In this document: positions 1-61,472 of the stretch, one piece after another | Layout: each line of letters begins with the position of its first letter | Numbering within the stretch: the stretch's first letter is position 1 | DNA from: Nemertoderma westbladi | Lineage: Eukaryota > Animalia > Xenacoelomorpha | Assembly: GCA_032718475.1 (NCBI GenBank) | Contig: JAUCBJ010006934.1 | Coordinates: 1 to 61,472 of the forward strand | DNA: 61,472 bases | Direction: 5' to 3' | The notes under the pieces: generated by a model | The model's database searches: none | What the model was told of the DNA's origin: nothing | The model's input: only the letters and a program-made list of their open reading frames with translations | Made by a program: the position numbers and the translations under genes

Positions 1-128
1 CTCCCCAGTCGTCTCAGCCTAGGCTGAGAACACTCCCCAGTTATCTTAGCCTAGGCTGAGAAGAGAACACTCCCCAGTTATCTCAGCCTAGGCTGAGAAC
101 ACTCCCCTTAGGCTGAGATGACTCCCCT
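1..128. repeat. Left terminal array of a foldback/MITE-like element (~32-bp units with palindrome CTCAGCCTAGGCTGAG)
   Basis: Tandem units ctccccagttatctcagcctaggctgagaaca; reverse-complement copies at 601-647 and 18677-18790. Confidence 0.7.
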
Positions 129-438
129 AATTGCGAAAAATCCTACAAATATTTATTTATTGCATGTGTGCTCTTTCAGTTAAATCCTGATGTTGCTTTC
201 TCAATGTTAAATAATTATATTAAATACATACTGTAGGTAGAAATACCCGTTTCTGTTACTCGTTCGCGCTTGGAGAATCACTGGCTGATAAAATTTAAGG
301 GATCGAATAACCTGATCATTACTGATATGCAGATCTTCTTAGTCAGTGACTCTTGGATGGGTTGATATTTTACTCTAACCTGGAAGGTATCGTCGTTGGG
401 GTCTCAAGTCAGACCTAAAACCCTGGCTTTCCTGGTTC

Positions 439-766
439 TGTTTCGTTTCCGTTTCTGCTCCTTTCTGTAACTGTTTATTGTTTTGGTTACCTGCTCCTTT
501 CCCTCAATTGGTATGTTACCTGCTCTTTTTTCTCATTTTGTATTGTAACTGTTTATTGTATGTATAAAAGTCAGAAACAACTAAACAATTTTTTGCAACT
601 AGAGGGGAGTTATCTCAGCCTAAAGGGAGTGTTCTCAGTTCTCAGCCAATAAACAGTTACAATACAAAATGAGAAAAAAGAGCAGGTAACATACCAATTG
701 AGGGAAAGGAGCAGGTAACCAAAACAATAAACAGTTACAGAAAGGAGCAGAAACGGAAACGAAACA
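439..766. repeat. Perfect 120-bp inverted repeat (439-558 / 647-766)
   Basis: 647-766 is the exact reverse complement of 439-558. Confidence 0.92.
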
Positions 767-1620
767 CGGTAGTGCGTTTTTACTAATTGTGAATACAGCA
801 GTTCCTTAGGCCTTAGGGCGAATTGTAATTAGTGAGTTTTTTGAAAATTTTAGCTAGGTTTGCGAGAATTCAGTTTCGGTCAAAATTATTTGTAAAATTC
901 TAGAGTTTTGTACCGGTATGTTAGGTAACCGCTTAGTTATTTTATACCATCTGGAGATACATGGCAAGACGGAACTTCTGAGTTTGGGGTTCGTGTGGCT
1001 CTGCGGGTTCGGTTTGCAATCAGCGAAGAGCCTGAATCTTTGGACGCGGACGTGGAATCTCACAGCAAACAAGGTTAGTTGTTCTGTTGGCACCATTGTG
1101 TTTGTGGAAGCAGTAAAAAATTATCGGTTGTTTAACTGCGAAGCTGAACTCAATTTATTAGTTAGGATATTTAGGTTTAGCCGGCTATGGTTTTTTGAAT
1201 CGCTCAAGTTAGAGAGAGAGTTAGAGAGAGTCGCAACCCGAAGATGTAGCCACGCGCTAGTGGATACATATAATATTTGAAATTAAAATTTTGTTGATTA
1301 GAGCTATATATGCAAAATTGGAATTATTTGGGTGGCAAATTCATTCTGAATATTTTGTATTAGATTCAGAAATTATTTTGTGTCATACCGGTATTTAAAT
1401 TGCTATAATAGCTATATAATAATATTTTTATTTAAATATTGTGCTAGTATTTGCTATAACTATACCCTATTAAATTCACAATATTGCATTGCGAATTTAT
1501 TTGACATTTTGGACCAACTGATTATTAGACAAATAATTTGACCGTATTTTCGGTTAAATTATAATTATATCTCGAAATTTTGCGAGATATTTTGCCGGAA
1601 GGCAAAACATTATTTAGACT

Positions 1621-4600
1621 ATGAGTGTCTCAGACAAAGAGGCACTAGAGGACAGCTATGAGACGGCGGCTGGACCGCCGACTGACGATAGCGTAAATAT
1701 TACTGTTGACGACAATGCCGACTATGACGACGCAGCGAGCGACGCTGACGTAAGTGAACAGGAGGACGAGACAGTGACTAGTGAGGAAGAACAACAACCT
1801 CAATTAATAGTATTAGGATCCCCTACCACTACTGTAAGGAAGGACCGCACAGCAGCCCGGACAGAGGTGAGTGATAGGGAGGGTAGTGTAGCAGAAGCGA
1901 GAGCCCGGAGCCCGGTTTCCAGACCTGTGGGTATGGTAAGTGCCATGGTCCCGACGGCTGTAAGGAGTACCCGTAGTTCCCGAAATAATCCTTCAAGTCC
2001 ACCGAGTGTGAGTCAGGTAAGCGAGAGAGAACTAGACATTGCGATAAAGAAGAAACTTCGCGCGCATGCCGGACATATAACTCGGATGACGGACAAGGTA
2101 AGGAAGATGTTAGCTGACTCAGCGAACATCGGGAGGGTAGAGTTAGTAGAGATTAGAAGAGGATATAACTCAGCGTTATTCAAGCAGATGGAGGAGCTTG
2201 CAGTCCTAGCGAAGAAGGCAGTAGAGTCTCAGTCGAGCGACGTGGCGACGAGGATTTACGACAGGGTTTTAGCAGCCTTGTTGGAGCACCGCGAGTTATC
2301 GGAGCGATTCCGACGAGTTAGGACGGAGAACTGGCTGCTATGGGCATCACAAGCGCAGGCGACTCAGGTGAGTGACGCAGAGTTGAGAGACTTAGTGGAG
2401 CGGGAAGAGATCCAAGATAAAGAAGAGCGCCGGTATCAAAGGGAAGTTACTAGCTGGCTGATGCAGAATGGAGTGGTGGTACCAGGCCAGGTGCTACCGA
2501 CGACGGAGAACATCCAACAGAGGACGTTGACTCCACCTGACGATGCATCCAGAGACAGCGGCGATTCCCAGGTTAGTCACGCGCGAGGGAAAGTTATATA
2601 TGCTAGATCCCTTGTTTCTCACAACTCGGCGGAGGAGAGAAGACGCCGACTGGATGAACAACAGGCGGAAGTTTTGCGTGCATCGGAAGCACGGAAGGAA
2701 GCCGAGCGGGAACGGGAGCGCACACGTAAGTTGGACGCGGAGTTATGAGAGTTGGAAGAGATAAGTAAGCGCGAGCGAGCGGAATGCGAGCAAAAGGAAC
2801 GCGAACTCCAAGCCGAGCGCGAGCGCGAGGAACTCGAACGCGAACAGAGAGAACGCGAACTCCAACTTGAATGCGAACGGGAAGCGAAGAAACACGAACT
2901 CCAACTCGAACGCGAACAGGAAGCGAAGAAACGCGAACTCCAAGCCGAACGCGAACGCAAGAAACTCGAACGTGAACAGAAGGAACGCGAGCTTCAACTC
3001 GAATGCGAACGCAAGGAACGCGAACTCGAGATCGAGAAAAGAAGACGCGCATTGTATGAAGAAAAGGAGCGAGTGGAAGAAGAGAGCGCAGCGAGACGAG
3101 CGAGGGAAGAAGAAGAACGTAAACTGGCGCAGTTGGAAAGTGCGAGATTAAGTTTAGAGAGCGAAGAATGGACTAGGAAGGCGAACGAAATCGCCGAGAA
3201 GGGGATGCGAATGATCGAAGAATGTGGGGCGAGTGTAGGGACAGAGTTGCGAGAACTGTTCGCACTGCAGAAGGCCGAACAGGAAGCGAGAACTCCAACT
3301 ATACGCGAGTCGACGACGACCAGAATTCCTATACCCGGTCCAGCTATTACGAGTACACGGATCGCTAAACCGTTCTCTACATATCGTACACCAGTTGGTA
3401 TTAGTGCTTCACCTATCGCCCAGGATCCACGTCATCGGAACACCGCACCACTATACACCGAACGCGACAACGAAGAATTTAGAGGAGAAACTCCGACGGG
3501 ACAAGTATTTGGCGAACCGAACCCGCGGGTTTGGAATACGCGAACGGAGCGCCGACCCAGTTCGACGGAGAACTTCCGGGTTAAACCGGAAGAGGGATCA
3601 TATGAGAGACAGCAGATTACTCAGATAGAGCCGACTATGCAACAGAACCCTAGCCAGGAATTTATTACGAGGGATGAGTTAAGTGCTAGTTTGGCGCAAG
3701 CTATATTGCCGCACATCCAACCTATAACGGACATGCTTAGCAACCTACGGTTAAAGGAAGCAGCCCAGGTAAGAAGTAATTCTAATCCTAGCAGGCCTGA
3801 GTTAGATAAAGTCCAACCTAGTCAACGAGTACGCATATCGGAGGAGACTATACCACATAGACCTCAGTTAAGGACGCCTGTCCCGAATATTCATAATCCC
3901 AATTTCGAAAATTCGGCCGAGAAATTTATACAAGATGCTTGGGTCAGGGCCTCGGCACGCAAACCATCGCGAGCGCTAAGGACTGACACCGAATCAAGCG
4001 ATGAAGAGGAAGACATGAGACGTCAGAAGTCCCGAAACTATAAGGAAAGAAGGACCGACGCGGAGCAGGTAAGTTTGAACCACCGGGAAAGGACCAGACT
4101 TAACAACCCTGCAGAACTAAACCATTTGTTAACCCGGAATGACGCAACCCTTAGGGACATAGGTAAGTTTGCTGCTAGGCAAGGACTCCCGACGCAACAA
4201 CCCCAGAAGTTTATGGGTAACCATAAGCACTGGAGGACCTTCAAAACCTATGTCGACGAGCAGCTAACCAACAGCACCTTTACTCCCAACGAGAAGTTCA
4301 ACTATTTGCTTCAGATGCTCCATCGAGAACCTAGAGCCATTGCTGACAACTTCGTTGGCAATGAAAGGGCATTTGAGTTGGCAATGAAGACGCTTAGTGA
4401 CATCTACGGGAATAAAACCAAGATGGCACAGTCGATAGTAGAAGACTTGGGTAAGTGCGGAAGGATTACAACTCCGTTAGAGCTGTTGAACTTAGCGAAC
4501 GCTATTTCGAACGCATTGGACATCTTGAGGACGGTGAATCTACCTCATCATGGTGATCACGCCAAAGTTTTAAAGAGCGTAATAAGACGTTTAAACATGC

Positions 4601-7600
4601 GTTATCGACAGAAATGGCGCAAATTAGAGAATAAGTTGGAGGGTCAAGGTAAGGTGTTGACACTTCAGCATATTCATGACATGATAGCCACAGACGCAGT
4701 AGCAGAGATGAAATCAAACTTCTCAGAGGAGAATATGAGAGAGTCTAAACCTGTTACCGGTAAGTCTATGGTAAGTTTTGACGATGACAGGACCACTGTG
4801 ACATTTAACTCAGTAGACAGAAATAATTCGAGTACCCCAGCCTTTAGATCAGACTCGCGAGTATGGTCAGGTGAGCGGTTAGATAGACCTAGGTTAAAGC
4901 AACAGGAGTTGCCGGATGGATTTGTAGGTTGCCAATACTGTTTACTAAAGGAGGTAAGATCTGACGATCATAAGTTAGATAGTTGCAGACGGTTCAAAGA
5001 ATTAAATTCGGAACAGAGAAGAGTTCAAGTGCGGACGTTGGACACCTGTTGGGCATGTCTTGCGCCAGGCCATGTACGGCGGCAGTGCCCGAACAGCAAG
5101 GACGGATGCATGGAATGCGGCAGACTACATCACAGGTTGCTACATGCGGATTTCCATACCCCAACGGACCGTTACTTACAGCGAAATCCTCACAGGAAGG
5201 GGAGCAAAGAACCCGTATCGATAAGAAGAAATACGTACACCGGCATTCAGGACGATGGTTATCAACCAGGTTCGTCGGACGAAGATGGCGAGTCGAGCGC
5301 GAGAGAAGTGACCTGCCAAGGTTTCACCGCGGATAGTTCATCGACCAGCGCGCGGACGTATTTATCATCGGCCACGTCGGAAATATTTAGCGTGATTCCG
5401 GTGAAACTTACTGGAGATAAGGGATCGAAGCGAATATATGTGATGTTGGACACTGCGTCCACATTATCTTATATCGACGAGGAAGTGGCGAGAGCCGTTT
5501 CTAGCTTCCAGGACGCCGAGGAAATCCAAATAGAGTTGAAGTCTATGCACGGGGTAGGAGACCTCAAGGGACACAGAATTTCGGTGGAACTAGATTCCCT
5601 ACTTCCGAGAGACCAACATACTCGACAAGAACGGAAAGCTTTGCCATTGGACGGATTTAAGTGTCTAGCTATGAAGGGATTCGGCAGGCAGTTAGGTAAG
5701 GTGCCGCCGATGAGTCCCATAGCACAGGAGTATTTTGACAAGCTCAGAATACCCAGACATCAGGTAGGTTATAGGAATGTTTCTATGTTAATTGGTGCAG
5801 AACAGCTGATCGCACACCAAATATGGGAAACGAGACCAGCTGAGCCGCATGTCAATGGACCACATGCCCATAGGACTATATTAGGTTGGTATACAAGAGT
5901 ACCCATGTCTTATGAGTTTACAGGTGGCGACAAGCCAATAGACAGATACGACGAATTACAGCCTATAACTCAACCACCGTTAGTAGAACCACCAGACATA
6001 GACGAGTTTAGGAGAACCTGTATTGACCACTATAGTGACTTTAGCGAGTCGGACGAGGAGTTGATTCCCGATAATGTTAGGTTGTCGGAACCACTTCACA
6101 ATGACCGGACAGATAGTGAACCCGAGGACTGTTATCAGACCCGTGGGTCTGGTTCAGCGGCCCATGCTACTTATCTGAGTAACGTTTTGACTTATACCAA
6201 TATAGTGGAGGGTCAAGTGGCTAAATATCGAGACCTCGACATTTTCCAATACAGTGAGGAGGAACTACAGAAGGAATTGATACGCCAGGACCTCGAGACA
6301 GGAGCCAGAGCCATCGAATGGCTGGATAGGGACGCAATGGAACCCGGTGGATATGACCTAACCATGTCTACTGATGAGAAGCGGTCGCTGGAGATGATGG
6401 AAGATACCATACGTCTGCTACCGACTGGACATTTTGAAGTTGGAATGTTGTGGCGTCGACAACCACCTAAGTTGGAGAACAACTACAACTTAGCCTTGAA
6501 AAGATTGAACGGAGTAAGGGCTCGGTTGTTGAAGAATCCAGGCATTAGGGAGAAGTATTGCGCCCAGATCAACAACTATTTCGCCAAGGGATTTGCTGGG
6601 AAGGTAGAGGACCCTGACTTAGTGACAGACCAGACTTATTACCTTCCACACCACTATGTGACTCACCCTGACAAGCCTGACAAAGTCCGAGTAGTCAACG
6701 ACTGCGCAGCAGTCTATAGAGGTATGTCCCTGAATTCAGAGTTGATGGATGGTCCCAACCTGAATAATTATTTGATTGGAATACTGTTGCGTTTTAGACA
6801 GCGGCGATTCGCATTTACTTGTGACATCGAGGCGATGTTCCACCAGGTAAGAGCCTGTAAGGCAGACCAGGATAGCCTTCGCTTTCTCTGGTATGAGAAT
6901 GAAGACTTATCCGGCCCAGTGGTTACATACCAGATGTACGTTAGGATATTTGGCGCCCGCGATAGTCCAAACGGCACGCTGTTTGTTCTAAAGAAAACGG
7001 CAACAGCCCAAATTGGTAAGTACCCAGTAGAGGTTATCGAGTCCATCTTGAGAAACTTCTACATGGACGACGGATTGGTGTCCAAGGACACGGCGGAACA
7101 AGCCATAGAAGTGGCTCACGGCCTGCAAGAGTGCTTGGCTACAGGGGGATTTCCTCTGACCAAGTTCACAACGAACTCGGAGGCCCTATTAGAATCGTTC
7201 CCGGTGAAAGATCGCGGGAGCGGAGACATTGAATTGGGGGTAGAACCAATCCCCATGGCGCGAGTACTGGGACTCGCTTGGAATCCGAACACGGATAAAT
7301 TCCAGGTAAGAGTTAGATTTGAGCCCAGTAGCCCAGACAAGGTTTTGACTAAGAGAATTTGCTTATCGACATTGAGTAGACTATTTGACCCGATGAACGT
7401 TATCAGTCCGGTTATATTACAGGCACGAGCGTGCATGAGGAAAATTTGGTTGTCCGACCTAGAGTGGGACGAACCAATATCTCCTATACATGCAAAGCAG
7501 TGGAGGGAGTGGGAAGCCGAGTTGCATCTATTGAAAAATATAGATGTACCCCGTTCCTACTTTCCGAATCAGCTGGTATTTCCAGCTGATCTCGAACTGC

Positions 7601-10014
7601 ATCTATTTAGTGACGCAAGTGACACCGGCTTTGGTATGGTAGCCTACCTTCGCCGAGAGGTAAGTCAGGACAAATTTGAGATGGCTTTTGTGACTTCTAG
7701 ATCAAAGACAATGCCGGTCAAATACATGACTGTCCCTCGTGCAGAGTTACAGGCGGCTGTAGTTTCAGTCGAGGTAAGTAAGCATATAACTGAGGAGTTA
7801 GACACGACATTGACCTTATTCTATTGGACGGACGCATCCTTTGTGTTAGTATACATTGCGGCCGACAATATTGCACTAAAGACATTTGTGGCCAATAGAC
7901 GCGCTCAGATCGTTGACTTTTCGACGAAGGAACAATGGAGACATTGTCCGGGAGTGTTAAACCCGGCCGACATAACTTCGAGAGGTGCAATGCCGGCGGA
8001 ATTCTGTCAGGAAGAGTCGCAAGAGTTTTGGTTGCATGGACCTGATTTTCTAACCAGGACACAGGAACATTGGCCAGAGCGACTAAAGATAGTGACCAAT
8101 CCGATGCCTGAAGATGCAGAAGTCAAAGTGGAGAAAGTCTCTAAGTCAAAGTCTAAAGCCAAACTTAAGTCATTGGAGCGGCCTGAAGAGTCATTGGAGC
8201 GGCCCGGAGACCTGTCAGACCAACAGACTTACGTGACTACTAGGTCCGGAAGGGTAAGTTATGACGTAAAACCACCCTTACAGACTAAACCAGAGTCACA
8301 GTTGGTAAGTGACGGACAGAAAATGACCGACACAATGGAGCCTTTGGTTTCCAAACCTGCGGGTTTGGATTCGAAACTTCCATTAGTTAGCGGACAACCG
8401 TCGCTGGCATTAGAGCCATGTAGTATTTATGATAAATTACTAAATTCGTCTGCCTCTTGGCTGACGATTTGTAAAAGAACTGCGTGCTTAAGCCGATACA
8501 TTTCGTACCTTTGTTTAAAACATTCGGAACATTTGGGAGAACGAACGAGCACTAATAGTGAGCGAATTCAGAAATTGAAACAACCTCTGACAGAGGATGA
8601 GATTGATCAAGCGGAATTAAAGCATTTGAAACATTATCAAATGTGTGCCTTCCCTAAAGAATTCCATCTATTATCGGCTCAACGACCAGTTCTCTATAAA
8701 CCCGTTAGAAAATGGAGTCCATTAATCCATAAGGGTTTGATTTGTCATAGATCGAGAATCCAGACTGTCGACATAAACTCACAGTTCAGGTTCCCAGTGA
8801 TAATCCCTAGTCACCCAATAGAATTGCAAAGAGCGATTCTATGGGATATACACAAGAGGTTGCATCACGCGGGAAAGTTACACTGTTTGTCGGCAGCGAG
8901 ACAGCGATTCATTCTATTGCAGCCAAGCAGGGCAGTAGGCACTATGTACGACGCCTGTCTGGTTTGCAAGAGAGTGAATGCCAGAGTATTGGAACAGGAG
9001 ATGGCTGAACTCCCGGAAGCGATAGTGCAGGCATACGACCCACCTTTTACGAATACAGGGGTGGATTGTTTTGGTCCGATTGAGGCAAAGAGTGGACGGC
9101 TGACCCACAAGCGATGGGGTCTGCTACTGACATGTATGGCTAGTAGAGCCATACACATTGAGCGTGTGGCAGACATGTCGACCAAATCTCTGCTCCTGGC
9201 CTTAAAGAGATTTATGGCCAGGAGAGGACTAGTAAAGGCGTTCTACTCTGACAAGGGTACAAACTTTGTCGGGGGGAATAGCGAGTTGAACGCGGCTCAT
9301 GGAGCGGCACAGAATAAGGAAATTTCTGCAGCACTTTTGCTGCAAAGAATAGAATGGAGATTCAATACTCCAGAAAGTCCTTGGAGAGGAGGAAGTTGGG
9401 AGCGTTTAGTTCGCTCTGTAAAGTAGGCCATTGCCAAAACATTGCCTGTGAACAAACAACATACCGACGACGAGCTGGTCACAGCTTTCATTGAAATCGA
9501 GCATACATTAAACTCGAGGCCGATAGCTATGTTGCCAGACGGTGTTGCATTAACGCCGAATCATTTGCTAATGCAGAGTCCAGCATTTCTTGTGCCGGCA
9601 TCAGAACCCATTAGTGCCGACCTATATAGTCGTAAGAGCTGGAAGGTGACTCAATTTGTGGCGTACACATTCTGGGAATATTGGCGGGAATACTATCTTC
9701 CCACCATATCCACCAGAACAAAGTGGTACAAAACGGTTCGGAGTCTCCAAAGAGGAGATTACGTACTGATAACCGAGCCAATTGTCAAGAGAAAGTATTG
9801 GGAAACAGGAGTTATCTTGCACACACACCCAGACGTGCAAAACATAGTGCGCACAGTCACTGTGAAAATTAGGTGCAAGTGTCCACACCCAAAGAAGTGT
9901 AAAACTAATGGTTTACACACCTTGGACCGACCGGTCCAATATATCGTATTGTTAGAGGAGACACGTATCGAGACGGGAGATTATAATTTGTCTCCTGCCT
10001 CAAAACAGAATTAG
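1621..10014 (+). pseudogene. BEL/Pao Gag-Pol polyprotein (~2797 aa) with in-frame stops at 2746-2748 (TGA) and 9424-9426 (TAG)
   Basis: ORFs 1621-2748, 2752-9426 and 9442-10014 are in one frame. Motifs: DUF1759-like Gag (KFMGNHKHWRTF), Cys/His knuckles (CWACLAPGHVRRQC), protease LDTAS, RT YLPHH/CDIEAMFHQV/FYMDD, RNase H FSDAS/NPADITSRG, integrase HHCC and DDE (VDCFGP, SDKGTNF, WERLV). Confidence 0.95.
2761..3130 (+). repeat. Low-complexity coding repeat (E/R/K/Q coiled coil in Gag)
   Basis: Repeated gaacgcgaactccaa units encoding ERELQ-like heptads. Confidence 0.8.
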
Positions 10015-10713
10015 TGTTGGATGCAACTCACTTCGTATGCATTCCTCGTATGCAAATACAAGGAAATGCATAGGAGCGGGGTTGTGGTGATTTGCGTTGA
10101 GTTTTGTCTGGTGGGTATCAAAAACAAAATTTTATTTTCAAAATTTTTGGAAAATTAGAAAATTTTAAAAATTAGAAGTGAACCCAAGACAATTCCAGAT
10201 GCTGTGTATAGACGCGTTTTGAATTCGTCTATAGATAAACAGTAATTTGAAAAGTCGTGAAGCCTGGAAAATAGCATTTAGAAACCATGGTGACGGCTAT
10301 ATTACGTAGGAGTGTAAATTGAGTTTAGCAACTTCCACAGATTGGTGCCAACAGTGCAACTAAGGTGCTAAAGGTTAGTAGCACCAGAGGCGTACATGGA
10401 CCCCACTCAGTAGTTTGCAGTGATGTGTGATGTTCGATTATCAAACCTGTGGGTTTGGTATAGTCGAGTATTGTGGCTATGGTCCTTTCTAACTACTGTA
10501 GTTTAGTACGAGTAATGGGAGTAGTTTGGGCATCAAAAAGTGAGTTGGTCACGGCCAGTTTATCTCCAAAGTTTTTGCGCTATGCATGGGAATAGGTTAG
10601 AGGATAGTTAGTTAGGAAGAGACGGGATCTAGAGAGTCGAACCTGAACTGCTGGAAGGCAGCGGGGGGGGGGGGGGGGGGGGGGGGTTCGGGAGGTCTGT
10701 CTTTCGGCAACAT

Positions 10714-10732
10714 CTAACTGATTTACCCACAG
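10714..10732 (+). promoter_or_regulatory. Candidate branch point and splice acceptor for a subgenomic accessory-ORF mRNA
   Basis: CTAAC...tttacccacAG about 60 nt before ATG 10792; candidate donor AAG|GTTAGT at 1071-1079 in the leader. Confidence 0.5.
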
Positions 10733-10791
10733 TGTAATTGGTTACGTAACGGAACACTTATTGGGATATATATGTATATACGCGGGGCATA

Positions 10792-13700
10792 ATGGAGAAG
10801 GATATTAGAGCGCAACCGCGCAGAGGATTTACTGCCAGAGAGGAGGCGGAGTTACCATTCGCGCGACCGGGATGTAAAGATTCGAACGTTTACTACCATG
10901 GGCGGTCGGTGATGGAGCTAAATGGGAAATACAAACCCACTTATGATAAGGAATTACGGAGGGAAAGAATGAGAGCGTTGGGGGACCGTATGGAAGTTTT
11001 GCGAAGAGAGTATCGCACTCGGTATCCCTACGACTTCGCTTTAGACGTATGTGACATTAGTGCAGACCCGGACGAGGAGATCGCACGGCTGTACCATATG
11101 AATATGTATTTACGATATGAAGAACCTCTACCTGCAGTCCGCGATCAGTTCGACGGAATGCATCTGTACCGGAGGACTCGAGGCGAGGATCAGGAGACGC
11201 CGAAAATCTTCAGCGTGTACAAGCTGTTCTACAAGTGCGGTGAATGCATGAATAAACAAGACGTGGCGATTCCCGACCGACTAGACGAGCAACATCCAGA
11301 ACCGATATTAACGCGATGTCAAGCTCACCAGTTCCTTAGATATAACGAGGGAGGTTACCCGATGAGCAACCCGATGATCAGTATCGACTTCAGCGGAAAG
11401 CGACCTCCGAGACCCATTACGCCGACCGTTACGACATTAGATCCGTATACGGAGATTAAACCCTGTTCGACACCCAGTTTGATAGAGATGGCAGCGGCCA
11501 TTTCGCTGTACCGAGCCTATAAGGATCTAGAGGCGCGGCGCGGCGCGAAGCGGCACGGGACTCGGGTACCAAACCCGCGGGTTTGGAGCTCTCGAGTCCC
11601 TGGACTGCGTTTACTTCACCTCACCGAGCGAGAACCCTCACTCCTGAGCATCAGGACGACATAGACGCGTTGCGACGGGAGGAGCGAGCGGCGAAGGCGA
11701 AAGAGTTATTCGAGAATAGGATAGCGGAGTACAATAAGACCGCGGATAGACATCAAGAGGAGACGAGGAGAGTGACCGGATTTGTTCCACAGGCCGTATC
11801 TCAACCCCGACCGGTGTATTATTCCGACGGCAACGAACCTGCGATATTAGTAGATCATCCGGAGTCGCGAGAAGCGATAAGATTCTTGCCGATGGTAAGA
11901 ATGGCGGATCATTGGAACGTTGACTGTCTACGGGAAGTTTTATGCGCGAAGTTCTTGCGTGATGTCCCAATGCAGATCACAGATTATGACACATTGGACA
12001 AGATTGGAGCTCCGGGGAAGGAGAGCAAACTGTTTGGATGGTTGGATAAGTACATCAAAGTATGGGTCGCGGTGGCTACATTCCCAGACGACGAGGAGGT
12101 AGACCAGACGTGGCTGAGGAGGAAGGGTTCTTACACCCGATATGATGACCACAAGGCTATCGAGCGCATGTGGACCCCATCAGATGAGATTCAGCGTCAG
12201 TGGAGGAAAACGGAGGAATCACTGCAGGATTGGAGGGTGATGTTCTATGACAATGAAGGAGGGTCCCATCAGGAATGTTTGACTAGCAAGTGCATTCAAA
12301 TTCGCGCAGCCGATGGTGTGACTCATGTGTTTATGCGCGTGAGGGCGGATAGAGAGAGACCGGAGCCCATCATAACGACACAATATCGGAGGGGGAAGGA
12401 TCCTAGGGAGCAGATTTTGGAGGTATGCAGGCGAGGAGGTATGCACGGAGCGGAGCGTATCGACGCCAGGATGCTACCCAAGAAAGTTAGAGAGGCTATT
12501 CTCAACCAAGATTACGTCAAGGTGGGATCAGGAGTCCAGAGCGATTTGGAGAGTGACTTCAACGCCATGACTGATCTGGAAGATAGATTGCCGAGACCGT
12601 TTGTCGACACCAAGCTATTGTTGCTATGGGCACAGGATATTGGAATTTATAGAGAGTATCCCAACTCTGCCAAGACTGGTATGGGCTTCATAGCACACTT
12701 ATTGTATAATTGGGACTTTAAGTTAAAGACGCAGAAGAAATACGAGGAGGCGTATGGCGAATACAACACGCCACCGGGAGCGGAGTTCAAATCCCACTTC
12801 AAGCGGCAAGCGTTAGTGTATTGGAACATTTGCGCGCCACCCCGTGCGTCGCTACAATATTATTTGGTGCTTGAGTCGAACACGGTGACTTGTTTATTAG
12901 CGGATATCGTTGCGCGAGTTTTGAAGCGCCATCCATTGGTATTCGGAGGAGATCAATACGTTCGCTCGAAAGGGGGAATCCAATCCGACGTGATGAAGCG
13001 TTTCTTAACCCCGTTCTTCAACCAATCGTTAGAGAATACGTCGATGGTTAGGAGAGGATTAGCGATATTCGAAGGAGTATATCGACAGAACATCGGAGAT
13101 TTGGGAGACCGACCGTCGATGGAATATCCGACGCCAGAAGCCTTGGAGAAGTGGTTCGGGAATCAAACCCGCGGGTTTGGTACTCCCTTCCACTCGGAGG
13201 CTGATAGACCCGTTAAGGAGGGTTGGCCGGAGACGTTAGTAGAGGTGTTCGGAGTAGATCTTCCGGTGGAGAAGACATATCCGAAACGAACGCGGGAGGA
13301 AATATTGGAGATAGAGGACAAGGGCGAGGATGTTTACATTGTCTGGATCGACAACCGCTGACCGGAGAGGACGACATCGTATTAGACATTGGGAAAGAGG
13401 GAAGTGCGAAACCGATTGGAGACCTCATATACGAGAGGGCCTGGTTTCCACAAGCGCGTAGGTGTAAGTTATGCGGCAGCACAAGGCACAATCAAAAGTC
13501 GTGCGACGCGGTAGTAGAGGCGGCGCATAAGGTCTGCCGTTGGTGTAATGAGACCGACCATTTGTTTCACACGTGCACCGTCTTCATTTCTCAATGCGGA
13601 TATTGTGGAGTAAAGGGACATCGCAGCGCGAGATGTCAGTTGCGAGATGATTCCTTCCAAAACCATAGCGCTAACCTACTTCGGGAGATGTTAGATAAGT

Positions 13701-14293
13701 GGGAGAGTGTGGCCGACTACCACATTCAAGCGCAGATGCGTTGGTTACCATTTAAGGCGGGATACGGTTTCTGGGCAGTAGACCCCTCTCACGTTGCATA
13801 TGAGCCGTATTTACAGTCTTTGCCACAGTATCAAGAGCTCATCCTGACCGCTCAAGACCTTCCACAAAACACTGGAGTTATCGTAGTCCGAGAATACTTT
13901 AGACAGTTAAATATGGATAACAAGTATACTTGGAACTTTGTTGCCATTTGCGACCGGATTACAAAAGGTCTGTTTTCGGAAACTAGAAAAGTGGTACGCG
14001 CACGAGGTGATTGGAGGATGGCGGCTATACAATACCGCAACGAATTCTTGTTGACTCATGTACCAGTGGGGTCATTGACCGCTGAGAGGATACAGGAACA
14101 GAGAATCACAGCGACCACAACGTCGACCGCTGGAGCTCAAGGCTCGCGGAAAGAACCAGGAGGAGAGGTCCAAGACAAGCGTCAAGTCAAGGATGACCAC
14201 TGTCACTCTATTATAGAAGCGCAGAGATTGCCGCGCAAGGCGCAGGGAGCGTCGGAAAAGGCGCGAGTACCGAAAGAGGTGAGGTCTCTATAG
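10792..14293 (+). pseudogene. Accessory ORF of the BEL element: unknown N-terminus + DEDDy-like (WRN/EXD/RNase D family) 3'-5' exonuclease + 3x CCHC zinc knuckle; two frameshifts
   Basis: ORFs 10792-11664, 11583-13361 and 13223-14293 join after removing one GCGCG unit (11533-11547) and restoring one C near 13355. ExoI FYDNEG, LPKKVREAIL..VKVGSGVQSD (ExoII), FVDT, W..PP..LQYYLVLE (ExoIII); CX2CX4HX4C three times at ~13463-13640. Confidence 0.75.
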
Positions 14294-16053
14294 GGTGCTC
14301 GCAACAGGCGGCGGCGGACTCGTGAGGGTCTGGGGGCACGTTAAATCTCCTTTTCAAAGTGCAAGGGAGATACTGATGGCCCTCGTGTCTAGCGAACCAT
14401 GAATCAACATGGTGCCGTGGTTCCGTCTAGTCGGCCTGTTGCCGTACTGCCAGTCCTGTACACAGTAGGGGTGGTGGCATGGCGTGATTTGTGGTGTCAT
14501 GTGGTGTGAACTGTGGTTTGTATGTGGGCGATCAGTGGCAGTTGCTTGGGGCTCGGATGGGTTCCTTTGACCATCAGCTGTTCCGTTTTTTTGATACTAT
14601 ATGTTATTGTCTCCATGTTCAGCTGATTGGTCTTTGAGATTTGTTTGGGCTTTTGAGTTTTCTGTTGCTGTGGGTACGTGAGTACACGTGATTGTGTGTA
14701 TGGCCACTGCGAGTGAGTGTGGGAAACCTTGCCAGTTGGCTCAGTCGCCGCTGGTATTAGTAGGACCATATTTTACTGCGCCCCAGCATACTTTGTGCAC
14801 ACAAAGTTATTTTGCCCTGACGGCAAAATAAAGTACTCTCGACTATCTCTTTCGCGATGTCTCTAGTCGATACAACTAGTCCCTCTCGATTTTGACCCCG
14901 ATTTTGTCTTTCCCGATTATGACCTCTGTGTGTGCATGGTATGTGTCCAATTTGTGTACTTGATATTGTGAACATCTGTTGAGTACACGTGTACAGTGAC
15001 TGGTAAGTGGTTACTTGTTCTTAGCTTTTGAGCAAGACAGTATTGTTTTTCAATACTGCCGGCGAGGCAGGTGAAAATGAGTCAAAATTCCATGTTGGGT
15101 AGCGCAAGCCCACATGGGACAAGACCGTCGGTTAGGCCCAAGGGCGACCTTGGTGCTCGATCGCTATCGACTGGTCCACCTGCCGGTTGACTCTCTGAGT
15201 TGGCTCAATGTACAGTCAGGCCACAGTAAGTTGACAGTAGCCGCCTATCTGGCTACACGTTCGACGAGCTGTGCCGGTGTGATCGGGGAATTGAAAATTG
15301 AACCCGGGAAGCATCGGGCCACCCCCCGGCCCGGTCTGATAATAACATCAGTCGGACTGGCCCCAGGGGTGGTGGAAACACGTCCGCCTCATGGGTGCGC
15401 CTCAGGGAGGAGCCCAGAAGGACGAAAGCGGCAACTGCAGAAGGAAGAGTTGGCGGAAGCGACCACAGGAGCACGACAATTGGGACGAGGCCGAGGTAGA
15501 AGTACCAGCTGGGAGTCTGTCGGGGCTCAGGGAACATCGTCGCCGGTTCCGGGGAGTGACGCCTCACGGACGCCGTCAACAGAGTCTACAGGGGGTAGAC
15601 TGGTGTATCTGGGAAGAGGGCGAAAGAGGGTAGCGAGCCCAAAGAACCCAGGAGCGGGTCGATAATACATTATAGCACAGGGCGACAGACTCTAGATATA
15701 TACATCATCGTCGCTCTGATGTATATTGTAGCATTTTAGAAATATCCGACTAGACTCATATACACTAGTTGAGCTGTTTTGAATTTATATTATGAGAGAG
15801 GCGAAGGAAGTGATTGGGGAGACAAACCTGCGGGTTTGGCTTACTCCTTTCACTTGCCCTAGCAAAAATTTTATATTTGATCTTGTATGTAGTAATCATT
15901 ATGTAGTACGAACGAGAAACAATATTTTGTAAATTTAATTTGTATGTAATAATCGTTAAACAGTGAGAGAGATAATATTTGTAAAATTAATTTGTATGCA
16001 ATTCATTATGCAATATTGTAAACGTTCGAATAAACATTATAAAATAATAAAAA

Positions 16054-16086
16054 CCGACGCGTTTCGAATTTTAATTCGTCTTCAGG
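16054..16086 (-). ncRNA. Minimal hammerhead ribozyme motif (inverted copy)
   Basis: Reverse complement of cCTGAAGAcgaattaaaattcGAAAcgcgTCgg. Confidence 0.6.
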
Positions 16087-16200
16087 TATATAATATTATT
16101 TATATATTATATTATTTTATATTATATATTATATTATTATATTATATATTATATTATATTATATATATTTTATTATTATAATATAATATTATATTATATA

Positions 16201-16233
16201 CCTGAAGACGAATTAAAATTCGAAACGCGTCGG
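16201..16233 (+). ncRNA. Minimal type I hammerhead ribozyme motif
   Basis: CUGAAGA core, stem II GAAUU/AAUUC, GAAA, palindromic ACGCGU stem III, GUC cleavage triplet; stem I is weak. Confidence 0.62.
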
Positions 16234-16443
16234 TTTTTATTATTTTATAATGTTTATTCGAACGTTTACAATGTTAACTCTAGCTACTTTATTATGCAAT
16301 ATCTATAGCAATATTTTGTAAATAGTAGGATTTATAGTATCAAGTATTTAGATTATTTGAAAGGAAATTTATTTTGTTTGTATACATCACCTTATACTCT
16401 TCTACAGTTGGAGGGAAACATTGTATGATTTCCCTTGGAGCGG

Positions 16444-18676
16444 TGTTACGGTATATGGCGCTGTACACATTATTAGCCATTATACAGTATAATATATTGG
16501 TCCATTATGCAGTATAATATATTAGTCCGTTATACTGTACGCAATATTAGTCCGTTATGCAGTATAATATTTTAGATAAGATATAATAGCGAGGTGATAT
16601 TTAGATAGGGAAATTGAAACGCCCATATATTTTGAACTCATCCATTTTGTATAGTATGTAGCCCTACCTACGTAATTTTGTATTAAGATATAAGTAGATA
16701 GTTCCAGGGTAGCAAGTTCAGTTGGACCCTGGATTTTGTGCTTGCTGTTATTAGCTTCGATAGGGCTAGCATCTAGGGACGCTATCCTAACCATTCCGCA
16801 GCCAGGGACATGATCCATTACCATATATGGTAATAATTTGAGGGTTTGGGAAGCAATAGGGCTACAATCCGGCTTTCTAATTGGACTAACTGCTTCCAGG
16901 TTGGTCTAATGCTAGCGCGGACTGGAGAGCCAATAGGAGAGCGATTGCATCACCCTTATTGCATCACCCTTCTCGGATCACCTATAAATTGGCGGTTTGC
17001 TGGTAGAGCTGTACCAATTCCCTATTCCCTCAGTCCTTATTACCAATCTCTATATCACCCTTCACCTACTTTTAGGAGTACAATTTTGTGCGTATTTTCT
17101 GCATTTCTACCTTTGATTAATTTTCTTGAAATGATTTGCAAATTTATAATTTCTGTTTGATTCTTGTTGTGTTTCTCAATCAATCTCAAAGATTACTGCT
17201 AATTACATCATGGAACTGTGATTTCTACCCTTTTGTTAATGGTTCTATGTAATTCTTTTCGACGCAATAATCCTACGGGATTTCTGAGACTGTCAGACTT
17301 GTGATTTGCATGCGCCGCTACGGTAGCTATTCAATCAATGGAGGGCTAAGGTGCCAGTAGGCGGTGGGCTCATCGGGGGGTTAGCGACGAAGGGAGTGCG
17401 GAGGATTCAAAGGCGGGCAACGCTGGCGGGGGTCAACGTTGTGGTCGGGCAATTTGGGCTGTAGGTTGGAGACCGCTCGCTGGTACAGTAATTAGGGGGC
17501 TGATGATCCAGGTTTTGTCTCTATTTAGTATTAGGGGGCAGGAATTGGGTTAGTTAGGAAGCCTAGATGTACCCGGGAGGGGCCTGCATACCTCACAGTA
17601 GATTGCGAATTAGTCAATTGCGAATTATTATGTTGCGAATTATATAATTGCAGATTGTATAATTGCAAGTCGTGCTATTGTGATCTGTGATTGCTGACGC
17701 TGATTGGTGTGTTACTGAAGTGTGCCTATGATTACGAATGCTTAGGTAGGCGCCCCTTTCTCTTTGATTGATTTCTATTTCTTAGTTACAACAAATAATT
17801 ACTGATTAGGTCAAAGTAATACGGCATTTTAGGCTATTACTAGCGAAACCTGTTGTGTAATAAATTAGAATTACGCATTCTGGAACTCTTAGTAATTAGT
17901 ACGCTGTTACATATTTGTGACTGTAATTGATTAGTAAAATTAAGAATTAGTACGCAGCATAGCGGAGAGTAGCTAAGGTAATAATTTAGAGTACCGTAAA
18001 CTATTCACGCTGAGCGGTTATTTGCATTAGCGGGCAATAAGCTAGATCGCAGTAGTCAGTACGCAAGACACTAGTAAATTGCTGGCCTAAAGCCAGCTGC
18101 AGGCAAGTTTAGACCCAGAGCGGTATCACCTACGAAAGACATTGTACTGTACCATTATTCGATATTTTAAATATTCTCGCATTCACACATTCCGTTAGGG
18201 AACCCTCAGTATTCGCGATTAGAAGAGACGTAAGCATTGGCGTATTTCAGTGGTAAAATTAGGCGTAAGAATATACTCTGAGTGCAAAGCCCCTCGCACT
18301 CGTCTTAAGTAAGCTTAGGGAGCCGACTCGGGTTTATTGTTTTGGTTATTCCCGCGTGGCTCATAGATTCGAACAGTTAGCTCTCTATCGAGCGATCGGT
18401 AGAGAAAGGAACAAGCGATTTTGCAGGAGCCGTGTAAATTTAGTAAAATATATTAGCGGACGGTAGATTAGCGCCATCCAACGGTAAGTAGCGGTTTTGT
18501 ATTTAGCAACCTTTACAATTTAGTAATAGCACGCTCCTGATCCCCTTTACTTAACAGTAGAGCAGTCTTTGTGTCTTATTGGTTAGGCGAGAGCTCATTA
18601 GGTTGGCAGAGAGGTATACGGGTATTTGTCTGTTCAACAGTTCTGCTGTTAGTATAGGTGTCGCGGTTGTTTATCA
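16444..18676 (+). repeat. Putative long 3' LTR of the BEL element (truncated)
   Basis: Starts TGTTAC right after a purine-rich tract; CCAAT at ~16930 and TATAAA at ~16983; no second copy in the window to confirm. Confidence 0.5.
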
Positions 18677-18790
18677 CTAGGCTAAGATAACTGGGGAATG
18701 TTCTCAGCCTAGGCTTAGACGACTGAGGAGTGTTCTCAGCCTAGGCTGAGACGACTGGGGAGTCATTTCAAGAGGGAGTTATCTCAGCCT
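18677..18790. repeat. Remainder of the right terminal array of the foldback element
   Basis: Reverse complement of the 1-128 units; continues seamlessly from 647 (ctcagcc|taggctaag). Confidence 0.75.
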
Positions 18791-19729
18791 TGTACACCGG
18801 TAAAACTGAACTCCATCTGCTTCTAAATATTATGCCAGATAACTGTTAATTATATTTTTAATTAAATTTTTATTGATTACAATAATAACAGACATCCATA
18901 ATTCCACCATCCAACAGACATCCAGCATAATCCATCTTCAAATATAGTCGATTATTCTTTTATTTCAAATTAAATTGATGATAAATCAATAATTTTTTTC
19001 AAAATTGTATCACGGCCTCAATGCTAAAGATACAGCTTATATGAGGACAAATTGTAAAAAACTACGATTGAGGATTCAAAAGAAACTTACCAAAGGCCGC
19101 CAATATTATAACTGTCAGCATATAGTTAAACATAGTTCAGTGAGAACAATGTATTTTATTATTTTGTATTTGCTAGAAATAATTGTTTGTAAAATAATGC
19201 ATAATATTATCAATAGTAGTGCATATTATATTAAACAACTGTCATTATGGCTAATTTTATATGCGTTTAAAACCTAATCCAAACAATAACAATCAATAAA
19301 TCACAACACTCAACACTCTAAATTGTATTGCGTATATTTTCTTAAGAAAATTATGGATTGTGTAAAAAGGATTAAACAGGAATTATAATATAACATATGG
19401 TGACAACAAAATAAACACTCTAAATATTGAATGATATTGAATCAATACTGAAAACCATATGTAACCAACCTACTTGCATGGGATAGCAGGGTGAATGAGC
19501 CGATTAGTGAGTGTATGTTTAGACACAGGAGTACTTTCTTATTGTCCTTCATTCATCGTTTCCATTTACATTATTGGTATTGGTATTACGACGACAAGAC
19601 AAATTCTATTCAGAAGTCTTGTATCCAAATTTCGGTTTTTCGGTTCAAATCGGTTTTTTCTTTCTAAAACCAATCTTATTCATAATTGTGGTTCACTATG
19701 TTCTACGCATGTCCTTAGATTATCACAAT

Positions 19730-20350
19730 GATAATGGGGTGTCATGGTAACTCCACCTACTGGCTCCAGAAGTCGAGGAAATCCTGCCAAGTACCTAACT
19801 GATATAGACTTTGCTGATGACTTAGGAGTACTCTCAGAATCACTAGAGGGAGCCCAACGGCTCCTCAGCTCATTAGAACAGGCTGCATCTAGTGGTAGAC
19901 GTTAACTCCAAAAGACCAAAATTTTGACAGTTAACTTTGAAAATCATCAGCAAATCTCTTAGCAAGCAAGTATGCTTGAGCATGTGGACAACTTCTGTTA
20001 CCTGGGATCTTGGATCCGGATCCACATTCACAATAATGCTACGCCGGGTCCACTGTGTCAAGTACAATGCACACATCTCCATCCAGACACTATATAACAT
20101 TGGAGGTATCTCATTGGTTCCCCTAAACTTGACACTAGATCAAAACCGCCTCCGCTTAGCAGGAGATTTGCACAATCTTGTGTTTTAGCAGCCTCATGGA
20201 GAAAATAAGCATGGTGGATAGCCCATGACTTTCGTGAGACGCCTCCTAAAGGACACTGGCCTTAAAGATGCAGATAATCTCACGAAAATCAGGGGGGATA
20301 CGGAGTTGTGGCGGTTCAATTTTGTTGATAAGCCGGCACAGCATTCTTGC
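19730..20350 (+). mobile_element. Degenerate RTE-clade LINE, RT and 3' region
   Basis: Translates PAKYLTDIDFADDLGVLSESLEGAQRLL; 3' part homologous to 21170-21450. Confidence 0.8.
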
Positions 20351-20732
20351 ACTCGACATCCAATGCTTAGCACTCTGCATCATCCGAGGGATGTTGAAAA
20401 ACAGCCGACTGGCTGTATTATAAGCCGTACGTAATTTGGCTTGGGCATTGTCAGAGTAATTTGTCCTTGACCATAGCGCGTTGCCATATATATTTTTACA
20501 TATGCACGGAATAGACGTGCCTTAACAAAATTATTACTAAGAACTGAATTTCCTAATAAGATAATTAATTCTAGCGTAAAGACTACAAGTTTGTCGTTTT
20601 ATATCGTAGTCATCATCTGTGAAAGAATGTAGCACGTGGCCTAAATATATAAATTTATCTACACGTTCAATAGGAGTATCATCTATACAGTACACTACCA
20701 AAATGAGACTTTGCACAACATTTAGGAGAATA

Positions 20733-21035
20733 ATACACGTTCGTGGGGCCTTCGCGCAGCACGAAGTGAGCAAAACCTTTAGCATATGGGCACCATTAAC
20801 GAGTGGTCTGCCGTTAGTTAGAAGTCTTCAACACAATACTCGTCCTCCTCTTGTGCCTCGTTGCGTTCGTTCGTTTTTGACCAAACTTCAGATTCTTTCT
20901 AAACTTTTGACGGACTACATACATACCACCGAGTTATTAGCGATCAAAAATTTACGACGACAGACGACGACGAAGACGACGACGACAGACGACGACAGAC
21001 GACGACAGACAACTCGCCAATTGCACCCATATGCT
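20733..21035 (+). mobile_element. Short non-autonomous interspersed repeat with (GAC)n/GACA microsatellite, HINE/DINE-1-like
   Basis: Near-identical reverse copy at 40786-41140; partial copies at 36464-36798 and 41452-41583; internal inverted repeat agcatatgggcacc/gcacccatatgct. Class is inferred. Confidence 0.6.
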
Positions 21036-21039
21036 GAGA

Positions 21040-21493
21040 TTCGGAAGTCACAGAGAATTAATCGGAAAATTAAGGTCCGATTATTTAGAGCAGCAGTAGT
21101 TCCAGTACTCCTCGAGGAAGTCCATGCTGGGCTCTAACAGCTGAGGACACCAAATCTCTGGATGGCACATTCATACATTGGAGGTGTCTCATTGGTTCCC
21201 CCAAGCTTGACACTAGAACAAAGTCGCCTCCGCTTCGCAGGACATTGCTATCGCCGAGAGGACCAGCCAGTGCATAATCTTGTGCTTTGGCAGCCTCATG
21301 GAGTGAATAAGCATGGTGGACAGCCCATGACTTTCTTGAGACGCATCTTAAAGGACACTGGCCTTAAAGATGCGGATGATCTAGCAAATGTCATAGGTGA
21401 TAGGGAGTTGTGGCGGCGCAATTTTGTTGACAAGCCGGCACAGCATTCTTAAAAATGCAGCTGCAATGCAGCATGCCGATCCTGGTAGTAGTA
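21040..21493 (+). mobile_element. 5'-truncated RTE LINE 3' end with (TAG)n tail
   Basis: KIKVRLFRAAVVPVLL, RLRFAGHCYR; ends gatcctggtagtagta. Confidence 0.8.
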
Positions 21494-24400
21494 TAATACA
21501 AACAATTTGTCTTCTTAAGGTTCAATTTAATTGAACAAAGGTCGGCATATTCTTTGCAAATATTTATTAGTTGTTGCAACCCATAGACAGTGTTAGATAG
21601 ATCGTCACCATATCCTAAGTGATAAATGGGTTTACCATTAATTACACAGCCATAACCTGATCTATTTAAAGCTTTGCTTAAATATCATCTATTGTATAAA
21701 TAAGGGCTGAGAATACAGCCTTGTTTGGTACCATTATTTACAGAAAATCTATCAGAGTTATAACTAAACTACCCCAACTAACAAAAAGTTGTTGGTTACG
21801 ATACAAGTAAGCAATGATTCTTACAAAGATAAGGGGAACACCTCTTGTAATTAATTTAGAAAATAATAGGTAATGATTCTCACGATCAAAAGCTTTACTA
21901 GTAGAGTCGATCTCGAAAAGCTTTACTAGTAGAGTCGATCATGCATGTTAACACAGGATTATTATTTTATAAATAATAATTTACGACCTCTTTAAAGGCA
22001 TATACGCAAAATACGGTCCCAGAGTTTGGATTGAAACCGAACTGATTGTCGGCTGTTTCGAGGTGCTGTATAATAATATATTATTTAATTTAATATTAAT
22101 CGTTCAAATAGTTTGGAAAAAAATACTGATATAGAAATTCCCCTATAGTTTTCACGTAATGTGTTATCTCCAGTTTTATCCTTTATTAAAGGAATTAATT
22201 AATCTCGCTTTAATTAAAGAATGTGGCAAATATCCATGAATTAACATGGAATTAAATAAAGATGACAAGACAAACATACATATGCACAATAATTCTGTAC
22301 AATCCGTATTTCAGATGTTCAGATGAAATATTGTGTGCACCAATAGCTTTATCAATAGAAAGTAAACTAATAGATTTAAAAATATAAATCTTTGAAAATT
22401 CGTTAGAATTTTACTGAAGGAATCGATTTAAATTAATTATCCACAAACTTATGGCTGGTATCTGGTAGATCACTATTATAAGGAGTAGAAAAGTGTTCTT
22501 TCCATTGCTTTCCTATATTTTCCTACCCAATAGCACCCCCAACCTTATTAAGGAGGAGGGAGGGGGGGGGGGGGGGGGGGGGTCCTATTGGAGGACTGTT
22601 TCAAAATTCGAAATTAAATAACTACGTCTGTCATTTGATTTCAAATACATTTCAAATACGATTATCATTAAATATAACAGTTTCACCTTGGGACGCTATT
22701 GTTCTGCTCCACATAATAGCTAATCCTCCATGGGGTCTCCCCCGTAGTCAATGGGGTCTCCAGTACAATATTTAGTAGTCAACAGGGCTAATACCGTGAG
22801 CTAGGTACTTATCAGGGTTAATACCTAGTAAGAAATCTAAGTCCTGTTTTGTGAGCATATGCTCTTGCAGAAGTAAAATATCACAATTGCGATCGAAAAT
22901 TCTATCTAAAGCATATCTACATTCCGCCCGTGTTATCGAATTACAGTTGAATGAGTATATAGAAACAATGATTAAATTTATGCGAGAAAAGGAAAACATA
23001 AAAATATATAAAAATAATAATTACATATTTCACTGAAAAACTAATTAATGGTCACAGTAACAGAACCACTGCCATTATACCCACCAATCTGTCCCTAGCC
23101 GGGTTCGTAAACTTTGAGTTCTGGAAGTGGGTATATAAGGAGCAGATACGCACGTGGCGAGGCCACCCATCCGGACTTAGCAGATTCTCGCGATTGCCAT
23201 CGAGACATGAAAGCAAAAGGACTTGTGAATCGTCATATACGGGGCATTGTACTTGGCGCAGGTTGTAACTACGTTGAAGGTATCCTTAACATACGACATG
23301 ATCTTCTCCTCTCTCTGACACCATGGGGGAACAAGGAGAAGAGTCTGCCGCGGCTCAACTGTCTAAGGCCACCTGAAGCCTTTGTACCAGCAACTAACTT
23401 ACGCGGTTTTCTCCATCGACAGAAGATCACCTTATTGGTAGAACCACCACCAGTGTTGTGTTTGATACCTGATGGTAGCTTAGGCTTGTCTTTGTGAGTC
23501 TCCTGATGTTTACCATTGGCACCAACCTGCAGAAAGTCACCAGCTTCTGCAGGTTCAGCCGGATTGGTAATTGAACCTTTACTAGCGGATGGATTAACAA
23601 CTGCGTCATGATAAGCCTATTTGTATGCTACACCATCAGTGGTGGATACAGTGGCCGATGGACGGCTCGTAAGTATACTGGTTGCTGGTGCCCCATGTGT
23701 AATGGCGTGAGCAGCACAGCAGGCTTCCATAACCACGAGACGATCCTGTAGCGCACTAACAGTCCGGAGTACCCATATGCAGATACCCATATCCTCAGCG
23801 GATGTGTTGAACGGCGTGATATTTTCCAGATGATTATGGATAAACCGATGGGTCGGGGAAAGTTCCACGAATCCTGGGTAATCCAACACGTCCATGATAT
23901 CATTAAGTATGAGTTTCCTCATACCATCTCCACTCTGTCTTGACTTTGAGAACGGTTGTTTAGATCTGTTCCTATCCATCATTGGCAGCGTGTTGAGTAA
24001 TGCTCGCTTAGCATCCTTCAGCATTAAGTCCGTGAAATGCACCCATGGTTCAATCGTAGCTATAATGCTGCCGCACGTTATTCCTTTGCGTATATACGCA
24101 CTCCAGACATTTGACAACACATCGTTCTTGATGAAGTGACAGTTGTCTTTCCAGCCTCTTCATCAGTTCCAGTAGGCCCCATTTTGGCCCACGGCAGTAC
24201 AGAAGTATTGCAGTACAAGTTATGCAGTAATCCAAACATAGTAAATATAAGATACAATCAAATGAAGAATTAGTTCGCATTCACATATAATACAGATATG
24301 ACCCCATATAATTTATGTTGTTGAATCCAAGTTAGTTAATATGTAATATTTGTGAATATGGACTTTGTCTTCAAACTCAAATATAATACTAATGGATAAC

Positions 24401-25309
24401 GACTGCTTAAGTGATAACATACACTTGCTCCGTAATACATGGTATGTTGTCACATACTTGTTGGTAAACTATAAATAATAATTCAAAATAATTCTGAATT
24501 TTAATTAAAATTGTTTTTGAGAATAATAATTTGTTTCAGAAAGGTTATTCAAACAAATACATACAAATCTAACTACTATGTATAACTAGTAATATAACTA
24601 CTAATATTACTGGGTTGAGTGAGGTCGGACAGTGGAAAGAGATCCTTCCAGGCTCCCTGCTTTCCTTCAGTATCACTTTTTGGTCTATATATGTCATAGC
24701 GGGATCCTCCCTCATGTGCCACCTCATTTACAGTTTGCCAGGTAAGTCTTGATTGTTGCTGTAATTGACCAGTTGTAATTTCTTCAATCTAGTCCTGTAT
24801 GTACTTCTCCTGACTGAAGTTGTAGGCCCATTTAAGATCTTCCTTAGCTTTCTCAACCTTGTTGATGTTTTCGGTTGATGGTTGTTCGGTTTTTACTTGG
24901 TAGGCTATCTTAAAATCTTATCTCTTACAAAGTAACCTCAGAGACTTGCCATGGCACATACTGTTTTCGTTTAGGTTTCTGGGGGATATGCCTCTTAGCT
25001 GATTCCTTGTGGGCTGTTATTATATTCTGGTATATTGAATCGGTGGATTGGTCTTCATCCATTGACTGAAGTGCTTCAAAGCGGTTTTGATCTTCTACTG
25101 TGTAAGCATCCTTTACTGCATTGTCAGTTCTGAGTTTCTCCCAGTCATGGTTGATTTGCTTGCTTGTCCTGGATTTGCTGGCTCTCAAACTGAGTCTGAT
25201 CTCTGCAGTGACTTGTTTTGAAGTTTGAGTTTTGAACTTCTACTATCACTATGCAAGCATCCTTTACTGCATTGTCAGTTCTGAGTTTCTCCCAGTCATT
25301 GTTGACTCC

Positions 25310-25873
25310 TTTGCAGGACATTGCTTTCGCCGTGAGGACCAGCCAGTGCATAATCTTGTACTTTGGCAGCCTCATGGAGTGAATAGGCATGGTGGACAGC
25401 CCATGACTTTCTTGAGACGCATCTTAATAATAAATAAAAAAATAATAAATAAATTTTCTTCGGCCGCTAGGCCAGGGATTACGCACAAAGTCTGACGACT
25501 TATTTCCAGTGCGGTCCCCCCAGAACTTTACTCCCCAGAGGAAACTCCAGTACTCATTTAGCTACCACTTAAGGATGCAAGGCAGATATGCGCCCTGGCT
25601 GGTCCCTTTAAGGCATTCGTGCCGAAACGAAAACTGCCCTGGCCCATGTGAGGATCGAACCCACTACCTACAGGAGATGTGAATTCAATGCAACCACTAC
25701 ACCACGGTGGAACCTAGGAATCTTAAAGGACACTGGCCTTGAAGATGCGGATGATCTAGCAAATGTCATGGGTGATAGGGAGTTGTGGCGGCGTAATTTT
25801 GTCGACAAGCCGGTACAGCATTTTTAAAAATGCAGCTGCAATGCAGCATGCCGATACTAGTAGTAGTAGTAGT
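25310..25873 (+). mobile_element. RTE LINE 3' fragment with (TAG)n tail, containing a nested SINE
   Basis: Matches 21235-21493 on either side of the SINE. Confidence 0.8.
25428..25719 (-). mobile_element. tRNA-derived SINE
   Basis: Minus-strand A box TGGTGTAGTGG and B box GGTTCGATCC, AT-rich tail, TSD atcttaa (25421-25427, 25720-25726); empty site visible at ~21345. Confidence 0.85.
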
Positions 25874-27014
25874 TGATTCGCTTGCTAGTCCTGGGTTTGC
25901 TGGGTCTCAAATTGAGTCTGATCTCTGCAGTCATGATTCTGTGGTCAAACCAATTAGGCTGAACGAGCTGTATGCCTCGCAGTTAATCATGCTGTTTCTC
26001 CACTTTTTGTTGATAAGAATGTAAGCCAGCTGAAATCCGATGTTCTTGGATACAGATGTTGTTGATTTTATATTCCGTTGCCAGAGCTGTGACCCTTGTT
26101 GCTATGATCTTTTGGAGTGTGTGTGTGTGTTCATTGTAGCGATATGTAGTGTCTTTTTACATTTCAACAGGTTGGTTCTTCTTTCTTCTCTGTCTTATGT
26201 TCCAGTTACCGATTTTTCGATTCAGGCCTGGTGTGCCTGCACCACTGAGGGACGCGGTCCTTGTTGACCCGGGTGACGACCGAGCCGTTATTTCTCCTGG
26301 AGGGTTCTCATTCTCATATCTTTCAGTTGTGCGAATAAACCGGTTGTGGTCGCAACTCCTACAAGCATCTTCACAGGAGGCCGCCATTGTTTGATTACAT
26401 TCAATCTTCCGTCGACCTTGTCTACATGGCTAGCCATTGGTTGATTACCTTTCATTGACCTTGTCTGCATGTCTAGCCATTGATTGATTACCATCCGCCT
26501 ATCTATGGCCTACCCTACAGCCCTTCAGTACTTTTGTTATGCAGCAAGCCAAGTGTGTGCTTCCAAGGTTAGGTTACCTAACACTGATAGAGGAGTATCC
26601 AGTATTACCATTGTGCTAGACAATAACTATTAAAAACTATTAAAACTATTACAAAGTATATTTCAATATATTGATACTATATACTGTAGTATTAATATAT
26701 TTATTTGAATACCCACACAGTAAATGTTGTCTTACGGTTTGCTCGGAAGTTACACATTCTTTTAATTAAGGCACAAATATATTGATTAGTAAAGTAACAC
26801 CTTCTCGGCGCCTCACTCATATTATTATCCTTGTCACATTGTCACATACTCACATAATCACTACTAACACCCTAGAGGCAACCACCTTCTAGCTCCGGCT
26901 TCTGTGTTGCCTCCATTTCCTCGTTCTATCATCCATCATACACACTGGCCACGTCTATAATTATAATATAATATTATGGTTTGTAGTGTATCTGAATGAA
27001 ATGTATCTGGTGGT

Positions 27015-28725
27015 GGGTGTTTGAAAAAGGTGGACTGGACACAGAAAACATGGACAATGGACAGACCAATCAGGGGCGATTTGCGTCACACAGCATGTCC
27101 ACCTTTTTCAGCTTTGTTGTCCACCTTTTTCAAATTTGAATAAGATGGACTGGGTTGAGCAATGAATTGACCAATCAGATTGATTAGCACATTATAGCAG
27201 CTCTGTCCACGTTTTTCAAAACATTTCAGAAGGTTTTTATGGATTATTATTGTTATTATTATCCCATACTTACTGTGACCAACCGAAGTTGTCGAAATAG
27301 GCCTACAGTAGTTCAATAATATGGGGCGAGCCACGCGAAGTCTGTGAGCTGAGCCTTACAGCCTTAGCATAAATATTTGAACGTCAATATTCTAACTCAT
27401 TACAGTATAAAGTTAATTATAATAACTACCTATTGTACTGTGAGGGAAATATAATGATCCCGAGATCTGTTATTAAACGACCCAGCGCAGCGAGGGAGGT
27501 AAATAAGTCCCCATATTTTGGGAGTGGCGGTCCGAAACCCTAATTCAAAGTGGAAATGGAGGCCCTAAACGTTAATGTGGTACCGGTAGATAAACTTTTT
27601 AATAATATATCATATAAATAAATAATTTTTTTTTATTACTAGCTATTTTAAATTTAAGAAATAACAAGCTACTGAGCTATATGTTCTATAACATTATATT
27701 TTTTTTATGTTCTGGAATAGTATATAATACATTTATATTGTTCTAGAACTCTTCAATGTTGCCATAGTAACAATGACATAAGTTTTAAAAATGCAGTTCT
27801 AAACGGAACTGTTACCGAAATATCTGGCCCTGCCAGCAGTACGAACTTGTTGTTGAACTTGTTGTTGGATAGTTGTCGAACTATCTTTATAACAAATTTC
27901 GTAGCATTTGAATATTGAAATTTTAAAAAATAAGGGTCTCTGACATGTTTAAAATGTTTCGCATATATTCCTACTGTACACACAGTACAGTAGTAAATAT
28001 ACCGATAGTTAATGTAGGGCCTACAGTAGTAATTATTATACCTGCGGTACCTGGGTACGGGTAAATAACTTGACTATCATCACTACTTAACTAAACGTGA
28101 ATTAAAACTATCATGTAACCCGCCAACCTTAAATATTTTTGATCCTAAATTCCACAAAATTTCTTAGATTTGAGCATCGGGTTACATAGGGTTACTAATG
28201 ACAGTTTTAATTAGGGTTTGGGCCTGACCAACTAAACCAACAACAAAAATAAACCAATAAATCTAAGCTAAAGTGCTGTACGGTACACTAGACCTCCTAT
28301 TATTATACTGGGTACAGGGTAGTATACAGGGGAGTCAGGTAAGTCTATAGGGGGGCAATCCGCGCGGGGGGGGGGGGGGGTAGATACGCCTAGGACACCG
28401 ACAGCATTCTTAATGCAGCTGCTTCCAGCAGCATACCGATTATAGATAGATAATTGAAACCTGAAAAAGGTGGACATTCCAATCACTAATAAATAGCTGC
28501 TTTAATACGTTTCTGATTGGTCAGACTATTATCTATGTTTTTTGTGCATGTGTCCAGTCCACCTTTTTCAAACACACATCATATTCCCAATTATGTAATT
28601 AAGAAAGCGAAAACTTGAAAAAGGTGGACAAACCAATCGCTACAAACTGCTTTGCTTAATACGTTTCTGATTGGTCTGTCCATTGTCCATGTTTTCTGTG
28701 TCCAGTCCACCTTTTTCAAACACCC
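27015..28725. mobile_element. Non-autonomous Mutator-like (MULE) DNA transposon
   Basis: 59-bp perfect TIRs starting GGGTGTTTGAAAAAGGTGGAC; 9-bp TSD tctggtggt (27006-27014, 28726-28734); subterminal AAAAAGGTGGAC repeats; no transposase. Confidence 0.85.
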
Positions 28726-28870
28726 TCTGGTGGTGGGTGAAGAAACGCTTGGAAATTAAAAAGATTGATTGATTGTATAGACAGACGGAAGTGCAATAAT
28801 ATTGCATAGATTCATACCTAAGGCTTTGCCATCAATGGTGCCCTAGACACTGTAACCTTTGATGACTCCT

Positions 28871-29130
28871 TTATTTGATGGGGCTTACAAACCCACTCTA
28901 TGATGCACTATTGGTCACTAATGATCAATAGGCTACTGGTGTTGAACGGGCTGGCCTACTGGGCTGACAGTACAGTACCACATTTCTGCCATAATTGTTA
29001 TTTGATGGGGCTTACAAACCCACTCTATGATGCACTCACTATTGGTCACTAAATGATCAATAGGCTACTGGTGTTGAACGGGCTGGCCTACTGGGCTGAC
29101 AGTACAGTACCACATTTCTGCCATAATTGT
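28871..29130. repeat. Tandem duplication of ~130 bp
   Basis: ttatttgatggggcttacaaaccc...ctgccataattgt occurs twice. Confidence 0.9.
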
Positions 29131-29174
29131 AGCAGGATCTGGGGACCCTGAGCTATATAATAATTATTATACAT

Positions 29175-29177
<3 letters not shown>

Positions 29178-29207
<30 letters not shown>

Positions 29208-29445
29208 TTGATTATTTATATAGCGCTTTATTATGCTCGGCATACTCAAAGCGCTTTTATTATCATTACCCAAAGCCAGGTTCCCATTATACCGCTGGGT
29301 TGACGTAGGCACTAATGTCTAAAGTGTCTTGCCAAGGGACACAACAATGCGAAATTTCTACAGCCTTTAGTCGGATTCGAACCTGCACCACCAAACACTA
29401 TTGTGTAAGCAGTTCAGGCGCCGTATCCACTCGGACACTGCGACA
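29178..29445 (-). mobile_element. tRNA-derived SINE with L2-like tail and (TTA)n end
   Basis: A box TGTCCGAGTGG, B box GGTTCGAATCC, central gtgtcccttggcaagacactt, 3' agcgctttgag..aaagcgctatataaat. Confidence 0.85.
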
Positions 29446-29614
29446 CAATACATATATTATATTACATATAATTATTAACTTTTATATATAATATATATAA
29501 AGAGATTATTAGTTAGTTATAGTTATATTTTTGAAATGAGTCGAACCAAAACAAATCAAATTATTTTGCACATATTTGTTTACTTTTTGTAATTTTTACA
29601 CCACCTAGCAAGCA

Positions 29615-31843
29615 ATGGCTGCATCTGAGAATCCATATCAAATTTCCAAAGAAGGTCTCAAGATATGTTTGATTGTTAACATCACGGATTACAAGGACAA
29701 TTCAAGACATCCTGGTTCCAAATACGATGTAGATTTCATAAATAGGGTATTTGGAAATGGGTTAGGCTGCAAAATAGTCCACTTTTTACCTCATCTCAAT
29801 GGCACAATTACTCGCAGTAATATGATAAATGGCCTGGATGATTTTCGCAACCAAACATTGCTTAGAGAAATTGAATGTCTTTTTATTTTTATCTTGGGTC
29901 ATGGAGCACATGGAGCAATCATTTGTTCTGATGAGCAAGAAATAATCATAAAAGACATCGTCAGAAAATTTGCCAATGAATGTTTGTCTCTAAATAACCC
30001 ACCAAAACCTCGTGTCATCTTCATTGAAGCTTGTCAAGGAAAAACAACATCTACTGACATGAATGAGAACTATATAAATCTCAATTATCCAATGTTTAAC
30101 CACATTGCAGTAGCAATGGGATGTAGTCCAGGTGAAAAACTCCCTCTCTACAGCAATCAGGGCTCTCCATTCGTAAATCTTGTGTGCGGCACCATCGATA
30201 CTATTCTAAAGACTCACACTTATGGAGACATAAAGACTTCTCTATTTAGTAAATTAAAAATTGAACCTATTAGGTATGGAAACAATATGACGTCACAACC
30301 AGTAGTAATTGATAATTTATTGCAATCTTTAAATTTTATTGACTTTGTTCAAACACTTTCTGTATTTAATCTCGATATCCATTCAGATGAGGTTCACTAC
30401 TTCCCAGATAAGCTGCGTTACTTGACTTGTGGCCCAAACGGAATTGGAATATTTAGTAAATGTTCTCGAAATTTGGTAGATAATCTACCTATCCCAGGTG
30501 GAGTAACTTATGTAACGAATTGCGCCATTTCACACAATGGCCAGAGAATAGCGGCTTGTACACAGGATTGCCGAATACTGGTATGGAATCTAAATGACAT
30601 CTGGGAGGTTATATTCAATATTTCAAAAAGTTCACTGAGATTTCCTTCCTCCAAACTTCACAGAATTATATTCCACCCATCAAATCATTCCAATATTGCG
30701 ACATGTTACTCTGATGGGAGTAGTACAATTATACATCTTCACCCGGAGATCAAAAATCAGATTTGGAAGTCCCATGACAAGGCAGTACTCGATATTATGT
30801 ACTCACCTGATGGGAGCAAACTCGCCTCCTGTTCTAAAGATAGACTAATCAAAATCTGGAAAGTAGATGGAGTGCCAATCCAAGAACCACAATGGTTAGA
30901 TACTCATTCCTATCATAATATGGCTGTGCTGAGTATCAAATGGACACCTGATGGGAGATACATTATCTCATCGAGTGATGGACACACGTCGGTTTATTGT
31001 TATGATGTAGAATGCAGAAAATTGATGTGGAAATCAAATATTAGCGCAACCTGTATTACTGTACATGAGAAAGGAAATCTAGTGGCTATTGGAGGAGGGC
31101 CAATAATAAAGGTGTTGGAAGTAAATACTGGCAAATCAATTCGTTCAATTAAGGCGGAAGGGAGGGTAAATCTCAACAATATAGAATTTGGGGGAAATAA
31201 ACTCCTAAATTCGTGGAGCAATAATCTTGTTAAAGAATATGATATTGAAAAAACGATAGAATCTAATTCCAAATTGAATAGCATAGTATTCCCAGTGAAA
31301 CAAAAAAATCATGTGGTTATATCAGGCTCAACAACTACAACAATAACTTTAAACTTTAGAAATACATCCATTCAAGTTACTGAATATAAACTGAAAATTA
31401 ACGAAATTTATACAAGTAACAATGAAGAAATTTTTAACATCATTGATGGAGGAACTAAGGAATACACTATAGAGGGTTTAAATCCAGGAATATTGTATGG
31501 AATATCAATATCAGCATTTGATACTGGAAGTAGAGAAATATTGACTAACAGAGTTGTACAAAGGGTTGTAATCAAACCATGTAAACCTCAATTAAATAGC
31601 CAACAAGTAATATGTGATACTCATAGCTATGAATTAACATGGACTCTTTCAAAGGGAATGTTTACCCATCAAATGATTTGTGTTAAACCAGGTAGCATGT
31701 CCGCATTCTTCCCATTAGTGGTTCTATATGCAGAAAAACAATACCCTAGTAAATATCCATTAGATGATCTAAGACCAGGACTAATATACAACTGGTTTGT
31801 TTTTTTTTTTTTTTTTTTTGATTGGGTGAGAATGATAGTATAA
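29615..31843 (+). CDS. Caspase (peptidase C14) + WD40 repeats + FN3; 5' part of an interrupted gene
   Basis: CLIVNI..PGSKYD, catalytic His ILGHG, catalytic Cys IFIEACQG, GSPFV; WD40 HDKAVLDIMYSPDGSKLASCSKDRLIKIWK; FN3 GLNPGILYGISISA. The last 14 codons read into the insertion. Confidence 0.88.
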   Translation: MAASENPYQISKEGLKICLIVNITDYKDNSRHPGSKYDVDFINRVFGNGLGCKIVHFLPHLNGTITRSNMINGLDDFRNQTLLREIECLFIFILGHGAHGAIICSDEQEIIIKDIVRKFANECLSLNNPPKPRVIFIEACQGKTTSTDMNENYINLNYPMFNHIAVAMGCSPGEKLPLYSNQGSPFVNLVCGTIDTILKTHTYGDIKTSLFSKLKIEPIRYGNNMTSQPVVIDNLLQSLNFIDFVQTLSVFNLDIHSDEVHYFPDKLRYLTCGPNGIGIFSKCSRNLVDNLPIPGGVTYVTNCAISHNGQRIAACTQDCRILVWNLNDIWEVIFNISKSSLRFPSSKLHRIIFHPSNHSNIATCYSDGSSTIIHLHPEIKNQIWKSHDKAVLDIMYSPDGSKLASCSKDRLIKIWKVDGVPIQEPQWLDTHSYHNMAVLSIKWTPDGRYIISSSDGHTSVYCYDVECRKLMWKSNISATCITVHEKGNLVAIGGGPIIKVLEVNTGKSIRSIKAEGRVNLNNIEFGGNKLLNSWSNNLVKEYDIEKTIESNSKLNSIVFPVKQKNHVVISGSTTTTITLNFRNTSIQVTEYKLKINEIYTSNNEEIFNIIDGGTKEYTIEGLNPGILYGISISAFDTGSREILTNRVVQRVVIKPCKPQLNSQQVICDTHSYELTWTLSKGMFTHQMICVKPGSMSAFFPLVVLYAEKQYPSKYPLDDLRPGLIYNWFVFFFFFFDWVRMIV

Positions 31844-32264
31844 TAACATAGTTGATACAATGGATTTCAAATTGCACTATTACACCCTATCACCAAATCT
31901 GATTTATACAATGAGGTACAGTGATACGGATGTAAGGGGGAAATTCAAAACAGTTGGTTGTTTATGTTGTAGGCCTACTGGTCAGCTATTGTAGGCCTGT
32001 ACGACTGCGCTGTACTACCAGGCTACGGCTCAGTGTCGGCGTTGTCCAACCGAATGGAGGCATCAGACACTGGACAATGAACCGGCCGTTTAGAGGCTGA
32101 CCTACAACCTCGAAGGCAGAGCAGGGAGGAACGAAGCAACGCGAAGTTTAACTTGCGCCGGATCCACGTGACGCATTCCGAGTACCTGACCTCGCGTTTG
32201 TCCGCGAGCTTCTGTCCCAGGCGCTTAACAAACTGGCGCGTGGTCGGCGCCATCCCGCCAATCT
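31801..32264 (-). mobile_element. 5'-truncated CRE-like (RLE) non-LTR retrotransposon insertion
   Basis: Poly(A) tail (T run at 31800-31819); TSD ctggtttgt (31792-31800, 32265-32273); GGMAP..FVKRL..YSECVTWIRRKLNFALLRSSLLCLRGCRS resembles the CRE-clade C-terminus. Confidence 0.85.
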
Positions 32265-32298
32265 CTGGTTTGTAACAAGTATCTCAAAATACAGAGGT

Positions 32299-35200
32299 AT
32301 GGATGAAGTTGAAAGTGAACATTCAGATGTTGGAACCTTTTATGTGAAATCAATATGTCCTTTAAACATCATTGTTGATAATATCTCAGCAACATCATGT
32401 AGAATATCGTGGGAGTATAGCGATTCAATGGTTCTTGGAGTTTATATGTATTTTAAAGAAAAAGAATCACAAAATATTAAATTAATTAATATAAATATTG
32501 ATAATGTGAACTCTAAATATTTTATAATAGAAGATTTATCTCCAGGAACTCAGTATATATTATATATGACGACAGTTGGAGAATATAACAAAGAAAGTGA
32601 CAAAAGTAATAATGTAGAATTTAATACCAATGCATCTGCCCCAATAATAAGAATTGAAAAGAATATTCTCAAGTTGAAACAACAAAAATGGAAAGTTAAA
32701 AACTACATATTTAAATATATATCAGAAGATGGTACAGAAAATAAAAAAGATATCTCTACAACAAGAGTCCATAATTTAGAATTGTATAAGTATTTGACAC
32801 CTGGTAGCTCTTATGATATAAGTGTAGGAGCACAGTCTCAATATGGTAATATAGAATATTCGGATATCATGCATGTTGATTGCAACCCTGATCCACCTTG
32901 TAATATATCTGAGATGACTAATATTTCGTCACAACCTGAAAATAAAAGTATAACATTTACCTGGGAGAAACCAACTAAGGGCTTATGTGATCATTACAGC
33001 ATCAATGTTTTCAAATTACATATAAATGGGAAAGAATATCAGAAAATATCAGAAAACATAATCACATCAGATCCAACATATGAATTAAATGTTATACCAT
33101 CAACATTATACAAGCTGGTAGTGTTTTCTGTGAGTTCATCAGGGGCATTCAGTCAAGGTATAGAACATATAGCCTTGTCTTCACCACTGCCTGTAAAAGA
33201 TTTAAAATTTAGTTCAACTAATGAAAGATTAAAAACAAATTTAAAGTGGATCACTCCAGATTGTCAAATATCGTACTATAATATTTATCATGGATCTAAG
33301 GGTAAACATTTACAAGTAATTTCTACAGCTTCAAGGTTATCCAGTGATACAACAACATTTACTTACAATGACGCCGCATGTGGAATTCTATCAATATATC
33401 GAGTTGAGACGGTATTTAGAACTAATAGCATAACTGGAAAAACATATGTAAAGAAAAATTATTGTGACTTTGAGTTTATCGAAGAACCACCAATCCCTAA
33501 AGAGTTACAACTCAGATTTATTGCATCAAAAATTATTGAGTTAGAATGGCGGAAGCCAAATGATCGGAATTCATATTATTCCCACTTTAATGTCTATGTT
33601 AGTAAGCTTCATGAAGAACCACTGTCACAAACTCTTCAACTGGAAGATACAAAAAATAAATGCAGAATAAATTTATCACAAATTGAACCTGGTTACTGTT
33701 ATAAGGTTGGTGTTTCGTGCTTGGCTTGGCATGCAGAAGATAATATGAAAGAAGGGCAGCATGTTAATAAGATGCTTACCCTTCCGCCTGCTCCTGTAGA
33801 TAATGTTTATGTCTGTGACCTTACCAAGGAATCTTGTGTCATTCAATGGGAATATAATACTGGGTATTACAAAGGTGTAAATATAGAAATCATTGACGAG
33901 AGAACCAACGAATATATCATATTCCCTTGTAAGTCATATTCCTTAACAAACCTTCAACCAGGTACTAAATATACAGCTAAATTAGTTCCTGTCGGTGAAA
34001 ATGATGTAAAAGGTAGAGCGGTAACACTTGAATTTATTACAAAGCCCGGTCAACCTGATAATTTTGAAATTATAGAAGTAGATGGAAAAGTGTTTGCAAA
34101 ATGGAAAAAATCGACGTGGGCAGTTGTTGAATACATATTACAGTACCGTTCTCAGGGGGAGTTGGAATGGAAAACTATAAGCCCTGTTCCTATTGCAACT
34201 AATGGATGTGAAACCAGAAATCTTGAAAGTTACTTCGATGACTATGAAACTGTATATGAGGTTCGATTTGGGAATAGTAATGGAAATGAAATTGCCTATA
34301 CAGAGGGGCAAATAATTGTGCGAGAAGTACAAAGTCCATACGATTTTGTTGTAGATGAATTCTACAATAATGATGATAATCAAATGGCAGTAATTTCATG
34401 GCAACAACCCAGAAAGAAGAGCGAATCTCAAGTATCATTATCTATAATCCATACAGCTGAAATCAATTGCCTCACGAACAATTCCATAGTAGAAAATATT
34501 ACTGATATTGAAAGTGATCGTATCTCACTTGTAACTCAACCATCACATACATACTCTATAAATATACGCGCATACAACAAAGTTGTTGATAAATTCAGTA
34601 AGAGTATAATCCATCAATTTATTGCTAAACCATTAAACCCATCTGGTTTAGCTATCCAGGAGCTGCCTCGTGGTAAATTACTTCTAAATTGGGATAAACC
34701 AAACTGTGAAGTTAATTATTATAAAATTGCTCAATCAGAACCCCCATTTGATAATGTTAATTTTACAATGAATACAACGGAAACATCCATAGAGATTTCG
34801 ATTGATTTTTCTGTGATAATTATGCGTTTCTATGTAAAATCCGTAATGTCTTCCACCTTGAAAGGTGTTCTTGAAACTGATAGTGATCCCCCAACATTTA
34901 TTAATGTTGTTCGTTCTCCTGGTCCACCAAGAAACCTTGAATGTGAAGTAGAGAATTCAAGAGATATTGGATTATCATGGGAACCAGCCAATAATTCAAA
35001 CGAATTTGAATTGATTGTAAAGAACACAGTTACAGGTGATTCAATTACCAAAGTTTTGCAGCAATCAGAATGTGTGCACACTCTAACTGACAACATTCCA
35101 GGCACAGGATATATTATATCAGCCATATCATTACCGCTTCTAACAATTAATGATGATTATTTCAGGATCAAAAACAGGCAATCATGTGACCGTCAAGTAA

Positions 35201-35814
35201 CTATGATACCTGAACCTCCTGTGTCTTTACGCTTTGAAGCTGGAGTAACCTCGGTTGAAGTTTGGGTAGAAGGACCTAAAACGACATTCTCAGGATATCA
35301 TATGGATTTGCTAACTTACTCTTACCGATATCTTGATTATATAAAAGAAAGGTCAAGGGGGTGGGAAATCAAAGATAAATACTCTATTGATAATCTGAAG
35401 CCATCAACCACATACTATTTGAGATGTTACACAGTATCCGATGACAAAATAAGTATGAATTGTATAGAAAAGGAAATGACAACTCGCAATAAGTCAGTTA
35501 CCATTGAATACTCTTGGAAATCACCAACAGAACTATCGCTATCTGCAACATACGAAGATAGACCTAATAATATTAAAGTTTCATTCTTTGATGAAAACGG
35601 CAAACCAACAAATATCCGAGAAAGAGAGTTAAAATGGAATAGAATGGGCTTTTACAATACGGCATCGTCAGACTCTATTATTGTAACCAATGCTCCCTCG
35701 AAGTTTGTAGCAAAACTCGAAGCAAAAGCAAAGGATAAATCAATAATTCGAACAGATGAGCTTGTGATAGTGAGTAATCTTCCTATAAAAGAGAGAAGGA
35801 CTTCAATGGTCTAG
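32299..35814 (+). CDS. Fibronectin type III repeat array; 3' part of the caspase-WD40-FN3 gene
   Basis: Repeated W...L.PGT.Y motifs (LSPGTQY, LTPGSSY, IEPGYCY, LQPGTKY, LKPSTTY); in frame with 29615 once the insertion is removed. Confidence 0.88.
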   Translation: MDEVESEHSDVGTFYVKSICPLNIIVDNISATSCRISWEYSDSMVLGVYMYFKEKESQNIKLININIDNVNSKYFIIEDLSPGTQYILYMTTVGEYNKESDKSNNVEFNTNASAPIIRIEKNILKLKQQKWKVKNYIFKYISEDGTENKKDISTTRVHNLELYKYLTPGSSYDISVGAQSQYGNIEYSDIMHVDCNPDPPCNISEMTNISSQPENKSITFTWEKPTKGLCDHYSINVFKLHINGKEYQKISENIITSDPTYELNVIPSTLYKLVVFSVSSSGAFSQGIEHIALSSPLPVKDLKFSSTNERLKTNLKWITPDCQISYYNIYHGSKGKHLQVISTASRLSSDTTTFTYNDAACGILSIYRVETVFRTNSITGKTYVKKNYCDFEFIEEPPIPKELQLRFIASKIIELEWRKPNDRNSYYSHFNVYVSKLHEEPLSQTLQLEDTKNKCRINLSQIEPGYCYKVGVSCLAWHAEDNMKEGQHVNKMLTLPPAPVDNVYVCDLTKESCVIQWEYNTGYYKGVNIEIIDERTNEYIIFPCKSYSLTNLQPGTKYTAKLVPVGENDVKGRAVTLEFITKPGQPDNFEIIEVDGKVFAKWKKSTWAVVEYILQYRSQGELEWKTISPVPIATNGCETRNLESYFDDYETVYEVRFGNSNGNEIAYTEGQIIVREVQSPYDFVVDEFYNNDDNQMAVISWQQPRKKSESQVSLSIIHTAEINCLTNNSIVENITDIESDRISLVTQPSHTYSINIRAYNKVVDKFSKSIIHQFIAKPLNPSGLAIQELPRGKLLLNWDKPNCEVNYYKIAQSEPPFDNVNFTMNTTETSIEISIDFSVIIMRFYVKSVMSSTLKGVLETDSDPPTFINVVRSPGPPRNLECEVENSRDIGLSWEPANNSNEFELIVKNTVTGDSITKVLQQSECVHTLTDNIPGTGYIISAISLPLLTINDDYFRIKNRQSCDRQVTMIPEPPVSLRFEAGVTSVEVWVEGPKTTFSGYHMDLLTYSYRYLDYIKERSRGWEIKDKYSIDNLKPSTTYYLRCYTVSDDKISMNCIEKEMTTRNKSVTIEYSWKSPTELSLSATYEDRPNNIKVSFFDENGKPTNIRERELKWNRMGFYNTASSDSIIVTNAPSKFVAKLEAKAKDKSIIRTDELVIVSNLPIKERRTSMV

Positions 35815-35917
35815 GGTATGTATGACTGATCACCTGATCTATTCTTAAGCTTTAATGAAATGGAAATCGCCATGATAAATAAAATAGACGACCATAAAGA
35901 TGCTTCTAGAATATTAC

Positions 35918-36008
35918 TACAGTACTACTAGGATCGGCATGCTGCATTGCAGCTGCATTTTTAAGAATTCTGTGCCGGCTTATCGACAAAATTGCACCGC
36001 CACAACTC
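35918..36008 (-). mobile_element. Short RTE LINE 3' tail
   Basis: Reverse complement of the 21405-21493 tail. Confidence 0.75.
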
Positions 36009-37140
36009 ACTAGAATATTAACTTAATAAGGAACCTCCTCGAGCGCCTCAATGGAAGAGGAAATATTGAAATTGTTTAGATATTAGTACTATTAGTATTA
36101 CTAGTAGTATTAGTATTAATAGTTTACAACTAGAAATATATTTAGGGGGGGGGGGGGGGGGGGGGTAACTCGAGAACTAAACGAGATCTCTAAGCAGTTT
36201 TGGGATTTGAACTCCTCTATATCAAATAAAAAACATAAATTTTAAATTAATTTAGAAACAGTTTACATTTATTGCCTTAATATTATCAATCATAACGATA
36301 GGCAATTTATATTTTAATAATTAGATGTTGTAATTTATGAGTATTATATGACACTATATATTAATTAATATTGTGCTGAGGTAGATTTAATATGTTGTTA
36401 TTTATATAATATAACATGAAATAACTTTGTTAACCTTTAATTCAATGCAGATTTCTACTGCACGTATCACACGTGCTTCGCGCAGCACGAGACTGCATAC
36501 GTACCAAGTTTAGTATAATATCATAAATGAATGCCTTACTGATTTCGGTTTTAATCAAAAGTCTGAAACTACCGGTACCGACAAAAGTCTGAAACTACCG
36601 ATACCGACTGACAGATTGTCTCATTTATTACCAAACTTTAGATTCTTTATAATCTTTTGACGGACTACATACGTACCAAGTTTGCTTTAATTTCATCCTC
36701 ATAAATTAAACGGCGACAGACGACGACGTCGACAGACAACTTGTTAATGGTACCCATATTCGAAGTAAGCTTCGCTTACTTCGTGGCTCGCCCCACAGGC
36801 AATTAATTCGGGTTGTTCTGAGTTGCTTATCTTCTTGAAGAGGCGGTATGGTTAATTAGAACCTCGTAAAATCCGGCTTACCTTAAAATTCCTGTAATAT
36901 TTAATTAAAACTAGCTAAAAATTTATGTATAAAGACCGAAGAAGATTAATTACTCGTTGGTAAATAATTATTACTCAGTAAAATTGCCTTTTTAGTCAAC
37001 TTGATAACCGAAGAATCAGGAAGAAAGATTGGTCTTTCTCCTATAAATGCGTGGATATAACTGATACAAGTGAAACATAGATAGAAAAATAGAACTTGGT
37101 CCTTCGACATATACTGTACAACATTTATATATATATATAA

Positions 37141-38157
37141 ACCGCCTCTGTAACCTGCTCGTTTCCTTCATATAGTAAAGTGACTGTTTATTGTTTTGGT
37201 TAGAAAATCCCGCCTCTGTAACCCACTCCTTTCCTTCAATTAGTTAAATGATCTTTTATTGTTTTGGTTAGAAAATCCCGCCTCTGTAACCTGCTCCTTT
37301 CCCTGATTTGGTAAAGTGACCGTTTATTGTTTTGGTTAGAAAGGCCCGCCTCTGTAACCTGCTCCTTTCCTTCATTTTGTAAAGCGACTGTTTATGGTTT
37401 TGGTTAGAAAATCCCGCCTCTGTAACCTGCCCCTTTCCCTCAATTAGTTAAATGATCTTTTATTGTTTTGGTTAGAAAATCCCGCCTCTGTAACCTGCTC
37501 CTTTCCTTCAATTAGTTAAGTGATCGTTTATTGTTTTGGTTTGAAAATCCCGCCTCTGTAACGTGCTCCTTTCCCTCAATTAGTTAAGTGATTGTTTATT
37601 GTTTGGTTAGGAAATCCCGCCTCTGTAACCTGCTCCTTTCTCTCAATTGGTAATGTTATCTTTTATTGTTTTGGTTAGAAAAGACCATCTATGTAACCTG
37701 CTCCTTTCCTTCATTAGGTAATGTTATCGTTTATTGTTTTGGTTAGAAAAAACCATCTATGTAACCTGTTCCTTTCCTTCATTTGGTAAAGTGATTGTTT
37801 ATTGTTTTGGTTAGAAAATCCCGCCTCTGTAACCTGCTCCTTTCCCTGATTTGGTAAAATGACCGTTTATTGTTTTGGTTAGAAAATCCCGCCTCTGTAA
37901 CCTGCTCCTTTCCCTGATTTGGTAAAATGACCATTTATTGTTTTGGTTAGAAAGGCTAGCCTCTGTAACCTGCTCCTTTCCTTCATTTGGTAAAGTGATT
38001 GTTTATTGTTTTGGTTAGAAAATCCCGCCTCTGTAACCTGCTCCTTTCCCTGATTTGGTAAGATGACCGTTTATTGTTTTGGTTAGAAAGGCTAGCCTCT
38101 GTAACCTGCTCCTTTCCTTCATTTGGTAAAGTGACTGTTTATTGTTTTGGTTAGAAG
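37141..38157. repeat. Satellite, 62-bp unit, ~16 copies
   Basis: Unit aaatcccgcctctgtaacctgctcctttccctcaattggtaaagtgaccgtttattgttttggttaga with variants. Confidence 0.95.
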
Positions 38158-38158
38158 A

Positions 38159-39252
38159 TGTCTGTGACCTTACCAAGGAATCTTGTGTCATTCAATGGGA
38201 ATATAATACTGGGTATTACAAAGGGGTAATTATAGAAATCATTGACGAGAGAACCAAAGAATATATCATATTCCCTTGTAAGTCATATTCATTAACAAAC
38301 CTTCAACCAGGTACTAAATATACAGCTAAATTAATTCCTGTCGGTGAAAATGATGTAAAAGGCAGAGCGGTAACACTTGAATTTATTACAAAGCCCGGTC
38401 AACCTGATAATTTTGAAATTATAGAAGTAGATGGAAAAGTGTTTGCAAAATGGAAAAAATCGACGTGGGCAGTTGTTGAATACATATTACAATACCGTTC
38501 TCAGGGGGAGTTGGAATGGAAAGCTATAAGCCCTGTACCTATTGCAACTAATGGATGTGAAACCAGAAATCTTGAAAGTTACTTTAATGTCTATGAAACT
38601 GTATATGAGGTTCGATTTGGGAATAGTAATGGAGATGAAATTGCCTATACAGATACAATTCGATTTGCACGAGAAATAAAGCGTCCTTATAACGCTGTGG
38701 TTGAGGAATACTCTAATGATGGTGGTATTACACAAAATGCTAAAATCATTTGGCAACAAGCGAAACCGACTGGCGAATCTTCACAAGTGAATAATACTGC
38801 AGAAATTTACTGCTTTACTACCAAAACAAAAGTAAAAAGTGTTGTTGATATTGAATGTAACCATGTCACATTCATAACAGCTCCCTCACACGTATACACT
38901 ATAAATATATGTGCATACAACAAGTTTCTTGATAAGTTTAGCAGAAACTTTCATTCAATTTATTGCAAAGCCACTAAAGCCATCCAATTTAACAATAGAG
39001 CACATGGAGTTCCCACAAGGTAAATTAGTTTTGAGATGGGAGAAACCAGAATGTGATGTTAGCTATTACAAAATATTCAAATCGGAGAGTCCATATAATA
39101 AGTTAATTCTAATAAAACAAACAACAAAGAAATATGCAGCGATTAATGTCTGCATATCAACAATGAGGCTATATGTACAATCAGGGATGTCATCATCTGT
39201 GATAGAAGGACTTGGAGACTCAGACAGTGATTTCACATTTATATCAGTCTAG
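38159..39252 (+). pseudogene. Partial paralog of the FN3 region (33809-34910), 5'-truncated and frameshifted
   Basis: VCDLTKESCVIQWEYNTGYY... nearly identical to 33809-34303, then diverged; frameshift near 38950. Confidence 0.85.
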
Positions 39253-40456
39253 ATAATATTCTATATGCGCTATGAATAATAACTATGTATAACTACTGTT
39301 TGCTTGTAAAAATAAAAGAATTCATTGTACATTGAATGCAGTATTTACGATGACTAACATATGTAGGCCTAGTATTACAGTATTACAAGTTAGTAGTTAT
39401 TATATTATACAAGGATATTATTATGGCGTTGGAAATGCTGAATTATTGAATTGGATACTCTTTGATGGGTAGTTTCTCTAAGTGTTAACTAATTTATGTA
39501 ATTAAGATATTAATTAAGAAATAGTTAATCAGTTTAATTAGTAAATGTGCCAAAAGCTAATAATTAAATTTTGCCTTTATGAGACACGTAATAAAATAAA
39601 TTTCCACTTCAAATAAAATGGGATTGAAATAAATTTGTAAACATTTGTAAATTAATAGATAGTTTAGTCCAATTAAATTTGGCTTACATATTTATTGTAT
39701 TTCGCATATTATTTTACTATTCAAGCGCAAGGTGATGCTCATTATCCAATAAGACCGGCATGTATTTTTTATTAATGGCGATAGAACCACTGCTCAAGGG
39801 TGCACGGTGGACAGGCTGCAAGAGCGTGTAGGTAGAGAAGGGGAATTTTATTAAGTTAATAATGTTTATATCTATTAATAAAAACAAATATCTTAAACGC
39901 AAAAACTGTAATATAATGGGGTTATGGGGATTCCAGTTATATAATTTCAAAGTGCAATTAATTTAGCTAGTTTAAATTCTACTTGGAAAATTTCTCAAAT
40001 TTTGCCAGACTACATGTGTACTTTTCTGAAAGATTTTCCCGCTGACAATTATTTGTCCTATTGGAAACGCTTCCAATGGCATTACAATGGTATTTCTTCC
40101 AATAAACTGCTTTTCATCGGATATAAATATTTATATTTCTTATAATAATAACTAATTTTATAAAATTACATATACATCAGTCATTTTCAGTAGACGCGTG
40201 ATGCGTTCAGTAGACATTAAACGAGAGCATTTCTCGTCTATTTGACTTGCCTCGCTTTGGCTAAGAGTATAGTGGGGCGAGACGCGAGCCTTGTTATACG
40301 ATTCATATTGGGCAAATGGTGCGTCCTTCCGTCCGTCTGTCTGTCTGGTAAATGTTTGAACGCGAATTTCTCGGCATCGCTGTCTCGGAATTAAACCAAA
40401 TTTAAAAGGTAAGTAGTAGATACTGACCTTGAGAGGAACGAAATTGCGATAACTAT

Positions 40457-40655
40457 GGAGAATCGGGAAGCCTTGAAGGATCTCATTTCCACAGTCCGAG
40501 CTCGCTCGACCTAGTAGTAGTAGTTGGAGAATCGGCAAGCCTTGAAGGATCTCATTTCCACAGTCCGAGCTCGCTCGACCTAGTAGTAGTTGGAGAATCG
40601 GGACGCCTGGAAGGATCTAATTTCCACTGTCCGAGTTCGCTCGACCTAGTAGTAG
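40457..40655. repeat. Three tandem ~65-bp units ending in (TAG)n
   Basis: tggagaatcgg..gccttgaaggatctcatttccacagtccgagctcgctcgacctagtagt three times. Confidence 0.85.
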
Positions 40656-40785
40656 TACAGTAGTAGTGTTATAGATTGTAATGTTATTTTACATTCATGC
40701 CCCATCACTACCTACCTACTATAAAACCGGCGCATAGTGGATCGCAGATCGGGTGGTATATGGTGGGCCTATGTCCCATTACCTA

Positions 40786-41140
40786 CTGTGGGGTGAGCCA
40801 GAAAGTGAGCGAAGCCTTAGCATATGGGTGCCATTGGAGAGTTGTCTGTCGTCGTCGTCATCGTCTGTCATCGTCGTCTGTCGTCGTCGTAAATTTTTGA
40901 TCGCTAATAACTCGGTTATTCCTTGATGAAATTAAACGAAACTTGGTACGTATGTAGTCCGGCAAAAGTTTAGAAAGAATCTGAAGTTTCGTCAAAAACG
41001 AACGAACGCAACGAGGCACAAGGGGAGGACGAGTATTGTGTTGAAGACTTCTGACTAACGGCAGACAACTCGTTAATGGTGCCCATATGCTAAAGGCTTT
41101 GCTCACTTCGTGCTGCGCGAAGACCCCACGAACTTGTATT
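40786..41140 (-). mobile_element. Copy of the HINE-like short repeat family
   Basis: Reverse complement of 20733-21035 plus a terminal hairpin-like end. Confidence 0.65.
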
Positions 41141-41440
41141 ACCTTGCGAATAGAGCTTTCTACATTGTCTACCATATCTTTGTCATCTGATAGTGTCAGT
41201 AATAATATGCCCAAGATATTTAATTGCCTCTTTTACTGGAATAATCATGTTACTGATTTTAAAATTAGGAAATACCCATTTTGACTGAGTACGCGATCGG
41301 ACTATTAGTGTTGCACTTTTTTCAGCATTAAATAACGACATCGAAACATCGATGCTGTTACCGAATGTAGTACATCTGTTCAACAAAAATTGCATACCTT
41401 TTGTAGATGGTAAAAATAGCACCAAATCATCGGTGTACGT
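41141..41440 (-). mobile_element. LINE RT fragment
   Basis: DDLVLFLPSTKGMQFLL..KYLGHII. Confidence 0.65.
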
Positions 41441-41616
41441 ACATGATATGATTACACGTTCGTGGGGTCTTCGCGCAGCATGAAGGGAGCAATGCCGTTA
41501 GCATATGGGTACCATTAACGAGTTGTCTGCCGTTAGTCAAAAGTCTTACCCACAATACTCGTCCTCCTCTTGTGCCTCGTTGCCTCTCCTCCAACCACCA
41601 CAGTGCTAATACAGTA

Positions 41617-41692
41617 CTACTAGGATCGGCAGGCTGCATTGCAGCTGCATTTTTAAGAATGCTGTGCCGGCTTATCGACAAAATATCACCGC
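41617..41692 (-). mobile_element. RTE tail inserted in the first satellite unit, 16-bp TSD
   Basis: cagtgctaatacagta at 41601-41616 and 41693-41708. Confidence 0.75.
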
Positions 41693-42368
41693 CAGTGCTA
41701 ATACAGTAGTACAGGATAAATGAACCTCTCTTCCAACCACCACAGTGCTAATACAGTAGTACAGGATAAATGAACCTCTCTTCCAACCACCACAGTGCTA
41801 ATACAGTAGTACAGGATAAATGAACCTCTCTTCCAACCACCACAGTGTTAATACAGTAGTACAGGATAAATGAACCTCTCTTCCAACCACCACAGTGTTA
41901 ATACAGTACTACAGGATAAATGAACCTCTCTTCCAACCACCACAATGCTAATACAGTAGTACAGCGGATAAATGAACCTCTCTTCCAACCATCACAGTGC
42001 TAATACAGTAGTACAGCGGATAAATGAACCTCTCTTCCAACCACCACAGTGTTAATACAGTAGTACAGGATAAATGAAACTCTCTTCCAACCACCACAGT
42101 GCTAATACAGTAGTACAGGATAAATGAACCTCTCTTCCAACCACCACAGTGCTAATAAAGTAGTACAGGATAAATGAACCTCTCTTCCAACCACCACAGT
42201 GTTAATACAGTACTACAGGATAAATGAACCTCTCTTCCAACCACCACAATGCTAATACAGTAGTACAGCGGATAAATGAACCTCTCTTCCAACCATCACA
42301 GAGCTAATACAGTAGTACAGCGGATAAATGAACCTCTCTTCCAACCACCACAGTGTTAATACAGTAGT
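41693..42368. repeat. Satellite, 50/52-bp unit, ~13 copies
   Basis: ccaaccaccacagtgctaatacagtagtacaggataaatgaacctctctt repeated. Confidence 0.95.
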
Positions 42369-45300
42369 TGTTCGCGCTTTCAGACCTTTGGCAGTTTAAC
42401 CCGCCAAATTAGGATGTCTTCTAGATAATAAATCGCTTTTAGCCTCTGACAAGTATTTGATTCACTACACTAGTTGAAACCAATCTGTGCGCGATCATTC
42501 ACCCGTTGGATATACCCGGGAGATTGATTTCGACAGCTTAATCGTATTGCTATGTAAGCCTAATGTATTATTCGACCGACAGTATTATATAATCTCTGAC
42601 AATATTATTCACCTTCGGGAAATATTAACAGTTCCTTTAGGACGTGGCGCTCTATCTATATAAACAGAGCTATGACTTAAACTACACGCAACGATATGGC
42701 TTAGTTACAATTCACATATATGGCGCATTCTTTAGGAAATGCTTCGTTATCAGTCTCACTCATACACAATGCTGCACAATACTGCACACTGATCTGCCGA
42801 TCTTCACTGATTTTAGTCACATATAAAAGGAACACGGACCGACTCATGTAGGGTCTATCAAATAACATTAGATTCACTTCAAACCACTTTAACATAAGTC
42901 ACAATCGTTATATGTAACCTTTCTCTCTTACCTTCGGTATATCAAGAATATTGGGTTTTCGGGGTTATTTCTCGTTATTCCAATATAATGTTTATCACCA
43001 TATAATGAATAATCGACAGTAAATAGCAGTATAACAATATAAAGGTATGTACAACAAGATATATGCATTGCCCAGTTGAGTTAGGTTAGTAGGTAAGTAT
43101 TGAGTTGCACAGTGATTCAGTGATAACGGATATATGTCCTTATAATTAAGCCTACTAGTGTTAGGCTAAAAGCAGAACAGCACAAAATATTCCAAAGCCG
43201 TTCTTCCTGGCTCAGGACAGAATGATCACACTGCCCATAAAGCATTGCGTGATTTCTAGGAAATTTCTGCACAAGAACAGTAAAAACGCTCTGATTGGTT
43301 GACTGAACTGAGAGATGCCGTAGAACAAAGAAAATCGACACGTATGAATATCAGCTGTTAACCGTCGTCATAGTAACTGCTGTTCAAGAGTATCTAGCCC
43401 CTTTTGCGTCACAGAATTGCCATAGAATCATCAACTATGCCTTCCACAGTACACATACGGAGGAAATAGCTCTTAGATCCTCTAAAAAACACCGATACAG
43501 CAATAATACGGTCTCTTACACCTATTAAATCAACTACAGAGTATTTTAATGGAAAAATAAGAAAAATAACGGGGCAATTCAGCAAAGGCTTTTACACCGC
43601 TCCCAGAAAATGGGATTTTCAGTCTATAAAATATAAAAATCACAGTTTCTAAAACATAAAGATACTCTAAACAGTTAGTTTTTCTTGCGCGGACGGCGTT
43701 CACGCAGTTTCCCGAGGCCAGCAAGAGTCCTTTTCTCTTTGGGGCGAGCCACTTTACTAGAAAGGCTATAACTCCTGGGTAAAGGGTGCAATACAATTGC
43801 ATTAGAAGGTTTGGGTTTACGGTCGGTGTCTCGTCCATTTCGATATGCTTCTCCTCGAGCTGATTTTCCTCCGCTTGTCATGGGATACGTTCATCCAAAA
43901 CTCTCGCAGAGAATAGGGTTTTCTAAGCTTGATATCTTCTTAGAGATTCGAGATTTCCCAATCGAACTGAGATAAGGCCAATTCGTTTATCGATTGGACT
44001 TACTGTTATAACTTACGTTTATCTGAACAAACGCAGGTCTCTTTTTTGATCTTTATAGAATAGCGTTTAACTCGTTTCGTACAACGATCTCCTTCACCTT
44101 GATGAAGGGTTGTATCGCGTTAAACGGGAACGACCATACGGTTGGATAGTGATATTAGGTGTCCGCGTCCCAATCCGGCTAGGTAAGATGGGCGGCTAGC
44201 TAGAAATCACTGTCGGAGTGTTACCGATTAATTGTTAGGGTAGCACTAGATCTTTGAACAGTGAATACAGTCCGCGAGGATCCGCGACACCACCAGGATC
44301 GCAGGTCTGAGGTCCAACTAAGGAATGAGGAGGTTTGACCGAGTATTCCGGGACTCTGATCGTAGGTTTACTCCAGGATCGTTCGAGCCGAGTGAGCATA
44401 GGTGATACGTCAAACAAGTTTCGCTCGAAACTCCAGTAAATATAACGAGCACAACTGTGTTTAACACAATGTTTCCGGGGATGTTTATGTCTTTCCGTTT
44501 ATTGGCTGGGTCTAGGGCATTTATCGTAATAATACCAAAGACGCACGTCTGGTAGGGGAAACGCGGATGATATTTATTTGTTGTTACAATGCTTCTATCA
44601 AGAATTCCAAATATATGTTGGAGTTACCGCGTTTATTTGTTTCTTTAATGTCTTTTCTTTCGAGTTGATTTCGAATAGGATTTTCGCATTAGAATTTTGG
44701 TTTATCGTTTCGACTCCTCTGGGTACGATATGTTCGACATAGTCCGTATCGTGTAAATCGATAGAATGTCCAGTAGTTAAGAGGTCCATATATGTACCAT
44801 TACGCAGCATCGCCGCGTATTAAGCTATCAACAAACGCTTGTAAAGGTAGAGTATATCTCCCTGATACCAAGATCATCTTCTATCAACTCAACCATATCT
44901 GCTATATGAGTTTATCCATATTATAATGAGTTTATATTTAGGCGAGCGGGCGTCGCTGCCTACCCCTCTCTGCCCCCGGACAGTGCGAGATCCTCAGCGC
45001 TGGTGTCCTTTCGCCGATGTGCCTATCGCCAACGTCGTAGCTGCACAACGACTACAACAACCAGCACGAGCCACTCCACCGTCCGTCCCAAAGGCTTAGA
45101 TATACTTCAGGTTCTTATTGGAGAGTTAGGGTTACTTTCACAATTGCAACTCGCTACTGTAAACACACCTTAGTAGTAACATTCGCCTATAAACTCACAA
45201 ATACCACACACACAACTTGTCACAAATTACACACACTCGGGCCATTTGTCCGTTAGTCAATGCCTTCCAGAATGTCACTGTATTATTATGTATCCTTGGA

Positions 45301-46530
45301 TACTAGCAGTGCGCTATTTATTCCCTATGCTATTCAATGGGACAAGCTTTCTATTGTTCTTTTAACTCAATTCTAATTCTAGCGTGGTTGTTGCCATGGT
45401 GACATTATGCAAAGCTAGCGGTAGAATTAGGGTAATTCCAATGCATACAGATCTGGGATGTTATTTAATAGTAATTCTTTAATGGTCAATGTCCTGTTTT
45501 ATACATGACTTTATGAATTTTATCGGCTATTGACTATGTTTGGGAGACTTTCGCACACTCATACGCATAATAAGATAAATCTCCGCTCCCTTGATCTATT
45601 AATTAATGGAATTTTGGGAATGTTATAAATTGCGTAAAAATGGCAATTTATTAAATTCATTAAAAGGCATGAATTTAAATTTATTCCCTGAAATTTTATT
45701 ATTTGATAATTAAATTGACATATTTTGATTCTAGAACATGTCTGGGGACACAAGATCCTTAATTCTATGACAATTGTCTTTTTAAGAATATCGGTAAATG
45801 CTACGATATCTTAATTGACTAGAATTGTTGAAGGATCTGAATTTTACAGATTTTGATTTATTAGATTTGCAAATATTAAATAATTAATATTTGAGATGGG
45901 CACCGATTTATTCCAGAACTTGTCTGGGGACGTTAACCACTGATTCTAGAATTTGTCTTTCAAGTATATCGGTGGGTGCCGCGATATCTTAATCGACTAG
46001 AATTACAGATGGTCAAAGGGTTTAACAGATTTATTTTGCGTTATACGCTACTGTTAAAGGGACATCACGCTACTATATGTATTATTTAATATACGGTATG
46101 AGAGCAATATCGCACGAAGCAATGTCAGTGTGAAGAGGCAAGTCGTTTCCAAGGTCTACCCAGAGCTTGGTTTAGCCGAGACACGAGGATCTGAACTTTG
46201 CATTCCTAATACTCTGCCTACCAATAATACTTGAATATAGTAGTGGCTTTATTGTACTTTAATAAGTACGGATATGTCATCTTACTGTAGTTACGTATTT
46301 ATAATATAATACGGACAGTAAGGAAAGAGGAAAAGAATTATTTCTTGCCGTCGCACTAAATATAATATAAGTAATTACGTACGCAATGAACACAAATATA
46401 TTGCACTATTCTACTAAATAATCGCTAAATAATATTCTACTAAATTAAATAAAACGATTATAATAAAATTACATAGTAATACATACAGAAATATAAAAAT
46501 AATAAAATAATATAAAATAATAGAGTCACA
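42369..46530 (-). repeat. Putative very long 3' LTR-like non-coding region of the Gag-only element
   Basis: Minus-strand PPT ggagtgggtg then TGTGAC at ~46530; TGT..ACA-compatible end at 42369; boundaries unconfirmed. Confidence 0.35.
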
Positions 46531-46548
46531 CACCCACTCCATATGTTG

Positions 46549-49500
46549 TTACGTTATGGAGTCCCTAGATGTTTGAAGGATTAGGGAGGTGGTCGTGGGA
46601 AGAGAATCTTGCCTTCCACAGTTTCCGGAGAGTCCTCCATTCCCTTCCGGTAAACACAAACGACCGACTGGGTGATTGAGTCGCTGCATCCCGAATACAA
46701 TTCCAGGTTTCCTCTTCGTCCTGGAATAGTGATGATAGAAACATCGCTCAAAGTATATGACGGCGTTACAAAGCCGATTCCAGGAGCTATAGTGGTCCGT
46801 CGCTCCCTGCAGGAGAGGTAAGAGTCCCTGCGAGACGTCTGATGTTCCAGAGCTCCAATCGCTCCCTCTGATCTTCATGAAGGATCCACTCGCGGTGGGG
46901 AGGTCCAGATCCACGGCGTCGTCCCTGGCAATATGTAATACCGACAGATTTATCCCGGGTTCAAATAACTCCGATCCACCCATCCGGGTTTTAGGTTTGA
47001 CTTTCTCCGCTCCCTTGGCTGGTCTAATCTCAGTCGGAGTAAGATGGGGAGGCCATTCATCCTCCTTACTCAGGAAGTCGGGTTCACCTAGCCGGTCTGG
47101 AGTATCTGTCAGTTCTTGAGGAGTTGCTCCTCTGGAAGCGATGTCGGCTATATTCATCGTCTTGGGGCAATATCTCCATTGATCTACATTGGAGTTAAGA
47201 TTGTCATTATCTGAGGAGTGTGGTGTTCCCTCAGTTGGGTCGTCTCCCTCACTAGTATCGTCTTCCCATTCACTCACCTGGCAGATGCGATCTTGAAGCA
47301 GTCTTTCTCTGAGCGTTCTTCGGGAAGGTCCAGTAAGGTACCAACCTACTCTAGTTCTTACCGCATAGGTCTGAAGTGGTTGCGGTTGAGCAGGTCGTTT
47401 CTCCAATGTCTCCAGCGCCTCATGCGCGTTTTGACCGATTAATATTTGTACTCCAGGATAATCGGTGTCGAATCTAGGGATGTTAAGTTGTTGGGCATGA
47501 TCATCTTCGTCCCAATTATAAGGTTCCACTTGGGTGGTAGCGAAGTTCTTTATTGCCACCATTTTGACTGACCTTATACTGTATTCTCCTAGTTTATCCT
47601 GTGGAGTGGACAACTCACCTATATAATAGTCGGCAACTACAGTAGAATTCCAAACCTGCATGATCCCTGACATGTTTAGCTTGGTTCGGAACTTGGGTTG
47701 TCCAGCAAAGATGACTTCGGCTAGTTCTTTATCGATGAATGTTCCTGTGCTACCGGAGTCCAGGAGGGCGTTCACTATATAGCTCTTCTGAGGTCCGTGG
47801 ACCCGTAACTGGACTACAGGAAATTCTCGGATTCCTATATTGGAAGTTGGCGCTTTCCAAGATGGTTGTCGATCAGAAGTAGTTAGAGTGAGGTCGCTGT
47901 CCGTATCTTTTTCATATATGAGTGCTCGATACACTGCGGTATTTATCATGTAACAGGATTCGTTTTCGTCGGAGAACTCGTCCGTATAGAATCCTTCCAT
48001 CTCAGATTGATCAGTGTCGTTCACATCACTGAATTGGACATGTAGTTGTTCGGACTCACTTACCTGACTCGGGCTGCTTCGTTCGAATTCAGTGTGCAAC
48101 AAGATATGATGTTTCGCACCACACTTTGCACACCTTATGTCAGAGTAGCAGGTTCGCCGTTGGTGTCCTTGTCTGAGGCAATTATAACATAACCGCTTAT
48201 CCCACATGACTTCTCGTCTCTCCGTTAATGATTTCTTCAGGAATTCATCACACATATTCAAATGGTGGGTCCCGTTACACAGCGCACATTTCGGTTTGAT
48301 GTTACTTACCTTATTTTGGGTAACATTGTGCACTCTCGTTCTTTCTTCGGGCTTTCTCACCTGAATTCTCTTGGGAGACGTAAGAGGAGTTTTTCTTACC
48401 TGTTCTCTCTTGTCATTGGATCGAGACTTAAATTTACTTCCCTGTTCGTTAGGTGTTTTATGGCCATCATAAGATCTTTCAGTGTCTTTCCCGCTGTCCT
48501 CTCCTTGAGAAGTCTGGCTTTCGCCATCGTCGGTATAACACACTGGTGTTACCTTTCTCCTGGAGACGGGTTTCTCACTTACCTTGTTTTCCGATGTCTT
48601 CTCTCTGGACTGCTTTATGAGCTGTAATTTCACTTCGCCATCCAATAATGTCATGAGATCAGTCATGGTAGGGTCTCGTTGTTGTTGTTCCATCATGTAT
48701 AACACTTTCTTGTCCCAGCGTGTACCTACTCCACCCTTCGGTAAAGTAGAAGCCACTGCTCTAATAACCATAGCACTCTGATACTCATGAGACTTACCTA
48801 GCCAATCTAATTGTCTGCAGATCTCCTGAATTTCATCGGAAAACTCTATAATCCCGCTGCTAATAAACTTTCGGGGCGCTACCAACTTTGCATACAAATA
48901 CCCAGCTATGTTATTCCTATTACCATACCTGATGTTTAGTGTGTCCCAAACTTGTCTTAATCCATCTGGATGTCCAATAAACTTTGACGCCATTAACTTG
49001 GGAGATCCTTCCAAGCACTCGATGAGGAATCTAAGTTTCTCTCCATTAGATAGCGCAGAGTTCTGTATGTTATCTTTGTAATATTCATTAAAAGGTAACC
49101 ATTTCATCTCATCTCCATTGAACTTGACGATCTCTCCAACCTTTACCGCTTGCCGGGCTTCGGTTCTAGCCATTTGTCGTGTAAAACTTTCTTGGGCCAT
49201 CGTGTTATTTAATATCGAGTTATCGGTATATAAATTTCTCGGATTATGATCAGGTCTATAGGGAATGTCATTATCAACAGGTTTATAATTACCCTTAATA
49301 GGGTTTACTATAGGAGTTTCTACTTCGCTAGCAGTATAGATGCGTGTAGGCTCCACACCTTGCGCATGGGATACTTCAGACCTAACGGGTTGACACATTG
49401 TTACAGGGGGTGGTGGTATACCCTTTTGTGTGTTCACTAATTTATCGCGTTCTAACGCGATACTTTGCTGCACCTTTTGCAACTCTAACCTACTTTCCCT

Positions 49501-50124
49501 TACTGTGCCCTTGAATTGCTGAACGGCCTCCTGCATCTGCCCGAGCAGGAGATCCATCCCCCGCCGTCTCTCATCCACCCATTCGACCGCCGAAGCGGGA
49601 GTCGCCAACGTTGTAGCGGGCGGACGAGGGACAACGGGCGACAAATCAGGAATATTTCGCTCGGGGTCCAGGACCTGAACTGCCTCATGGGCTGTTCTAC
49701 TGGGCACAGGTAGCTTAGTGCTGTGCAGAGGGAATTTAGAGGTAACTTCAGGGAGCACAGGTGTGTCTATCACCGAAGGGGTGATTTCAAGAACAGGCCT
49801 AATTATTTCAGGCTCATCTACTATAGTAGGGAGTCTTTCTATTTTAATTATTTGGTCTGTGGGTTCTGTACTACCTAAGTTGGTGTTATTTAGTTGCCTT
49901 CTAACAGCTGGAGGCAAATCAGGCAATTTCTGATGGTGGAATGTTCTTTTACGTCTGCTTAGACGAGATCTATTTCCTTTGCCTTCGGTATCGGTGGTAT
50001 CGCCTTCTTCAGATGATGTATATCCCTGTCTTTTGGGAGTAGATCGATTCATCATCTGCATATTACTAGCTGTTAACTGTTTATTTATGCAGTCTTGATT
50101 CTCCTGAATGTTTTCCAATTGCAC
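46549..50124 (-). CDS. BEL/Pao Gag-protease with in-frame deletion of RT/RH/IN (duplicate copy, 5'-truncated)
   Basis: KFNGDEMKWLPF, CYNCLRQGHQRRTC, LLDSGS, then directly QWRYCPKTMNIADIASRG (end of RNase H). Confidence 0.85.
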   Translation of the reverse strand: MQLENIQENQDCINKQLTASNMQMMNRSTPKRQGYTSSEEGDTTDTEGKGNRSRLSRRKRTFHHQKLPDLPPAVRRQLNNTNLGSTEPTDQIIKIERLPTIVDEPEIIRPVLEITPSVIDTPVLPEVTSKFPLHSTKLPVPSRTAHEAVQVLDPERNIPDLSPVVPRPPATTLATPASAVEWVDERRRGMDLLLGQMQEAVQQFKGTVRESRLELQKVQQSIALERDKLVNTQKGIPPPPVTMCQPVRSEVSHAQGVEPTRIYTASEVETPIVNPIKGNYKPVDNDIPYRPDHNPRNLYTDNSILNNTMAQESFTRQMARTEARQAVKVGEIVKFNGDEMKWLPFNEYYKDNIQNSALSNGEKLRFLIECLEGSPKLMASKFIGHPDGLRQVWDTLNIRYGNRNNIAGYLYAKLVAPRKFISSGIIEFSDEIQEICRQLDWLGKSHEYQSAMVIRAVASTLPKGGVGTRWDKKVLYMMEQQQRDPTMTDLMTLLDGEVKLQLIKQSREKTSENKVSEKPVSRRKVTPVCYTDDGESQTSQGEDSGKDTERSYDGHKTPNEQGSKFKSRSNDKREQVRKTPLTSPKRIQVRKPEERTRVHNVTQNKVSNIKPKCALCNGTHHLNMCDEFLKKSLTERREVMWDKRLCYNCLRQGHQRRTCYSDIRCAKCGAKHHILLHTEFERSSPSQVSESEQLHVQFSDVNDTDQSEMEGFYTDEFSDENESCYMINTAVYRALIYEKDTDSDLTLTTSDRQPSWKAPTSNIGIREFPVVQLRVHGPQKSYIVNALLDSGSTGTFIDKELAEVIFAGQPKFRTKLNMSGIMQVWNSTVVADYYIGELSTPQDKLGEYSIRSVKMVAIKNFATTQVEPYNWDEDDHAQQLNIPRFDTDYPGVQILIGQNAHEALETLEKRPAQPQPLQTYAVRTRVGWYLTGPSRRTLRERLLQDRICQVSEWEDDTSEGDDPTEGTPHSSDNDNLNSNVDQWRYCPKTMNIADIASRGATPQELTDTPDRLGEPDFLSKEDEWPPHLTPTEIRPAKGAEKVKPKTRMGGSELFEPGINLSVLHIARDDAVDLDLPTASGSFMKIRGSDWSSGTSDVSQGLLPLLQGATDHYSSWNRLCNAVIYFERCFYHHYSRTKRKPGIVFGMQRLNHPVGRLCLPEGNGGLSGNCGRQDSLPTTTSLILQTSRDSIT

Positions 50125-50266
50125 TATTCTACTAAATAATCGCTAAATAATATTCTACTAAATTAAATAAAACGATTATAATAAAATTACATAGTAATAC
50201 ATACAGAAATATAAAAATAATAAAATAATATAAAATAATAGAGTCACACACCCACTCCATATGTTG

Positions 50267-53200
50267 TTACGTTATGGAGTCCCTAGATGTTTGAAGGATT
50301 AGGGAGGTGGTCGTGGGAAGAGAATCTTGCCTTCCACAGTTTCCGGAGAGTCCTCCATTCCCTTCCGGTAAACACAAACGACCGACTGGGTGATTGAGTC
50401 GCTGCATCCCGAATACAATTCCAGGTTTCCTCTTCGTCCTGGAATAGTGACGATAGAAACATCGCTCAAAGTATATGACGGCGTTACAAAGCCGATTCCA
50501 GGAGCTATAGTGGTCCGTCGCTCCCTGCAGGAGAGGTAAGAGTCCCTGCGAGACGTCTGATGTTCCAGAGCTCCAATCGCTCCCTCTGATCTTCATGAAG
50601 GATCCACTCGCGGTGGGGAGGTCCAGATCCACGGCGTCGTCCCTGGCAATATGTAATACCGACAGATCTATCCCGGGTTCAAATAACTCCGATCCACCCG
50701 TCCGGGTTTTAGGTTTGACTTTCTCCGCTCCCTTGGCTGGTCTAATCTCAGTCGGAGTAAGATGGGGAGGCCATTCATCCTCCTTACTCAGGAAGTCGGG
50801 TTCACCTAGCCGGTCTGGAGTATCTGTCAGTTCTTGAGGAGTTGCTCCTCTGGAAGCGATGTCGGCTATATTCATCGTCTTGGGGCAATATCTCCATTGA
50901 TCTACATTGGAGTTAAGATTGTCATTATCTGAGGAGTGTGGTGTTCCCTCAGTTGGGTCGTCTCCCTCACTAGTATCGTCTTCCCATTCACTCACCTGGC
51001 AGACGCGATCTTGAAGCAGTCTTTCTCTGAGCATTCTTCGGGAAGGTCCAGTAAGGTACCAACCTACTCTAGTTCTTACCGCATAGGTCTGAAGTGGTTG
51101 CGGTTGAGCAGGTCGTTTCTCCAATGTCTCCAGCGCCTCATGCGCGTTTTGACCGATTAATATTTGTACTCCAGGATAATCGGTGTCGAATCTAGGGATG
51201 TTAAGTTGTTGGGCATGATCATCTTCGTCCCAATTATAAGGTTCCACTTGGGTGGTAGCGAAGTTCTTTATTGCCACCATTTTGACTGACCTTATACTGT
51301 ATTCTCCTAGTTTATCCTGTGGAGTGGACAACTCACCTATATAATAGTCGGCAGCTACAGTAGAATTCCAAACCTGCATGATCCCTGACATGTTTAGCTT
51401 GGTTCGGAACTTGGGTTGTCCAGCAAAGATGACTTTGGCTAGTTCTTTATCGATGAATGTTCCTGTGCTACCGGAGTCCAGGAGGGCGTTCACTATATAG
51501 CTCTTCTGAGGTCCGTGGACCCGTAACTGGACTACAGGAAATTCTCGGATTCCTACATTGGAAGGTGGCGCTTTCCAAGATTGTTGTTGATCGGAAATAG
51601 CTAGAGTGAGGTCGCTGTCTGTATCTTTTTCATATGTGAGTGCTCGATACAATGCGGTATTTATCATGTAACAGGATTCATTTTCGTCGGAGAACTCGTC
51701 CGTATAGAATCCTTCCATCTCAGATTGATCAGTGTCGTTCACATCACTGAATTGGACATGTAGTTCGGACTCACTTACCTGACTCGGGTTGCTTCGTTCG
51801 AATTCAGTGTGCAACAAGATATGATGTTTTGCACCGCACTTTGCACACCTTGCGTCGGAGTAACAGGTTCGCCGTTGGTGTCCTCGTCTGAGGCAATTAT
51901 AACACAACCGCTTATCCCACATGACTTCTCTCGTCTCTCCGTTAATGATTTCTTCAGGAATTCATCACACATATTCAAACGGTGGGTCCCGTTACACAGC
52001 GCACATTTCGGTTTGATGTTACTTACTTTAACCTGTGCTATGTGGTGCACACTTGTTCTTTCCTCGGGCTTTCTCACCTGAATTCTTTTAGGAGACGTAG
52101 GAGGGGTTTTTTGTACTGGTTCCCTTCTGTCATTGGGTCGAGACTTGGATTTACTTACCTGATCTTTAGGCATTTTATTGACATAATAAGATCTGTCAGT
52201 GTCTTTCCCGCTGTCCTCTCCTTGAGAGGTTTGGCTTTCACCATCGTCGGTATAACATACTGGTGTTACCCTTCTCCTAGAAACGGGTTTCTCACTTACC
52301 TTACTTTCCGCGGTCTTCTCTCTGGACTGCTTTATGAGCTGTAATTTCACTTCGCCATCCAAGAATGTCATGAGATCAGTCATGGTAGGGTCTCGTTGTT
52401 GTTGTTCCATCATGTATAACACTTTCTTGTCCCAGCGTGTACCTACTCCACCCTTCGGTAAAGTAGAAGCCACTGCTCTAATAACCATAGCACTCTGATA
52501 CTCATGAGACTTACCTAGCCAATCTAATTGTCTGCAGATCTCCTGAATTTCATCGGAAAACTCTATAATCCCGCTGCTAATAAACTTTCGGGGCGCTACC
52601 AACTTTGCATACAAATACCCAGCTATGTTATTCCTATTACCATACCTGATGTTTAGTGTATCCCAAACTTGTCTTAATCCGTCTGGATGTCCAATAAACT
52701 TTAACGCCATTAACTTGGGAGATCCTTCCAAACACTCGATGAGGAATCTAAGTTTCTCTCCATTAGATAGTACAGAGTTCTGTATGTTATCTTTATAATA
52801 TTCATTAAAAGGTAACCATTTCATCTCATCTCCATTGAACTTGACGATCTCTCCCACCTTTACCGCTTGCCGGGCTTCGGTTCTAGCCATTTGGCGCGTA
52901 AAACTTTCTTGGGCCATCGTGTTATTTAATATCGAGTTATCGGTATATAAATTTCTCGGATTATGATCAGGTCTATAGGGAATGTCATTATCAACAGGTC
53001 TATAATTACCCTTAATAGGGTTCACTATAGGAGTTTCTACTTCGCTAGCAGTATATATGCGTGTAGGCTCCACACCTTGCGCATGAGATACTTCAGACCT
53101 AACAGGTTGACACATTGTTACTGAGGGTGGTGGTATACCCCTTTGTGTATTTACTAATTTATCGCGTTCTAGCGCGATACTTTGCTGCACTTCTTGCAAC

Positions 53201-54337
53201 TCTAGTCTACTTTCCCTTACTGTGCCCTTGAATTGCTGAACAGTCTCCTGCATCTGCCCGAGCAGGAGATCCATCCCCCGCCGTCTCTCGTCCACCCATT
53301 CGACCGCAGAAGCGGGAGTCGCCAACGTTGTAGCGGGCGGACGAGGGACAACGGGCGACAAATCATGAATATTTCGCTCGGGGTCCAGGACTTGAACTGT
53401 CTCATGGGCTGTTCTACTGGGCACAGATAGCTTAGTACTGTGCAGAGGGAATTTAGAGGTAGCTTCAGGGAGCACAGGTGTGTCTATCACCGAAGGGGTG
53501 ATTTCAAGAACAGGCCTAATTATTTCAGGCTCATCTACTATAGTAGGGAGTCTTTCTATTTTAATTATTTGGTCTGTGGGTTCTGTACTGCCTAAGTTGG
53601 TGTTATTTAGTTGCCTTCTAACAGCTGGAGGCAAATCAGGCAATTTCTGACGGTGGAATGTTCTTTTACGTCTGCTTAGACGAGATCTATTTCCTTTGCC
53701 TTCAGTATCGGTGGTATCGCCTTCTTCAGATGATGTATATCCCTGTCTTTTGGGAGTAGATCGATTCATCATCTGCATATTACTAGCTGTTAACTGTTTA
53801 TTTATGCAGTCTTGATTCTCCTGAATGTTTTCCAATTCTAATTGGGTGATTTCTTCCGCCGCTCTACGTTCTGCTTCTGCCACTGCCATTTCCGCCTTTC
53901 TTTTCATTTCGGCTGCTTTTCTTTTCGCTTCTGCCTCTGCCGCTGTCGCTGCAGCTTTTCTTTCCATTTCGGCTGCTTTACTTTCCTCTTCGGCTGCTTT
54001 CCTTTCCGCTTCGGCAGCGGCTACTGCTGCTTTCTTTCTGTCTTCTATACGTTTTTTCTTTACTTGCTCTTCTTGGACTCGTGTGATGCGGAGTTGTTCA
54101 TCAAATTTAGCTTGGTTCGCCGCTAACATTTCCGCATCGATTGCGTCCAGCACAAGCTTGGTTCCTTCACTATTAGGGCTAAGCCCCTCCAGCCTTCTCC
54201 TCAACTCTTCGTCCCCTACAAAGCGTTGATAGTCTGACAGATAGATGTCAATGGCATCTCTCTTCCGCGGCCCCTCCGCTGTCCCTTCACTTTCTTCTTG
54301 AGAAGAAGTGGTGTCGGTTGATTCTTCATAGGTTGGC
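50267..54337 (-). pseudogene. BEL/Pao Gag-protease-only ORF, upstream copy with 2-nt frameshift near 51930
   Basis: ORFs 51775-54204 and 50267-51922 nearly identical to 46549-50124; extra tc at ~51930; frame open to ~54370. Confidence 0.85.
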
Positions 54338-54782
54338 CTGTAAAATGCGGAACTAATATCGCATTTCGTTTATGTAGTTAGTGTGTGATTTTCTAACTTG
54401 TTTAAAATAATCCGGACTATAATTAGGGAGAATTAACGTATTTATACCTTATCTAAAAGGCTAAAGCATTGGCAATATTTAGGCCCATTATCGTGACAAA
54501 CGAATAAATAACAGATCGGATTTATATTTATACTGACCATGACATATCAAGGGTGAAATCACTAATACTAATTAATATACTATAGCCTTGGGGCGAACAG
54601 GAAGATCCACACGAAACCGAGTAGGGATCGAAGTGACAGCCGTCGCTGAATAAACAGGCTGCGGTCTTCATAGATACCAGGTGATTTCCCGCCAGGCGTT
54701 CGTCCTTATTGCGTCCTCCACGTCATTCCGAGAGAAACTCCGGTGACCCAAGACCTCGCCCTTTAGTGACTAAGGGCGACCA

Positions 54783-55352
54783 TGCTTCTCATAACAAGTT
54801 TATAAGAAAATAACTAAACCAAATCTCATTATAATTGCCGTAAGAGTGGCGCTAAAATACGGTAACTTGTCCCGTATTCTCTGGAAAATATAGCCGGATA
54901 CCAAATATACAAATGAATCAAATAAAAGGATAAAGAATAACGAAATATTAAATATATTATTAACGATATTAGATAGTCGTTAATATTACTAGCAAAAAAC
55001 AAACAATGAATATTATTTTTACTCAACTCTAAAAGCTAATCAATGATACATAGCAAAACAGAGCTGTAATTGATTTTGAGAGTAGCCAATCACAGATTAG
55101 ACATTCCCAATAGTACCATTAGCTAAGCTTCATATAAACAGCTGTTTGTATAGAGTAACAAGAATTCTCTACCTAATTATAATTAGAGCATATCCCTTGG
55201 CGTGAGCAAAGCTCCGAAGGGAAACGATAACCAATAATGAACACTATGATAATAATACAAATGCGACTGGACAGTCACAATTATAACTTTACAACCTATA
55301 AATTTGATTTGAAATAAAGACTTATTTTACAAGGTGCGCGTAGAATCTTACA
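54783..55352 (-). repeat. Putative LTR (~570 bp) downstream of the minus-strand pol
   Basis: Minus strand: PPT-like gggagtag|TGTAAG ... AAGCA|TGGTCGCCC (PBS-like). Confidence 0.55.
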
Positions 55353-56702
55353 CTACTCCCGAAAAATCAAGATTTTTCAAACCCAAAAAAGGATCTACGC
55401 GCTACTAAGGTTACTTAATTATACAACATAAAAATAGAATAATAAATTTATTTACCATGCAATACTTTATAAGTGGAAAATAAAATATTATCTTAATCTA
55501 CAAAATCTTTAATCTATAAAATATTATCTTAATCTTAATCTTAATCTTAATTAAGTCTACAGAAAAAATATACAAACTTGTACTTACAGCAAGCATTATA
55601 TCTTACAGAGCACAAACAATATAAAAAGAATAAATACAAAAATATTCCGGCATAAATACATACATTTCAATTAAGGCACATATTTAATTAAATTTATTAA
55701 CAAACTATTAAAGCTATGTTAATTTATTGGCGGGTATTAGAATAATTTGAAACGATATTGATAAATCAAATCAGCGAGATTTTGAGCGAGATTATATAAG
55801 CGTTTTATAATTTCAATGATCATAGTCCAAATACAACCTTCTGACCTTAACCGTCCTAACAACCGAATCCGAATCGACCAACGATATGATAGAGTGATTG
55901 GTATCAGATTCCTCCAGACAGCTGGGCTGGTTCTTCAGACGAAGTGCTTTCCTATTCTCGTTGATCGTTGTTTAGGCTGTCAGGAGAACCCAGTGAATAA
56001 ACCTCATCGTCATCGAGTAAACATCATGCGAGACAGCGAGACATAAGAAGGAGGTCCGTCGAATTGCCGAAAAGAAATTCTTGTTCTCATGAACATCAGG
56101 CAGTCAACTTGTTTCTCAACATTCAGTAGGGGAAACTACACAGAATCGGGGTGGGTCGTCCACTCAAATTGATCGTAGACATTGTTCCTTCTCGAAACAT
56201 CATCGAATACTGATCGGCAGTGTAAATTTAACTTTTAAGCAACGCGAGCGGGACAACACTCATAATACCTAATCAATTCATATTTCTGCAAAACGAAAAC
56301 ATCTTCACCAGCAAAAGTAAGATAATTATCATAGTGCCAGTTCGTAGTCGAAGTTCGACTTTACGGGGTGTCATCGGTGGATTGTTTGAAGTCCTACATG
56401 ACTAGACCAAGACAACCGGTGATAGATGGATCTACTTCGAAGAACCATAGATAACATTAACGGGTACTGGTAATTCGAAATAACATAACAGTGACATCTG
56501 ACAGTTTGAAGTAAAGACATTCGAAAATAACGCTTAAGACTCTCCAAGGAGTCGCACCCTTGAGGATTTCGTTTGATACCTATAAAGTGTGCTGTCCCAT
56601 CTAAACAGCAACTGCCGCCACCAGAGTAGAAGCTCCTGCTACGCCACAAAGCGACCCTAGAATTTTAATTATTTAACTGCCACCTCGCACAAAGAAACAA
56701 CT

Positions 56703-56876
56703 ACGAAAAAACAAGCATCGTACATACATACACTTGTACACCATTACACACTCCTTTATTTAACATACATTCTTACTTAAATTAACGAATTAACGAAAAA
56801 CAAGCATCGTACATACATACACTTGTACACCATTACACACTCTTTTATTTAACATACATTCTTACTTAAATTAACA
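56703..56876. repeat. ~90-bp tandem duplication in the retrotransposon 3' UTR
   Basis: acgaaaaaacaagcatcgtacatacatac...ttaaattaac occurs twice. Confidence 0.9.
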
Positions 56877-57066
56877 AACATTTTCAATAAGTAAGTAAGC
56901 AATCTAAAAGATAAAAATAATCCAGGATAATGAAATAATCTATGATCTTATATCCAGATCAAATAAATTTATTTTATATTCTAGAATATTCCAAACAAAT
57001 TCCCTAACCGCTACTCCCTAAAATATATCCAGTATATTTTAAAAACAATAGGGGAATTTCAAAGTT

Positions 57067-60000
57067 TCAATCATCCTCTACAGACTTTATAGCGGTTGAC
57101 TCTAAAATTGCTAATCGTTGTACAGGTCTTTCATAAACACTTCCGGTAATCGTTTTGAGTTCAACGGTTCTCACAAGACCGTGATCATCACTTTTGACTG
57201 ATAGGACTACCGCAGGAACCCAATGCCGTCTCGGTATATTTTCACGTTGTAGAAGAACATAGTCTCCTACTTGCACATTACGATGTGCTTTATTCCACTT
57301 TTGGCCTAAGGATAATTTGTCAAGGTAATGCTTTGACCAGTTATCCCAAAACTTATCAGCCACATATTGGGTCTTCTTCCATGAAACAGTAGAGTTAAGA
57401 GTAGACTCATTATTCTCAATCTCACGGGGAACAGGGATGAAAGGTTGGGTATTTAGTACATGTGCCGGTGTAATGGCTTGCGGGTTGTTTACGTCGTTAG
57501 TAAATACGACCAATGGACGAGAATTCAATATCCCTTCAATCTCGATCAGCGCAGTATTAAACTGATCGTCAGTGAGTTTATCGGTGTTTGGAATGATCTT
57601 AGTCAACGAGTGTTTAATTGTGCCAATTTCTCGCTCCCAAATACCCCCACGCCATTTCGCGGTTGGGGTATTGAAATGCCAAATAATCTGCTGTTGTTTT
57701 AGATCATCTGCTATCTGTTGCTGATTCCAACTGTTGCACCATCTCCCGATCTCATTGCAGGCACCATGGAAATTAGGTGCTGAATCGCAGTATATGTCCT
57801 TGACTTCACCACGCCGTGATGTAAAACGGCGAAGGGCGAGAATGAATGATGGTGTGTTGGAGTGAGTAACTCGTTCCAAATGTACTGCTCGTGTTGCTAA
57901 ACAAGTAAATATCAAGCCCCAACGTTTCACTGATGTGCGGTGCTGCTTAACGTTATAGGGCCCCCAAAGATCCAAACCAACTCGAGTGAAAGGTGTTTCA
58001 TGCGCTTTCAATCTATCTTCTGGTAATTGACCCATCTGTTGTTTTAATAAAGGAGCATTCCATAAACGACATTTCACACAATTTCGAAGAATGCGATTAA
58101 ATGCTGCGCTGGGTTTATGGAGCCAAAATCTTCTGCGGAGGTTTGTTGAAATTAACGCACGTCCAGCATGTAAATTCTTAATGTGCTGGTCGAGGACCAT
58201 CTGTTCTTGAATTCGCCCAATAGGAATTAAAATGGGATTCTTGAAATCATGCGATGAGTCACTTCGTTGTAGTCTTGAATGAATTTTTAGAAGTTGATCT
58301 TCCATGATTATGACATATCGATTTAATGAAGACTTCGGTGGAAGGTCTACACCATTCTGAATCGCGTTATATTCTTCTGGATGCTCATGTTGCTGGTACC
58401 ACTGCAATAAGCAATTCTCTGCAGAATGGTATTCTTCTCTTGACAAAATCCAGATTTTTGTTATTGGGATTGTTTGTGGGTCTAGTTTCTGTAATCTTCT
58501 TGATTGGCGTAGCTCTGGAGGTTTACGTATCTTCTTTAACCAATTCTGAGCAACTTTCTTACAATATGCGAGTATACGGACCGCTCGAGACCAGGTGTTA
58601 ATACTTTGAAGCCGTTCAAATATTTTATTCTCGATTGACCGAGTTAAAGACACCGTAAGGAGAGTTACTACTCCCATGGATCCTTCGTGATGAAATACTT
58701 CTCTCTTGTAATTACTTTGGTTGGCCAATCCCTTGATTTCTTTCACCTTTGGGACCTTCAATTCTAGTTGTTGCTCATCTTTCATTGAAAATTTCGGCTG
58801 CTGTGGCCAGTTTTCCTGAGATTTTCGTAGAAAACTCGGTCCAGCAAACCATAATTCATTTTCTTGTAATTTCTGAACTCCACAACCTCTTGAAGCCACA
58901 TCGGCGGGATTTTCGTTACCAGGGCACCAAAACCATTGTTCACTCTTCGATCGATCCAGGATCTGTGCGCACCTGTTTGCGACGTATGTTTTGAGATTCT
59001 GTTTAGTGTTTAGGTAAACTAACACCAATCTGGCGTCAGTCCAAAAGAATAGTTGAGGTTTGTATGTTAGCATCTCTTGAACTTCGATAGTTATCTTCGA
59101 AGAGACTGTAGCAGCTAAGAGTTCTGCTCGAGGCATTGAGATGTAAGACTTGCTCGCAATAACTTTAGACTTTGACATAACAAATGCTACTTCAACATCA
59201 CCATTTGGAGTTTGTCGTCGTAAATATATTGTCACTCCAATCGCTTTCTCACTTGCATCACTAAATGCATGAAGTTGGTATTTTGAACTCTCTGCAACTA
59301 ATGAGAAATACCATCGAGGAATCTTCATTTCTTTAACTGAGACGATTTGATCTAACCATAATTGCCATTGGTTTAGAATATCCACATCAGTTATCGCATC
59401 ATCCCAATCGTAATGAAGTTTCCATAACTGTTGAAACACTAATCTAGCCAATAAGATTACTGGGCTGATAAATCCCACAGGATCATAAAATGATGCCAAT
59501 AGACTTAAGACCAGCCGCTTGGTCCATCTCTGTGGAGTCTTCCAGGGCTTCCACCTCACGTAGAGGATATCATCATTGGGATTCCAGCCCAAACCTAATG
59601 ACTTAGATTCTGGAATCAGTTCTCTAATGAACTCGTTGTCTGGTGCGACGCGTAACTCTCGTGGTATTGATTGTAGGAGCTCTTTCGAATTACTACAGAA
59701 CTTATTTAGATTAAAACCTCCTTTCGAAAGGCAATCGATTAGTTGGGTGGAAATTGTCTTCTCTGTGTCGAGATAATCACCACTTCGCAGACAATCGTCC
59801 ACATAGAAATCCCGAAGGATGGTAATCAAGACTTCCTTGATATAATCGTGACTGAAATCTCTGCCAGTTTGATTGACAGCATTGATTGCCACGCATGGTG
59901 AATCCAGTTTACCAAACACATGGACGGTAAAATTATATTCTATTGGCTCGCCTCTCATCTCGGAATCTGGCCACCAAAGAAAACGTAATGCTTCCCGATC

Positions 60001-61472
60001 TTGTGGGGGGACAAACACTTGATGGAACATCGCTTCAATGTCGCAGTTCCATGCGAAACGATGTTCTCGAAACCGAAGAATGATCCCTAATAGGGAATTG
60101 ATGACATTTGGTCCACTTAAGAGCTCATCATTCAAAGATTTACCTTTGAATTTGGAGGATGCGTTGTTAACTACCCGTACCTTCCCGGGCTTGTCCGGGT
60201 GAGTAACAGAGTGATGAGGAAGGTAATTTGTTCGATCCGTTGATTCCTTGGGATTATCAATCGGTACGAGATAACCCTTCTCTTTGTAATCATCAATTTG
60301 TGTGCAGTAGTGACGATGGAGAACCTCATTCTTTAGGAGTTTCTTCCTTTGTGCCATCGCTTGTCTGTAAGCAACAGTTCTATTATTCGGTAATCTGGGG
60401 GTATCATTTTTCCACAACTTCCCATTTTGATAATGCCCATTTGGAAGTCTTTTTGTGGTCGTCTCGAGGATTTCCTTAGCTCGTTTTTCTTCAACACCAG
60501 GAGTGCTGTTCCATGATCCAGATTCAGGTGTATCTTTAATGAAATATTTATTAACCATTTCATACATCGCCTTGTCTTGACAAGCTATCTGACAGAGATG
60601 ATCTTGTATAATCGGATCAAGTTTCAACCAAAGTTGAGGGTCATTATATATGTCTTGAAGATTTGTAGTCATGAGAGAATTGTTTACTCTCTCATATATA
60701 TCAACACACGTATCAAAGTCAACAACTGTGTTAGTACATTCTGTGACAAAATCAATCTCTGGGTTTTCTTTCTCTTGCAGCTGATCGAATGTGGCATTAT
60801 CTAAAGTTCGAATCAATCGGTTATAAACCGATCTCATTGGGGCCCTGCGATACCAACCAAAAACTGTTTGGACTGCACACATCTGGAGCATTTTTGGTTT
60901 CTCAGGTTTATATGCAAAGATATGATGTGCCTCAAATATATCTAGTCCCAGTAAAACCGAAATTTGTTGGTTTCCATGAACTTCTACTCTTGGTACTCCG
61001 AGTGTTCTTACAAAGTATTCCTCTTCTTTGGTATTCCATGGCATAGGGTGTTCGAATGAGTCCGCTAAACCATTGATAGCCTTCAACTGTATAGAAGTCA
61101 CTGGTAATGACTCAGGTTCTCCTGATAACTCTGGTGAAGGAGCATCAAGTTCGCAATTGAAAATGCCAACATCTACTTCTTGTTCACCATTTAACATTGA
61201 TATCGTATGTTGACGGATCTTTCCAACTGAACCCAACTTCTTCGCAACTTCTATATCGATATAACTAGTTGTGCTCGCATTGTCTAACACGGCATACAGT
61301 ACTTCAGATGCTTTATTGCCGATAACCTTAAGGGGAATGACCCTAAAAGACTTCATATAGCTGTTAGCTGTGGTGTGTGTTGATATCTTAAAGGTTGCAT
61401 CTGTTTCGGATTCTAGCCAAGATGATGAATGTATATCTTCTTCACTCTCCACAGATGTATCTGTATGTTCTG
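57067..61472 (-). CDS. BEL/Pao Pol (PR-RT-RH-IN), open and running off the window edge
   Basis: LDNAS protease, YLPHH, CDIEAMFHQV, FYVDD, FSDAS, NPADVASRG, LDLWGP/CDSAPNF/WERE integrase, GLVRTVELK C-terminus; no stops. Confidence 0.95.
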   Translation of the reverse strand, partial: EHTDTSVESEEDIHSSSWLESETDATFKISTHTTANSYMKSFRVIPLKVIGNKASEVLYAVLDNASTTSYIDIEVAKKLGSVGKIRQHTISMLNGEQEVDVGIFNCELDAPSPELSGEPESLPVTSIQLKAINGLADSFEHPMPWNTKEEEYFVRTLGVPRVEVHGNQQISVLLGLDIFEAHHIFAYKPEKPKMLQMCAVQTVFGWYRRAPMRSVYNRLIRTLDNATFDQLQEKENPEIDFVTECTNTVVDFDTCVDIYERVNNSLMTTNLQDIYNDPQLWLKLDPIIQDHLCQIACQDKAMYEMVNKYFIKDTPESGSWNSTPGVEEKRAKEILETTTKRLPNGHYQNGKLWKNDTPRLPNNRTVAYRQAMAQRKKLLKNEVLHRHYCTQIDDYKEKGYLVPIDNPKESTDRTNYLPHHSVTHPDKPGKVRVVNNASSKFKGKSLNDELLSGPNVINSLLGIILRFREHRFAWNCDIEAMFHQVFVPPQDREALRFLWWPDSEMRGEPIEYNFTVHVFGKLDSPCVAINAVNQTGRDFSHDYIKEVLITILRDFYVDDCLRSGDYLDTEKTISTQLIDCLSKGGFNLNKFCSNSKELLQSIPRELRVAPDNEFIRELIPESKSLGLGWNPNDDILYVRWKPWKTPQRWTKRLVLSLLASFYDPVGFISPVILLARLVFQQLWKLHYDWDDAITDVDILNQWQLWLDQIVSVKEMKIPRWYFSLVAESSKYQLHAFSDASEKAIGVTIYLRRQTPNGDVEVAFVMSKSKVIASKSYISMPRAELLAATVSSKITIEVQEMLTYKPQLFFWTDARLVLVYLNTKQNLKTYVANRCAQILDRSKSEQWFWCPGNENPADVASRGCGVQKLQENELWFAGPSFLRKSQENWPQQPKFSMKDEQQLELKVPKVKEIKGLANQSNYKREVFHHEGSMGVVTLLTVSLTRSIENKIFERLQSINTWSRAVRILAYCKKVAQNWLKKIRKPPELRQSRRLQKLDPQTIPITKIWILSREEYHSAENCLLQWYQQHEHPEEYNAIQNGVDLPPKSSLNRYVIIMEDQLLKIHSRLQRSDSSHDFKNPILIPIGRIQEQMVLDQHIKNLHAGRALISTNLRRRFWLHKPSAAFNRILRNCVKCRLWNAPLLKQQMGQLPEDRLKAHETPFTRVGLDLWGPYNVKQHRTSVKRWGLIFTCLATRAVHLERVTHSNTPSFILALRRFTSRRGEVKDIYCDSAPNFHGACNEIGRWCNSWNQQQIADDLKQQQIIWHFNTPTAKWRGGIWEREIGTIKHSLTKIIPNTDKLTDDQFNTALIEIEGILNSRPLVVFTNDVNNPQAITPAHVLNTQPFIPVPREIENNESTLNSTVSWKKTQYVADKFWDNWSKHYLDKLSLGQKWNKAHRNVQVGDYVLLQRENIPRRHWVPAVVLSVKSDDHGLVRTVELKTITGSVYERPVQRLAILESTAIKSVEDD

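Follow-up and report, generated by a model that had tools for sequence, protein, structure and literature searches.

Many stem-loops that share a motif occur along the genomic RNA of ssRNA viruses, coding sequence included, and such multiple dispersed signals are established in packaging, as in MS2, picornaviruses and the HBV pregenome (PMC6281560). In C. elegans, the CERV protein of the Cer1 retroelement is made from a spliced mRNA and is required for export of the genomic RNA (PMC10309623), an arrangement that recalls HIV-1 Rev and its response element (RRE). In Rous sarcoma virus (RSV), a zinc finger of the nucleocapsid protein binds the G residues of a UGCG tetraloop (PMC5035970). The LTR elements Juno and Vesta of a bdelloid rotifer carry a DEDDy-exonuclease ORF3; in their description, from 2017, exonuclease-type accessory ORFs have no demonstrated role (PMC5408684). 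Finally, the VANC proteins of VANDAL transposons bind short motifs accumulated in their own transposon family (PMC5735166).

Here we describe an unusually long BEL/Pao retrotransposon, whose RNA is roughly double the length usual for BEL elements, in a 61,472-nt stretch of Nemertoderma westbladi DNA (GCA_032718475.1, contig JAUCBJ010006934.1), hereafter the window. Like the ssRNA-virus genomes it bears motif-sharing stem-loops; it differs in being an LTR retroelement, in having copies that are far more alike (a near-fixed 18-mer), and in having only nine of them. In common with Cer1 and HIV-1 it has an extra protein, whose mRNA may well be spliced, and a genomic RNA that contains candidate splice signals. 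However, CERV is described with H, G, and M domains (PMC10309623), whereas the protein here has zinc knuckles and a likely exonuclease fold, and the RRE is one structured region, whereas the present motif forms nine small hairpins with a putative export role. The UGCG loop of RSV micro-Psi SL-C is found in two of the nine copies (8351 and 15822) and virus and element alike encode CCHC proteins, but SL-C belongs to a packaging domain at the 5' end, as one of its hairpins (PMC5035970), while the hairpins here are dispersed and have a common stem sequence. As in Juno and Vesta (PMC5408684), an extra coding region with a likely DEDD-type fold follows pol, here in a BEL/Pao element and with three CCHC knuckles and an N-terminal part added. 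The system also resembles VANDAL/VANC in combining many copies of an element-specific short motif with an element-encoded accessory protein, although the VANC target is duplex DNA, in non-coding tandem arrays (PMC5735166), and the present motif behaves as a single-strand hairpin. The paper on CERV (PMC10309623) uses none of the terms "stem-loop", "response element", and "cis-acting" in its main text, and that of the Juno/Vesta paper (PMC5408684) does not contain "hairpin". A layout of dispersed hairpins is known from some RNA viruses, and we found no report of it in the literature for a BEL/Pao-type element.

The gag-pol of the element is encoded in a single frame (1618..10014, + strand), and this frame is interrupted by stops at 2746-2748 and 9424-9426 in the window copy. 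It encodes DUF1759, three Gag zinc knuckles (4930-5145; Cys/His motifs at 4930, 5047, and 5107), protease, reverse transcriptase (RT), RNase H, integrase, and DUF5641; the BEL/Pao hallmarks, namely DUF1759, the Pao peptidase A17/RNase H (Peptidase_A17), integrase, and DUF5641, are present in the Pfam results, in PR-RT-RH-IN order. The closest pol relatives are BEL polyproteins (about 40% identity), and shorter fragments of gag-pol 200-1220 used as queries gave two weak matches. No long direct repeat that would represent paired LTRs was found flanking the window copy, and the 5' end of the element looks truncated, because contigs show loose ends at 766. A tRNA gene search returned no tRNA gene. 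The stretch is present in six of the seven listed sequencing runs, and contigs from four runs were compared with positions 600-16000. Among the 40 of 1200 variant places and the 12 of 128 indels that were listed, none falls inside a motif copy; with about 0.3 expected, this count is too small to bear on conservation.

Our analysis identified the same 18-letter fold-back motif in nine copies spread along the element from end to end, all on the + strand and all outside conserved domains. Seven of these had been reported by an earlier sequence-only reading, and each of the seven 18-mers is indeed present where it was placed. They are located in the Gag low-complexity region (3517..3534, PNPRVW; CGCG loop, one G-U wobble), in the protease-RT linker (6135..6152, QTRG; CGUG loop, compensatory G-C pair), in the RNase H-integrase linker (8351..8368, KPAGL; UGCG loop), in non-coding DNA about 30 nt 5' of a branch-point-like CTAAC (10441..10458; UGUG loop), in a linker of the accessory region (11569..11586; perfectly palindromic over 18 bp, CGCG core), further along that region between its exonuclease-like part and its knuckles (13163..13180; CGCG loop), and in the 3' non-coding region (15822..15839; UGCG loop). 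The gag-pol copies named by that reading do occupy three reading frames within the one gag-pol frame. Two copies were added here. The first (1919..1936; UGUG loop) is located in the Gag N-terminal region, has a G.A mismatch at stem positions 4/15, and ends on the base that begins a splice-donor-like site. The second (4849..4866; CGCG loop) lies directly 5' of the Gag knuckles and is degenerate, with a G.A mismatch; it was held out of the covariance model and was its best non-training match (E 0.022). Neither the covariance-model scan nor the pattern search found a motif copy in the remaining ~46 kb of the window.

The pattern CARACCYGYGGGTYTGG, allowing up to two mismatches, gave 14 matches at eight sites against 0.05 expected, a number reached in none of 100 shuffles, although the pattern was derived from the copies themselves and this enrichment test is partly circular. 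In a motif-blind search the hairpin family was the top 16-mer group of the element, with eight members against four in the next group. Within gag-pol, a relaxed core occurs five times against 0.08 under synonymous-codon shuffles, and none of 500 shuffles reached five.

Only one BEL element of the window has an accessory region, and it is the one that bears the motif; the two other BEL elements, like 19 distant metagenome BEL loci (32-44%, many of them partial), yielded no comparable family of hairpins. A repeated 16-mer in the second BEL element was discarded as the product of its 3.7-kb tandem duplication. On the 19 loci the covariance model gave two weak matches (E 0.057 and 0.63), and no accessory homologue was found in them; viral contigs and prokaryote genomes contained no related locus. 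The exact motif was matched at 32 viral-contig loci, and we read these matches as chance, since each locus has a single match with no second site within flanks of up to 3 kb on either side. A possible link between the motif and the accessory region has one family as its basis.

The copies are supported as pairing in a single strand, the sense RNA, where each is predicted to form a stem of 7-8 bp that carries a YGYG loop and stands on a looser lower stem. Where a change on one side only has left the pairing intact, the result on the + strand is G-U in all 12 cases, and the mirror form never occurs (2^-12 if independent; the 12 changes are confined to four positions), in agreement with the earlier reading that most other changes are sense-strand wobbles. 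The label "covarying" given by that reading is correct: the compensatory pair at 6135 is present and copy 4849 adds a second compensatory change, in which the loop-closing pair C-G becomes U-A, but the covariation is thin, with these two compensatory changes in the core of nine copies. An origin of the loop variants in CpG decay was rejected, given a CpG o/e of 1.04 in the element and the absence of mirror changes; substitutions of the element family in one run (X1) comprised 116 C>T and 140 G>A, with no C>T excess.

Longer stems had also been described beneath several copies, and our analysis bears this out, with long lower stems at 11569 and 13163 and flanks that extend the pairing beyond controls. 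Fold-back of the flanks exceeds that of shuffled controls (Stouffer z -3.2, eight copies) and that seen around 24 separate chance matches from phage contigs (p 0.017), and a full 4-pair lower stem is present in five of the nine copies against none of those 24 matches. The copies differ in this respect: the folding energy at 11569 is in the top 0.1% of the element's 70-nt windows, z is -3.5 at 8351 and -3.35 at 15822, and the extension is absent at 3517 (z +0.9). Predicted pairing probability in context is 0.80-0.85 for copy 4849, 0.22-0.55 for 3517, and low (0.01-0.04) for 1919.

Four loops are seen (CGCG, UGCG, CGUG, and UGUG), and in every one of the nine copies the second and fourth loop bases are G. 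The stable YNMG/UNCG tetraloop, a term that appears in PMC5311481, has a Y-N-(A/C)-G loop closed by C-G. Five of the nine copies fit this form; copy 4849 has a U-A closing pair, and the third loop base is U in copies 1919, 6135, and 10441. Every copy matches the palindrome at 9-14 of the 14 stem bases, which is above the needs of pairing alone and suggests one shared reader.

Spacing along the element is more even than chance (P about 0.002 or lower), and it stays so if placement is restricted to permissive regions (P 0.0017 for seven copies, 0.00025 for nine). It is even without being periodic, with gaps of 1128 to 2659 (CV 0.29). Together, the wobble asymmetry, compensatory changes, extended stems, placement in linkers only, spacing, and absence from the rest of the window lend support to the proposal of a distributed cis-acting RNA signal on the sense strand.

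In addition, gag-pol contains 22 splice-donor-like GGTRAG sites (1867..8310, + strand; 11 of them GGTAAGT), 15 in phase 0 and seven in phase 1, against 7.9 expected; none of 500 shuffles reached this number and the opposite strand has one site. Of all hexamers in gag-pol, GGTAAG shows the strongest enrichment (19 vs 4.5), and the accessory frames show no excess of donor motifs. A donor site lies within 50 nt of three of the five gag-pol hairpin copies; no general tie between hairpins and donors is apparent. An excess of donor motifs is also present in a second BEL element of the window (GGTAAGT, 3 vs 0.25), which lacks the hairpin family, which argues that the two signals are not coupled. Downstream of gag-pol, two putative acceptor-like sites (CTAAC followed by YAG, 10470..10732, + strand), ending at 10501 and 10732, are the only pair with CTAAC among the top 20 by a simple consensus score, and they flank a run of about 25 G. 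Among the 15 listed of 108 contig joints, none connects a gag donor to these acceptors, and none of the listed runs that contain the stretch is on record as RNA.

The accessory coding region (10750..14293, + strand) is split over three overlapping frames in the window copy. These overlaps look private to this copy, because around 11.5 kb a small indel separates the contigs from it and near 13.3 kb they have loose ends; a frameshift-stimulator role for copies 11569 and 13163 was dropped, no slippery heptamer being seen upstream by eye. The region encodes an N-terminal part, for which no usable Atlas match was obtained, then a likely DEDD-type exonuclease fold (about 12216-12980), and then three CX2CX4HX4C knuckles (13463-13636), which are visible in the sequence. 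The exonuclease label is a lead only: it derives from Atlas feature matches to DNA_pol_A_exo1 clusters (0.89-0.90) and from a single relative at 27% identity that itself has weak exo1 (E 0.2) and CCHC (E 0.046) matches, while direct Pfam, NCBIfam, and PDB searches gave no exonuclease match for the region. No close protein relatives were found for the accessory frame, and two structure models (pLDDT 34 and 36) were unusable.

As the best explanation, held tentatively, we propose that the accessory protein docks on the nine dispersed hairpins and would thereby act as an escort of the unspliced genomic RNA, much as CERV or Rev do. The accessory mRNA would be spliced, and unused donor motifs may retain the unspliced RNA in the nucleus, as intact 5' splice-site motifs are reported, in human cells, to lead to decay and to retention in the nucleus (PMC11629677). 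If the RNA folds into these hairpins in vivo, the accessory protein, with its knuckles and likely exonuclease fold, could read them and either escort the RNA from the nucleus or shield it against decay. Against docking, three of the nine copies lie 3' of the acceptor-like sites and would also be present in the putative spliced mRNA, whereas a Rev-type response element is limited to unspliced RNA, so that the element is likened to Rev/CERV-type systems in its proposed way of working only. The poor predicted pairing of copies 1919 and 3517 in their context and the donor excess without hairpins in the second BEL element also speak against it. A more specific form, a two-signal switch in which donor motifs hold the unspliced RNA, the hairpins act as a distributed response element, and a captured exonuclease-knuckle protein releases it, strikes us as doubtful.

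Rather unlikely, but first among the alternatives to accessory docking, is that the hairpins are dispersed packaging signals, with the Gag nucleocapsid knuckles binding their G-rich loops and evenly placed sites selecting and compacting a long RNA. The spacing is even over the full length, the element has three Gag knuckles, and several predicted stem-loops with a common motif recur along its RNA, as dispersed packaging signals require and as precedent in ssRNA viruses would suggest (PMC6281560); zinc-finger recognition of UGCG has a precedent in RSV (PMC5035970), and the position of six of the nine copies 5' of the acceptors means that unspliced RNA would be favoured. However, Gag knuckles are general to BEL elements and the motif is not, knuckles would read loop bases and leave the fixed stem sequence unexplained, and in some RSV assays loop changes had no effect on Gag specificity or packaging (PMC5035970).

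Another possibility, which we consider unlikely, is that the copies are pairing sites that zip two genomic RNAs together or pair within one. Each 18-mer is self-complementary through the loop by way of G-U, as all four loops remain. Predicted energies are -16 to -36 kcal/mol for self-duplexes and -13 to -36 kcal/mol for cross-duplexes, and cross-pairing would account for the common stem sequence. A good duplex is nonetheless expected of any perfect hairpin, identical sites give no alignment register, UGUG loops lack a C-G pair to start a kiss, and the lower stems stabilise the hairpin form. Compared with DIS/PAL-type sites, the copies are self-complementary with wobble and predicted to form a duplex, with a loop of 4 nt only.

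It is similarly improbable that a host RNA-binding protein (an export, transport, or stability factor) reads the hairpins without involvement of the accessory protein. Dynein-adaptor localisation stem-loops and constitutive transport elements are host-read signals that the stem, 3' bulge, and lower stem resemble in general form, and copies are found in both the putative spliced and the unspliced parts. Against this, Rfam covariance models gave no match at E up to 1 over positions 600-18800, and the motif is missing from the two further BEL elements in this window of the host.

That the motif is a palindrome of double-stranded DNA to which a dimeric protein of the element or the host binds, for instance in VANDAL/VANC-like anti-silencing, appears very unlikely. 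The perfect palindrome at 11569 and the accumulation of VANC-bound motifs within one transposon family (PMC5735166) are in its favour, but a symmetric duplex site predicts equal mirror changes where 12 to 0 are observed, compensatory pairs and extended lower stems would be useless in duplex DNA, and VANC motifs form tandem arrays in non-coding DNA (PMC5735166) while those here are single sites, also in coding linkers. Least probable of all is that the copies are functionless relics, left by a small insertion or by hairpin-induced template switching and tolerated in linkers as their position outside conserved domains would allow, since neither common flanks nor target duplications can be seen, no copy lies in the remaining ~46 kb, the changes preserve pairing, and the spacing is too even even within permissive regions.

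To our knowledge, how full-length RNA is selected, exported, and packaged in invertebrate LTR elements is mostly unknown. This element offers a short, sharply defined RNA motif present in nine copies against coding constraint, adjoined by two candidate readers, the Gag knuckles and the accessory knuckles, and by a measurable excess of splice-donor motifs. If the export or the packaging reading is true, the dispersed-signal principle of RNA viruses would extend to retrotransposons. If the two-signal switch is true, it would represent a Rev-like circuit that evolved independently in Belpaoviridae, and would provide the first function for the exonuclease-type accessory ORFs of LTR elements.

Our analysis recovered all seven 18-nt hairpins proposed by the sequence-only reading (3517, 6135, 8351, 10441, 11569, 13163 and 15822) and identified an eighth copy at 1919. 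A degenerate pattern gave 14 matches at eight sites, compared with 0.05 expected from 100 dinucleotide shuffles. Because this pattern was derived from the copies themselves, a motif-blind search of 740-16050 was added, in which the hairpin family was the top 16-mer group (eight members; runner-up group, four). Within gag-pol, a relaxed core occurs five times versus 0.08 under synonymous-codon shuffles, a count reached by 0/500 shuffles. A covariance model trained on the eight copies was also used for an unfiltered scan of the window, which returned the training copies, six matches mirroring them on the opposite strand, followed by a copy absent from the training set at 4849 (plus strand; 14.7 bits, E = 0.022); the strongest match in the window beyond the element had E = 0.3. 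The 4849 copy sits inside a 2.6-kb gap between copies, and its loop-closing C-G is replaced by a compensatory U-A, the second such change besides the one claimed earlier for the 6135 copy, which was borne out.

All nine copies lie outside conserved blocks (set from Pfam and tblastn), and the chance of all seven internal copies avoiding these blocks is ~0.013. The five gag-pol copies together use all three codon offsets, as the sequence-only reading had held. Gaps between copies range from 1128 to 2659 nt (CV ~0.3) and vary less than under random placement (P = 0.0037 with the seven original copies and 0.0008 with nine), also when permissive regions alone are allowed (P = 0.0017 and 0.00025, respectively). 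The spacing described as quasi-periodic is therefore an even spread, but periodicity is unjustified.

Within the window, the motif is confined to the element bearing the accessory region. No comparable hairpin family was found in the window's two other BEL elements or in 19 metagenome BEL loci (32-44% identity; several short, some near-duplicates), and 0/19 of these loci have an accessory homologue. The exact motif occurs at 32 loci in viral contigs, with a single match in each, and Rfam gave no match to the element.

The element belongs to BEL/Pao, with a triple Gag knuckle and a single gag-pol frame (1618-10014) encoding DUF1759, Peptidase_A17, integrase and DUF5641; the closest relatives show ~40% identity, the named ones coming mainly from marine invertebrates. 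In the window copy, gag-pol has two stops and the accessory region (10750-14293) is divided over three frames. In sequencing-run contigs, the sequence departs from that of the window at the second gag-pol stop, and small indels are present near 10.75 and 11.5 kb; these breaks therefore look private to the window copy. The number of contigs matching the element at 80-100% identity (24,514 in run X1 and 11,062 in run X3) suggests a large family divided into subfamilies. We detected no pair of LTRs around the element, whose body alone exceeds 15 kb, versus ~9 kb for whole metagenome contigs, such as L002 and L006, in which pol lies between long direct repeats. On the 3' side of the last hairpin there is a 264-nt inverted repeat (16012-16275; arms 90% identical, AT-only core), a fold-back insertion or an assembly artefact. 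The unassigned 2.4 kb between the element body and a host repeat (16280-18670) may represent a 3' LTR or a different element, and no hairpin copy was found there. The element has short host repeats on either side (1-130, 430-765 and 18670-18790), with a BEL RNase H scrap at 284-427 (minus strand). Part of the fold-back at 430-765 resembles the unit of a 68-nt tandem array (~37070-38250), which lies between pieces of long uninterrupted frames (29609-35814 and 38130-39023, plus strand) with a caspase-like domain, WD40 repeats and many fibronectin type III domains.

The accessory region encodes three CX2CX4HX4C knuckles, and its middle frame has Atlas feature matches of 0.89-0.90 to DNA_pol_A_exo1 clusters. 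An exonuclease fold in this frame is a lead, which neither two structure predictions nor direct searches of Pfam, NCBIfam and PDB confirmed; exonuclease ORFs have already been described in rotifer LTR elements (PMC5408684). Among 1.84 billion representatives, the accessory frame has one relative (P0123, 27% identical), an unnamed 648 amino acid protein from a 9.4-kb contig. Since P0123 shares the exonuclease-like stretch and ends in CCHC knuckles, both matches being weak, the predicted accessory architecture is present outside this element.

The 1919 copy overlaps a splice-donor-like site. No hexamer is more enriched in gag-pol than GGTAAG (19 vs 4.5). In gag-pol (1867-8310, plus strand), GGTRAG occurs 22 times versus 7.9 under synonymous shuffles (reached by 0/500) and GGTAAGT 11 times versus 1.8, compared with one and none, respectively, on the opposite strand. 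These GGTRAG sites fall into two codon phases, with 15 vs 5.2 in one and 7 vs 2.5 in the other. The accessory frames show no donor-motif excess, and acceptor-like sites are not in excess either (18 vs 18.1). By simple consensus-based scores, the two best acceptor-like sites that have a CTAAC branch word lie immediately upstream of the accessory region, ending at 10501 and 10732. Between them lies a run of ~25 G (10663-10687), possibly an internal purine tract or a G-quadruplex. In human cells, intact donor motifs promote both retention in the nucleus and decay (PMC11629677), and U1 blocks premature termination in Arabidopsis Copia elements (PMC5580714); by analogy, the donor excess may serve either role. 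A second BEL-like element (46400-54400, minus strand), internally deleted so that gag, protease and an RNase H scrap remain, has a tandem duplication over 3.7 kb (96.8%). Its sense strand carries 17 GGTRAG over both copies, and GGTAAGT occurs three times versus 0.25 in one gag frame, a donor excess without the hairpin family. A third BEL pol frame (57067-61470, minus strand; open for 1467 amino acids up to the window edge) has neither the donor motif (GGTRAG 0 vs 1.6) nor the hairpin family.

Pairing alone permits stems to drift, yet every copy agrees with the palindrome at 9-14 of its 14 stem bases, from which we infer one shared reader or cross-pairing. We tentatively favor a reading in which the accessory protein would dock on the nine dispersed hairpins and thereby escort or protect unspliced RNA. 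This reading is suggested by the shared stems, the co-occurrence of motif and accessory region, donor-linked retention, the export of Cer1 genomic RNA by a protein from spliced mRNA (PMC10309623), and a retroviral zinc finger that binds the Gs in a UGCG loop (PMC5035970). Speaking against it, the spliced mRNA would contain three of the copies as well, the neighboring family has a donor excess without hairpins, and the link between motif and accessory region is one family.

That the hairpins are Gag packaging signals is a more doubtful proposal, for which dispersed packaging signals offer a precedent (PMC6281560). Pairing of the copies with each other, which the fixed stems would also accommodate, seems unlikely, and we judge equally so a host protein as the reader, for which analogies with host-read RNA signals speak.

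Since the fullest copy reads as a perfect palindrome, it was necessary to exclude a site in duplex DNA, for which VANC, the VANDAL anti-silencing protein, provides a precedent (PMC5735166). However, a symmetric DNA site would be expected to show an even split of mirror changes, whereas all 12 one-sided pair-keeping changes from the palindrome yield G-U on the plus strand and none the mirror form, a tally contributed by four positions only (C>T at positions 1, 8 and 10, four, four and three times; A>G at position 3, once). A site of the VANC kind is thus very improbable. Substitutions in the family show no C>T excess (C>T vs G>A, 116 vs 140 in X1 and 122 vs 139 in X3), and the element is not CpG-depleted (observed/expected 1.04). 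Pairing is broken at three positions (G.A in 1919 and 4849, A.G in 15822). When the core is kept fixed, flanks fold back more strongly than shuffled ones (Stouffer z = -3.2, eight copies; p < 0.05 in 3/8, with 3517 in the opposite direction); because the minus strand scores similarly (-3.5), this result speaks for pairing and does not tell the strands apart. Fold-back also exceeds that around 24 distinct chance matches in phage contigs (p = 0.017 for nine copies and 0.030 for the original seven). In the eight-copy alignment, 87.5% of cells are paired versus 78.1% when shuffled (reached by 0/500), although the structure used came from these very sequences. Within 218 and 418 nt of context, predicted hairpin probability is 0.8-1.0 for 7/9 copies on the plus strand and 4-5/9 on the minus strand, and weak for 1919 and 3517. 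At window position 1945, nearly all depth in three runs carries a base other than the window's, one that would lengthen the lower stem below 1919 by a pair; this is a single anecdotal site. Hairpins without function are the least probable reading, and the claim shared by the RNA-based readings, a functional hairpin in sense-strand RNA, is quite probable.

We found no published report of such a motif in Belpaoviridae or LTR retrotransposons, in a search that lay mostly outside subscription journals and supplements; a prior description could exist in repeat-library notes or supplementary annotations. The hairpin array is a real, statistically strong and family-specific feature, and its function is what we infer. 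In a group for which no such report was found, it would present a form of the principle of dispersed RNA signals.

Follow-up and report, generated by a model that had tools for sequence, protein, structure and literature searches.

A BEL/Pao retrotransposon in a 61,472-nt stretch of the Nemertoderma westbladi genome (contig JAUCBJ010006934.1, the whole of which is called the window here) carries a long gene in the env position, which raises the question of what this gene encodes and what it might do for the element. The gene lies downstream of gag-pol on the same strand, with an exonuclease-like domain followed by zinc knuckles; it accompanies pol in other members of the family, and a short hairpin recurs six times. 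From sequence comparison, the gene very probably encodes an element-borne homolog of the DEDDy (PF01612-type) exonucleases with three CCHC knuckles.

The host element and its accessory gene

1621..10014, + strand: BEL/Pao gag-pol, one frame, assigned by Pfam and motifs
10015..10791, + strand: non-coding spacer, in which one of the hairpins (10443) and a G run (10663-10686) lie
10792..11664, + strand: accessory gene piece 1, N-terminal region, no Pfam family matched
11523..13361, + strand: accessory gene piece 2, in which a coiled stretch leads into the exonuclease-like domain (about 12216-12960)
13217..14293, + strand: accessory gene piece 3, three CCHC knuckles (13463-13636), stretch conserved in the homolog P0001, low-complexity tail
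14294..16000, + strand: 3' non-coding region of the element, multi-copy
16300..18660, + strand: may still belong to the element, whose G skew it shares; the boundary is a guess

The domains of gag-pol followed the order gag (DUF1759), knuckle, protease, reverse transcriptase (YMDD), Pao RNase H (Peptidase_A17), integrase and DUF5641. The matches to DUF1759, Peptidase_A17 and DUF5641 scored 39.2, 133.2 and 66 bits, against Pfam cut-offs of 25.4, 22.3 and 23.1. This is the BEL/Pao order of gag, protease, reverse transcriptase, RNase H and integrase, the last four being placed by motifs at 5446 and 7057, by Peptidase_A17 and by a motif at 9058. Two in-frame stops interrupt gag-pol in the window copy (2746-2748 and 9424-9426), and at the second of these every covering contig from the public runs differs (45 from run X1, 31 from X3 and 1 from X4). 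The family is multi-copy, and the contigs of the public runs include both gene-bearing and gene-deleted copies. The spacer contains a candidate branch-point (CTAAC, 10714) and an acceptor-like site (CAG ending at 10732), and we infer splicing into this candidate acceptor.

The ends of the element were less well defined. The start of a 3' LTR may be marked by a purine-rich tract near 16408-16420 and the TGT behind it, but no matching 5' LTR was found in the window. Neither blastn (word 7) nor local alignment against shuffles detected a direct repeat shared by the 5' and the 3' flank, and the two LTRs with target-site duplication that mark BEL/Pao elements were not detected in the window copy, which is probably truncated. 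No primer-binding site could be assigned, and a search of the window yielded no tRNA genes. An element of more than 17 kb is plausible, but without an identified LTR pair this length is unproven. Other copies carry several internal deletions that end at 15392-15431 in the 3' region, where a 194-codon frame at 15081 had neither a Pfam match nor a hydrophobic segment.

ORF analysis of the window divided the accessory gene among three overlapping + strand frames (10750-11664, 11523-13361 and 13217-14293). From the first ATG of the long frame at 10792 to the stop at 14291-14293 it spans 3,502 nt, or about 1,165 codons. A score of codon usage, with the element's own pol as the training set, was positive at 10750-11499 in frame A and at 11650-13299 in frame B; in frame C (13300-14199) it was mostly positive (five of six windows), with a value of -0.5 at the knuckles. 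The coding signal thus switches frame at both overlaps. Piece 1 also contains a C-x2-C-x23-C-x2-H motif (11236-11328), possibly zinc-binding.

The window copy of the gene is decayed, and other copies differ from it at both breaks. At the first break, contigs of other copies carried an indel in all four public runs. At the second, the local sequence of the window had a depth of 251 in X1 and 53 in X3, compared with about 25,000 nearby, and the spanning contig of X5, a run guessed to be RNA, showed one gap. Five of the contigs listed, lying within 12060-12803 and diverged by 13-17% across the exonuclease, contained no gaps, which fits with a kept frame. The highest 19-residue hydropathy values of the three pieces were 0.84, 1.34 and 0.76, and the N-terminus was polar. 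Neither the signal peptide nor the transmembrane anchor of an envelope glycoprotein was found at this maximum of 1.34, and the gene is therefore not env.

Several observations link the gene to the element. Its codon usage correlated with that of its own pol (0.56), as opposed to the other BEL pol (-0.04) or a neighbouring gene (-0.11), and its strand skew matched that of its own gag-pol. Both pol and the accessory gene were covered in all four runs, and contigs tiled the interval between them (9160-10154, 10162-10576 and 10566-10939 from X4; 10725-11060 from X1), with no single contig among those of the four runs spanning pol to the gene. The tiling, the codon usage and the six-copy hairpin together indicate that the accessory gene is part of the element. 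An earlier note on this DNA had joined the three frames into one protein of about 1,165 residues, held it not to be env and regarded it as the element's own gene in the env position. The span from ATG to stop and the switching coding signal bear out the first point, the hydropathy and polar N-terminus agree with the second, and the hairpin, codon usage, skew and tiling uphold the third against an unrelated nested insertion.

The exonuclease-like domain and the zinc knuckles

Four motifs were located in the central domain: FYDNE (12243-12257), VKVGSGVQSD (12516-12545), FVDT (12600-12611) and W..PP...QYYLVLE (12822-12875). The candidate catalytic residues are D 12249, E 12255, D 12543, Y 12861 and E 12873. 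One homolog of the accessory protein, P0001, an unnamed singleton cluster, was found among 1,835,955,588 representatives (E 3.7e-6). It has the same layout of an exonuclease followed by three knuckles, with 27% identity to the window protein over the exonuclease part (pairwise E 4e-15) and 25% over the knuckles (E 2e-7), and it retains D62, E64, D130, Y229 and E233. The ExoI D-x-E was present, with FYDNE aligning to SIDVE of P0001 by motif, outside the profile-aligned part, and the ExoII Asp and the following DT motif were also present in the window domain. At ExoIII, the position of which was counted by hand, Y-x3-E was found in both proteins in place of Y-x3-D. The D-x-E, D and Y are therefore common to the two proteins, with Glu replacing the last Asp in both.

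Distance from the known families was evident in the profile searches. The window domain matched no Pfam or NCBIfam family even at E 10, and P0001 matched PF01612 at E 0.2 (11.9 bits, below the Pfam cut-off of 23.6). A profile was built from 57 bacterial PF01612 domains and searched against 54 targets: P0001 ranked first (E 2.1e-5), and the window piece ranked fourth (E 0.075), behind two frames without known relevance. When the two-row alignment of window protein and P0001 was compared with the bacterial profile by hhalign, a probability of 86.9% and a score of 43.6 were obtained over 81 columns, covering the ExoII region only; 60 column shuffles reached at most 21.0, and the reversed alignment 14.8. 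The ExoII Asp was set on a column invariant in all 57 bacterial domains. The assignment of ExoI and ExoIII is by motif matching, outside the profile alignment, and the global mode of hhalign gave a meaningless alignment. Bacterial sub-profiles were weak: hhalign gave 55% with RNase D, and 0.1-5% with the remaining three.

In the ESM Atlas, the window domain matched PF01612 clusters at 0.90, and P0001 matched first a Euglenozoa cluster with PF01612 and zf-CCHC at 0.86, values that lie within the range some shuffled proteins reach; the second match of P0001 was EXD1-like (0.77, a low score). In both searches, all of the ten best family-bearing matches shared the family or clan. The two single-sequence AlphaFold models had a mean pLDDT of 35.5 and 33.2, and Foldseek returned no match for them at E 0.001. 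As both models failed, the exonuclease fold is inferred from sequence profiles only.

PDB sequence searches with the window protein gave no exonuclease among the matches; weak matches to rotavirus VP4 (E 0.026-0.83) were rejected as chance. P0001 matched retroviral nucleocapsids and Air2 via its knuckles. Word-index protein searches returned nothing but P0001 itself from its 1,303 candidates, and for piece 2 they returned no match from 7,134 longer candidates and 1,858 of similar length. Scans for related loci confirmed no relatives in viral contigs (0/79 and 0/67; 0/2 for pol) or metagenome contigs (0/53 and 0/182), and the two-row profile found none in 301 bacterial genomes; one phage record, at E 2, was likewise not confirmed as a relative.

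A motif search placed three C-x2-C-x4-H-x4-C knuckles on the + strand:

13463-13504, + strand: CCHC knuckle
13535-13576, + strand: CCHC knuckle
13595-13636, + strand: CCHC knuckle

They lie in tandem, C-terminal to the exonuclease, in both the window protein and P0001, and are followed by a stretch (E.W...RW...GF) also conserved in P0001. The earlier note had described motifs in DEDDy order with E for the last D, and all four were recovered as quoted. Its proposal of a DEDDy exonuclease gained from the remote homolog, the Atlas searches and the ExoII profile match, but not from Pfam, the cut-off of which was not reached, or from ExoIII with its Y-x3-E. The three knuckles that it called AIR1-like are present, whereas the likeness amounts to a sub-threshold Pfam match (AIR2-like_ZnK4, E 0.22).

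Dispersed hairpins and possible roles of the protein

A 16-nt hairpin apex was found at six sites, compared with 0.02 expected, and at none outside 3519-15839:

3519..3534, + strand: copy 1, gag region; one mismatch, weak extended stem
8353..8368, + strand: copy 2, between RNase H and integrase
10443..10458, + strand: copy 3, spacer; one loop mismatch
11571..11586, + strand: copy 4, accessory gene
13165..13180, + strand: copy 5, accessory gene
15824..15839, + strand: copy 6, 3' non-coding region; one core pair broken

The hairpins carry a tetraloop, their apex occurs in all three reading phases, and the extended stems differ in sequence. In the core stem, each of the three one-sided changes leaves a G-U pair on the + strand, double-sided changes affect 4 of the 12 consensus pairs, and all six hairpins fold more stably on the + than on the - strand. 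Rfam returned nothing for the hairpin, and three sub-threshold miRNA-like matches on a foldback.

The best explanation, which we hold at slightly less than an even chance, is that the third gene of this BEL/Pao element encodes a likely active 3'-5' RNA exonuclease with RNA-gripping knuckles. Catalytic activity in itself appears somewhat more likely than not. Against it stands the Glu in place of the last catalytic Asp, and Egalitarian is a case of such a domain functioning with no catalysis (PMC13186709). The protein would be expressed from spliced RNA via the acceptor-like site at 10732, and catalysis would proceed through D-x-E, D and Y, with Glu replacing the last Asp. As in TbRND, the three knuckles may hold single-stranded RNA so that its 3' end is passed to the active site. 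Given the existence of deleted copies, the protein would act in trans and be optional for copying. Its most likely job, at rather less than even odds, would be to trim or destroy RNAs of the host silencing and decay routes; the targets could be small guide RNAs, or tails added to the element RNA, and the spread of the family would be helped.

The hairpin features might suit an RNA-binding adaptor that is not a working nuclease, recognising the six hairpins and exporting, localising or packaging the unspliced genomic RNA. One apex repeated in every phase on differing stems, with G-U pairs kept, double-sided changes and a more stable + strand, is in keeping with this reading, as is the acceptor-like site before the gene. 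There are also precedents: Egalitarian (Egl) binds stem-loops, including the I-factor signal, without its catalytic residues (PMC13186709), and CERV, made from a spliced element mRNA, exports genomic RNA (PMC10309623). We nevertheless consider an adaptor unlikely. Four carboxylates and the Tyr are retained in the window protein and in P0001 alike, although a dead domain would have no need of them. Nothing links the hairpins to the accessory protein; their binding partner could be Gag or a host factor. In a folding scan of 422 windows, the motif lay in only 2 of the top 25, and copy 6 has a broken core pair.

A quite improbable alternative to the RNA exonuclease proposed above is an enzyme acting on the element's own replication intermediates, which would proofread, or trim the ends of cDNA or RNA, while an exceptionally long genome is reverse transcribed. 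DEDDy enzymes include DNA proofreaders (PMC5408684), the DEDDy domain of Dada has been proposed to process 3' ends (PMC3706591), and the element would exceed the 15-kb upper bound used for known BEL/Pao elements, should the G-skewed block reaching about 18.6 kb be part of it. However, the length of the element is not established, the gene is separate and not fused to pol, and part-deleted copies of the gene occur in several runs, though service in trans is possible. Of the proposed functions, proofreading has the least support, given the many copies that lack parts of the gene and the knuckles, which suggest that RNA is bound.

There is only a slight chance that the motif resemblance is accidental, or that the domain is a decayed, non-enzymatic relic in some other nucleic-acid-binding accessory protein. 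No curated family threshold was reached, the fold models failed and a single homolog is known, but the profile score was twice that of the best shuffle, two Atlas searches led to PF01612, and the motif order and residues are common to P0001. It is highly improbable that a host retrogene or other mobile element unrelated to this BEL/Pao copy became nested in it and gave rise to the gene, for although no contig spans pol to the gene and no LTR pair delimits the element, the common hairpin lies inside the gene and on both flanks, codon usage and skew match gag-pol, the junctions are tiled with both parts in all four runs, and the gene lacks flanking terminal repeats.

A more speculative scheme, in our judgement doubtful, would combine nuclease and hairpins in self-recognising RNA surveillance. 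The hairpins would be a 'self' mark protecting or escorting the element RNA, in a Rev/RRE-like arrangement built on a DEDE nuclease, while unmarked RNAs such as host silencing guides were trimmed; the gene would be part of an exonuclease gene pool across BEL/Pao, gypsy-like and Penelope-like retroelements.

Comparison with known systems

Juno and Vesta are gypsy-like elements. In these LTR elements of bdelloid rotifers, a DEDDy (RNase D-like) ORF3, shared with Athena/Terminon, lies downstream of pol (PMC5408684). As in the present element, it is a separate exonuclease gene that replaces env, has no transmembrane segment and has an altered catalytic motif (PMC5408684). The motif of ORF3 is DEED (PMC5408684), compared with DEDE here. 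Juno and Vesta are not BEL/Pao, a name not found in the text of PMC5408684, whereas the host here is; nor was a CCHC array found described there for ORF3, in contrast to the three knuckles here. The accessory gene, at about 1,165 codons and with a long N-terminal region, is also unlike ORF3.

The domain order of a 3'-5' exonuclease followed by a tandem CCHC array is that of TbRND, the mitochondrial RNase D of Trypanosoma brucei, the knuckles of which bind RNA and the overexpression of which depletes small guide RNAs (PMC7797062). TbRND is cellular; its DEDD is intact, and its four knuckles lie near the domain (PMC7797062). The first Atlas match of P0001, the Euglenozoa cluster, is similarly built, although it counts as a lead only. 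The protein described here is instead retrotransposon-borne, its last Asp is changed to Glu, and its three knuckles follow a long linker.

EXD1 and Mut-7 are animal PF01612-type host proteins, in a group that acts in RNA transport or small-RNA pathways. Both are named in PMC5408684. The exonuclease-like domain of Egalitarian is likewise an animal PF01612-type domain, but in a host gene, and it works without its catalytic residues (PMC13186709). CERV, an accessory protein of the C. elegans LTR element Cer1 acting on the element's own RNA, is the model for the adaptor alternative, and the abstract on it mentions no exonuclease (PMC10309623). Dada is a mobile element with a captured DEDDy domain, as here, but it is a DNA transposon with the domain inside its transposase and DEDD intact (PMC3706591).

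No report of a BEL/Pao exonuclease was found in the literature searched, which does not establish its absence from print. New here are the BEL/Pao host, the DEDE motif, the triple knuckle and the dispersed hairpins. The earlier note had placed the novelty in architecture and clade; the BEL/Pao host appears to be new, but the concept is less so, given the rotifer DEDDy ORF3 (PMC5408684) and the exonuclease-CCHC order of TbRND (PMC7797062). The presence of gene-bearing and gene-deleted copies in one family permits a population-level test of the gene's worth, and the locus supplies a defined protein, together with a candidate RNA ligand, for studying how animal retrotransposons counter silencing or manage very long RNAs. 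Retrotransposon exonuclease accessory genes are in print mainly from rotifers; the present element would extend such gene capture to another retrotransposon group, and as a high-copy BEL/Pao case it suggests that these captures recur across retroelement groups.

The accessory gene and its copies

The accessory gene lies in the env position of a BEL/Pao element.

Features of the window
1621-10014 (+): BEL/Pao gag-pol, a single frame with two in-frame stops
between gag-pol and the accessory gene: spacer of 0.8 kb
10792-14293 (+): accessory gene, three overlapping frames
1526-1597, 6998-7069, 7538-7609, 8906-8977, 9158-9301, 10022-10093: many strongly folding local RNA segments, unrelated in sequence, within pol and immediately past its stop (z < -4, on only 15 shuffles each)
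27015-28725: 59-nt inverted repeats without mismatch, separated by 1,593 nt; a probable non-autonomous DNA transposon
29609-35814 (+): two long intron-free frames with a Peptidase_C14 caspase-like domain, WD40 and many fibronectin type III (fn3) repeats
38130-39023: partial repeat, part of the fn3 region duplicated at 98% identity, past a 68-nt satellite
46549-61470 (-): second BEL/Pao cluster, its pol running off the window end, then gag-protease frames duplicated at about 3.7 kb spacing; the first element's hairpin motif is absent

In gag-pol, DUF1759, Peptidase_A17 and DUF5641 exceeded the Pfam cut-off, and the protease, RT and integrase motif positions followed the BEL/Pao order. The known range of BEL/Pao elements implies an animal host. 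The gag region is split by an in-frame TGA at 2746-2748, which may reflect decay or programmed readthrough. A pol-trained codon score shifted frame at both overlaps of the accessory gene, which is therefore one coding region with two breaks, as the earlier note had proposed. No hydrophobic segment was present in any of the three pieces, so the gene is, as also claimed there, not env.

Contigs of four public runs, one of which may be the window's own source, were aligned to 8000-16000 (three runs labelled organism A, from three studies, and one organism B). The first-break indel was present in all four. Runs X1 and X3 almost lacked the window's sequence around the second break, and a contig of run X5 that spans this break had one gap. 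The late pol stop was seen in the window copy alone. Because other copies differ at the breaks and at this stop, the window copy belongs to a multi-copy family and is decayed. In other copies, internal deletions (within 10939-15431) have taken out segments of the accessory gene or of the 3' region, for example 11603-14009, 12062-15392, 12944-15406 and 14265-15431, with right ends clustering at 15392-15431; the gene is thus dispensable in cis.

The accessory ATG is preceded, at a distance of 60-80 nt, by a CAG and a CTAAC that resembles a branch point; they would fit expression from a spliced RNA, as for other ORF3s. The stop of a short upstream frame (10773-10794) overlaps this ATG (TAATG), and a small indel just upstream of that site distinguishes many other copies.

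Linkage to the element and its extent

A hairpin apex of 16 nt was found at 3519, 8353, 10443, 11571, 13165 and 15824, and at no other site of the 61-kb window (expected 0.02). With simple repeats masked and one AT-rich word set aside, no 11-mer other than that of the hairpin was repeated three times within the element. The six copies occupy all three phases, their extended stems differ in sequence, and in every copy the + strand folds more stably than the - strand. All three one-sided core changes retain G-U pairs on the + strand, which suggests that the hairpin is an RNA signal. Five of the six loops match the YNMG tetraloop pattern.

Codon-usage correlations of the accessory gene were 0.56 with the pol and 0.50 with the gag of its own element; the other BEL pol gave -0.04, and the neighbouring genes showed no correlation either. 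The pol-spacer-gene junctions were tiled by contigs, with no single contig spanning all of them. Hairpins inside the gene and on either side, codon usage and tiled junctions together indicate that this real feature is element-borne, and make an unrelated nested insertion unlikely.

Cumulative GC skew climbs from the window start to about 18 kb and is flat beyond; non-coding parts up to 18660 have the element's skew and 18800-27000 do not. No LTR pair was found for the element within the window. Counted from where gag begins to the far end of the 8000-16000 stretch used for mapping, the element therefore spans at least 14.4 kb, and perhaps about 18 kb; one survey took 15 kb as the upper bound for known full-length BEL/Pao elements (PMC3118150). 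Foldbacks near the element ends (439-766 and 16012-16275, each with 88 nt between arms) are either real rearrangements or assembly artefacts. Palindromic short repeat units in inverted orientation (1-128, 588-647 and 18670-18790) bracket the 18-kb block. They resemble the termini of a small non-autonomous DNA element; the BEL/Pao copy would have inserted into it or next to it.

The exonuclease-like domain

The central domain had no match in curated family libraries, and single-sequence structure predictions were uninformative on its fold. An exhaustive search among 1.84 billion proteins returned one homolog, P0001 (648 aa, E 3.7e-6), which aligned to the central domain and, separately, to the zinc-knuckle region plus a conserved stretch behind it; the exonuclease-plus-knuckle architecture is therefore old. 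Both proteins have the D-x-E, the ExoII Asp, the DT motif and W..P...Q..Y-x3-E. With a profile of 57 bacterial PF01612 (3'-5' exonuclease) domains, P0001 ranked first among 54 targets (E 2.1e-5) and the window piece no higher than fourth (E 0.075). Profile-profile alignment of the window-P0001 pair with bacterial PF01612, limited to the ExoII region, gave 86.9% and a score of 43.6 (best of 60 shuffles, 21.0). ESM Atlas pointed to PF01612 for both, with scores of 0.86-0.90, as leads and not proof.

Taken together, homolog, shared motifs, profile tests and ESM Atlas make a PF01612-type domain, and hence an exonuclease identity, likely. Because Glu replaces the ExoIII Asp in both proteins, the domain is not a strict DEDDy member; since a carboxylate and the Tyr are retained at 27% identity, a site that is active, or that at least binds metal, is favoured. 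The three knuckles have the ordinary C-x2-C-x4-H-x4-C form, in which an 'AIR1-like' type and a retroviral one cannot be told apart.

Possible function and known systems

The accessory protein might be an active exonuclease that trims RNA 3' ends in trans, its substrates being RNAs of silencing or decay and its exact target uncertain. This role is tentatively favoured because the closest mechanistic model is TbRND, in which CCHC knuckles bind single-stranded RNA that the exonuclease trims, and whose overexpression depletes small guide RNAs (PMC7797062). The main rival, an adaptor that would bind the hairpins and serve in export, transport or packaging, modelled on Egalitarian (PMC13186709) and CERV (PMC10309623), is considerably less probable. 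Proofreading or end processing by the exonuclease seems rather unlikely. A non-exonuclease protein is improbable, and nested insertion is the least credible reading.

A literature search, of incomplete coverage, found no published BEL/Pao exonuclease accessory gene. Sequence look-ups yielded no look-alike for this gene or for P0001. DEDDy domains occur in Dada DNA transposons (PMC3706591), and the rotifer LTR elements Juno and Vesta have DEDDy ORF3s with a DEED motif, which they share with Terminons (PMC5408684, PMC6431247, PMC5718144, PMC6338049). The accessory gene may work like these rotifer ORF3s and resembles TbRND in protein layout, but by motif and clade falls outside both families. Exonuclease ORF3s have published precedent, and the homolog support here is thin; the DEDE site (Glu for the last Asp) and the repeated hairpins give this case added interest.
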